Translations under genes and position numbers: made by a program | Notes under the pieces: generated by a model | Databases searched by the model: none | What the model was told of the DNA's origin: nothing | What the model saw: only the letters and a program-made list of their open reading frames with translations | From: an uncultured Actinomycetota bacterium | Lineage (GTDB): Bacteria; Actinomycetota; Actinomycetes; Mycobacteriales; Pseudonocardiaceae | DNA: 32,000 bases | Direction of reading: 5' to 3' | Assembly (NCBI GenBank): GCA_963731455.1 | Contig: CAVSVI010000005.1 | Location: forward strand, 498,713-530,712 | Shown here: piece by piece, positions 1 to 32,000 of the stretch | Position numbering within the stretch: the first letter of the stretch is position 1 | Layout: every line of letters starts with the position of its first letter

Positions 1-1023
1 CCCGCGGTCGGCGACCCAGATGACCTTGCCCAAGGTCCAGTCCCGCAGATCGGCCTTGACCTGGTGGATCAGCGGCGAGTCCGCGGTGTTGCCGGGCCAG
101 GACCACACCCGCACCGGGATCCCCTCGCGGGTCACCGCCATGCCCACGATCACTTGGGGCAGGTCGTCGCGGGAGTCCTTGGACTTGCCCCAGGTGCGGA
201 ACCCGGCGCGGCCCACCGCCCCCAGCGGCGCGGCCTGCGCCTCGCCGGCCGCGCTCCCAGCGTCCCCGGCGGTGACCTCGGTGGCGTCCTCGCCACCGTC
301 GACCTGCACGGCACGGTCAGCATCGTCGGGGTCGGGGTCGGAGGCTACGACGCGGCCAGCCGCGTCGCGCCAGGCGGCGGGGTCGGCGTCCTCGGTCTCG
401 AAGTAGGTGCTGGTGGTGTCGAAGAAGATCAGGTCGACTTCCAGGTTGAGCAGGTCGGCGACCGCGTCATAGACCCCGCGCGCCAGCTCGGTCTCCACCG
501 AGAGCAGCCAGTCCATCGCCCGATAGCAGGCGTCGTCGGAGACCTCGGCGAGTCCGGGCAGCGCCACGTCACGGGCCACCCACGAGGTCGCGGCCAGCTT
601 CGAGGACGGCGCCAGGGCCCGGTTGGCGACCAGGGCGAAGAGCACCCGTTCGGCGGCCGGGTCCCGGCGGCGCCCGGCCAGCCCGCGCAGCAGCCGGTCG
701 ATGCCCAGCCGGCGCCACAGCCCGTCGAGTAGCCACGCCCCGCCCAGCGGGCGGGACTCAAGGAACTCCAGCCCCGGCGCCCCCACCACCCGGGCCCGGT
801 CCGGCGCGCCCGCCTCGTCGGCGGGTTCGCGGCCCAGCATGCGGGTCAGCGCGGTGATCAACCGCTCGATCGCCGCCCGGTCCAGCGCGTCGACGCGACC
901 GAAGGAGTACAGCACCTTCGTCCGCGCGGTCTTGGCCGTCGGGTCCCACTCGTTGTGGGCCAGCTGCAGGTAGCTGACCTTCGAGCCGTCCCGGTTGCGC
1001 CGGGTCGACGTACGCACGAACAC
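1..1023 (-). CDS. IS1634-family (IS4 superfamily) DDE transposase, N-terminal 341 codons; the gene continues beyond the left window edge
   Basis: Manual minus-strand translation from GTG at 1023 is open to position 1: VFVRTSTRRNRDGSKVSYLQLAHNEWDPTAKTARTKVLYSFGRVD...IFFDTTSTYFE...VIWVADRG. The N-terminus and the DTTS and ADRG acidic motifs are typical of IS1634-type transposases. An in-frame TGA lies just upstream of the GTG. The ORF track omits it because it has no stop within the window. Confidence 0.8.
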   Translation of the reverse strand, partial: MFVRTSTRRNRDGSKVSYLQLAHNEWDPTAKTARTKVLYSFGRVDALDRAAIERLITALTRMLGREPADEAGAPDRARVVGAPGLEFLESRPLGGAWLLDGLWRRLGIDRLLRGLAGRRRDPAAERVLFALVANRALAPSSKLAATSWVARDVALPGLAEVSDDACYRAMDWLLSVETELARGVYDAVADLLNLEVDLIFFDTTSTYFETEDADPAAWRDAAGRVVASDPDPDDADRAVQVDGGEDATEVTAGDAGSAAGEAQAAPLGAVGRAGFRTWGKSKDSRDDLPQVIVGMAVTREGIPVRVWSWPGNTADSPLIHQVKADLRDWTLGKVIWVADRG

Positions 1024-1176
1024 GCCACCAGAGTCTACACACCTAGCAGCAGCTCAAACGCCCAAGACACGCCAAGTCGTGTACTAGGACACCCCGGGTC
1101 GTAGGACCAGACCTCACGCCCCTGACCTGCACCGACACTGCCGAGCATGCACCAGAACGCCCCTCAGCTGCGGAAC
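1..1176 (-). mobile_element. Right-hand part of an IS1634-family insertion sequence; the inner boundary is only approximate
   Basis: A transposase 5' end at 1023 is followed by about 150 nt of noncoding DNA reaching the stop of the neighbouring protease gene. The terminal inverted repeat cannot be defined because the other IS end is outside the window. Confidence 0.45.
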
Positions 1177-2136
1177 TCAGGTCAGGACCGCCAGCTGGTC
1201 CGTGGTCGTCGCCGGGGCACCGTCGATCTCGGTGATCGTGTCGCCCGCGCGGAGCCCGGCACGCTGTGAGGGGCCGCCGGGCTGTACGTCGAGCACGTGC
1301 AGACCGCCGGGTACACCAGCCTGGCGGGCCGCCACCGCGGGGATGGGTAGTGCCTGCACGCCGAAGGCAGCATGGGTGACCCGGCCCGTCGCGATGAGTT
1401 CGTCGGCGAGGGGACGAGCGAAGTCGATCGGGATCGCGAACCCCAGTCCGATGCTGCCGCTCGTCGACTCCGTGGGGCTCGGGACGCTGGCCCCGGCGGT
1501 CGGCACTCCGACGATCTTTCCTGCACAGTCGACGAGTGCTCCGCCGCTGTTGCCCGGATTGATCGCGGCATCGGTCTGCAGCGCCGAGGCCAGCAGAGCA
1601 GCCCGCCCGCCGTCGCCAGGCACCTGGACCGTGCGGTCGAGCGCGCTCACGATCCCCGTCGTGACCGTGCCCGAGAGTCCCAGCGGTGCACCGACCGCCA
1701 CGACGGGGTCGCCGACGCGGACCGCAGCGCTCTCGCCGATCGCGATCGTCTGCAGCGGGTGTGGCGGCGCGACCTTGAGCACGGCGAGGTCCGTGAGGGG
1801 GTCTCGTCCGACGATGGTCGCAGGGACGGACGCTCCGTCCGCGAACATCACCTGCACGCGTCCACCACCGGCTCCCCCGGAGATGACGTGGTTGTTGGTC
1901 AGGACGTACCCGTCCGGCCGGATGACTTCTCCGGAGCCCGTGCCGCTGCCGGCCGGTCCGCCCGCGTTGATGGTGACCACCGAGGGGAGGACCCGGTCAG
2001 CCACCGTTCCGACAGCGCAGGTCGGTGGTGTCGGTGTGGAGGACGCGCCGACGACAGAACTGAGCAGGCCTCCTACCACCCCCGCGACGACCAGTGCTGC
2101 GGCGGCGACGACACCGATGAGCCAGCGGCGCCGCAT
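1177..2136 (-). CDS. HtrA/DegP-like trypsin-fold serine protease with N-terminal membrane anchor and a C-terminally short PDZ domain
   Basis: Motifs TNNHVI (His), DLAVLKV (Asp) and GNSGGALV (Ser), then a PDZ-like GLHVLDVQPGGPSQRAGLRAGDTITEIDG. ATG at 2136 follows AGGAGG with a 6-nt spacer, so it is preferred over the track start at 2178. The protein stops shortly after DQLAVLT. Confidence 0.85.
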   Translation of the reverse strand: MRRRWLIGVVAAAALVVAGVVGGLLSSVVGASSTPTPPTCAVGTVADRVLPSVVTINAGGPAGSGTGSGEVIRPDGYVLTNNHVISGGAGGGRVQVMFADGASVPATIVGRDPLTDLAVLKVAPPHPLQTIAIGESAAVRVGDPVVAVGAPLGLSGTVTTGIVSALDRTVQVPGDGGRAALLASALQTDAAINPGNSGGALVDCAGKIVGVPTAGASVPSPTESTSGSIGLGFAIPIDFARPLADELIATGRVTHAAFGVQALPIPAVAARQAGVPGGLHVLDVQPGGPSQRAGLRAGDTITEIDGAPATTTDQLAVLT

Positions 2137-2380
2137 GTCCGACCTCCTGATGTCCGACCGGGTGGAGCGATCCCTCACGACCTCTCGGGCGTCAGCGTCG
2201 AGGTGGGGTCCCTCGTGAGGGGACAGGAACCGACTGCTCGGTCGCCAGCGCCATACGGCGCGGATCGTCGGGCCCTACGGCCGCACCCGCGCGCCGCTCG
2301 GCCAGACCCCCGACGCTCGTATTGGGCCATCCGAGTGGACTTTGCGCCGAGCGGTCGTTTGGCTCACGGACCATACGGAC

Positions 2381-2452
2381 GCACATGTGTGCGCGTGCAC
2401 AGGGTTACCCACACCGTGTGCACGCGAGCACGTGTGCTAATCGCGGTGTGCG
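2381..2452. repeat. Cluster of GTGTGC/GTGCAC-type short palindromic repeats downstream of the parA-RHH operon (candidate centromere-like or operator site)
   Basis: GCACATGTGTGC at 2381-2392, GTGCAC at 2395-2400 and 2418-2423, GCACGTGTGC at 2428-2437, GGTGTGCGG at 2446-2454. All lie in noncoding DNA. Confidence 0.5.
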
Positions 2453-2511
2453 GTCCAACGCCCTTTCGCTCGGTGCAGCGTCGCTGGGGTGCGGGTCCTG
2501 GGTGAGGGGTG

Positions 2512-2973
2512 CTAACGCTCGTCGAGGTAGAGGCGGATGGCGTCGCGAAGCAGTTCCACGACCGGTCGTCCCTCGCGGATGGCCCTGATGTGCAGCTCGT
2601 CGCGGAGGGCGCGGGGCACCCGTCCGGACAGGTACACCAGCTCGGCCGAGGCCGATGCGGGGTCCGGGCCGGCGTCGTGGGCTTGGCGGTGGAACTGTCG
2701 GCGTCCCGCCCGTTCGCTGAAGCTCTGCTGCCCCTGCGGGGCGTGCTCCCGGCGGCTGGGGGCGTGCTCGCCCAGGGCGTGCTCGTCGGGCTGGTCGTCG
2801 TGGTCGGGGACGGGCATGAGCGAGGTGGGGGAGGGAGCCAACGCCGAACTCGGTCTCGGTCGTTGGCGGCCGGCGACCGGGCGCTGGCCGGAGGAGCTCG
2901 GCGTAGGCGGTGGGCCGCCCAGCTCGCGTTGGTGCGGCGCGGGACGCCGGGATCGGGGTTCAGGCGGCGGCAT
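2512..2973 (-). CDS. Ribbon-helix-helix (CopG/ParG-like) DNA-binding protein with a long Pro-rich disordered N-terminus; likely partner of the upstream ParA
   Basis: The C-terminal 45 aa ELVYLSGRVPRALRDELHIRAIREGRPVVELLRDAIRLYLDER fit a beta-strand plus two-helix RHH pattern. The start overlaps the parA stop by 14 nt. An internal start (MPVPDHDD) is possible. Confidence 0.6.
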   Translation of the reverse strand: MPPPEPRSRRPAPHQRELGGPPPTPSSSGQRPVAGRQRPRPSSALAPSPTSLMPVPDHDDQPDEHALGEHAPSRREHAPQGQQSFSERAGRRQFHRQAHDAGPDPASASAELVYLSGRVPRALRDELHIRAIREGRPVVELLRDAIRLYLDER

Positions 2974-3778
2974 GGGCCTGGGCCTCCAGGTGGTCGGCGA
3001 GGGCGGCGAAGACCGCGATCAGCGGACGGGTGGCGGCCCCGCGGCCGCGCAGCGGAGCTGCGGCGTCGATCGCCTCGGCCAGCCCCGCGCGGGAGGGCAC
3101 CGGCGGGGACCACAGCAGCGCGCCGAAGGTGTCGGTGACCGAGTCGGTGTGCCAGTGGTGCAGCCCGCGGCGCCGGTCGTGTTCGTTGATGACGACTCCG
3201 GCCACGTGCAGATGTGGGCGCCCGAGATGGCGACGGTAGGTCGCGATGAAGTCTCGGACCCGGATCGCGCCCTGGAGGTGGTCGTACTCCGGACGCAGCA
3301 CGAGCACCACGGCCTCGGCGGCGGCGAGGCCGAGCTGGGTCAGGTGACCCAGCGCGGGCGGGCAGTCGATCAGGACGACGTCGTAGTCCTCGCCCACCCC
3401 CTCGAGGGCGCGTTCGAGACGTTCATGGGCGCCCAGGGTGCCGGCCTCGGAGACCCGTGCCTCGAGGTCGTAGCGGGCCGGCAGCAGGTCGATGCGCTCG
3501 ACCAGCCCCGGATAGGCCGGCAGCGACCAGCGGCAGCCCACGATGCCGTCGCCCGCGCAGCCTGGGGCGTTGGCGGCCACCACCTCGGCGGTGGTGACCA
3601 TGTCCACCAGCTCGGCTTCGCCGTAGCCCAGGCGCCGGGAGAGGTTGGCCTGCGGGTCCATGTCGATCGCGAGCACCCGACGACCGCGGGCGGCCAGGGC
3701 TTCGGCGAGGTAGACGATGACCGTGGTCTTGCCGGCCCCGCCCTTGTTGTTGGCCACCGCGACCCGCACCGCTCCCAC
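2960..3778 (-). CDS. parA: ParA/Soj-family partition ATPase (deviant Walker A)
   Basis: VAVANNKGGAGKTTVIVYLAEALAARGRRVLAIDMDPQANLS carries the KGGxGKT deviant Walker A; VVLIDCPP is Walker B-like. The start is set at GTG 3778 (or 3769), just before the P-loop. The track start at 3907 adds an implausible 43-aa extension. Confidence 0.85.
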   Translation of the reverse strand: MGAVRVAVANNKGGAGKTTVIVYLAEALAARGRRVLAIDMDPQANLSRRLGYGEAELVDMVTTAEVVAANAPGCAGDGIVGCRWSLPAYPGLVERIDLLPARYDLEARVSEAGTLGAHERLERALEGVGEDYDVVLIDCPPALGHLTQLGLAAAEAVVLVLRPEYDHLQGAIRVRDFIATYRRHLGRPHLHVAGVVINEHDRRRGLHHWHTDSVTDTFGALLWSPPVPSRAGLAEAIDAAAPLRGRGAATRPLIAVFAALADHLEAQAHAAA

Positions 3779-3844
3779 CCCCCGCGCTGGCCGTGCTCTG
3801 TCCCGCGGCCCGACGGCGCGCCTGCTTGCATCCGCAGCGCCCCC

Positions 3845-3907
3845 TGTGCACGGTCGCACTGAGGCGCGTGCGCTCACAAGCACTGCGACACGTGTGCACA
3901 TGTGCAC
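3845..3907. promoter_or_regulatory. Candidate parA operator or centromere-like site, including a perfect 14-bp palindrome
   Basis: TGTGCAC at 3845-3851 and GTGCACATGTGCAC at 3894-3907, which is perfectly self-complementary. The site lies about 115-130 nt upstream of the parA start. The same GTGCAC core occurs in the cluster at 2381-2452. Confidence 0.5.
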
Positions 3908-4143
3908 TGCCGGGCGGTAAGCCCGACCGGTGGTATCCCCCCGCGCAGGCGGGTGAAGCCACCGAGGGTGATCGAGGCGCCCTCAGGTCTCGGCGCCATC
4001 GCGGGCCCCACCGACGAGCTGTCCGCGGCTCTAGGCTCACCTCTCCACCTACCGCGCCAGGCCCGGCCCGCCGCCCCCGGCGAGTCGGTACGCGCCCTGG
4101 TTGCGGCGAGCGGGCGACCAGCGGGAGAAGGGACCGATCGTCG

Positions 4144-4539
4144 ATGACCATCAGCGGTGATCCCCACCCGCCACCCGAACCCCGACCCGCGGCACGCGTC
4201 GCTGCGCTGCGCGCCTCGAGCGACAGCGACGGGGCCACCACGGTGATCCACCTGGCGGGCAGCCTGCGCTGTGCCACCGCGCCCGCCCTGCGCGAAGCGC
4301 TCGATGCCGCCCTCGACCAGCGACCCGCCACCATCGTGGTCAACCTCGCTGAGGTCCGGGCCGACGACGAGCTCGGGCTCTGGGTGCTGCCCGCGATGGC
4401 CGGCGACGCCGCCCGCCGCGGGATCGAACTCGTCATCGCCGCGCCCCACCGGGCGCTGCGGGTGCGACTGCGTTGTCTGGGCGGGCACCACCTACAGATC
4501 ACCGACGTCGTCCCCGCAGTGGGCCGCTCCTCGTGGTGA
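4144..4539 (+). CDS. STAS-domain protein (anti-sigma-factor antagonist, SpoIIAA/RsbV-like)
   Basis: TTVIHLAGSLRCATAPALREALDAALDQRPATIVVNLAEVRADDELGLWVL...GIELVIAAPHRALRVRLRCLG fits the STAS layout. ATG at 4144 follows GGGAGAAGGGA. The long upstream part of track ORF 3793..4539 is treated as non-coding. Confidence 0.6.
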   Translation: MTISGDPHPPPEPRPAARVAALRASSDSDGATTVIHLAGSLRCATAPALREALDAALDQRPATIVVNLAEVRADDELGLWVLPAMAGDAARRGIELVIAAPHRALRVRLRCLGGHHLQITDVVPAVGRSSW

Positions 4540-4556
4540 CCGGCCGGGCTGGTCAC
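4536..4556. terminator. Hairpin spanning both stop codons of the convergent STAS and lipoprotein genes
   Basis: GTGACC (4536-4541) pairs with GGTCAC (4551-4556) around a 9-nt loop. There is no U-tract. Confidence 0.3.
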
Positions 4557-5305
4557 GCGGGGGCGATGTCGACGTCGACCAGGCCCCAGAAGCCGGAGCC
4601 GGGCGGGGCGAGGTTGCCGGTGAGCATGGGCCCGCCGCGCCACGAGCCCGGCGGGTCGAGCTGGCTGAGCTGGTAGAGGTCGCGGTCACCGACGGGGCCG
4701 CCGTCGGTGGGCATGACGTTCACCGGGCGGAAGCCGGGCACGAGGGTGATCGGGGTGTTCTGGCGGCCGTCGCCGTAGACGGTGAGCACGTCCTCGCCGG
4801 GCGGCACGCTCTGGCGCAGCTGCGGCACGGTGAAGTGGCCGTTGAGATCGGTGGTGGAGTCGAACCGGGCGCTGCGGTAGGCGATCACGGTGAGCGCGTG
4901 GCCCTCGTCGCCGTGTTTGACGGTGAGCTCGCTGCTCACGGTGATCCCGGCTTCGGTGCCGGTGCCCGGCGCGGTGTAGACGTCGATGATCGAGCCGAAG
5001 ACGACGTGGTGGTCGCGCAGCGTCCATCGGTGGCGGCCGGAGTCGGCGACCGCGCTGTGCTGGTTCGGGGGGTTGTCCGGTCCGTCGCCCATCGCCACCG
5101 CGACGAGCAGGTTGGCCCCGGCCGTGTCCGGGGGAAGGATCATGGTCGCGTCGCCGTCTTCGCGGGGGGACTGCGCGGTCGCGGAGGCGAGGAAGCCCAC
5201 GTTCGGCGCGCTGGGGGCCCCACAGCTCGCCAAGGGCAGCACGGCGAGCGTCGAGACGAGCGCCGCGATCAACCGCCGCCGGGGCGTTCCCACTCCGGAT
5301 CGCAC
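4553..5305 (-). CDS. Secreted lipoprotein of unknown function
   Basis: From GTG 5305: VRSGVGTPRRRLIAALVSTLAVLPLASCG, a signal peptide with a lipobox (LASC). The remainder is beta-rich with no motif I recognise. The track ORF to 5767 would overlap the divergent patatin gene. Confidence 0.6.
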   Translation of the reverse strand: MRSGVGTPRRRLIAALVSTLAVLPLASCGAPSAPNVGFLASATAQSPREDGDATMILPPDTAGANLLVAVAMGDGPDNPPNQHSAVADSGRHRWTLRDHHVVFGSIIDVYTAPGTGTEAGITVSSELTVKHGDEGHALTVIAYRSARFDSTTDLNGHFTVPQLRQSVPPGEDVLTVYGDGRQNTPITLVPGFRPVNVMPTDGGPVGDRDLYQLSQLDPPGSWRGGPMLTGNLAPPGSGFWGLVDVDIAPA

Positions 5306-5438
5306 AACCCGACCCCTCGCCCCGTAGCCGACCGTGTCCTTGGGATGCCACCGTAGGGTTCCCGTCGGCGCGCGGGACGCCTTCCGCGTGGGTCCCGGCC
5401 CTGCTCGCCGCACGCCCCGACCCTCCCCGGGAGCCGAC

Positions 5439-6710
5439 GTGACCTCTGCCGCCCCGCGGCGCCTCGCCCTGGCGTGCCAGGGCGGCGGCAGCCACACCGC
5501 CTTCACCGCCGGCGCCCTGGCGCGCCTGTTCGACACCGGCGCCGTGACCGGGCAGGAGATCGTCGGGATCAGCGGCACCTCCGGTGGCGCCATCAACGCG
5601 CTGATCACGTGGTCGTGTCTGGTCCGGGGCCGCCCGGAGGAGATCGGGTCGGCGCTGGCCGGGTTCTGGGCCGACAATGCGGCGACCAGCCCGTTCGCAC
5701 GTCTGGCCAACCTCGTCATGCTCGGGACCGGGATCGGGCAGAACCTCGGCCTGGTGCCCCCGCTCAACCCTTACCTCCTCCCGCCGGCGTTCGACGGGCG
5801 GGAGGAGTTCCGGCGGCTGCTGCGCCGCCACGTCGACTTCGACGCGCTCCCCGTCGACGTCGAGGGTCGGTACCCGCGCCTGGTGCTGGGTGCCGTCGAG
5901 GTCCTCACCGGCGAGTTCCGGGCCTTCGACAGCCGCCGCGACCGCATCACCCCCGACACCGTGCTCGCCTCGGCGGCGATCCCCACCCTGTTCCGGGCGA
6001 TCTCCGTCGAGGGCGGCGTCTATTGGGACGGGCTGTTCTCCCAGAACCCGCCGGTCTCCCAGCTCGTCGACGACCGTCCCGACGAGCTCTGGGTCCTCCA
6101 GATCAACCCGAGCCGCATCGACCGCGAGCCGCGCACCACCCTCGACATCGCCGAGCGCCGCAACGAGCTCGCGGGCAACCTCTCGCTCAACCAGGAGCTG
6201 CACGGCATCGAGCGCATCGACCAGCTGCTCGAGTCCGGGGCGCTGGCCGAGGCCAGCGGCTACCGGCCGATCATGGTCCGCGTCCTGGAGATGCCGCGGG
6301 CCCCGTACTCCGACCTGCTCGGCGCCGCGTCGAAGCTCAACCGCGACCCGGTGTTCCTCGCCCACCTGCAGCGCAGCGGGGCCGAGCAGGCCGACCGGTT
6401 CCTCGTCGGGCTCGCCCTCGAACGGGCATGGCTCGACCACGACGCCGAGACCGTGACCGATCTGCTGCGCCGCGCGCGGATCACGGTGGCGGCGCCGTTC
6501 GCCCCGCTCTCCGGCGACCCGGTGGCCGCCGCCGGCGAGCTGCTCGCCCGCGAGGTCACCGTCGATCCGACCCGCAAGCAGCTCGCCGGTGCCGAGATCA
6601 AGTGGCGGGTTCGCGTGTCCCGACCAGATCAGACGATCGTCGAGGGCACGGCGACCGCGATCGTCGACCAGGGCCGGATCAGCACGCTGCGCCTGGGTCC
6701 CGCCACCTGA
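5439..6710 (+). CDS. Patatin-like phospholipase with a C-terminal extension of about 100 aa
   Basis: Oxyanion motif CQGGGSHTAF, nucleophile elbow GTSGGA (GxSxG) and catalytic Asp motif WDGLFS. GTG at 5439 follows GGGAG with a 6-nt spacer. Confidence 0.8.
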   Translation: MTSAAPRRLALACQGGGSHTAFTAGALARLFDTGAVTGQEIVGISGTSGGAINALITWSCLVRGRPEEIGSALAGFWADNAATSPFARLANLVMLGTGIGQNLGLVPPLNPYLLPPAFDGREEFRRLLRRHVDFDALPVDVEGRYPRLVLGAVEVLTGEFRAFDSRRDRITPDTVLASAAIPTLFRAISVEGGVYWDGLFSQNPPVSQLVDDRPDELWVLQINPSRIDREPRTTLDIAERRNELAGNLSLNQELHGIERIDQLLESGALAEASGYRPIMVRVLEMPRAPYSDLLGAASKLNRDPVFLAHLQRSGAEQADRFLVGLALERAWLDHDAETVTDLLRRARITVAAPFAPLSGDPVAAAGELLAREVTVDPTRKQLAGAEIKWRVRVSRPDQTIVEGTATAIVDQGRISTLRLGPAT

Positions 6711-6738
6711 GCGCCGCGACGGCCGTCGGCGACCTGCT

Positions 6739-6844
6739 CCGATCTCCAATGCGAGGCTCGAGGTGGGAGATCGGGTCGGCAGGCCCGGGTGGGCCCTGGC
6801 GACCAGGGACAGCACCCTCACCTGTGACCCGGTCGCCAGGGCCC
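6739..6844 (+). terminator. Two consecutive strong hairpins downstream of the patatin gene
   Basis: CCGATCTCC (6739-6747) pairs with GGAGATCGG (6766-6774). A perfect 14-bp stem is formed by GGGCCCTGGCGACC (6791-6804) and GGTCGCCAGGGCCC (6831-6844). There is no U-tract, as is common in high-GC actinobacteria. Confidence 0.45.
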
Positions 6845-7233
6845 GCCGTCGAGACGGTGGACTGGTTGATCCCGGGCAGCTGACCGGCTCGACGGTTCGG
6901 GCAGTGTGCGCTTCTCAGCCGTTCCTGGCCACCCTCACCTCAGCCCGACGAGGTCGGGGTTGCAAGGGAAGAACCGGTACTCCTCGAACTCTCCGGACTC
7001 GGTGTAGATCACTGCGAGCGCACGGCAGGGGGGCTCACGGTGTTGAGCGGCCCTTATCTCGAAGTCTGGCGGGTCTCTCACACCTGGCAGCGGTCGCTGC
7101 CATCCGTTGTCAGTTGCGGCTATAACCGCAGCTCAGCGGGCCCCGGGTCGGCCCTGTCCTGCTGCGCGCGGGTAGGGGATGACAGACTCTCGCTCGGACA
7201 GGTGTGTCGGGACGGTTGGCGGGAGACGCGCGC

Positions 7234-8058
7234 ATGAGCAACAGGCAGGACCCCGGCGGTCCGGTGTCGGTCGACCGGACCAAGGCGAGCATCGCCCGGG
7301 TCTACGACTGCGCGCTGGGCGGCAAGGACAACTATGAGGTCGACCGCGAAGTTGTCGAGAAGCTGCGTCAAGTCGCCCCTGAGATCACGCAGTTCACCAT
7401 CGATCACCGACAGTTCCTCATCCGCGTCGCCCGGTTCCTCACCGGCGAGGCCGAGCTCGACCAGTTCCTCGACCTCGGCTCGGGCCTACCGACAGCCGAG
7501 AACACCCACCAGGTCGCGCAGCGGATCAACCCCAAGACCCGCGTGGTGTACGTCGACAACGACCCGTCGGTCGTCGCCCACGGGCGGGCGCTGCTCGAGG
7601 AGAACGAGCTCTCCCGGTTCAGTGCAGCCGACCTGACCAATCCCGACGCGGTGCTGTCGGACCCGGTCGTGTCGGGCCACCTCGACTTCACCAGGCCCAT
7701 CGGCCTGCTCCAGCTGGGCACGCTGCACCACCACGTCGGTGAGCCGGCCCCGGCCGAGATCATGCAGCGCTACATTGACGCGCTCCCCTCGGGCTCCTAC
7801 GTGGCGCTGAGCCACTTCTACGACCCGCAGGACGAGAACAGTGAGCTCGCCCGCCGCATGGAGGCCGTGTTCGTGCACAGCCCGCTAGGCAGCGGGGTCT
7901 TCCGCACCAAGTCCGAAATCCTCGCGATGCTGCCGGGACTCGAGCTCATCGACCCCGGCTTCTCGCTGCTGGTGGACTGGTGGCCGGACGGGCCGCGCCT
8001 CAAGCCCTACCTGCCGTCCCAGCGCTGCCTGGCGGGCGCGGTCGGACGCAAGCCCTGA
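7234..8058 (+). CDS. SAM-dependent methyltransferase of the actinobacterial DUF574 (Methyltransf_19) type
   Basis: N-terminal ARVYDCALGGKDNYEVDR motif, LDLGSGLP SAM-binding loop, VVYVDNDP, and the C-terminal WWPDGP...LAGAVGRKP ending typical of this family. ATG at 7234 follows GGGAG. Confidence 0.75.
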   Translation: MSNRQDPGGPVSVDRTKASIARVYDCALGGKDNYEVDREVVEKLRQVAPEITQFTIDHRQFLIRVARFLTGEAELDQFLDLGSGLPTAENTHQVAQRINPKTRVVYVDNDPSVVAHGRALLEENELSRFSAADLTNPDAVLSDPVVSGHLDFTRPIGLLQLGTLHHHVGEPAPAEIMQRYIDALPSGSYVALSHFYDPQDENSELARRMEAVFVHSPLGSGVFRTKSEILAMLPGLELIDPGFSLLVDWWPDGPRLKPYLPSQRCLAGAVGRKP

Positions 8059-8211
8059 GCCGAGCGGGGCACCGGTGAGAGTCGTCGGTCCAGGTCTGGA
8101 TCGCCGTGTCGGCCGAGCGTGGCGAGAAGCGCGGCTCCGATGTGCCCACCGCGGCCGCTCGGCCGGCTCATGGCGAAACGTCGTGCAACCCGCGTCGCGA
8201 GGGAGAGCGTG

Positions 8212-8959
8212 ATGAGCGGCGAGGACGGGCCTCAGGCGGTCGACCCGCAGGACGCCCTCGACGCAGTGGAGGCGCTGGTGCCCGGCGCGGTAGCGCTGGC
8301 CCGCGGCAACAGGATCTCGGCTTGAACGTGTCTGCCGTTTCCTCGTCGCGGAAGCCCGCGTCACCCAGTTCCTCGACCTCGGGGCGGGCCTCCCCATCGC
8401 GGGCAACACCCACCAGGTGGTGCGCCGGCTCTCCCAGACCGCCCAGGTGATCTACGTCGACAACGACCCTGCGACGGTCTCCCACGGCCAGAGTCTGGTC
8501 GCCGACGACGCCCGCGTCTGGTTCGTCGAGGGCGACCTGAGCGACCCCGACACCGTGCTCGCGGACCCAGTCATCCGCCGGCACCTCGACTTCACCCAGC
8601 CGATGGCGTTGCTGCAGAGCGCCACCCTGCACCACCTCCCCGACGAACTGGTCGACGGCGTCATGGCCCGCTACATCGCGGCGCTCGCACCCGGCTCATA
8701 CGTAGCGCTGAGCCACCTCTGTGATCCCGGCGGCGAGGCCGGGGAGCAAGTCCGCCGCGCGCGCGGAAGTCTGCTCGGTGAGCACTTCCGTCCCCGGGCC
8801 GCGATCGAGGCGCTGCTGGCGGGCCTGGAGCTCCTGCCCTCGAGTCAGACCAGCGTCGAGGGGCTCGTACCGGTTGGGCAGTGGTGGCCCGACGGGCCCT
8901 TCGTCCAGCTCTCGGAGCTGGAGCACTGCCTGCTCGGCGCGGTCGGCCGTAAGAACTGA
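8212..8959 (+). pseudogene. Decayed tandem paralog of the DUF574 methyltransferase (N-terminal motif lost, +1 frameshift near 8285-8335)
   Basis: Frame 2 reads ...RLERVCRFLVAEARVTQFLDLGAGLP...VIYVDNDP...WWPDGP...LLGAVGRKN, colinear with 7234..8058. That frame is closed by TAG near 8283 and has no start before GTG 8417. Frame 1 (MSGEDGPQAVDP...) lacks the ARVYDxxLGGKDN block and stops at 8325. Confidence 0.55.
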
Positions 8960-9358
8960 CCACCGCTCGGCAACACACCGGCGGTTGCACCGAAGGTCTC
9001 CATCCACGACCACGAGTCGTACCGGAAAGCCCGTGCGGCCGAGGGGCCAGTGCCCGATACAAAGCGGCGCCGGCCACCGCGTCGCTGGGCAGCCGCCCAA
9101 CGATCAAGCACCCACCCGGTCCCCGCGGCCGAACCGCCAGCGGCGGGACGAAAGGATCGGCCATCGACCCCGGGAACGCACCCTCGGTCGGCGATGCGGT
9201 CGGCAAATTATGCGCGGCGTCCGGAGAGGCCCGCTGGCCGGCGGCGTCGACGGCAGGAGATGATCGCACCTCCCGATGCGTCGGTGCAGCCGATGGAGTT
9301 ACGCCGGTCTTCCTCTCGTAGTGATTCACTATGGCATTCGCGCGAGGGGGTGACTGTC

Positions 9359-10198
9359 ATGGTGGTCGGGGCGTCCCGACGGCTCGCCCTACCCAGTCGC
9401 CTGGGCGTGGTGACGGCCGCTGCCGTCCTCATGCTGTTCGCGGGCTGTGCGGGAGCCGAGGGGTCCGCGCCGTCCGGGGACGGGCTCACGTCGTCGCCGG
9501 TCGCCTCGACCGGGGCCCCGGCTGGTTCGGGGGCGCCGCAGTACCCCTGGCACACCAGCATCGCGGCGACCTCGTTCTGGGTCGGACAAGTGATCTCCGG
9601 AGCCCCGGACGGCAGCCAGGTCCTCTCGACCTACGACCCGCACTGGGAGTCGAACTACGGCGGCTGCGACGGGGTGGTCACCGGCGGACGGTGTCGAGCC
9701 GAACCGCGCACCCCGGCCAACGGGTTCTTCCCCACCGCGATGACCCCGCGCCAGAACCCGTTCTACCTGGATCTGCCCTTCGACGACGTCCACAACGCCA
9801 CCGCTCGCGCCGAACGAGCCAGGGTGATCCCCTGGGCCCACGACCCTCGCTATGCCGACCAGCTCGCGCACGGCAGCCTGATGAAGAATCACTGGGTCGA
9901 GCTCAGCACTGCCGGTCACACCTGCTACGGGCAGATCGAGGACGCCGGACCGACGATCTACGACGACGCACGGTACGTGTTCGGCACCCATGACGAGCGC
10001 CCGGCCAACAAGAAGATCAACAACGCGGGCCTGGACGTCTCCCCGGCGCTCAACGGCTGCTTGGCGTTCGCCCACGGCTACAACAGCGACCAGGACCGGG
10101 TGAACTGGCGGTTCGTCGACGACACCGCCGTCCCGGCCGGCCCCTGGACCAGGATCGTCACCACCAACCCGGCCATCCGATCGGCGGCCACGGGCTAG
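9359..10198 (+). CDS. Secreted lipoprotein, function unknown; the C-terminal region may have a double-psi beta-barrel (RlpA/expansin-like) fold
   Basis: MVVGASRRLALPSRLGVVTAAAVLMLFAGCAG is a signal peptide with lipobox. ATG at 9359 follows GAGGGGG. The C-terminal CYGQIEDAGP...AGLDVSPALNGCLAF loosely resembles DPBB proteins, and that part is a weak inference. Confidence 0.6.
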   Translation: MVVGASRRLALPSRLGVVTAAAVLMLFAGCAGAEGSAPSGDGLTSSPVASTGAPAGSGAPQYPWHTSIAATSFWVGQVISGAPDGSQVLSTYDPHWESNYGGCDGVVTGGRCRAEPRTPANGFFPTAMTPRQNPFYLDLPFDDVHNATARAERARVIPWAHDPRYADQLAHGSLMKNHWVELSTAGHTCYGQIEDAGPTIYDDARYVFGTHDERPANKKINNAGLDVSPALNGCLAFAHGYNSDQDRVNWRFVDDTAVPAGPWTRIVTTNPAIRSAATG

Positions 10199-10327
10199 GT
10201 CCGGAGCGAGCAGGCTCGCGGACGGGCGCCTCAATCACTTCGAGTAATCGGGTATAACCCACTTTCACCACATGAGTCACTCTAGTATCACTTGACCCGT
10301 GGTCCTTGATCGTTGTTACTGTCTGCA

Positions 10328-10383
10328 GCTCGATCACCCGTGACGTGAGAGGGCGGCAGGCCGTGGGCGAACTCAGGGGTGAC
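10328..10383 (+). repeat. Left copy of a 56-bp inverted-repeat pair (partner at 16339-16394)
   Basis: GCTCGATCACCCGTGACGTGAGAGGGCGGCAGGCCGTGGGCGAACTCAGGGGTGAC matches the reverse complement of 16339-16394 at 52 of 56 positions. It ends 17 nt before GTG 10401. Confidence 0.9.
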
Positions 10384-10400
10384 GCGGTGGAGCGGGGCCG

Positions 10401-11630
10401 GTGACCACGACCGAGCCGCGCCATCGCCCGCGGTCCACGGCGGGCGGCGTGGAGCGCGCCGGACGCTGGGGCGGCCCGGACGCGGTGACGCTCGCCCCGC
10501 GGTGGGGCCGACCCGTCGACCCACCGACCCGTCCCGATGGGCCGGCCCACCTAGCGCGGCCACCGGCCTCGAGGGCGGCCGCCGCGGCTCCGGTGCGGCC
10601 GTCGAGGCCGTCGCCGACCTCGACGCGACCGCGTCCACGGCCGGCGCCCACCATCCCGCTGGGCGGACCGCCCGATTCGCGGGTGGTCCGGGCGCTCCCC
10701 GTGGCCCGACCGCGACGGGCCCGTCCGGTCCGCCATGTCCTGCTGGTGGCCTGGCTCGGGTCGCTGCTCGTCGTCCTGGCGGCCGCCACGGCTGCGCCGC
10801 CGCCCCGACCGTCCGCCGCTCCGGCCACGTCGTCCGTCCGGTCACCGGGTCTGTCGGACACGGCCACGACGCCGTCCCCGTCGGCCGCGATCGACGAGCT
10901 GGTGGATCCCGCGTCGACCGGCCACGTCTCGATCGCGGCACTCGACCTGGCCACCGGCCGGTCGTTCGCCTACGAGTCCGGCGCACCGGTCCACACCGCC
11001 AGCGTCGTCAAGCTCGACGTGCTCGAGACCCTGCTGCTCCAGACCCAGGACGGCGGCCGCAGGCTCACACCGGAAACGGCACGATCGGCCACCCAGATGA
11101 TGGAGAACAGCGACAACGAGGCCACGACCCGGCTGTGGGGCGTGGTCGGTGGAGCCCAGGGGGTCGCCGCAGCGAACGTCCGTCTCGGCGCCCACTGCAC
11201 CCACCTCGACGACCAGCACTGGGGGACGAGCACCACGTGTGCCGCCGACCAGGTCGCGCTGCTCGGCGCGCTCGTGCGGCCCGGCCCCCTCGCACCCGCC
11301 GCCCGCTCCTACGCCGCCAACCTCCTGACGCATGTCGAGGACGACCAGCGGTGGGGGATCTCGGCCGCGGCCGACCCCGGCGCCGCAATCGGCATCAAGA
11401 ACGGCTGGCTGCCCCTCGACGACGACGACGGGCGCTGGATCGTCAACAGCGTCGGGGTGACCATGGTCGCCCACGAGCCGGTGCTGCTCGCCGTGCTCAC
11501 CGAGCATCAACCGAGCGAGGAAGCCGGTATCGAGCTGGTCGAAGCCCTCGCCCGCCCGGCGGCACGTGCCGTCGTCACCGGCGCCGACCCGCCGGTCACG
11601 TGGTCGCGGGAAAGGAGCATGTGCTGCTGA
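10401..11630 (+). CDS. Membrane-anchored serine hydrolase with a class-A beta-lactamase fold (Pro/Arg-rich N-terminal tail, one TM helix); start uncertain
   Basis: SxxK as TASVVK, SDN as ENSDNEAT, KxG as IKNGW. TM segment VLLVAWLGSLLVVLAAA. GTG 10401 follows GGAG with an 8-nt spacer, but downstream GTG starts such as VVRALPVA are also possible. Confidence 0.65.
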   Translation: MTTTEPRHRPRSTAGGVERAGRWGGPDAVTLAPRWGRPVDPPTRPDGPAHLARPPASRAAAAAPVRPSRPSPTSTRPRPRPAPTIPLGGPPDSRVVRALPVARPRRARPVRHVLLVAWLGSLLVVLAAATAAPPPRPSAAPATSSVRSPGLSDTATTPSPSAAIDELVDPASTGHVSIAALDLATGRSFAYESGAPVHTASVVKLDVLETLLLQTQDGGRRLTPETARSATQMMENSDNEATTRLWGVVGGAQGVAAANVRLGAHCTHLDDQHWGTSTTCAADQVALLGALVRPGPLAPAARSYAANLLTHVEDDQRWGISAAADPGAAIGIKNGWLPLDDDDGRWIVNSVGVTMVAHEPVLLAVLTEHQPSEEAGIELVEALARPAARAVVTGADPPVTWSRERSMCC

Positions 11631-11695
11631 TGCGCTTACGTCGGGCTTCCTTTCGGCGTGGTCCACTACGGCCTTCCGGGGCAGGGGTGGAGGTC

Positions 11696-13162
11696 ATGGT
11701 GGGTGTGGTGCTGCGGCGGGTCGCCCGCCGCGGGCGCGCCGGCTGGGTGGCGGTCGCGGCGGTGCTGGCGTTGTGTGTGGGCTGCGCGGGCTCCGGGGGA
11801 GCCGCGCCCTCCGGCGGTGGGCTGACGTTGCCACCGGTCGCCTCGACGGGTGCGCCGACATCGCCGGCCCCGGGCGGGGGTGGGCTGCGGCCCGGTGGTG
11901 ACTGGTTGACCTATCATGGGGATCCCACCCGTGCCGGGTACGACCGGGACGGACCTGACCCGGCCAGCCCCGCGGTGGCCTGGCAGGCGCCGTTGGACGG
12001 CAAGGTGTACGCCAGCCCCCTGGTCGTGGGCGGTCAGGTGATCGCGGCCACCGAGAACGGGTCGCTCTACGGGCTGGACGCGGCCTCCGGCGCGGTGCGC
12101 TGGCGCACCCATCTCGCCGACCCGGTGTCGGGCAGCGCCCTGCCGTGCGGCGACATCGACCCGGTGGGGATCACCAGCACCCCGGTCGCGGATCCGGCGA
12201 GCGGACTGGTCTACGCCGTCACCACCCAGAGCGCTGCCGGGGGTGGGGTCGAGCACGTGCTGTGGAGCGTGGATGCCGCCACCGGGCAGGTCCGGGCCCA
12301 GCGCCCGGTCGACGCACCCGGGGCCGACCCGGCCACCCACCTCCAGCGTGGAGCGCTGCTGCTGGCCAACCACACCGTCTACGTCGCCTACGGCGGGAAC
12401 TACGGTGACTGTGGCCAGTACCTCGGCCGGGTCGTCGGCGTACCGACCACCGGCAACGCACCGCCGGCCACGTTCGCGGTCCCCACCACCCGCGAGGGCG
12501 GCATCTGGGCTGCGGCCGGCGCCGCCGCGCTCCCGAGCGGAGACCTGCTGGTCACCACCGGAAACGGTGACGCCGAGAGCGGTCCGTGGGATCACAGCGA
12601 CTCGATCCTGCGGTTGAGCCCGCAGCTCGCGCTGCTCGACGGCTTCGCCCCGACCCAATGGGCCCAGGAGAACTCCGAGGACGCCGACCTCGGCTCGACC
12701 GGCCCGGTGATCCTCCCCGGGGGCAACGAGGTGATCGCGGCGGGCAAGGGCGGCGGGATCTACCTCGCCGAGATCGCCGCGCTCGGTGGGGTCGGTGGAC
12801 AGCGAGCCCAACTGGACAACTGCGAGGCCTACGGCGGCGGTGCCGCGGCACCCGTGAGCGGCGGCGGCGCGGTGGCCTACCTGCCCTGCAGCACCGGACT
12901 GCTCCAAGTTCGGGTGCCCGGCCCCGGCCAGCTGGTCCGCGGCTGGCAAGCGCCCAGCCAGATCACCGGCTCGCCGATCGTGGTCGGAACCACGGTCTGG
13001 TCGCTGCAACAAGACGGCGTCCTCGACGCCCTCGACGCGGGTAGCGGCGCATTGCGCGCCAGTCTCTCGGTTGGCGACGCAAACCGCTTCGCCACCCCTG
13101 CGGTCAGCGGCAACGCGCTCTACCTACCCACCAACCACGGCATCACCGCCGTGCAGATGTGA
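11696..13162 (+). CDS. PQQ-like (BamB-type) beta-propeller repeat lipoprotein
   Basis: MVGVVLRRVARRGRAGWVAVAAVLALCVGCAG is a signal peptide with lipobox. Repeated propeller blades such as VYASPLVVGGQVIAATENGSLYGLDAASGAVRWR follow. The first 439 codons of track ORF 10379..13162 are an out-of-frame read-through of the preceding gene. Confidence 0.8.
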   Translation: MVGVVLRRVARRGRAGWVAVAAVLALCVGCAGSGGAAPSGGGLTLPPVASTGAPTSPAPGGGGLRPGGDWLTYHGDPTRAGYDRDGPDPASPAVAWQAPLDGKVYASPLVVGGQVIAATENGSLYGLDAASGAVRWRTHLADPVSGSALPCGDIDPVGITSTPVADPASGLVYAVTTQSAAGGGVEHVLWSVDAATGQVRAQRPVDAPGADPATHLQRGALLLANHTVYVAYGGNYGDCGQYLGRVVGVPTTGNAPPATFAVPTTREGGIWAAAGAAALPSGDLLVTTGNGDAESGPWDHSDSILRLSPQLALLDGFAPTQWAQENSEDADLGSTGPVILPGGNEVIAAGKGGGIYLAEIAALGGVGGQRAQLDNCEAYGGGAAAPVSGGGAVAYLPCSTGLLQVRVPGPGQLVRGWQAPSQITGSPIVVGTTVWSLQQDGVLDALDAGSGALRASLSVGDANRFATPAVSGNALYLPTNHGITAVQM

Positions 13163-13171
13163 AGCGCTCCA

Positions 13172-13193
13172 CCCCGGCCTTTCGGGGCCGGGG
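13172..13193. terminator. GC-rich hairpin between convergent genes (bidirectional terminator candidate)
   Basis: CCCCGGCC (13172-13179) pairs with GGCCGGGG (13186-13193) around loop TTTCGG. It lies between the stop at 13162 (+) and the stop at 13226 (-). Confidence 0.55.
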
Positions 13194-13225
13194 CGTCACC
13201 GCGTGGACGGCTTCCGACCGTCGGC

Positions 13226-13930
13226 TCAGCTGTCGTTCTGTGGCTTCGGCAGGTAGGGGGTCAGCGCGTTGGCGAGGGCGCGCAGGTCCCGTGTCTGTAG
13301 CAGGAGGTCGGCAGGGCCGGTGAACTCGGCGACAAGGCCCTCGCCCGAGGTGAGCGATCGAAACAGGCTCCGCGTCGCCTTACGCATGGCGTAGTGGGAG
13401 TCGGCGGGCCACGCGACGAGGTGCCCGGTGTCGACGAGGTGCCGCTCGCCCGGTGCGAGGGTGCGATGGGCGAGGGCGCCGAAGGCGGACAGCAGCACGA
13501 CGCCGGTGCCTGAGGCGCGGAGGACGAAGGTGCTGTTGGAGGCGAAGAGCGACTTCGCTCCGCCCCACCCGGTCTCGATGTCGATGCCGTCGGATGAGGC
13601 GAGGTAGCCGTGCGCGGCAATGGCGTAGGGCCGCCCGGTGAGCTCGACGGGCACGATGTCGCCGGGCCCGGGCGGGGCGAGGACGAGATCCCCTGGACCC
13701 GAGAACCGCGAGACGAACCCGGAGCGCCCGCCGGCGGTGCGCTTGACCGCGCCCCAGAGCCCGCCCTCCATCGAGGAGTCGAGGGTGACGTCTCCGCCCA
13801 TCGAGACCATGGCCCCGGACTCGGCGCGCACCGCATGGCCGTCTGGCAGCGTGAGGGTGGCAAGGGCGGCCATCGGGCGGAAGTCGATGCGGTAGTCGAG
13901 TCCGTGGGCGCGGCCGTGGGCGGGAAGCAT
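13226..13930 (-). CDS. AIM24-family protein (DUF124)
   Basis: LDYRIDFRP...TLTLPDGHAVRAESGAMVSMGGDVTLDS...GGLWGAVKR...GFVSRFSGPGDLVLAPP...GEGLVAEFTGPADLLLQTRD fits the AIM24/TIGR00266 pattern as I know it. Confidence 0.75.
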   Translation of the reverse strand: MLPAHGRAHGLDYRIDFRPMAALATLTLPDGHAVRAESGAMVSMGGDVTLDSSMEGGLWGAVKRTAGGRSGFVSRFSGPGDLVLAPPGPGDIVPVELTGRPYAIAAHGYLASSDGIDIETGWGGAKSLFASNSTFVLRASGTGVVLLSAFGALAHRTLAPGERHLVDTGHLVAWPADSHYAMRKATRSLFRSLTSGEGLVAEFTGPADLLLQTRDLRALANALTPYLPKPQNDS

Positions 13931-14100
13931 CGTGACTGCGGGATCCGTGTGCTCAGCCTCTCGCCCCAGGGCTCCTTCTCGTCAGTGGAAGATCATGCCA
14001 GCAGAATGGGTCCTCACGGGGTGCAGCGAGCACCAACCGGACGACCACCAGCCGCCCTCGTCGGAGTGGTGCCCCTCTCCGTGCCGGTTATTGGAGCAGG

Positions 14101-14463
14101 TCAGGCACTGGCCGCGTCGTGCCGCGCGCGTACCGCGTCCAGGCGGATAGCCAGTTCGGTCTCGTCGATGACGTTCCGGGTGACCAGCGAGTGCGCGAGG
14201 GCGACGAGCTGATTCTCCGGGTAGGGCAGTGAGGTGTACACCTCGCGGGAGATGCGGTCCTCGTCGTTGCGACGGGTGAGCAGGGGCAGCGCCGCGCCCT
14301 CCTCGTCGAGCGCGTCGCACATCGCATCTAGGCTGGATTTCCAGGGCGGCACCGGATTGGTGACGCGGTACTGCGCGGCCATCCGATCCCAGGTCTGTTC
14401 GCGCTCGACGATGTGCTCCAGCGTCCGCACGCGGACGGTCGCGATGTCGTGGTCGGTCGTCAT
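14101..14463 (-). CDS. Nitrile-hydratase-family accessory (activator or metallochaperone) protein, beta-subunit-related
   Basis: A small protein (120 aa) encoded 16 nt after the alpha-subunit gene. Its C-terminal LVALAHSLVTRNVIDETELAIRLDAV resembles the helical region of beta subunits and of NhhG/P14K-type activators. Position and size match known operons. Confidence 0.55.
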   Translation of the reverse strand: MTTDHDIATVRVRTLEHIVEREQTWDRMAAQYRVTNPVPPWKSSLDAMCDALDEEGAALPLLTRRNDEDRISREVYTSLPYPENQLVALAHSLVTRNVIDETELAIRLDAVRARHDAASA

Positions 14464-14479
14464 GTCGTGTTCCCGTGGA

Positions 14480-15208
14480 CTAGTCGCTCGTCACCGGACG
14501 GATCGCGGGATGCAGCGGGCGGGTCGCGTTCGAGGTGACCCCCGGCTTGGGCAGGGCGACGCCGATCAGGCAATCGCGGGTCACGATCTCCGCGAGCTGC
14601 TCCTCGCTCCACCCCTCCGTACCATCCGGCCGGACCGGAAGCACCATGAACCTGTGCTTCGAGTTGGAGTCTTCGACGCGGACCTCGACGTCCTCGGACA
14701 GATAGAGACCGAATTCCGCGAGGACCTGGCGCGGCCAGCGCACGATGCGGCGACGGTAGTTCGGCGTCCGGTACCACTCCGGTGACATGCCCAGTATCGG
14801 GCGGGGATAGCAGGAGCACAGGGTGCAGACGATCACGTGATGCACCGTCGGGGTGTCCTCGAGCACCTCGAACGCGGTGAAGTCACTGGGAGTGCCGAAT
14901 CCGGTCGGATGTAGCCAGTCGATGCCCAATTCCCGGGAGGCGGCGATGGCATCGTCCAGCGCCAACCGCCTGAATTCCGGATCGAGCCAAGCCCTGGCGA
15001 CGAACCGGGACCCGGCGGCCGGCTCGAGCTGCTCCACATGCTCGGTATAGCGCCGGTGATCCTCGGCGGTGAACAGGCCCTTCTCGATCGCGAGCTCCCG
15101 CAGAGCGATCTCCAGCACCTCGAAGTCGGTGATCTCCTCGACCATCGGTGCCGTGCCGGCATGCTCGTGCGTGTCGTGCCCCGTCCCGCCCGGATCCGTC
15201 TCCGCCAT
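14480..15208 (-). CDS. Cobalt-type nitrile hydratase alpha-family subunit, thiocyanate-hydrolase-gamma-like (242 aa)
   Basis: Metal-claw motif VCTLCSCYPRP with Cys at residues 128, 131 and 133 and Arg at 136. A His-rich N-terminus (GHDTHEH) is followed by PMVEEITDFEVLEIALRELAIEKGLF. The CTLCSC (Thr) signature indicates the Co type. Confidence 0.85.
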   Translation of the reverse strand: MAETDPGGTGHDTHEHAGTAPMVEEITDFEVLEIALRELAIEKGLFTAEDHRRYTEHVEQLEPAAGSRFVARAWLDPEFRRLALDDAIAASRELGIDWLHPTGFGTPSDFTAFEVLEDTPTVHHVIVCTLCSCYPRPILGMSPEWYRTPNYRRRIVRWPRQVLAEFGLYLSEDVEVRVEDSNSKHRFMVLPVRPDGTEGWSEEQLAEIVTRDCLIGVALPKPGVTSNATRPLHPAIRPVTSD

Positions 15209-15260
15209 CCCGTCTCCCTCCTCGTCCCCGCGGCTGGTGCCTGCGGCTGGTGCCCTTGCG

Positions 15261-16094
15261 CTAGCCCGCTGGTTGGAGCCACCGCTCCGAGATCTCGGCC
15301 TGGAGCGTGTCGTTCGGACAGCCCGTGTACGCCTCCCACAGGTCAGCCATCCGGAAGCGCACGATGTAGAACCACTCCGACTTCTGGTCTTCCCGGTCGA
15401 ACGCCTCGTCCTCCGGCGCCAGGCTCTCGTAGGAGACCTTGGCGACCCTTCCGCTCGCGCCCCTCAGGTATTCCTGGGTGCGTGTGTAGAAGATCGTCGG
15501 TAGCTCGCGCACGAGCACCACATCGCCGACCGCGAACTTGGGTGCGCCCGCCGTGCCGGCGAAGCATTGCGGATCGCCCTTGCCGACCGCATCCAGGTGA
15601 TGACGGTTTCGGGCGACCGCCTCGGTGTTCCCGGTGGTGCGGGGCGCGGCGTCGATGGGACCGCCGGTCCCGCCGGCGTAACGATCCCGGACCTCGCTCA
15701 CCCGCTCGATCAGCTCGCCGAGCGTGATGTGCCGCTTCTCGACCAGGCAACGGGCGATGGCCCACAGCCAGCGGCCGTAATAGGGCAGGCCGAGATAGTT
15801 GGTCCGTCCGAGATCGACGTTGCCGAGCCTTCTGCGTTCCTCCGACGTCCAGATGCCCCGCCAGCCCAGGACCTCACAGGTGACGAACGTGTTGAGCTCC
15901 CACTCCTCCTCCTCCTTGTCCTCGAACAAGGCGGGGGCGTCCGGCTCACCGCCGACGTCGTGCGGCGTCTTCATGTAGGCCTGGAACGCTCCGTGATCGA
16001 CCTGATCCGGGTACGTCCAGTCCTGGACGCGGTGAAGCGCCACGCGCAGCTGGCTCGAAAGATCGCCCAGGACCGAGTTACCCACGACCGCCAC
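15261..16094 (-). CDS. Nitrile hydratase beta-family subunit (277 aa from GTG 16094; alternative ATG start at 15974)
   Basis: PHDVGGE near the N-terminus, acidic patch DKEEEEWELNTF, PYYGRWLWA, and C-terminal FAVGDVVLVR...YLRGASGRVAKV...FYIVRFRMADLWE...WLQPAG. Third-position GC stays at about 80% through the 40 codons upstream of ATG 15974, which favours the long form. Confidence 0.8.
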   Translation of the reverse strand: MAVVGNSVLGDLSSQLRVALHRVQDWTYPDQVDHGAFQAYMKTPHDVGGEPDAPALFEDKEEEEWELNTFVTCEVLGWRGIWTSEERRRLGNVDLGRTNYLGLPYYGRWLWAIARCLVEKRHITLGELIERVSEVRDRYAGGTGGPIDAAPRTTGNTEAVARNRHHLDAVGKGDPQCFAGTAGAPKFAVGDVVLVRELPTIFYTRTQEYLRGASGRVAKVSYESLAPEDEAFDREDQKSEWFYIVRFRMADLWEAYTGCPNDTLQAEISERWLQPAG

Positions 16095-16338
16095 CCCGCT
16101 GGAAGAACCGTCTCATGCCTCCAAATGGAGGATCAGGCTAGCGTCGATCACCCCCTCCGGGAAGTAGTTGACCTCGGCTGCGGGACCCGAGCCTCCGTCT
16201 CGGTCGACCCCACGCGCGGACGTCGGTGCGAGCGGGGGCGCCTTGGTCGTCGCGCGGTTCCACCGTGGCCGAGCTGCGGTGGAGGCTCCGCGCAGGAGCC
16301 GGTGCTGTCGGCCCAACCCGGCGTGCAAGCGGATCGGT

Positions 16339-16394
16339 GTCACGCCTGAGTTCGCCCACGGTCTGCCGACCTCGCACGTCACGGGTGATCGAGC
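16339..16394 (-). repeat. Right copy of the 56-bp inverted-repeat pair (partner at 10328-10383)
   Basis: The reverse complement reads GCTCGATCACCCGTGACGTGCGAGGTCGGCAGACCGTGGGCGAACTCAGGCGTGAC. On the minus strand it lies about 245 nt upstream of the beta-subunit GTG at 16094. Confidence 0.9.
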
Positions 16395-16497
16395 GCGGCA
16401 CCCGGGCGGGTGGTCGCCTGGCAGCCTTCAACCCGCCGGACGTGGCCGGGCGCGGCGTGACATGCCGAGCGCGGGCTGGCCTGCGAGGATTGCAGGT

Positions 16498-16665
16498 ATG
16501 TCACGGACAGCTCGGCAATGGGTCGGAGCCGTCGCGCTGCTGGCGCTGGTTGCCGCGATGGTCTACTTCGCCATGCAACGTGACACCGGTATCACAGTCA
16601 TACTGGTCGCCGTGGTTCTCCTCGCCGCAGTCGCCGGCGCGATCCTGGTGTCGCGGAAGGAATGA
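16498..16665 (+). CDS. Small two-TM membrane protein (55 aa), hypothetical
   Basis: MSRTARQWVGAVALLALVAAMVYFAMQRDTGITVILVAVVLLAAVAGAILVSRKE has two hydrophobic helices. ATG at 16498 follows GAGGA with an 8-nt spacer. Confidence 0.45.
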   Translation: MSRTARQWVGAVALLALVAAMVYFAMQRDTGITVILVAVVLLAAVAGAILVSRKE

Positions 16666-16938
16666 CCGATGGGAGCGATCTGGTAGGCCCCGCTATCAAG
16701 ACGTGGGCCGAGTCGAGCTCCCGAGCGGGCGGGGACGGCGCGGACAACGACTGCTGCCTGGGCCGCCCAGTGGTTGCTCGGTCCGACGGGTCGCCGTCCA
16801 GAGCGTGGTCGGGTCGGAAGGTCCGGGCGTAAGCACCAGCAAGGTCGCCGGCGCCATCTTTCGGTACTCGAGCGATCCCGATCGTGGACGATGTCGACCG
16901 TCCGGCTCGTACACATTCTCGGCCGCTGGTCTGGAGTA

Positions 16939-17769
16939 TCAGGCCGGCTTGCGGCCCCATGCGGTGATCATCGGTGCGAGCATGAGGTCCAGGTCGCCGT
17001 GCGCGAGGTTCGCGAGATGCGTCTCGATCTCCTGGGGCGTCGCCAGTTGCGCGGCCAAGAGTTGGTCGCGGACGTGCTGGACCGTGGCCGCCTCCAGGAC
17101 CGCGCACTCGCGTGAGGCGATGGGGAAGTACGCCTCGGCGCGAACGTCGGTCAGGTCTGACTCACGCAGCAGCCGGGGCAGCGTGCGACCGTATGCGAGG
17201 TCCGCCCCGCGCTCGGCCATCAGTGTTCGGATCCGAGTGCGTAGCCGGTTCGCGAGCGCTTCGTCGGGGCCGCGTTCGTCCGGGCAGGCGAGTGGCTGCA
17301 GGGCCGGGTCCCCGTCCTCGATCACCAGCCATCCGCCCGGCCGGAGGGCATCGATCATGACTCGCATCGCGGCCGCGCGATCCGCGAGGTGGACCAGGAC
17401 CAGCCGGGCGTGGACCAGGTCGAACGTCTCCGCCGGCGGTGGGTCGCGGATCACGTCGTGTCCCCGTACCTCGAGCGCGCCACCGGCCGCGGGCTCGGCC
17501 CACGACACGTCGATGTCTGTGGCCGGCACCCGTCCGTTGCTCCCCACGCGCTCCGCCAGGCCGCGCGGCACCGAGACGCCGCCGGCACCGACCTCCCAGC
17601 ACCGCCATCCCTCACCGAGCCCCAGGGCGTCGAGGTGACGGAAGGTCCATGGGTCGAACATCTCGGCGAGCGCCACGAACCGTTCGCCAGCCTCCGGGCG
17701 ACGGTTGTCGAGCAGATAGCGGTTCACCGGACCAGCGTGGCCCGTCAACGTTGAGGTGCAGTCAGCCAT
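16939..17769 (-). CDS. Class I SAM-dependent methyltransferase
   Basis: Motif I as CWEVGAGGVSVPRGLA, then ATDID, FDLVHARLVLVHL and LRPGGWLVIED. ATG at 17769 (MADCTST...) is preferred over the track start at 17886. Confidence 0.75.
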   Translation of the reverse strand: MADCTSTLTGHAGPVNRYLLDNRRPEAGERFVALAEMFDPWTFRHLDALGLGEGWRCWEVGAGGVSVPRGLAERVGSNGRVPATDIDVSWAEPAAGGALEVRGHDVIRDPPPAETFDLVHARLVLVHLADRAAAMRVMIDALRPGGWLVIEDGDPALQPLACPDERGPDEALANRLRTRIRTLMAERGADLAYGRTLPRLLRESDLTDVRAEAYFPIASRECAVLEAATVQHVRDQLLAAQLATPQEIETHLANLAHGDLDLMLAPMITAWGRKPA

Positions 17770-17994
17770 GGCCACGAGGACACGAGCTTGAGCGGGACGC
17801 TGGAAGAATCTGGCGACAAAGTGTGCTCGACCACGGACGGGCAGATACAGTTCCAGGGAGATTGCACCTGGATCAAGCAGTAGCACGTGGCGATCACGTC
17901 CACCTGATGCAGACGTGTGGCTGGCCTCGCCGAGGAAGTGCCTCCTCGAGGTTAGTGATCAAGCTCAAGCTTTGAGTTCATCGGGGTCGATCGA

Positions 17995-18565
17995 TCAGGG
18001 GGTCCGGCGGCGAATGAGGCTGCGGATGCGGTCGGGGGACATCGGCGGGAACACCACCTCGGTCAGCAGCTCGTCGGACTCGAGGCTCGTCTGGAACGTG
18101 CCGGTGAAGAACTCGGTCGCCGGCACGGTGCACTGACAGTCCGGACCGACGATCACGATCCGGGCATCCAGCGCGACCGCAACCGTCGGCACCTCCGCGG
18201 CCGGGTTGTGGTGGGCCAGGCTCCCGCACACGGTGCCGTGGTTGCGGATCTGGGGATGCCCGATCCACGCGATCGCCTCGGCCAGCAACGGCCATCCCCG
18301 CCGCACCTGCGGCGCTGCCGCCAACGCCGCCTGCCGCACGCCCGGGCCCGACGTGAAGCCCGTCCTCGTCCACCCACGACGAACTCAGCCCCTCGACCCG
18401 TGTGATGTCCACCAGCAGCTCCGGGCGCGCCAGTCGCATGCTCAGCAAGGGAATCAGCGACTGGCCTCCGGCGAGCACTTTCACGTCCCGGTCGGGTTCG
18501 CCGAGAAACCGCAGAACGTCCGGCACTGACCCAGGCGCCACGTAGTCGAACGGTGGAGGTTTCAT
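17995..18565 (-). pseudogene. Frameshifted, C-terminally truncated FAD-binding medium subunit of a CoxM/xanthine-dehydrogenase-type molybdoenzyme (orphan remnant)
   Basis: The N-terminal frame reads MKPPPFDYVAPGSVPDVLRFLGEPDRDVKVLAGGQSLIPLLSMRLARPELLVDITRVEGL...DGLHVGPG. It continues in another frame as (V)RQAALAAAPQVRRGWPLLAEAIAWIGHPQIRNHGTVCGSLAH...ATEFFTG. The junction is in the run GGGCCCGGG near 18340-18348. No large or small subunit genes are adjacent. Confidence 0.6.
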
Positions 18566-18655
18566 GGCAACAAGCGCTCCTTTCGCCGACCTGCACCGTC
18601 GCGCCGGGTCCAGGCAGGGCGCTTTGAAGGCTCGGTCTTGTCGGAGAAACGTCCC

Positions 18656-19741
18656 TCAGGCGGGCTGCAGCTTCGCTGCTTGCTCTTGGGCTTCGGCTCG
18701 ATACATCCGCCGGATACGGGAGACTCCGAGGTCGTGCTGGTAGAGGTGCTCGGAGACGTCGGCGTCGTCGGGCAGCGCCTCGAGCACCATCCGGTCCTGT
18801 TCGAGCACGGCCCAGTGCCGGGCCTCCAGGCGCGTGCGGTAGAGGAACCGCCAGACCTCGCGCTCCCATCCGGAGACCCGTCGTGTCCGCCAGTGGAAGA
18901 TCGCCGAGCGGTGCGCATCGATCGGGGTGACCATGCCGACGATGCCGAAGACTCCGCCGGGGCCGGCGTTGGGTGCATACGGGATCTCGAGATCGACGTG
19001 ATCGGTCGCGCCTCGGCAGAACTCGACCCAGTCGAAGTTGACGCCTCGCTGGTCGGTCTTCTCGAAGAAGAAGCCGCGCTCGGTCTCGCGGATGCGGAAT
19101 CGGGCCGAGGTGTCGCCGCCGAACATAGAATGGGAGTCGCGGTGGAGGAATGCGCCGTGCATGGGGTCGAGCACGTTGTCCATGTAGAAACGCCACGGGC
19201 CGGCCCACTCGGCGTAGTTGGGGAACCAGGAGACGGCGGGGTCGGCCAGCCGGTCAGGGAGCGTGAACTCGGTGGGTTCGGACTGTTCGGTCAGCGGGAC
19301 GAACGCGAAGATGGTGTCGGCGGCCTCGACGACCTTCAGCGAGACGGCTGCCTTCTTGCCCTCGAGGGCGCAGCCGGGCATGCCGGGCACCGATGCGACG
19401 GTGCCGTCGCCGGTGACCTGGACGCCGTGATAGCGGCACGCGACCCGGTCCCCGAGGTGCTGGCCGACCGAGAGTGGGGCGCTGCGGTGCGGGCAGCGGT
19501 CCTCCAGCATGAACAGCGTGCCCTGGGCGTTGCGGAACAGGAGCCAGTCGACGCCCAGGCGGGTGACGGGGAGCATCTGGCCGGTTCCGACGAACCGTGA
19601 CGGCAGGATCGGGTACCAGCGGTCACGCAACCCGCTGGCGGCGATCTCGTCGGCGGAGAGCGTCTGCCGGGTACCGACGGCCTGGCGGGGCTTCGCCGGG
19701 CGGGTGCGAGCCGGTGTGGGTGGGGTCGTGACGTCGGTCAT
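18656..19741 (-). CDS. Rieske [2Fe-2S] non-heme-iron oxygenase, alpha-only type (phthalate/VanA/KshA-like class IA)
   Basis: Rieske motif CPHRSAPL...CRYHG and mononuclear iron motif DNVLDPMHGAFLH. ATG at 19741 lies 1 nt after the preceding stop. The upstream 222 codons of the track ORF are out-of-context read-through. Confidence 0.85.
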   Translation of the reverse strand: MTDVTTPPTPARTRPAKPRQAVGTRQTLSADEIAASGLRDRWYPILPSRFVGTGQMLPVTRLGVDWLLFRNAQGTLFMLEDRCPHRSAPLSVGQHLGDRVACRYHGVQVTGDGTVASVPGMPGCALEGKKAAVSLKVVEAADTIFAFVPLTEQSEPTEFTLPDRLADPAVSWFPNYAEWAGPWRFYMDNVLDPMHGAFLHRDSHSMFGGDTSARFRIRETERGFFFEKTDQRGVNFDWVEFCRGATDHVDLEIPYAPNAGPGGVFGIVGMVTPIDAHRSAIFHWRTRRVSGWEREVWRFLYRTRLEARHWAVLEQDRMVLEALPDDADVSEHLYQHDLGVSRIRRMYRAEAQEQAAKLQPA

Positions 19742-19742
19742 C

Positions 19743-19961
19743 TCATTCTCCCAGTCGGCGCATCTCGGCGCGGAAGCTGTCTTCGGTCCACGGGTTTCCG
19801 TCGGGGGCGCGCAGCCCGAGCCCGTTGAGGCCTTCGGTGAGTCCGGGAAGGTCGTGGACTCCGCGACCGAAGACCTCCATGATGGCGCCGGACAGTTTCG
19901 TCTCGTAGGCGCTGATCGGTTCCGCGTGGGTCTGGTGCTCGTCGAGGTATTGCTCAGACAT
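19743..19961 (-). CDS. 72-aa hypothetical protein, translationally coupled between the alpha/beta-fold protein and the Rieske oxygenase
   Basis: MSEQYLDEHQTHAEPISAYETKLSGAIMEVFGRGVHDLPGLTEGLNGLGLRAPDGNPWTEDSFRAEMRRLGE. The start overlaps the upstream stop (ATGTCTGA), and its own stop is 1 nt from the Rieske ATG. Confidence 0.55.
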   Translation of the reverse strand: MSEQYLDEHQTHAEPISAYETKLSGAIMEVFGRGVHDLPGLTEGLNGLGLRAPDGNPWTEDSFRAEMRRLGE

Positions 19962-20526
19962 CGGTTCTCTCCTGGGACGGGTTCGGCAGGCCCTCGGCGA
20001 TGACCATGAAAGCGGTGGCCCACTCGGTGAACGATTTCGGGCTGCTGCGATGGGTCGGTGCCACGGCGCCGTCGATGACCACCATGACGCCGTTGTCGAT
20101 TCCACCGGCCACGCTCTGGGCCTGGGAGGTGTCGGTGCCGGGTTCCGGCGCTGCGACCACGACGAGGGTGGGCGCATGGACCTGTCGCAGCAGCTCCCAG
20201 TAGCCGGCGTCGGACTCGTCGACCTGCGGATCCCCGGCCAGGATGCTGGTCACGAGGTCGCGGCGGCGAGCGGCCAGCAGCAGCGCTCGGGGCACTGCGG
20301 CCCCGGCGGCGATCACGTGCACGGGAGCACCGTCGAACCGGGTGGCGATCGTGCTCGCCGCCTGGGTCAGCCAGGCCTCGTCGTCGAGGCCCTCCTCCGC
20401 TGTCCACTCGAGGGCTTCGAGGGCGTGGACCTGCTCGAGGAACCAGTCGGCGGGCTCGCTGGCCGAGCGCAGGCAGAGCACGGCGGTGGTCAATGAGCCG
20501 GCCCGGGACGGCGTCGTGGTGGACAT
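19954..20526 (-). CDS. Short alpha/beta-hydrolase-fold-like protein that appears to lack the nucleophile serine
   Basis: At the position of the nucleophile elbow GxSxG the sequence reads VHVIAAGAAVP. The C-terminal PTLVVVAAPEPGTD...VVIDGAVAPTH resembles the acid/His strands of the fold. It is only 190 aa. Confidence 0.5.
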   Translation of the reverse strand: MSTTTPSRAGSLTTAVLCLRSASEPADWFLEQVHALEALEWTAEEGLDDEAWLTQAASTIATRFDGAPVHVIAAGAAVPRALLLAARRRDLVTSILAGDPQVDESDAGYWELLRQVHAPTLVVVAAPEPGTDTSQAQSVAGGIDNGVMVVIDGAVAPTHRSSPKSFTEWATAFMVIAEGLPNPSQERTDV

Positions 20527-20531
20527 GCTGA

Positions 20532-22214
20532 CTAGCTCCTTCCGGTGGGGGTGGGGACGTGCACGGGCGGAGAGAAGGCGCCGGGGCCGGGTTCGAGCGC
20601 GGTCACGTCCACCTCGACCATCACGGGCCCGTGCGTGGTGACGGCGTCGCGCAGCGCCGGTCCGAACTCTCCGGAATCGCGCACGAGCCAGTGGGGCATG
20701 CCCATCGACCGGGCCAGGAGCCCGAAGTCGGGCGTGTGCAGGTCGACCGCGGTGACGTCGAACCCGTGGGCCCGTTGCATGTTGCGCAGCACCCCGTAGC
20801 CGCCGTCGTTGAAGACCAGCACGACGACCCAGGCGCCGGTGCCGGCGAGCGAGGCGAGCTCACCGAGGTGCACCGACAGCCCGCCGTCGCCGGCCATGAC
20901 GAGCGTGGGCGCCTCCGGGCGTCCGACGCCCGCCCCGATGCCCATCGCCAGTCCCTGGCCGATCCCGCCGCCGACCGGGAACACGTTCGTCTCGCGCGAG
21001 TAGAGCTCGAGGAGCCGGTTGCCCCATTGGCTCGACGGGATCGTCACGTCGCGGGCGACCACGGCCTCGCGGGGTAGCTCGGCCCGCAATGTCCGGCAGA
21101 TCTCGGCGTACCCACCGAGCTGGTCGTACAGCGCGGCACGGACGTGTTCCCGGACGTCGCGCACTCGTCGTGGCCAGTCCTGCTCGGTAGCGGTGCCGGG
21201 CAGCCGCCGGCGCAATGCGGCCAAGACCGGGGCGGCGTCCCCGACCAGGCCGACCTCGGCCGGGTACACCCGGCCGATGGCGCGCGGGTCGATGTCGATC
21301 TGGACCTGCGGTTTCGGCAGCTCCAACTGGTAGCCGCGAGTCTCATTGGACCGGAAATGTGAACCGACCGTGAGCAGCAGGTCCGCGTCCGCGAGCAGCG
21401 GGGCGAGGGCCGATGCGGTGGCGAAGTTCCCGATCACCAGGTCGTCGTCCTCGGGAATGATCCCTCGTCCGGAGTTGCTGGTCAGCACGCCCGCGCCGAG
21501 CCGATGTGCGAGCGCGCCCAGCTCGGCTCCGGCGCCGGCGGCGCCCCCGCCGACCCAGAGCAGCGGACGCCGGGCGCCGGCCAGCTGCCTCGCCGCGGCG
21601 TCGAGCGTGTCGGGAGCGGGCGCCGGGACGGCCGCGGGGGCCACCGAGACCGGCTGCTGTTCGCCGGGTCGGGCCAGGTACTGCAGATCCGAGGGCCACT
21701 CGACGCTGGCCGGCCCACCGGGTATCCCGCCGACCGCGGCGAGCGCCTCCTCCAGCGCGGCCTCGGCCTGGTCGGCCCCGGACACGCTCACGGCGTGCGC
21801 GGAGACGGCCTCGAGCATCCGGCGCTGCCCCGGGAACTCGTGGATCACACCGCGGGCCGGGCCGGGGTCCGTGGCGTCGTAGAACTCGGAGTCGATCTGG
21901 CCGGTGACGTGAAGGACCCGGCTGGCGGCCGTGAGTGCCTCGACCATCGACCCGGCCGCGTTGCCTGCTCCGGTGCCGGTGCTGGTGATGGCCACGCCGA
22001 TGCCGCCGGTGCTGCGGGCATAGCCGTCGGCGGCGTTGACCGCGGCGGCCTCGTGCCGCATCTCGACGAACCGTAGGTCGCGCGCTACGGCCTCGACGAG
22101 CGGCAGGTTGTGGACGCTGAGGACCCCGAACGCGGTGTCGATGCCGTGGCCACGCATCACGGCGACGAGGACGTCGCCGCCGGTGCCCGTTGACGACATG
22201 GGTGCCTCAGACAT
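20532..22214 (-). CDS. Thiamine-diphosphate-dependent enzyme (acetolactate-synthase large-subunit / benzoylformate-decarboxylase superfamily)
   Basis: N-terminal PYR domain with the catalytic Glu context RHEAAAVNAADGYAR, and C-terminal ThDP motif GDGGLSVHLGELASL...LVFNDGGYG. The start MSEAPMSS at 22214 overlaps the upstream stop (ATGTCTGA). Confidence 0.85.
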   Translation of the reverse strand: MSEAPMSSTGTGGDVLVAVMRGHGIDTAFGVLSVHNLPLVEAVARDLRFVEMRHEAAAVNAADGYARSTGGIGVAITSTGTGAGNAAGSMVEALTAASRVLHVTGQIDSEFYDATDPGPARGVIHEFPGQRRMLEAVSAHAVSVSGADQAEAALEEALAAVGGIPGGPASVEWPSDLQYLARPGEQQPVSVAPAAVPAPAPDTLDAAARQLAGARRPLLWVGGGAAGAGAELGALAHRLGAGVLTSNSGRGIIPEDDDLVIGNFATASALAPLLADADLLLTVGSHFRSNETRGYQLELPKPQVQIDIDPRAIGRVYPAEVGLVGDAAPVLAALRRRLPGTATEQDWPRRVRDVREHVRAALYDQLGGYAEICRTLRAELPREAVVARDVTIPSSQWGNRLLELYSRETNVFPVGGGIGQGLAMGIGAGVGRPEAPTLVMAGDGGLSVHLGELASLAGTGAWVVVLVFNDGGYGVLRNMQRAHGFDVTAVDLHTPDFGLLARSMGMPHWLVRDSGEFGPALRDAVTTHGPVMVEVDVTALEPGPGAFSPPVHVPTPTGRS

Positions 22215-22989
22215 AGCGGGACACACCCCCACCGACGTCGATCGTGGCGCCGGTGCAGTAGCCGGACAACGGCGACAGGAGCGTCACGATCGGGAACGCG
22301 ACCTCCTCGGCCCGTCCGAACCGGCCGAGGACGACGCCGCGGTCGGCGGCGACCTCGGCGGCCCACTGGTCGTAGTCGACCGTGGTGTCGGATTGCGAGT
22401 AGCGGCGTCGCCATTGGCCGGTGTCGATGAGCCCGAGAGCGACCGAGTTGACCCGGATGCCTTCCGGACCGAGTTCCTGGGCGAGGCTGCGGGTCACGTT
22501 GAGCAAGGCGGCGCGGGCGGCCGAGGTGACCCCGAGCCGGGCGTCCGGCTGGCGAGCGAGGATCGCGTTGACGTTGACCACGGCGGCGGCGTCCGAGGAA
22601 GCCAGGTACTTGCGAGCGGCCCGGATGACGTTCCAGGCCCCGAAGACCTTGAGCTCGAGCTCCTCGCGGATCTGGGTATCGGTGGTGTCGGTCAGCGAGG
22701 CCATGAGCGAGCGACCGGCGTTGCACACCACGCCGTCGATCCGTCCGAACGCCTGCGCCCCCTCGGCGATCATCGCCTCGCTGGAGGCACGATCCACGAC
22801 GTCGCAGGACACCGCGTGTACCCGGCCAGTTCCGGGAAGCAGGTCGACGGCGTGCCGTAGCCGGTCGAGGTCGCGGGCCGAGGCGATCACGTCGGCGCCC
22901 TCGGCGAGCAGGTATCGGGTGGTCGCCAGGCCCACACCGGAGCTGGCTCCGGTGACCACCACGGCACGACCGCCCAGCTGCAGGTCCAT
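22207..22989 (-). CDS. Short-chain dehydrogenase/reductase (SDR)
   Basis: The TGASSGVG cofactor motif, the NAG motif as CNAG, and overall length (260 aa) fit a classical SDR. Confidence 0.8.
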   Translation of the reverse strand: MDLQLGGRAVVVTGASSGVGLATTRYLLAEGADVIASARDLDRLRHAVDLLPGTGRVHAVSCDVVDRASSEAMIAEGAQAFGRIDGVVCNAGRSLMASLTDTTDTQIREELELKVFGAWNVIRAARKYLASSDAAAVVNVNAILARQPDARLGVTSAARAALLNVTRSLAQELGPEGIRVNSVALGLIDTGQWRRRYSQSDTTVDYDQWAAEVAADRGVVLGRFGRAEEVAFPIVTLLSPLSGYCTGATIDVGGGVSRYV

Positions 22990-23005
22990 CTGAAGGTCCT
23001 TCCGG

Positions 23006-23752
23006 TTATTGGGGCATGACGAAGCCGCCGTCGACGGCCACCACTTGCCCGGTGATGAACCCGGCCCGGTCGGAGAGGAGGTAGGCGACGAGATCGGCGA
23101 CGTCCTGGGGTGTCTGCTCCCGAGCGAGCACCCGGTTGTCGGCGTAGAGCCGATAGCGCTCGTCCGGTACCGACTCGGTGGCCTCGACGCGGACCAGCCC
23201 GGGCGCGACCGCGTTGACCCGTACCCCGTGCGGCCCGGCGTCGCGCGCCATGCCCCGGGTCATCGCCAGCACGGCGCCCTTGGAACCGACGTAGTGCACC
23301 AGTCGCGGCGACCCGTAGATCGCCGCGTCGGAGGCCATGTTGACGATCGCGCCCGCGCCCTTGACGAGCATCTGGGGCACGAGTCGGGCAGCCACCTGCC
23401 AGGTGCCCAAGGCATTGACCGTGAGCACTCGGCGGAAGGCCTCGACGTCGAGCTCCCAGAAGGTGCGGCCGCCGACTCCGTCGGCCAGCGCCGCGTTGTT
23501 GACCAGTGCGTCGGCCCCGCCCAGCTCCTCGGTGCGCGCGGCCAGCCGGGCCACCGCATCCGGATCAGTGACGTCGACGGCCAGTGTGTGCACCTCGGTG
23601 CCGTCCGCTGCCAGCTCGGCGGCGGTCTTGTCCAGCAACTCCTCGCGCACGTCGACGAGTACGAGCCGGGCGCCCTCGGCAGCGAGCGTGCCGGCGATCA
23701 CCTGACCGAGGCCGCGTGCCGCGCCGGTCACGACGGCGAGCCGGCCGCTCAT
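23006..23752 (-). CDS. Short-chain dehydrogenase/reductase (SDR, FabG-like)
   Basis: TGAARGLG, NNAA and YVGSKGAV (YxxxK) motifs; 248 aa. Confidence 0.85.
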   Translation of the reverse strand: MSGRLAVVTGAARGLGQVIAGTLAAEGARLVLVDVREELLDKTAAELAADGTEVHTLAVDVTDPDAVARLAARTEELGGADALVNNAALADGVGGRTFWELDVEAFRRVLTVNALGTWQVAARLVPQMLVKGAGAIVNMASDAAIYGSPRLVHYVGSKGAVLAMTRGMARDAGPHGVRVNAVAPGLVRVEATESVPDERYRLYADNRVLAREQTPQDVADLVAYLLSDRAGFITGQVVAVDGGFVMPQ

Positions 23753-24537
23753 CGCCGGCCCCAGAACTCGAGCATCGCCGCGGCCACGTCGTCCGGGCGC
23801 TCGCTCACGCCCGCGTGACCGGCGCCGGTCAGGCGCTGCAGCGACGCACCGGGGATACCGTCGGCGAGCTGCCGGGAGGGCACTTCTCCGGTCACGCGGT
23901 CGTGCTCGCCGACCAATACCAGCGTCGGCGCCGTGATCGACGAGAGCAGTGGGGTGTTGTCGGTGGTGGCCATGAACTCCGCCGCGGCGCGGTAGCCCGG
24001 CAGCCGGACCTCGGCCATGGCGGCTCGGACCGCTGCGGCGGTCGTGGGGTCACACCCGGGCGCGACGAGGATCGGCGCCCGGGCGGTGGCGAACGCATCG
24101 GCCCCTCGGGCCGCGAGATCCTCGACGCGGGCGCGCATCGCGGCGGCCGCGTCCGGGCGGCCACCGGAGCCAGGGGTGGAATCGGCCAGGACCAGCGACC
24201 GCACGCGTTCCGGGTACCGGGCCGCGACCAGCGTGGCGATCACTCCACCCCAGGAGGTGCCGACCAGGTCGACCTCGTCGATTCCGAGCTGGTCGAGGAT
24301 CGCGAGCACCCGGGTCGGATAGTCGGTGTCGGCGGGACCGGCCGGGTCGATGGACTCGCCGTATCCGGGCGCGTCCCAGCACATCGCCCGCAGGCCGTGC
24401 GTGGCCAGTAACGCCGCCACGGCGGCGAACGAACGGGCGTTGCCGCCGATCCCGTGCAGCAGCAGCACGGTGCGGCCGTGCCCCTGCTCGGTCAGGCAGA
24501 CGCCGGCGGCGACCCGGCGGCGGGCGGTCACGGGCAT
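23749..24537 (-). CDS. Alpha/beta hydrolase (meta-cleavage-product hydrolase / enol-lactonase type)
   Basis: LLLHGIGGN oxyanion region, nucleophile elbow GTSWGG, and C-terminal GAGHAG His region. ATGA overlap with the downstream SDR. Confidence 0.8.
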   Translation of the reverse strand: MPVTARRRVAAGVCLTEQGHGRTVLLLHGIGGNARSFAAVAALLATHGLRAMCWDAPGYGESIDPAGPADTDYPTRVLAILDQLGIDEVDLVGTSWGGVIATLVAARYPERVRSLVLADSTPGSGGRPDAAAAMRARVEDLAARGADAFATARAPILVAPGCDPTTAAAVRAAMAEVRLPGYRAAAEFMATTDNTPLLSSITAPTLVLVGEHDRVTGEVPSRQLADGIPGASLQRLTGAGHAGVSERPDDVAAAMLEFWGRR

Positions 24538-24538
24538 C

Positions 24539-25537
24539 TCAGGCCTCGACTCCCAGTCCGGGCAGGACGCCGTTGTCGGCTTCGCTGGGCAGGAAGTAGT
24601 CCGGCTTGGCGTCGACGAGTGCTCGCGCTCCGGGGTCCGGGAAGCCGGCCATGGCCGAGCGCACCGAGGTGCTCGGCGGGCCCGCGGTGCGCCACTGGTC
24701 GGACAGCTCCGGGGTGCGGCGCCAGGTGCGGCACAGCCACGAGTCCTCGTCGACCTGGATGACCTCGGAGGTGTACTCGCAGACCAGCTGGGCCGGGTCG
24801 GTGTAGTAGGAGAAGGTGTTGTCGCCCGGCCCGTGCCGGCCCGGGCCCCACTGCGGGGAGATGCCGTGCACCTTGAGGCTGCCGATCCCGCGCATGAAGT
24901 GATCCACCGAGGTCATCTCGTAGGCCACGTGGTTCACCGATGTCCACGGGGCTTGGTTGAAGGCGATGACGTGGTGTTCCGGGTTGCAGCGCAGGAACGA
25001 CATCTGATGCTCCGACCAGTCGGAGACCCGCATCCCGAGGACCTGGGTGTAGAAGGCGGTGGCCCGGTCGATGTCGACCGTGTTCAGCACGACGTGGGCC
25101 AGCCTGCGCGGCAGTGCGGGATAGCCCTGGTCGTCGTGTCGGACCACCGCGTGCACCTCCGCGGCCAGCTCGACGATCCGACCCTCGGGATCGACGAGCG
25201 CCAGGCGGTAACCCCCCGCCGCGTCGTCGGTACGGCCCGGCTCGCGCAGCAGCGGAATCCCCCGGTGCTCCAGCTCGCGCGCCGCCTCGTCGACCTCCCG
25301 CGGGGTGGCCACCGAGAAGGTGATGCCGCCGAGGGAATTCTGCGGGGAAGCCTGCAGCTTGAGGATGTGGTGCTCCTCGCCGGTGCCGCGCAGCCAGAAT
25401 CGCTCCGTGTCGGACTCGCTGAGCCCCAGCCCCCACACTTCGTGGTAGAAGTCCTTGGAGGTGGCGGGGTCGGGCACCCCGAGGGTGACCGAGCGCAGGC
25501 CCCGCAGGCGGACGACGGGGCTGTCGGTGTAGTGCAT
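24539..25537 (-). CDS. Two-domain VOC-family extradiol ring-cleavage dioxygenase (type I, catechol 2,3-dioxygenase-like)
   Basis: LRSVTLGVPD...FYHEVWGL and LAHVVLNTVD...FYTQVLGMRVSD are duplicated VOC modules. It also has HHVIAF, VNHVAYE and PGRHGPGDNTFSYYTDP. The start at ATG 25537 (MHYTDSPV) is inside track ORF 24539..26122. Confidence 0.8.
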   Translation of the reverse strand: MHYTDSPVVRLRGLRSVTLGVPDPATSKDFYHEVWGLGLSESDTERFWLRGTGEEHHILKLQASPQNSLGGITFSVATPREVDEAARELEHRGIPLLREPGRTDDAAGGYRLALVDPEGRIVELAAEVHAVVRHDDQGYPALPRRLAHVVLNTVDIDRATAFYTQVLGMRVSDWSEHQMSFLRCNPEHHVIAFNQAPWTSVNHVAYEMTSVDHFMRGIGSLKVHGISPQWGPGRHGPGDNTFSYYTDPAQLVCEYTSEVIQVDEDSWLCRTWRRTPELSDQWRTAGPPSTSVRSAMAGFPDPGARALVDAKPDYFLPSEADNGVLPGLGVEA

Positions 25538-25572
25538 CGCTGACTCCAGTTCCGGGCGCTGGGTGGGGCTCG

Positions 25573-26544
25573 TCAGAGGTCGAGGACGAGTTCGCGGCCG
25601 CGGCAACGCGAGACGCAGACCATCATGGTTCCGGCGGCCTCGTGCTCCTCGGGCGTGAGCAGGAAGTCGCGGTGATCGACATCCCCGCAAAGGACCTTTG
25701 TCTCGCACGTTCCGCAGATGCCCTCGGTGCAGGACGAGTCGACCGGCACGCCCGCGTCCTCGAGGGCCTCGAGCACGCTCTGCTCGGCCGAGACCGGGAC
25801 CCGTTCGCCGGTGGAGCCCACCACGACGTCGAAAGCCTCGTCGGTCTCGTCCGGCGACGGCTCCCGCTCGGGCGCGCTGAACCGCTCGAGCCGCAGCGTC
25901 GCCGGGTCCGTCATGCCCGCGGCGACGGCGTCCATCATCGCGGTCGGGCCGCAGCAGTACACCAGCGTGCGGGGGTCCTGGCTGCCCAGCATGGCCGCGA
26001 AGTCCGGGTAGCGCCCGTTCTCCTCGTCGACGTGGACGTGGACTCGCTGGCGGGGCAGCTGCTCCACCTCGGGCAGGAATGCCATCGTCTGACGGCTCCG
26101 GCCGGTGTAGAGCAACGCCCACTCCGCGCCGCGGGCCTGCAGCTCTCGTGCCATCGTGATGATCGGGGTGATGCCGATCCCGCCGGCCACGAGAAGATGC
26201 TGGGGCGCCTCCTCCAGCCGGAAGGCGTTGCGGGGCCCGTCCACGCTGACGTGGGCGCCGACAGGCAACCCATCATGCACACACGAGCTGCCGCCGCGCG
26301 ACTCCGAGGTGCGCAGCACCGCCACGGTCCATGACGTGGAGTCCGACGGATCCGAACACAGCGAGTACTCGCGGACCAGGCCGTTCGGCAGGTGCAGGGC
26401 GATGTGCGCCCCGGGCCTCCAGGCAGGCAGCGAGTGCCCGGCCGGGTCGACGAGCGTCACGCTGGTGATGCCCTCGGCCTCCCAGGTCTTCTGCTGGACG
26501 CGCAGCACTCGCTGGACGGCCTCGGCCGCAAGGTTCTGCTCCAC
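25573..26544 (-). CDS. Phthalate-dioxygenase-reductase-type oxidoreductase (FMN/NAD(P)-binding FNR module plus C-terminal plant-type [2Fe-2S] ferredoxin)
   Basis: REYSLCS flavin motif, LLVAGGIGITPI NAD motif, and C-terminal CTEGICGTCE...C cluster motif. GTG at 26544 follows GAGGAAG. Confidence 0.8.
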   Translation of the reverse strand: MEQNLAAEAVQRVLRVQQKTWEAEGITSVTLVDPAGHSLPAWRPGAHIALHLPNGLVREYSLCSDPSDSTSWTVAVLRTSESRGGSSCVHDGLPVGAHVSVDGPRNAFRLEEAPQHLLVAGGIGITPIITMARELQARGAEWALLYTGRSRQTMAFLPEVEQLPRQRVHVHVDEENGRYPDFAAMLGSQDPRTLVYCCGPTAMMDAVAAGMTDPATLRLERFSAPEREPSPDETDEAFDVVVGSTGERVPVSAEQSVLEALEDAGVPVDSSCTEGICGTCETKVLCGDVDHRDFLLTPEEHEAAGTMMVCVSRCRGRELVLDL

Positions 26545-26585
26545 TGTTGCTTCCTCAAATCCGCGGTGGCACTTCGGCAGGCGCT

Positions 26586-27113
26586 TCAGCGGGTGACGCC
26601 GTACATCTCCGACGACGGCGGGTAGGTCGGCAGCTGCGGCTTCGACGCTCCGATGATCACGCACATCAGGGCGTCGGTGTCGCCGACGTTGCGCAGCGAG
26701 CGGGGGACCCCGGCCGGGACGCGGATGAGGTCGCGGTACCCCAGCACCCGGGTGGCCTTCTTGGTGCCGTCCTCGACGTCATGCACGGCGACCTCGAGCT
26801 GACCCTCGAGGACGTAGAAGACCTCCTCGACATCGGGGTGGGTGTGCTCGGGCCCGACGGCACCCGCGGGCAGGCGCATGTTGGAGAACGTGAAGTGCTC
26901 GGCCTGCAGGGTGCGGGAGTCGCCGGCGTGGTCCCCGGTGGCGCCGGAGCCGATGTAGCGGATCTGCGCGCGCTTGAAGCGGTCGCCGCCCTTGGCGGCC
27001 TGGAAGCCGAGGGTGTCCCAGTCCTCGTAGCGGCTCCCCGCGGTGGCCGTGCACGAGTCGATCAAGGCCTCCAGGTCGGTGGCCTGCGGGGTCGTCGCGG
27101 TCTGCTCGCTCAT
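26586..27113 (-). CDS. Cupin-domain protein (metal-binding cupin_2 type), function unknown
   Basis: GPEHTHPDVEEVFYVLEGQLEV matches cupin motif 1 (HxH...E...G), and a later VPAGVPRSLRN region follows. 175 aa. Confidence 0.7.
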   Translation of the reverse strand: MSEQTATTPQATDLEALIDSCTATAGSRYEDWDTLGFQAAKGGDRFKRAQIRYIGSGATGDHAGDSRTLQAEHFTFSNMRLPAGAVGPEHTHPDVEEVFYVLEGQLEVAVHDVEDGTKKATRVLGYRDLIRVPAGVPRSLRNVGDTDALMCVIIGASKPQLPTYPPSSEMYGVTR

Positions 27114-27514
27114 TGCTCTGTTCCTCTCTGGTGTGCGGTGGCGATGTGTCGGTGCCCGCCGTGCGCGATCGCCTCGATCTCGACGGTGGCGCCGTAGGGC
27201 AGGCCCGCCACCTCGACGAAGCTGCGGGCCGGTCGGGGGGCGGCGAAGACCCGCTCGTAGTGGGTGTTGGCCTCGTCGCGCAGGCTGACGTCGGTGACGA
27301 AATACGTCGTCTTGACCACGTCGGACAATTCCATGCCGACGGTGGACAACCGTTCGCTCAGCCGCTCCATCGCGGCGGAGATCGCCTCGGTGCGACCGGG
27401 CACGGCGCGACCCTCGGAGTCCACCGACAGGGCGCCTGAAACGAACGCGAAATCACCCACGGCGTAGGCGGGGCTGTAGGGGTGAGCAGGGACCGAGGGA
27501 CTCGCGGCGCTCAT
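27110..27514 (-). CDS. RidA/YjgF/YER057c-family protein (enamine/imine deaminase type)
   Basis: YSPAYAVGDFAFVSGALSVD...VVKTTYFVTD...FAAPRPARSFVEVAGLPYGATVEIEAIA is the typical RidA pattern. ATGA overlaps occur at both ends (27511-27514 and 27110-27113). Confidence 0.8.
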   Translation of the reverse strand: MSAASPSVPAHPYSPAYAVGDFAFVSGALSVDSEGRAVPGRTEAISAAMERLSERLSTVGMELSDVVKTTYFVTDVSLRDEANTHYERVFAAPRPARSFVEVAGLPYGATVEIEAIAHGGHRHIATAHQRGTEQ

Positions 27515-29055
27515 CGATCGGTCCCCCGCGCCCACGGCAGCGGGCGGTCGCTCACGTCGACGTAGATGCTCTTCTGGTTCATGTAGGATCGAATGCCCTC
27601 CCGGCCCTTCTCGACACCGACCCCGCTTTCCTTCGTCCCGGCGAACGGGGTCGAGATACTGAACTGCTTGTAGGTGTTGATCCATACGGTGCCGGCGTTG
27701 ACGGCTCGCGCGATCCGCCACGCCTGGGAGAAGTCGCGCGTCCAGATCCCGGCCGCCAGGCCGTAGACGGTGTCGTTGGCCTCGGCGACCAGGTCGTCCT
27801 CGTCGTCGAAGGGGATCAGAACCGCAACCGGCCCGAATATCTCTTCCTGGGCGATGCGGTCGCTGTTGGCGACACCGCTCAGAAGTGTCGGCAGGTAGTA
27901 GGCGCCGTCACGTCGCCGCTCGTCGTCGGGGATCGCGCCGCCGCTGAGCACACGAGCTCCGGCGGCGACTGCGTCGTCGACCATCGCGGCGACTCCGTCG
28001 CGATGCTCATGGGTGATCATCGGGCCGACCTGGGTGCCCGGCTCGGAGCCCGGACCGACCACCAGTCGCTCGGTGACGGCGACCAGGCGCGCGGTGAAGT
28101 TCTCCCAGACGGCGCGGTGGACGAAGATCCGGGAGCCGGCGATGCAGCTCTGGCCGGACGAGGAGAAGATCCCGAAGGCGACTCCCGCGACGGCCAGGTC
28201 GAGGTCGGCGTCGGGGAAGACGATGGTCGGGGACTTCCCGCCGAGCTCCAGAGTGACCGGCATGACCTTTCGCGCGGCGAGCTCGCCCAGCCGTTTGCCG
28301 GTCCTCGTGCCTCCGGTGAAACTGACCTTGCTCACCTGCGGATGGGTGACCAGTGCTTCACCGACGACACGACCCGGTCCCGGAAGCACCGAGAGCAGAC
28401 CCGCCGGCAGACCGGCCTGCTCGGCGAGCCGAGCCAGGTACAACGTGACCCAGGGAGCCCACACGGGTGGCTTGGCGACCACGGCGTTACCCGCAGCCAG
28501 CGCAGGCGCGATCTTCTGCGCGTCGCTGGCGATCGGCGAGTTCCACGGGGTGATCGCGGCGACGAGACCCATGGGCTCCCAGGTGGCGAGCGTCAGGTAC
28601 GGCCCGCGCGGCGGGGTGAGGTCCCCGGTCATCGTCTCGAGCGCCGCGGCGACATAGCGAAAGGTGCCGGCGGCGCTGCGGCACAACGCCGCCGTCTCGG
28701 CGCGGGTCTTGCCGGTGTCGAGGGTCTGCAGGGCCGACACGGTCGCGACCTCGCGCTCGAGCGCCTCCCCGATGCGGTAGAGCACGCGAGCGCGCTCGTG
28801 CGGCAGCATCTGCGCCCAGCCGCAGTCGGCCGCGGCCTGAAGGCCACCGGCTACCGCGCGGTCGACCTCGCTCGCAGTGGCTGCGTGCAGCGTGGCGAAG
28901 GAACGCCCGGTCGCGGGGTCCACGGACTCGATCACGTCGCCGGTGGCGCGCTCCCACCGTCCGGCCACCGGGATCTCGTCGCGCAGGAACGGCCGCAAAT
29001 CCATCCCGGCCGACGTCGCCCGTTCCCGGGACAGTACGCCGGTGCGGTCGTTCAT
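27511..29055 (-). CDS. NAD(P)-dependent aldehyde dehydrogenase; first gene of the operon
   Basis: TLELGGKSP, the catalytic Cys context SSSGQSCIAGSR and EEIFGPV. ATG at 29055 (MNDRTG...) follows AAGGAGA with a 5-nt spacer. Confidence 0.85.
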   Translation of the reverse strand: MNDRTGVLSRERATSAGMDLRPFLRDEIPVAGRWERATGDVIESVDPATGRSFATLHAATASEVDRAVAGGLQAAADCGWAQMLPHERARVLYRIGEALEREVATVSALQTLDTGKTRAETAALCRSAAGTFRYVAAALETMTGDLTPPRGPYLTLATWEPMGLVAAITPWNSPIASDAQKIAPALAAGNAVVAKPPVWAPWVTLYLARLAEQAGLPAGLLSVLPGPGRVVGEALVTHPQVSKVSFTGGTRTGKRLGELAARKVMPVTLELGGKSPTIVFPDADLDLAVAGVAFGIFSSSGQSCIAGSRIFVHRAVWENFTARLVAVTERLVVGPGSEPGTQVGPMITHEHRDGVAAMVDDAVAAGARVLSGGAIPDDERRRDGAYYLPTLLSGVANSDRIAQEEIFGPVAVLIPFDDEDDLVAEANDTVYGLAAGIWTRDFSQAWRIARAVNAGTVWINTYKQFSISTPFAGTKESGVGVEKGREGIRSYMNQKSIYVDVSDRPLPWARGTDR

Positions 29056-29269
29056 CGGGGTTCTCCTTCGATGGGGCGGTGGGCGCACAGCAACGGGCCA
29101 GGGGTCGGCGCCCAGGGGCAGGACGGACCTTCCGGGAAAGGGTCACCAGCTCGGCCGTGCCACGACGGCCTGGCTTCGGAAGGGGCTGGTTCCACCCCGG
29201 CTGCCGCTCGACCGGCTCGAGAGCCGACCGGGTCGTTGCAAGCATCGTGACCGCGGGACCGGGCGTCCG

Positions 29270-29365
29270 TCAATAGCTAAGCAGCAAGATTCTTTTGCGC
29301 GCTCGCTCGGGAGATAAGCAGCTCAACGGCGGGAACTCGATCACAGCTATCTTTGCGCTAAGGCT
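29270..29365. promoter_or_regulatory. AT-richer divergent control region with short repeated motifs
   Basis: TAAGCAGC at 29277-29284 and 29314-29321. TCTTTTGCGC at 29291-29300 and TCTTTGCGC at 29350-29358. GCTAAG at 29276-29281 and 29357-29362. The region lies between the divergent starts at 29055 (-) and 29470 (+). Confidence 0.4.
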
Positions 29366-29469
29366 TGTGACCACCGTAGTGCGACGCTACCGTGACCGCC
29401 GAACTCACAGGCCGAGGAGGGCGTCGTGGGCAGACATCGACAGTTCGTAGGCCGGGGCGGAGTGCGCGC

Positions 29470-30635
29470 ATGAACGGGGCGGGTCCGCTGGTCGGCATCG
29501 TCGGCGGCGGGATCGCCGGTCTCTCCGCGGCGATCGCGCTGCGCGCCCAGGGCTGTGGCGTCCTCGTGGTCGAGCAGGCTCGAGGTTTCGCCCGAGTGGG
29601 CGCGGACATCAACCTGACCCCGAACGCCGTGCGCGCGCTGGACGGGCTCGGCGTCGGCCCGCAGTTGCGTGAGGCCGCCGCGCGGCCGACCCATCGAATC
29701 AGCCGCACCTGGGACACCGGCGAAGAGACGTCCCGGCTGGAGATGGCCCGCGCGGCCGAGCAGCACTACGGCGCCCCGCAGCTGACGATGCACCGGGCGG
29801 ACCTGCTGGCCGTGCTGGCCGGCGCCCTGCCCGACGAGATCGTCCAGCTGGGCCGGCGGCTGACCGGTGTGCGGCCCCGGGGCTCCCGGACCGTGCTGGA
29901 GTTCGCCGACGGTCCCGAGGCGAGCGTCGATGTACTGGTCGGCGCCGATGGCATCCACTCGACGGTGCGCACCTCGCTGTTCGGCCCCGAGCACCCCGAT
30001 TTCACCGGAGTGGTCGCCTACCGCGCGGTGGTGCCGGCCGCTCGGTTGTCGGTGCCCGACATGGACCCTTCACCAAGTGGTGGGGCCCGGACCCCGAGAC
30101 ACAGATCGTGACGTTCCCCCTCAACCGGGGCAAGGACATCTTCGTCTTCGCGACGCGACCGCGCCCCGACTGGCGAGAGGAGTCCTGGACCGCTCCGGGC
30201 GACGTGGCTGAGCTTCGGCATGCCTACCGCGACTTCCATCCCGACGCCCGGGCGCTGCTCGACGCCTGCGACGAGGTCATGGCCTCGGCGCTGTACGTCC
30301 GCGACCCGCTCACCCGCTGGTCGATGGGCAACCGCACGCTGCTCGGCGACGCCTGCCACCCGATGATGCCGTTCATGGCCCAAGGGGCGGCGATGGCCAT
30401 CGAGGACGCCGTCGTGCTCGCACGCGCCGTCGCCGGCGCCCCGGACGACGTCGCGGAGGCCTTGGCGACCTATGAGTCCGTCCGACGGCCGCGGACCGCC
30501 CGCGTCCAGATCGCCTCTCGCGGCAACGACTGGCTGCGCGACTCGGGAACCGGCGCATGGGTCTACGGCTACGACGCCTCGTCGGTACCGATGACCAGCG
30601 CACCGGTGCCGGCCGGACCGCTCCCGACCCCCTGA
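29470..30635 (+). pseudogene. FAD-dependent aromatic monooxygenase (salicylate / 3-hydroxybenzoate hydroxylase type) interrupted by a 1-nt frameshift near 30055-30065
   Basis: N-terminal VGIVGGGIAGL (GxGxxG) and GADGIHS are in frame 1, which stops at 30111. The sequence FTKWWGPDPETQIVTFPLNRG...LLGDACHPMMPFMAQGAAMAIEDA continues in another frame. The shift falls at GACCCTTCACC, where one more C would restore D-P-F-T-K. Confidence 0.7.
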
Positions 30636-30672
30636 ACACCACTCGATCACCGCCGACCGAAAGAGAGAGATC

Positions 30673-32000
30673 ATGACCGAACAGACGGAACCACCACGGT
30701 CGTCGGTGGTCGACACCATCTCGGCCCGACTCGAACGGCTCCCGAGCTCGCGCTGGCAAGGAAACATCCGCACCCTTCTCGGTACGGTGACCTTCTTCGA
30801 AGGGTTCGACCAGCTCCTGATCGCCTACACCCTGCCCTTGATCAAGTCCGAGTGGCATCTCGGGCCGGCGGCGCTGACCCTGGCCGTCACCACCAGCTCG
30901 GTCGGCATGCTGCTCGGGGCACCACTCGGCGGGGTCCTCGCCGACCGGTACGGGCGGGTCCGCGTCGTGGTGGTGGCGATGCTGCTGACCGCGCTGTCCA
31001 GCTTGCTGCTCATGGTGAGCCCGAACTTCGCGATCTTCGCGGTGTTCCGGTTCATCCAGGGGCTGGGGATCGGTGCCGAGGTCCCCGTCGCGGCCGCGTT
31101 CGTCAGCGAGATCTCTCGGGCGAAGGGCCGCGGCAAGTTCGTGCTGCTCTACGAGCTGGCGTTTCCGGCGGGGCTCACCGCGGCCGCCCTGGTGGCCGCG
31201 GTGGTCGTTCCGCACTTCGGTTGGCGGGCGCTCTACCTGATCGGTGCGGTTCCGGCGGTGCTGGCGTTCGCGGTGCGCCGGTCGGTGCCGGAGTCGCCTC
31301 GGTGGTTGGCGGCCCGCGGCGAGCACGAACGCGCCGAGCAGGCGATGGCCTGGATCGAACGCAACGTCACCGCGGCGGCTCGCCGGCCGCTGCCCGAGCC
31401 GACCGTCCCGGCTGCCGCGGGCGTCCAAGCGCCAGCCGCTTCCCGTGGCCGCGTGCGAGAGCTGGTCGGGCGCCACTACGGTCGCCGCACCGCGATCGTG
31501 TCGGTGCTCTGGTTCGGCGGCTACTTCGTCAACTACGGCATCACCGCCTGGCTGCCGACGATCTACACCTCCCTGTACCACGTACCGCTGGGGACCGCGC
31601 TGAGGTACACGCTCTACACCAGCCTGGTCGGGTTCGGCGGCTGTGTGATCGTGATGCTGCTGGTGGACCGCATCGGTCGACGGCCGAGTCTGGTCGCCGG
31701 TCTCGGCATCGGCGGCGCGCTGCTGATCGCCCTCGCCCTGCTGGGCGCGCGCACCGGAGCCGCCGTCGCACTGTGGTCCACCCTGTCCGCGGCGTTCATC
31801 TTCGCGGTCAACATCTGCCTGTACCTCTACACCGCCGAGCTCTACCCGGCGCGCATCCGGGCGCTGGGGGTCAGCTTCGGCGGAGTCTGGAACCGGCTCG
31901 GCGTGATCCTCGGGCCGGTCGTGGTGGGCGCGCTGATCGCGGCCGGATCCGGTCCGGCGACGGTGTTCGCGGTGCTCGGCGGCGTCGGAATCGTCGCCGC
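30673..32000 (+). CDS. MFS transporter (metabolite/aromatic-acid:H+ symporter-like), 3' end beyond the window
   Basis: Manual translation: MTEQTEPPRSSVVDTISARLERLPSSRWQGNIRTLLGTVTFFEGFDQLLIAY...GGVLADRYGRVRV...ESPRWLAARGEHERAEQAM...YTAELYPARIRALG. These are typical MFS loop motifs. The frame is open to position 32000, and the ORF track omits it for lack of a stop. Confidence 0.8.
   Translation, partial: MTEQTEPPRSSVVDTISARLERLPSSRWQGNIRTLLGTVTFFEGFDQLLIAYTLPLIKSEWHLGPAALTLAVTTSSVGMLLGAPLGGVLADRYGRVRVVVVAMLLTALSSLLLMVSPNFAIFAVFRFIQGLGIGAEVPVAAAFVSEISRAKGRGKFVLLYELAFPAGLTAAALVAAVVVPHFGWRALYLIGAVPAVLAFAVRRSVPESPRWLAARGEHERAEQAMAWIERNVTAAARRPLPEPTVPAAAGVQAPAASRGRVRELVGRHYGRRTAIVSVLWFGGYFVNYGITAWLPTIYTSLYHVPLGTALRYTLYTSLVGFGGCVIVMLLVDRIGRRPSLVAGLGIGGALLIALALLGARTGAAVALWSTLSAAFIFAVNICLYLYTAELYPARIRALGVSFGGVWNRLGVILGPVVVGALIAAGSGPATVFAVLGGVGIVA

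Follow-up and report, generated by a model that had tools for sequence, protein, structure and literature searches.

In bacteria, an upstream open reading frame (uORF) can be coupled to the main ORF through a 4 nt NUGA overlap between its stop codon and the main start codon, an arrangement that operates by termination–reinitiation and is exemplified by uPPE2-ppe2 in Mycobacterium tuberculosis (PMC11260477). That study cites Huber et al. 2019 (PMC6728339), whose survey also covers termination–reinitiation at NUGA sites.

Paired inverted repeats with abrupt ends are typical of MITEs and of invertible promoter segments of the fim or hin type, and short inverted duplicates of breakpoint-proximal sequence can bracket a multi-gene segment after staggered-break or template-switch events. 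Gene-fragment relics of partial (segmental) duplications, which decay under bacterial deletion bias, are a further source of repeated sequence. We compared each of these systems with a 56 nt inverted-repeat pair in a 32,000 nt stretch of actinobacterial DNA, hereafter called the window. The two arms are probably not equivalent, one being the working leader of a serine-hydrolase gene and the other a relic.

A 56 nt inverted-repeat pair around two convergent operons

An inverted-repeat search of the window recovered the pair that the initial annotation had described, with arms at 10328-10383 and 16339-16394 that are identical at 52 of 56 positions (93% complementary) and separated by 5955 nt. 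This is the top inverted repeat in the window by a wide margin, the runners-up being at most 44 nt long at 70-88%, and the longest perfectly identical run between the arms is 20 nt. When the 56-mer was searched as a pattern with N at the four variable sites, the two arms were the only matches in the window; none was found in 100 dinucleotide-preserving shuffles and none is expected by chance. Similarity had been said to stop abruptly at both ends, and local alignments of the 100 nt on each side indeed scored no higher than shuffled controls. The arms are oriented alike relative to the operons that they face, the left arm lying 17 nt before GTG 10401 and the right arm 245 nt upstream of GTG 16094. 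The flanks, CTGCA on the left and GCGGC on the right, contain no direct repeat, so that the reported lack of a target-site duplication also holds.

The content assigned by Pfam agrees with the two convergent gene units described earlier, both of which the arms enclose. On the plus strand, a membrane-anchored serine hydrolase of the beta-lactamase fold (Beta-lactamase2 family; 10401-11630; PF13354, E 5e-14) is followed by a PQQ_2/BamB-like beta-propeller lipoprotein (11699-13162; PF13360, E 8e-15; lipobox LCVGC). The minus strand carries an AIM24/TIGR00266 family protein (13226-13930; PF01987, E 2e-51; NCBIfam TIGR00266) and genes for an NHase accessory protein (14101-14463), NHase alpha (alpha/gamma; 14480-15208) and NHase beta (15261-16094), the families of this group being assigned from Pfam and NCBIfam. 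Beyond the right arm, outside the bracketed segment, lies a small two-helix membrane ORF of 55 amino acids (16498-16665, plus strand) with a weak match to DUF3792 in Pfam.

The three NHase genes and the 71 nt upstream of them form a block of the NHase family (thiocyanate-hydrolase type; 14079-16165, minus strand) that matches A. chibensis (locus L136) at 89% identity over 2089 nt. Homology ends at both limits of the block, on one side 71 nt before the start of the beta subunit, and includes no repeat element. A -10-like TAGCCT is located within these 71 nt, at 16140-16135, and the right arm lies approximately 200 nt further upstream.

The left arm and the serine-hydrolase leader

A possible promoter had been noted ahead of the left arm, with TTGACC at 10292-10297 and TACTGT at 10317-10322. 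These hexamers stand at the positions given, are separated by a 19 nt spacer and are conserved at orthologous loci; a simple sigma-70 consensus scan did not call them. Actinobacterial -10 elements follow the rule TANNNT. On the strength of this rule and of conservation, the region 10292-10322 on the plus strand, which also includes a TGATCG spacer block (10307-10312) and the extended -10 TGT-TACTGT (10314-10322), is the probable hydrolase promoter. Transcription would probably start at about 10328, 5-7 nt past the -10 element and about where the left arm begins. The arm holds a predicted 33 nt 5′ UTR, the Shine-Dalgarno sequence GAGAGG, and the GTG start codon (10361) and seven further codons of a uORF. 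This 13-codon uORF, MGELRGDAVERGR (10361-10402, plus strand), ends with a TGA at 10400-10402 that overlaps the main GTG at 10401 as GTGA.

Promoter, leader, Shine-Dalgarno sequence and short uORF are conserved in five lineages, namely the window, L004/L005, L127, L003 and L006 (Actinomycetospora sp. TBRC 11914). The left arm and adjoining sequence are 89% identical to L004/L005 over 161 nt and 76% identical to L003 over 164 nt, each time at the same position upstream of the ortholog. The promoter takes the form TTGAYC...TACTGK across the five lineages, its blocks are conserved in position upstream of the orthologous genes, and the leader begins close to where transcription is predicted to start. 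A leader block, CGATCACC, is present in all orthologous leaders and is kept in the right arm as well. The orthologous hydrolase genes have unrelated neighbours, with no PQQ or NHase genes adjoining. This pattern of conservation identifies the left arm (10328-10383, plus strand) as the native and phylogenetically conserved 5′ leader of the serine-hydrolase gene.

The main start codon is fixed by N-terminal alignment, in which the hydrolase start MTTTEPR... is conserved and the pattern M/V-T-T/S-T..PR.R...WGGP..VTL is common to six orthologs. In four of the five lineages (the window, L004/L005, L127 and L006), a uORF that has its own Shine-Dalgarno sequence ends in a stop codon overlapping this start by 4 nt (RTG...TGA/GTGA); in L003, the uORF is instead fused in frame to the main ORF. 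The uORFs of the lineages compared begin MGE... and read MGGLRRGAVERRR in L004 and MDEPGRVDSGRGR in L127; that of L006 has 17 codons. In some lineages, the main ORF is itself equipped with a weak Shine-Dalgarno-like GGAG. Because the uORF TGA overlaps the main GTG, the hydrolase ORF is probably translated by termination–reinitiation coupled to predicted translation of the uORF.

No known riboswitch had been recognized in the element, and searches of the 32 kb with Rfam likewise gave no match at the gathering score; the only matches around both arms were at chance level, with E values no better than 0.16, to snoRNA, CRISPR, sRNA and lncRNA models. Thermodynamic stability did not exceed background, with fold z-scores of -1.16, -0.53 and +1.37. 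RNAalifold on the five leaders gave -8.3 kcal/mol, and its covariation term, at +1.84, acted as a penalty; with only five sequences available, the power of this test is limited. On these three grounds, a riboswitch or other structured leader RNA is not supported.

Three alleles of the right arm in close relatives

Alleles of the right-arm site were retrieved from the population by using the 55 amino acid small ORF protein as an anchor, for which exact matches exist on eight metagenome contigs. Three alleles (long, window and empty) occur on contigs that share 94-97% identity in their flanks. In the long allele (L129, L130, L131 and L133), the copy extends for 109 nt more, homologous to window positions 10384-10487. 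Over 161 nt the long allele is 83% identical to the window hydrolase 5′ end at 10328-10487 (E 7.6e-42), and homology thus extends past the leader and reaches the coding region of the parent gene. The reading frame is not intact, as four indels distinguish the long allele from this 5′ end, including one that removes the GTGA overlap. The empty allele (L132 and L135) lacks the segment corresponding to 16324-16435, as placed by BLAST breakpoints and multiple alignment, and carries approximately 27 nt of other sequence in place of the copy, with the same NHase/small-ORF junction.

Long-allele homology suggests that the hydrolase 5′ end was partially duplicated in inverted orientation and that the right arm (16339-16394, minus strand) is the first 56 nt of this duplicate, the part that survives. 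The abrupt end of the window right arm is then accounted for, because the next 109 nt would have been lost by deletion, a direction of change that we infer from the alleles. The initial annotation had considered the repeat too long for a transcription-factor site, an argument that loses its force in that the length reflects shared ancestry through duplication rather than selection on a 56 nt functional unit. The flanks of the window and empty alleles are the most similar pair among the three, and for this reason the empty allele is taken as a secondary loss under midpoint rooting of three taxa.

Other features of the site point to decay. The Shine-Dalgarno sequence is altered in both right-copy lineages, from GAGAGG to GCGAGG or GAAAGG. 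No frame of 16113-16427 has coding-type GC3, a 1 nt indel between close relatives breaks any ORF that reads through the right-arm region, and multiple alignment reveals repeated deletions at this locus among relatives. One observation counts against the relic interpretation: the 56 nt part differs from the left arm by 9%, compared with 17% plus indels for the 105 nt that follow in the long allele, although this difference is not statistically significant. The arm was not found at the closest NHase loci (L001 and L002) or in A. chibensis, and local alignment of the 100 nt flanks detected no promoter similarity preceding it. The right copy carries none of the well-conserved hydrolase promoter.

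Proposed origin of the arms and alternative explanations

We consider it probable that the right arm is an eroding, inverted partial copy of the hydrolase 5′ end, and that the left arm is the working leader. Hydrolase transcription would begin near 10328 from the TTGACC...TGT-TACTGT promoter, yielding a 33 nt 5′ UTR with its Shine-Dalgarno sequence, and the 13-codon uORF from GTG 10361 would be coupled to the main GTG through the GTGA overlap. In an ancestor of the strain group, the hydrolase 5′ end would have been copied, over at least 161 nt that comprise the leader, the uORF and about 30 codons and leave out the promoter, in inverted orientation into the intergenic region upstream of a relocated NHase operon. 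Deletion of 109 nt would have reduced the copy to the 56 nt arm in the window genome, and a sister lineage would have lost the whole patch. The right arm is most likely a relic without function, and it is quite probable that it neither mobilises nor inverts the 6 kb segment. Because one arm is a normal gene start and the other appears to be a worn partial copy, the pair would be explained by ordinary wear of the genome and not by a mobile element, a DNA switch or a riboswitch.

The initial annotation had proposed a shared leader or operator, and for the left arm, as the conserved hydrolase leader, this proposal stands. Its extension to the right arm would mean that the arm is retained and that the NHase operon is under the same RNA- or DNA-level control as the hydrolase, through a common regulator or a uORF-type mechanism. 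The common orientation of the arms, the Shine-Dalgarno-like site and GTG start retained in the right arm and its copy of the CGATCACC block are all consistent with such control. However, the right arm is no conserved NHase leader: it is dispensable at an unchanged NHase junction in L132 and L135 and absent from A. chibensis, L001 and L002, some 200 nt separate it from the conserved promoter-proximal block downstream, no promoter similarity precedes it, its Shine-Dalgarno sequence is mutated, deletions have recurred at the locus, and no conserved RNA structure was found. NHase promoters (L136 and L001) and the hydrolase promoter have in common a CACTTsmCC...TGATCGnnGTTACTnT architecture, which could reflect a common regulator; this architecture is independent of the repeat. 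Co-regulation of the two operons by the arms is unlikely. The first nucleotide of the right copy corresponds to a position no more than a few nucleotides from the predicted transcription start, a Shine-Dalgarno site and start codon are kept, and the copy is directed towards the NHase operon; none of this need be true of a purely accidental patch, and these features count against the relic interpretation. Insertion of a cDNA of the hydrolase mRNA 5′ end into a nearby break, giving a bacterial ‘processed’ gene fragment, is conceivable because the copy starts so close to the predicted transcription start and omits the promoter; in a milder form, some strains would keep the relic because it modulates NHase expression, acting as a decoy or as a start site. 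We give these variants a very slim chance.

Two further proposals treated the arms as recombination substrates or element ends. RecA-mediated inversion of the 6 kb segment would place the hydrolase promoter onto the NHase operon, since the arms, inverted and 93% identical, lie inside transcribed leaders and exchange between them would amount to a promoter swap. Among relatives, however, the six contigs that span the right junction all agree on the position and orientation of the NHase operon, with NHase beta next to the small ORF. The synteny comparison that had been suggested gave no inversion in these contigs, and the presence/absence polymorphism that they show concerns the right arm. The longest perfect run here, 20 nt, does not exceed the minimal efficient processing segment that is usual in RecA systems. 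The ORFs of the window that were scanned yielded no recombinase, integrase or transposase domain, and the right arm is decaying by deletion. We regard inversion as very improbable. The least credible reading, with hardly any probability, is that the arms are terminal inverted repeats of a transposase-less module (MITE-like or composite) carrying both operons, as their inverted placement and abrupt ends might suggest. The left arm consists of hydrolase expression signals that travel with the gene into unrelated neighbourhoods where the remainder of the module is missing, the junction that holds the NHase operon is the same whether the right arm is present or not, and the NHase block has homology limits of its own at 14079-16165. 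On its inner side, the right arm ends abruptly at what appears to be a 109 nt deletion scar; there is no target-site duplication, and no compositional break was found. A TIR-bounded element is in practice refuted, as the unit is not present or absent as a block and the hydrolase with its left arm occurs without the other genes. In general, both proposals lack support because the left arm is an ortholog-conserved leader, the right arm is a three-allele relic and the NHase operon keeps its place and orientation in all six contigs.

Comparison with known systems

A long, near-perfect inverted repeat around a tidy gene module resembles a mobile element or switch, yet here the pair probably consists of a gene leader and a decaying partial copy, and it was comparison at the population level that separated these possibilities. 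The pair has inverted repeats with abrupt ends in common with MITEs and invertible promoter segments, and differs from them in having no target-site duplication, no recombinase in the scanned ORFs, no second orientation and one arm that is a conserved gene leader. As in staggered-break or template-switch duplications, a short inverted duplicate brackets a multi-gene segment. The intact hydrolase gene, however, keeps its original promoter and coding junctions, which a simple staggered-break model does not predict, and no inverted arrangement was seen in relatives.

Gene-fragment relics offer a closer parallel, with the same start near the transcription start, continuation into the coding region, frame-breaking indels, non-coding location, independent deletions in sister lineages and presence/absence polymorphism. 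The right copy is unusual for such relics in being inverted and 6 kb from its source, and in leaving out the promoter, with a boundary that nearly coincides with the predicted transcription start, as random breakpoints would not be expected to do. The three alleles upstream of a thiocyanate-hydrolase-type operon in near-identical strains illustrate the speed at which a relic can erode.

The hydrolase leader itself differs from described NUGA examples in having yielded no sign of a riboswitch or other sensor and in the weak GGAG of the main ORF in some lineages. It resembles them in its short, out-of-frame uORF with a Shine-Dalgarno sequence of its own and a UGA that overlaps the main GUG, in four of five lineages, with in-frame fusion in the fifth. 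The promoter, leader and uORF unit of the Actinomycetospora serine hydrolase, with its GTGA overlap, is thus a clean candidate for termination–reinitiation coupling outside mycobacteria.

The 56-bp inverted repeat and the genes that it brackets

The initial annotation described a 56-bp inverted repeat whose similarity stops abruptly at both ends, and both observations held. The arms (10328-10383 on the + strand and 16339-16394 on the - strand) are identical at 52 of 56 positions and clearly outrank every other inverted repeat in the window. The inverted-pair pattern gave no matches in 100 shuffles, and the flanks share no residual similarity over 100 nt on each side of the arms. Pfam also agrees with the gene content proposed for the two convergent units: on the + strand a Beta-lactamase2-family serine hydrolase (10401-11630) and a PQQ_2 lipoprotein (11699-13162), and on the - strand AIM24 (13226-13930), an NHase accessory protein (14101-14463), NHase alpha (14480-15208) and NHase beta (15261-16094). 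The G+C content of the window is 71%, and neither the GC nor the skew profile along it breaks at either arm.

We considered the repeat as coding sequence and rejected this, the third-position GC content (GC3) around the right arm being of the non-coding type. Three of the four mismatches between the arms fall in one codon phase, an arrangement with a chance probability of about 1 in 3 by our calculation. A search for further copies in contigs of a genome collection used the pattern GCTCGATCN{6,10}GTGNGAGN{11,16}TGGGCG, which proved insufficiently specific: more than 119 matches arose by chance, and none of those listed resembled the element. Two pattern scans of metagenome contigs gave no matches, and that collection evidently lacks even sequences of the type in L004, a contig carrying an ortholog of the hydrolase. 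The failure of the initial annotation to recognize a known riboswitch was borne out, as Rfam returned no match at the gathering threshold or at permissive E-values. Single-sequence folds (z-scores from -1.2 to +1.4) and a consensus alifold structure (-8.3 kcal/mol, in which the covariation term was unfavourable) likewise gave no signal.

The left arm and the predicted promoter of the hydrolase gene

Using the hydrolase protein as query, we retrieved orthologs and their contigs from four other lineages: L004/L005, L127, L003 and L006, the last being Actinomycetospora sp. TBRC 11914. In all four, the DNA 5′ of the ortholog aligns to window positions 10260-10420; L004/L005 is 89% identical across 161 nt and L003 76% across 164 nt. 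The lineages share these blocks: TTGAYC, which resembles a -35 element; TGATC; an extended -10 element (TGT-TACTGK); CGATCAYC, located 8 nt past the -10; GAGAGG or GGGAGG, resembling a Shine-Dalgarno site; and RTG-GGC-GRA, which opens a short ORF. The repeat starts 5 nt after the -10 hexamer, and from this spacing the start of the left arm would coincide with about the transcription start of the hydrolase gene. Promoter and leader are 89, 72, 72 and 56% identical to those of L004, L127, L003 and L006, respectively, compared with 83, 70, 66 and 61% for third codon positions. Promoter and leader are thus kept about as well as third positions, and the 56-nt unit shows no sign of unusual constraint.

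TGATCG (10307-10312) and CGATCA (10331-10336) are an inverted pair of 6 bp each, separated by 18 nt, with the -10 hexamer and the predicted transcription start between them. The TGATC...GATCA pair also occurs in L004, L127 and L006, and in weaker form in L003, and could serve as an operator. Of this pair, the right arm has just the second half (CGATCA).

The right arm as a probable remnant of a partial duplication

Just past the right arm lies a 55-amino-acid membrane ORF (16498-16665) whose identical protein is encoded on eight metagenome contigs, six of which span the junction toward NHase beta. Comparison of these junction-spanning contigs by BLAST and alignment revealed three alleles at the right-arm site, within flanks that are 94-97% identical. 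Allele A (L132 and L135) entirely lacks window positions 16324-16435, and allele B is the window itself with its 56-nt right arm. Allele C (L129, L130, L131 and L133) has a 56-mer matching the window's right arm at 53 of 56 positions, followed directly by 109 nt more, and on the opposite flank of the 56-mer it is longer by about 55 nt; the strains with this long allele are represented in Logan runs SRR32638381, SRR32638414, SRR32638415 and SRR32638416. This 248-nt patch aligns to window positions 10328-10487, which comprise the left arm and the ensuing hydrolase sequence, with 83% identity over 161 nt (E = 7.6e-42) and four indels, one of which deletes the GTGA overlap at the hydrolase start. 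Because the patch matches the 5′ end of the hydrolase gene, the right arm corresponds to the leading 56 nt of a partial copy at least 161 nt long. The sudden stop of similarity at the inner end of the arm in the window is, on the indel polarity given by the three taxa, the apparent scar of a 109-nt deletion.

The identities of the two flanks are 97.3% and 95.5% between the window and allele A, 96.2% and 94.5% between the window and allele C, and 95.0% and 93.9% between alleles A and C, making the window and allele A the closest pair. Midpoint rooting of these three taxa places the copy in their common ancestor, with loss in allele A. Several features count against a function for the right copies: their Shine-Dalgarno site is altered, the surrounding region (16113-16427) shows no coding-type GC3, and any reading frame through it is shifted by a 1-nt indel that distinguishes close relatives. 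Searching 16050-16950 by tblastn with three proteins (the hydrolase, the PQQ lipoprotein and the upstream lipoprotein) gave no gene remnants beyond the 56 nt. The beginning of the duplicate all but coincides with the predicted transcription start, and the well-conserved promoter is left out. This could be chance or point to an RNA-templated origin of the duplicate, which is very improbable.

A second 5′-end duplication lies within the same 8 kb. The direct repeat D1 (9284-9520 and 11621-11857; 237 nt, 70% identity) comprises the 5′ ends common to the PQQ lipoprotein gene and a lipoprotein gene without annotation that precedes the left arm (probable start ~9362). It takes in roughly 78 nt ahead of the genes and, within the proteins, the signal peptide, lipobox and an APSGxGLTxxPVASTGAP linker; the remainder of the two proteins is unrelated. 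Two tandem Methyltransf_19 genes (7204-8058 and 8294-8959, + strand) carry the repeats D2 and D9 (spacing 901 nt, 71-73% identity). Read from its first start codon, the second aligns with no more of the profile than positions 90-267 and may therefore be truncated or mis-started.

The NHase operon and alternative readings of the repeat

The A. chibensis NHase locus (L136) has only positions 14079-16165 in common with the window, at 89% identity. This block comprises the three NHase genes and 71 nt upstream, with a -10-like hexamer that reads TAGCCT in the window and TACTCT in A. chibensis. The element is absent from the A. chibensis locus, whose neighbours differ from those in the window, and from the closest metagenome NHase-beta loci (L001 and L002), where it was also sought. 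This puts the right arm some 200 nt 5′ of the operon's conserved promoter-proximal block, and the arm does not travel with the operon. In A. chibensis and the two metagenome lineages the NHase block is flanked by an adh_short gene and a GtrA-like gene, and in the window lineage by AIM24 and the small membrane ORF; these differing neighbours indicate that the operon moved as a unit of about 2.1 kb whose homology ends sharply.

The alpha-type subunit scores 379 bits against an equivalog cut-off of 291 for NCBIfam thiocyanate hydrolase subunit gamma and falls below the nitrile-hydratase alpha cut-off (214 versus 250). As the beta-type subunit is moreover a single fused protein of 277 amino acids (15261-16094, - strand), the operon is better called thiocyanate-hydrolase type. 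At 90% identity the alpha-subunit cluster includes A. chibensis, A. straminea and sp. NBC_00405, and such protein neighbours assign the window to an Actinomycetospora. Directly upstream of NHase beta, a CCTCC-ATTT-GGAGG hairpin (16101-16125, - strand) overlaps a 12-codon ORF (ATG 16114, MRRFFQRGGGRG*) that crosses the GTG 16094 start; the hairpin is not conserved, since its second arm is changed in L130 (GGACT).

Three readings of the repeat had been proposed. A leader shared by both operons stands for the left arm only; the right arm is a relic that is absent in close relatives, and because these relatives do without it, co-regulation through it is possible but unlikely. The NHase promoters of A. 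chibensis (L136 9056-9126) and L001 (~9900-10000) read CACTTCCCGG..GTGATC(G/C)ACGTTAC(T/G)CT (also written CACTTCCCGG...GTGATCGACGTTACTCT), and the hydrolase promoter of the window (10289-10322, + strand; CACTTGACCC...TTGATCGTTGTTACTGT) resembles them, including the TGATCG spacer block; the window counterpart of the NHase promoter region is 16135-16165 (- strand). This likeness, which is independent of the 56-bp repeat, could stem from a common regulator or sigma specificity. Every test applied went against terminal inverted repeats of a cargo module, and at the ortholog loci in L004/L005, L127, L003 and L006 the PQQ, AIM24 and NHase genes do not adjoin the hydrolase gene (in L006 a split NHase locus, unrelated to this one, lies some 9 kb upstream). 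Inversion of the segment finds no support: all six junction contigs show a single orientation, the longest exact run between the arms is 20 nt, and Pfam identified no recombinase or transposase in the ORFs scanned, which cover the window outside ~23300-25500 apart from a few small ORFs.

A predicted upstream ORF in the hydrolase leader

Six orthologs share the N-terminus M/V-T-T/S-T..PR.R...WGGP..VTL, and its conservation fixes the start of the hydrolase gene. The database copy of the gene (P0121, 294 amino acids) begins 115 codons after GTG 10401 (10401-10745, + strand). This deposited call appears too short, because the longer N-terminus (MTTTEPR...GRWGGPDAVTL) is conserved in the six orthologs.

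The upstream ORF has 13 codons in the window (MGELRGDAVERGR*), L004 (MGGLRRGAVERRR*) and L127 (MDEPGRVDSGRGR*), and 17 in L006. In each of these its TGA overlaps the main GTG as GTGA; in L003 it is fused in frame with the main ORF. Its peptide is only weakly conserved among the lineages compared. Termination-reinitiation coupling through an NUGA stop/start has been demonstrated for uPPE2-ppe2 of M. tuberculosis (PMC11260477). The predicted upstream ORF of the hydrolase gene has the same NUGA stop/start architecture, and it may be translated and coupled to the hydrolase in this way.

Follow-up and report, generated by a model that had tools for sequence, protein, structure and literature searches.

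On the minus strand of an Actinomycetospora genome we analysed a three-gene cassette that encodes a fused beta-alpha subunit, a gamma subunit and an activator (Table 1). All positions refer to the window, that is, the whole 32-kb stretch of DNA that was studied. The three open reading frames (ORFs) were found where the initial annotation had placed them, the first in its longest version (15261-16094, 14480-15208 and 14101-14463). The small activator gene said to follow gamma is likewise there: its 120-aa ORF begins 16 nt past the gamma gene and is homologous to the genes that follow scnC in thiocyanate hydrolase (SCNase) operons.

Table 1. Positions of the cassette genes and their features within the window
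Feature	Position	Strand	Evidence
Fused beta-alpha subunit gene (ScnB-ScnA homologue)	15261..16085	-	NHase_beta_N and NHase_beta_C in one ORF; matches to 2DD4_B and 2DD4_A
ScnB-like part, corresponding to the NHase beta N-terminal helical domain	15663..16049	-	residues 16-144 (277-aa numbering) align with ScnB 19-147
Arg-Arg-Arg motif in the ScnB-like part	15828-15836	-	seen by translation
17-aa linker GPIDAAPRTTGNTEAVA	15612..15662	-	seen by translation; aligns to neither ScnB nor ScnA
ScnA-like part, corresponding to the NHase beta C-terminal SH3-like domain	15270..15611	-	residues 162-275 align with ScnA 12-125
Gamma subunit (catalytic, metal-binding), 242 aa	14480..15208	-	TIGR03887, 2DD4_C
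His/Asp-rich tail of gamma	15161-15181	-	
Metal claw CTLCSCYPR of gamma	14801-14827	-	translation
Activator (P15K-type maturation protein), 120 aa	14101..14463	-	homology to post-scnC genes
Promoter-like element TTCCCG-17 nt-TAGCCT, putative	16135..16163	-	cross-species conservation

The fused protein had been given as 277 aa from GTG 16094. This is the longest ORF, but probably not the true one: GTG 16085 and its Shine-Dalgarno sequence (GGGGTGG at 16091-16097) are conserved in eight related species and GTG 16094 is not, so the protein probably comprises 274 aa, in line with its homologues (usually 272-275 aa). A start as late as ATG 15974 is ruled against by the homology to ScnB and relatives, which reaches back to codons 4-16, far upstream of this ATG. 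Among eight Actinomycetospora species, the sole conserved block upstream of the cassette is the putative promoter-like element, located approximately 50 nt before the start codon; the farther flanks differ. A sigma-70 consensus scan found no promoter, and a terminator scan gave a single terminator-like match at 13016-13030, outside the cassette. An Rfam scan of positions 13000-18000 (E <= 1) returned no match, and therefore no riboswitch.

The GC content of the cassette stretch is comparatively low (0.67-0.69 versus 0.70-0.745). A frameshifted CoxM-like gene adjoins the cassette, and AIM24 lies directly downstream of it, as beside no other copy in the 80 best loci, taken from at least 527 species genomes with a gamma relative. 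Across these 80 loci no neighbours are conserved besides the three cassette genes; the largest extra neighbour 'cluster' turned out to be ORFs antisense to the fused gene and was discarded.

Homology of the subunits

The 242-aa gamma protein starts MAETDPGGTGHDTHEH and matches ScnC of Thiobacillus thioparus over its whole chain (PDB 2DD4_C, E 1.9e-105, approximately 64% identity). The chain lengths that the initial annotation had given for the T. thioparus enzyme (gamma 243, beta 157 and alpha 126 aa) agree with the PDB sequences. Its claim of colinear numbering was borne out as well, since C128, C131, C133 and R136 of the claw C128-T-L-C131-S-C133-Y-P-R136 occupy identical positions in the alignment to 2DD4_C. 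Besides the claw, gamma of the T. thioparus THI115 enzyme (scnB-scnA-scnC and P15K; PDB 2DD4, 2DD5, 3VYG) shares the His/Asp-rich N-terminal tail and a C-terminal extension with the window protein; PDB 3VYG contains the same gamma chain but with W for R136. In nitrile hydratases (NHases), a claw that reads CTLCSCY is of the cobalt type. R136 was present in 23 of 23 SCNase-type gammas examined, and the window genome's own NHases read CYPW or CYPL at this place. Arg at position 136 was also found in two proteobacterial NHase-like alphas outside the SCNase-type clade. A literature search on the role of Arg136 found nothing.

Using the NCBIfam model for thiocyanate hydrolase gamma (TIGR03887), the window protein scored 379.4 bits, above the cut-off of 291.45, while the NHase alpha model (TIGR01323) gave 214.1 bits, below its cut-off of 249.85. 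TIGR03887 rates all three SCNase-type lineages about alike (379-393 bits) and thus marks the clade, not the substrate. As signature columns we took the 51 gamma positions that are invariant in seven proteobacterial SCNases and absent from six NHase alphas. The window gamma retains 32 of them, among these S142, E144, R147, N150, R153, Q161, N182 and K184 just past the claw, and differs from the characterised clade at 19.

The proposed fusion of beta and alpha, in that order, was recovered in the alignments to ScnB (2DD4_B, E 1e-45) and ScnA (2DD4_A, E 1e-32), compared to E 3e-10 only for the best classical NHase beta. Pfam NHase_beta_C covers residues 183-274, and the score on the NHase beta model is 86 bits, below the cut-off of 152. 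The extension of approximately 40 aa before PHDVGGE and the acidic patch (KEEEEWELNTF) described earlier are both present in the 277-aa protein. T. thioparus beta likewise has an N-terminal extension of approximately 40 aa, an acidic EEEWELNTF patch and the Arg-Arg-Arg (RRR) motif, and its alpha has the GDPQCF and FYTRT motifs in common with the window alpha part. RRR is invariant among 31 homologues, whereas classical NHase beta subunits keep the central Arg alone. The linker is poorly conserved among homologues; at its position in the proteobacterial operons scnB ends and scnA begins. In the AlphaFold2 monomer model its pLDDT is below 50. The model as a whole (mean pLDDT 59, pTM 0.56) was too poor for a fold search, which is unsurprising for a subunit that takes its fold around a partner chain.

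The gene order (beta part, alpha part, gamma, activator) is common to the window and SCNase operons. However, proteobacterial scnB and scnA are two genes that overlap by 8-26 nt, whereas the window encodes one polypeptide. Separate alpha, beta and gamma subunits, as in the T. thioparus (alpha-beta-gamma)4 enzyme, were not found, and because beta and alpha form one ORF of 274/277 aa without a stop, the window enzyme would be a two-chain variant. In three proteobacterial scn operons its activator matches the gene that comes right after scnC (tblastn E 1e-22 to 1e-30), although it is shorter (120 aa versus 141-151 aa). The activator is also 32-36% identical to the fused subunit over the latter's N-terminal domain and matches Pfam NHase_beta_N weakly (E 1e-3); as judged by sequence, it is distantly paralogous to the N-terminal domain of beta.

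Classical cobalt NHases (Pseudonocardia thermophila 1IRE, Bacillus smithii 1V29) belong to the same fold family, with a cobalt-type claw and a single-chain beta, and matched the window proteins at E 1e-48 to 1e-55 (alpha) and 1e-6 to 1e-10 (beta). Their gene order is beta, alpha, activator, as in the window (PMC7193024). But they carry Trp instead of Arg after the claw, their beta lacks the N-terminal extension and RRR, and they form a separate clade. When trees of both subunits were built, as the initial annotation had suggested, neither chain fell inside the classical NHases, from which the SCNase-type clade split off with 100/99 support in the gamma tree and in the beta-alpha tree.

Distribution and origin of the fused subunit

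For the fused form we found 763 homologues; gamma relatives are encoded in at least 527 species genomes, the best 80 being almost all Actinomycetota. In 80 of these 80 loci (Mycobacterium, Nocardia, Actinomycetospora and others) the fused three-gene cassette is intact with its gene order unchanged, and the activator follows gamma in every case. The beta-alpha ORF is uninterrupted in 78; of the other two, one carries a frameshift and one is truncated where its contig ends. Within the genus, gamma scored above the model cut-off in 10 of 33 other Actinomycetospora genomes (11 of 34 with the window genome). The cassette was intact in all nine loci examined from other Actinomycetospora genomes and one genome of another family, and its proteins share 87-95% identity with their counterparts in congeners. 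Among 400 other Pseudomonadota genomes, sampled evenly, none had a score above the cut-off. A seeming triple fusion of 479 aa (P0136) turned out to be a frameshifted read-through in a noisy assembly.

In databases, the homologues are named 'thiocyanate hydrolase subunit beta' or 'alpha/beta', some of them 'nitrile hydratase subunit beta', and thiocyanate hydrolase genes are listed in mycobacterial papers (PMC4617892, PMC11001197, PMC3505973). Loci of Mycobacterium and Mycolicibacterium carry the same three-gene cassette; their beta-alpha is 59-76% and their gamma 75-83% identical to the window proteins. Genus and genomic context differ, however. The 'thiocyanate hydrolase' genes of M. smegmatis (MSMEG_6266/6267) and M. 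indicus pranii (MIP3820-22), whose function is given by annotation alone, probably belong to the same fused-type family. For MSMEG_6266 we infer the fused type because only two consecutively numbered genes, a 'beta' and a 'gamma', are present. The initial annotation had called the fused actinobacterial enzyme uncharacterised. In the biochemical sense this stands, as the searchable literature yielded no biochemical test of such an enzyme, but its novelty is limited: the fused layout is standard in Actinobacteria, already annotated and usual in mycobacteria and relatives, and the window cassette adds a member to this known group.

A further actinobacterial lineage is split (Nocardia farcinica 'ScnB homolog', Rhodococcus, Dactylosporangium; loci L104-L106). 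Its gammas score 383-392 bits on TIGR03887, CTLCSCYPR and RRR/MRRR are kept, and an activator of 107-110 aa follows. Yet the enzyme consists of three chains, its alpha comprises just approximately 98 aa without the GDPQCF segment, and two of the three loci have CbtA/CbtB cobalt transporter genes next to them.

The fused clade stands apart from the characterised one (93/94 in the gamma tree, 100/99 in the beta-alpha tree). In the gamma tree it is sister to the proteobacterial clade (100/100). The beta-alpha tree gave the same pair with 97/89 support, leaving a divergent fused protein (P0126) outside, and in both trees the split Nocardia/Rhodococcus lineage branches outside the pair. A tree of the N-domain only gave no resolution. 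A first gamma tree that left out the Nocardia-type lineage had nested the split clade in the fused one, an arrangement that was lost with added sampling. The tree topologies lean towards a fused form that is ancestral rather than re-joined. A single-chain beta-alpha subunit might then have descended from an NHase-like beta, and the three-subunit SCNases might have arisen by two independent fissions at different positions, one in Proteobacteria and one in Nocardia/Rhodococcus. We consider this scenario, together with the related possibility that the physiological substrate of the fused clade is not thiocyanate, tentative and on balance somewhat doubtful.

Proposed activity and physiological role

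The assignment to the SCNase branch made in the initial annotation is supported at the level of sequence. In our reading the cassette probably encodes a two-chain, non-corrin cobalt enzyme of this branch of the NHase family, with thiocyanate hydrolysis as its most likely activity. Leaving the substrate open, as was done at first, was fair; the evidence now leans to thiocyanate. Gamma would bind Co(III), the presumed metal, via Cys128, Cys131, Ser132 and Cys133, and by analogy with the solved enzyme Cys131 may be modified to a sulfinate and Cys133 to a sulfenate. The fused chain is predicted to wrap gamma and to bring in Arg-Arg-Arg, which together with gamma Arg136 could form a positively charged pocket fit for a small anion. 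The activator may aid cobalt loading into gamma, the part played by P15K in Thiobacillus. The expected reaction would be SCN- + 2 H2O -> COS + NH3 + OH- (EC 3.5.5.8). While T. thioparus is a sulfur-oxidising autotroph, the window stems from a heterotrophic actinobacterium, for which ammonia is probably the product that matters; the role would therefore be nitrogen scavenging, not energy gain.

Proteobacterial scn operons are accompanied by a NitT/TauT ABC transporter, cyanase, a cobalt transporter and DsrE/TusA/SQR (PMC5328954 and the operons compared here). In contrast, the 32-kb window contains none of these, nor, in agreement with the initial annotation, a COS hydrolase, and none of the accompanying genes is conserved near the 80 best loci. 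Elsewhere, the genome (94% complete) has three loci for NicO-type Ni/Co transporters; a search of it for cyanase and CbtA gave no match. Carbonyl sulfide may be handled by an Rv1284-type clade-D beta-carbonic anhydrase that is also encoded elsewhere (1YLK, E 1e-58; COSase 3VQJ, E 7e-37), and actinomycetes that have an enzyme of this clade degrade COS (PMC5745022). In M. smegmatis, MSMEG_6266/6267 (annotated as SCNase beta and gamma) are up 3.7-fold and 3.4-fold under nitrogen limitation (PMC4617892) and are also up in a PII mutant (PMC11001197).

This induction does not separate thiocyanate hydrolysis from the activity of an enzyme with the same fold and chemistry but another physiological substrate, for which thiocyanate would at best be a side activity, because any nitrogen-releasing substrate fits. 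Candidates are organic thiocyanates, cyanamide, selenocyanate, cyanate or a small anionic nitrile. The substrate range of the NHase family is known to shift after few changes. The separation of the fused clade from the sole characterised one, the 19 of 51 differing signature columns and the cassette's lack of a thiocyanate-type transporter, cyanase or sulfur-oxidation genes, unlike proteobacterial operons, would all suit such a shift. Nevertheless, the pocket-proximal signature residues, RRR and R136 are all kept, and approximately 64% identity in the catalytic chain usually means the same reaction, so that we regard another substrate as unlikely.

Far less probable is an ordinary cobalt NHase acting on organic nitriles, with superficial likeness to SCNases, as the generic NHase Pfam domains and the name 'nitrile hydratase subunit beta' of some homologues might suggest. 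Both chains score below the NHase cut-offs (gamma 214 versus 250 bits, beta-alpha 86 versus 152 bits) and branch outside the NHases at 100/99, Arg replaces the post-claw Trp and hydrophobic pocket positions, and the genome already has three separate classical NHase alpha genes. That the cassette is silent or decaying and without present function in the strain seems the least credible explanation, given three intact ORFs, proteins 87-95% identical to those of congeners, a conserved start codon, Shine-Dalgarno sequence and promoter-like block and fully intact catalytic motifs, even if its occurrence in the genus is patchy (11 of 34 genomes including the window's), its flanks vary between species and it lies in a lower-GC stretch beside the frameshifted CoxM-like gene.

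For the window itself the result is an ordinary one: an accessory cassette has been given its proper functional annotation. Thiocyanate, a compound that contains nitrogen and sulfur, is common both in nature and in industry. To our knowledge, the biochemistry of thiocyanate hydrolase is limited to a few sulfur-oxidising proteobacteria, while the fused two-chain version is far commoner than the characterised type in the genome collections searched. As a two-gene enzyme it would be easier to express for bioremediation. If thiocyanate is indeed hydrolysed, a sink of thiocyanate and source of carbonyl sulfide would have been overlooked in soil mycobacteria, Nocardia and Actinomycetospora.

The three-gene cassette

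Three tightly spaced ORFs occupy 14101-16094 (minus strand) of the window, which comes from an Actinomycetospora genome (Pseudonocardiaceae, 6.8 Mb, 73% G+C; see Table). The 242-aa gamma subunit matched Pfam NHase_alpha and scored 379.4 bits on TIGR03887 ('thiocyanate hydrolase subunit gamma', cut-off 291.45), versus 214.1 bits on TIGR01323 (nitrile hydratase (NHase) alpha), under the cut-off of 249.85. Its top PDB match was ScnC, the gamma chain of Thiobacillus thioparus thiocyanate hydrolase (SCNase; 2DD4_C, 243 aa, E 1.9e-105), followed by classical NHase alphas (E 6e-55). The alignment to 2DD4_C is colinear, so that residue numbers coincide as the initial annotation had proposed, and C128, C131, S132, C133 and R136 are all present. 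PDB 3VYG is the same ScnC chain with Trp at 136, so this residue was evidently a target of its depositors. The His/Asp-rich N-terminal tail is common to ScnC and relatives, and 32 of the 51 signature columns (invariant in seven proteobacterial SCNases, never found in six NHase alphas) are kept, including all those in the stretch after the claw. Arg136 alone is not diagnostic of the SCNase-type clade, since two proteobacterial NHase-like alphas with CTLCSCYPR(M/Q) (loci L098 and L099, genomes G287 and G087) carry Arg at this position, fall outside the clade and score 206-218 bits, below the TIGR03887 cut-off.

The 277-aa protein combines NHase_beta_N and NHase_beta_C in a single chain, and the suggested fusion of SCNase beta then alpha held: residues 16-144 align with ScnB 19-147 of 157 (E 1e-45) and residues 162-275 with ScnA 12-125 of 126 (E 1e-32), versus E 3e-10 for the whole subunit against the best classical NHase beta. 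The 17 residues between the two parts (GPIDAAPRTTGNTEAVA) are unaligned to ScnB/ScnA, variable, and have a pLDDT below 50 in the model. Like ScnB/ScnA and unlike NHase beta, the fused subunit has the N-terminal extension of about 40 aa and the EEEWELNTF patch recognised initially, as well as GDPQCF, FYTRT and YESxAxEDEA. It also shares WRGxW..EERRR with ScnB/ScnA, whereas NHases retain only the middle one of the three arginines.

The 120-aa protein has a weak NHase_beta_N match (E 1e-3) and shares 32-36% identity with the fused subunit's own N-terminal domain. Its assignment as a small activator was borne out by homology to the 141-151-aa gene after scnC in three proteobacterial operons (E 1e-22 to 1e-30). 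In T. thioparus the activator P15K follows scnC, according to passages citing Kataoka 2006 in PMC5458468 and PMC3511329; with Co-type NHase activators, a cobalt-loaded alpha subunit is swapped into the apo-enzyme (PMC3511329, PMC7193024).

Translation of the fused subunit had been placed at GTG 16094, upstream of ATG 15974 (Met41). Homology starts at residue 16 versus ScnB and at residues 1-3 versus congeners, which rules out ATG 15974. When eight related upstream regions were aligned, GTG 16085 proved to be conserved, as did a G-rich Shine-Dalgarno sequence lying 5-11 nt ahead of it, but GTG 16094 did not, so the fused protein probably comprises 274 aa, the usual homologue length. The sole conserved block upstream of the cassette in eight Actinomycetospora species, TTCCCG-17 nt-TAGCCT, looks promoter-like, but its -35 element departs from the sigma-70 consensus.

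Table. Features of the window and of homologous loci in other genomes
Feature	Location	Position	Strand	Remark
Methyltransf_19 gene	window	7204-8058	+	SAM-dependent
Methyltransf_19 gene, second	window	8417-8959	+	tandem with the first
AIM24-family gene	window	13226-13930	-	170 nt downstream of activator
Activator ORF	window	14101-14463	-	120 aa, 16 nt downstream of gamma
Gamma ORF	window	14480-15208	-	242 aa, 52 nt downstream of fused ORF
Fused subunit ORF	window	15261-16094	-	277 aa, counted from GTG
Promoter-like block	window	16135-16163	-	
Lower-G+C stretch	window	14001-20000		
CoxM-like gene	window	17978-18565	-	two overlapping frames
Catabolic genes	window	18656-29088	-	
Split actinobacterial locus	L104	5001-6752		
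Split actinobacterial locus	L105	5001-6773		
Split actinobacterial locus	L106	5001-6746		
Second ScnB/ScnA-like pair	L103	1127-1862	-	Acidiferrobacterales genome

Split and fused lineages

We compared proteobacterial operons whose gammas are 77-95% identical to ScnC. There, scnB and scnA are separate and overlap by 8-26 nt, scnC, the activator and a NitT/TauT ABC transporter are present, and cyanase, cobalt-uptake genes and DsrE/TusA/SQR often occur, in agreement with PMC5328954; none of the transporter, cyanase, cobalt-uptake or DsrE/TusA/SQR genes lies beside the actinobacterial cassette. In the Acidiferrobacterales genome, the second split pair lacks an adjoining gamma gene and lies about 2.3 kb upstream of the scn operon. 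A third SCNase-type lineage, also split, occurs in Nocardia farcinica, Rhodococcus and Dactylosporangium; it has an ScnB-like chain of 141-144 aa, a shortened ScnA-like chain (about 98 aa), gammas that pass TIGR03887 (383-392 bits) and a 107-110-aa activator, and CbtA/CbtB cobalt transporter genes adjoin two of the three loci.

The phylogeny of both subunits proposed with the initial annotation recovered an SCNase-type clade apart from the NHase outgroups. Rooted on NHase alphas, the gamma tree (100/99 for the entire clade) read (split-actinobacterial, (split-proteobacterial 100/98, fused 93/94) 100/100), and an AU test rejected monophyly of the split forms (p = 0.003). The beta-alpha tree, rooted on NHase betas, had the same backbone (the corresponding AU test of split-form monophyly gave p = 0.013) and placed P0126, a divergent fused sequence, between the split-actinobacterial lineage and the proteobacterial-fused pair (98/94 and 97/89). 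With an unsplit outgroup, retention of the fused form with two independent fissions takes two steps on this tree, versus three for one fission followed by re-fusion. Independent fissions also fit the different sites at which the two split lineages are divided, the actinobacterial one lacking the GDPQCF segment. Once P0126 is left out, the two scenarios tie. Because P0126 stands alone on a long branch, and joining genes is generally easier than splitting them, we only lean towards the fused beta-alpha architecture as ancestral.

Distribution and genomic context

A search with the fused protein yielded 763 homologues (E <= 1e-3), of which the top 120 were all 221-305 aa long, under the names 'SH3-like domain-containing protein', 'nitrile hydratase subunit beta', 'thiocyanate hydrolase subunit beta' and 'thiocyanate hydrolase subunit alpha/beta'. 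Gamma relatives occur in at least 527 species-representative genomes. The 80 highest-ranking ones were nearly all Actinomycetota (Actinomycetospora, Mycobacterium, Mycolicibacterium, Nocardia, Kitasatospora, Speluncibacter, Solirubrobacteraceae), and in all 80 loci the fused beta-alpha gene is followed by gamma and then by the activator (with a frameshift in one copy and a contig boundary ending another), with no other conserved neighbours. An even sample of 400 Actinomycetota yielded seven carriers, all from one family (7 of its 9 sampled genomes), and of 400 Pseudomonadota chosen around a carrier, none besides that carrier exceeded the gamma model cut-off. A 2.1-Mb MAG labelled Methylocystaceae (G061; L090, L097, L100) has two fused cassettes and one labelled Nitrososphaeraceae archaeon (L096) has one; all nest within the actinobacterial fused clade, suggesting that the contigs were mis-binned or the cassettes recently transferred.

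The cassette occurs in 11 of 34 Actinomycetospora genomes, this one included; the window gamma shares 92-95% identity with its counterparts in named species of the genus. G+C drops to 0.67-0.69 around the cassette (0.70-0.745 on either side), in a stretch that also holds a methyltransferase, the broken CoxM-like gene, a Rieske oxygenase and a recombinase-like HTH_62 ORF and may have been horizontally acquired. Together with flanks that vary among congeners, this fits an accessory, mobile cassette. The CoxM-like gene (FAD-binding subunit of molybdenum hydroxylase) is divided between two ORFs, one matching profile positions 2-70 and the other (17995-18339) positions 75-169, and lacks the C-terminal domain; either it is a pseudogene, frameshifted and truncated, or the break stems from an assembly error. 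The AIM24-family gene is probably unrelated to the cassette, as it adjoined no other SCNase locus examined. The second Methyltransf_19 gene matches profile positions 90-267 only, being truncated or miscalled at its start. The catabolic run (Rieske/VanA-type oxygenase, ThDP enzyme, two SDRs, alpha/beta hydrolase, ferredoxin-NAD reductase, cupin, aldehyde dehydrogenase) resembles a cluster for degrading aromatic compounds, with no relation to the cassette.

Putative function

Judged from the alignment, the three arginines of the fused subunit and gamma R136, which we take to have a structural role in SCNase, would form a positively charged pocket suited to an anion. Three NicO Ni/Co transporter loci and three classical NHase alpha genes lie elsewhere in the genome, as does a gene for a clade-D beta-carbonic anhydrase of the Rv1284 type, a relative of COS hydrolase. 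In M. smegmatis, nitrogen limitation increases expression of annotated SCNase genes 3.4- to 3.7-fold (PMC4617892), and their levels are also higher in a PII mutant (PMC11001197); M. indicus pranii MIP3820-22 was described as a nitrogen-supplying thiocyanate hydrolase complex (PMC3505973). Our literature search found no enzymology of any fused-type enzyme; thiocyanate is the probable substrate of the enzyme encoded here. The cassette is a member of a widespread, already annotated actinobacterial group of putative function. Given the signature columns, the arginines and the mycobacterial data, its most likely role is to scavenge nitrogen by hydrolysing thiocyanate, while the clade-D carbonic anhydrase would dispose of the COS.
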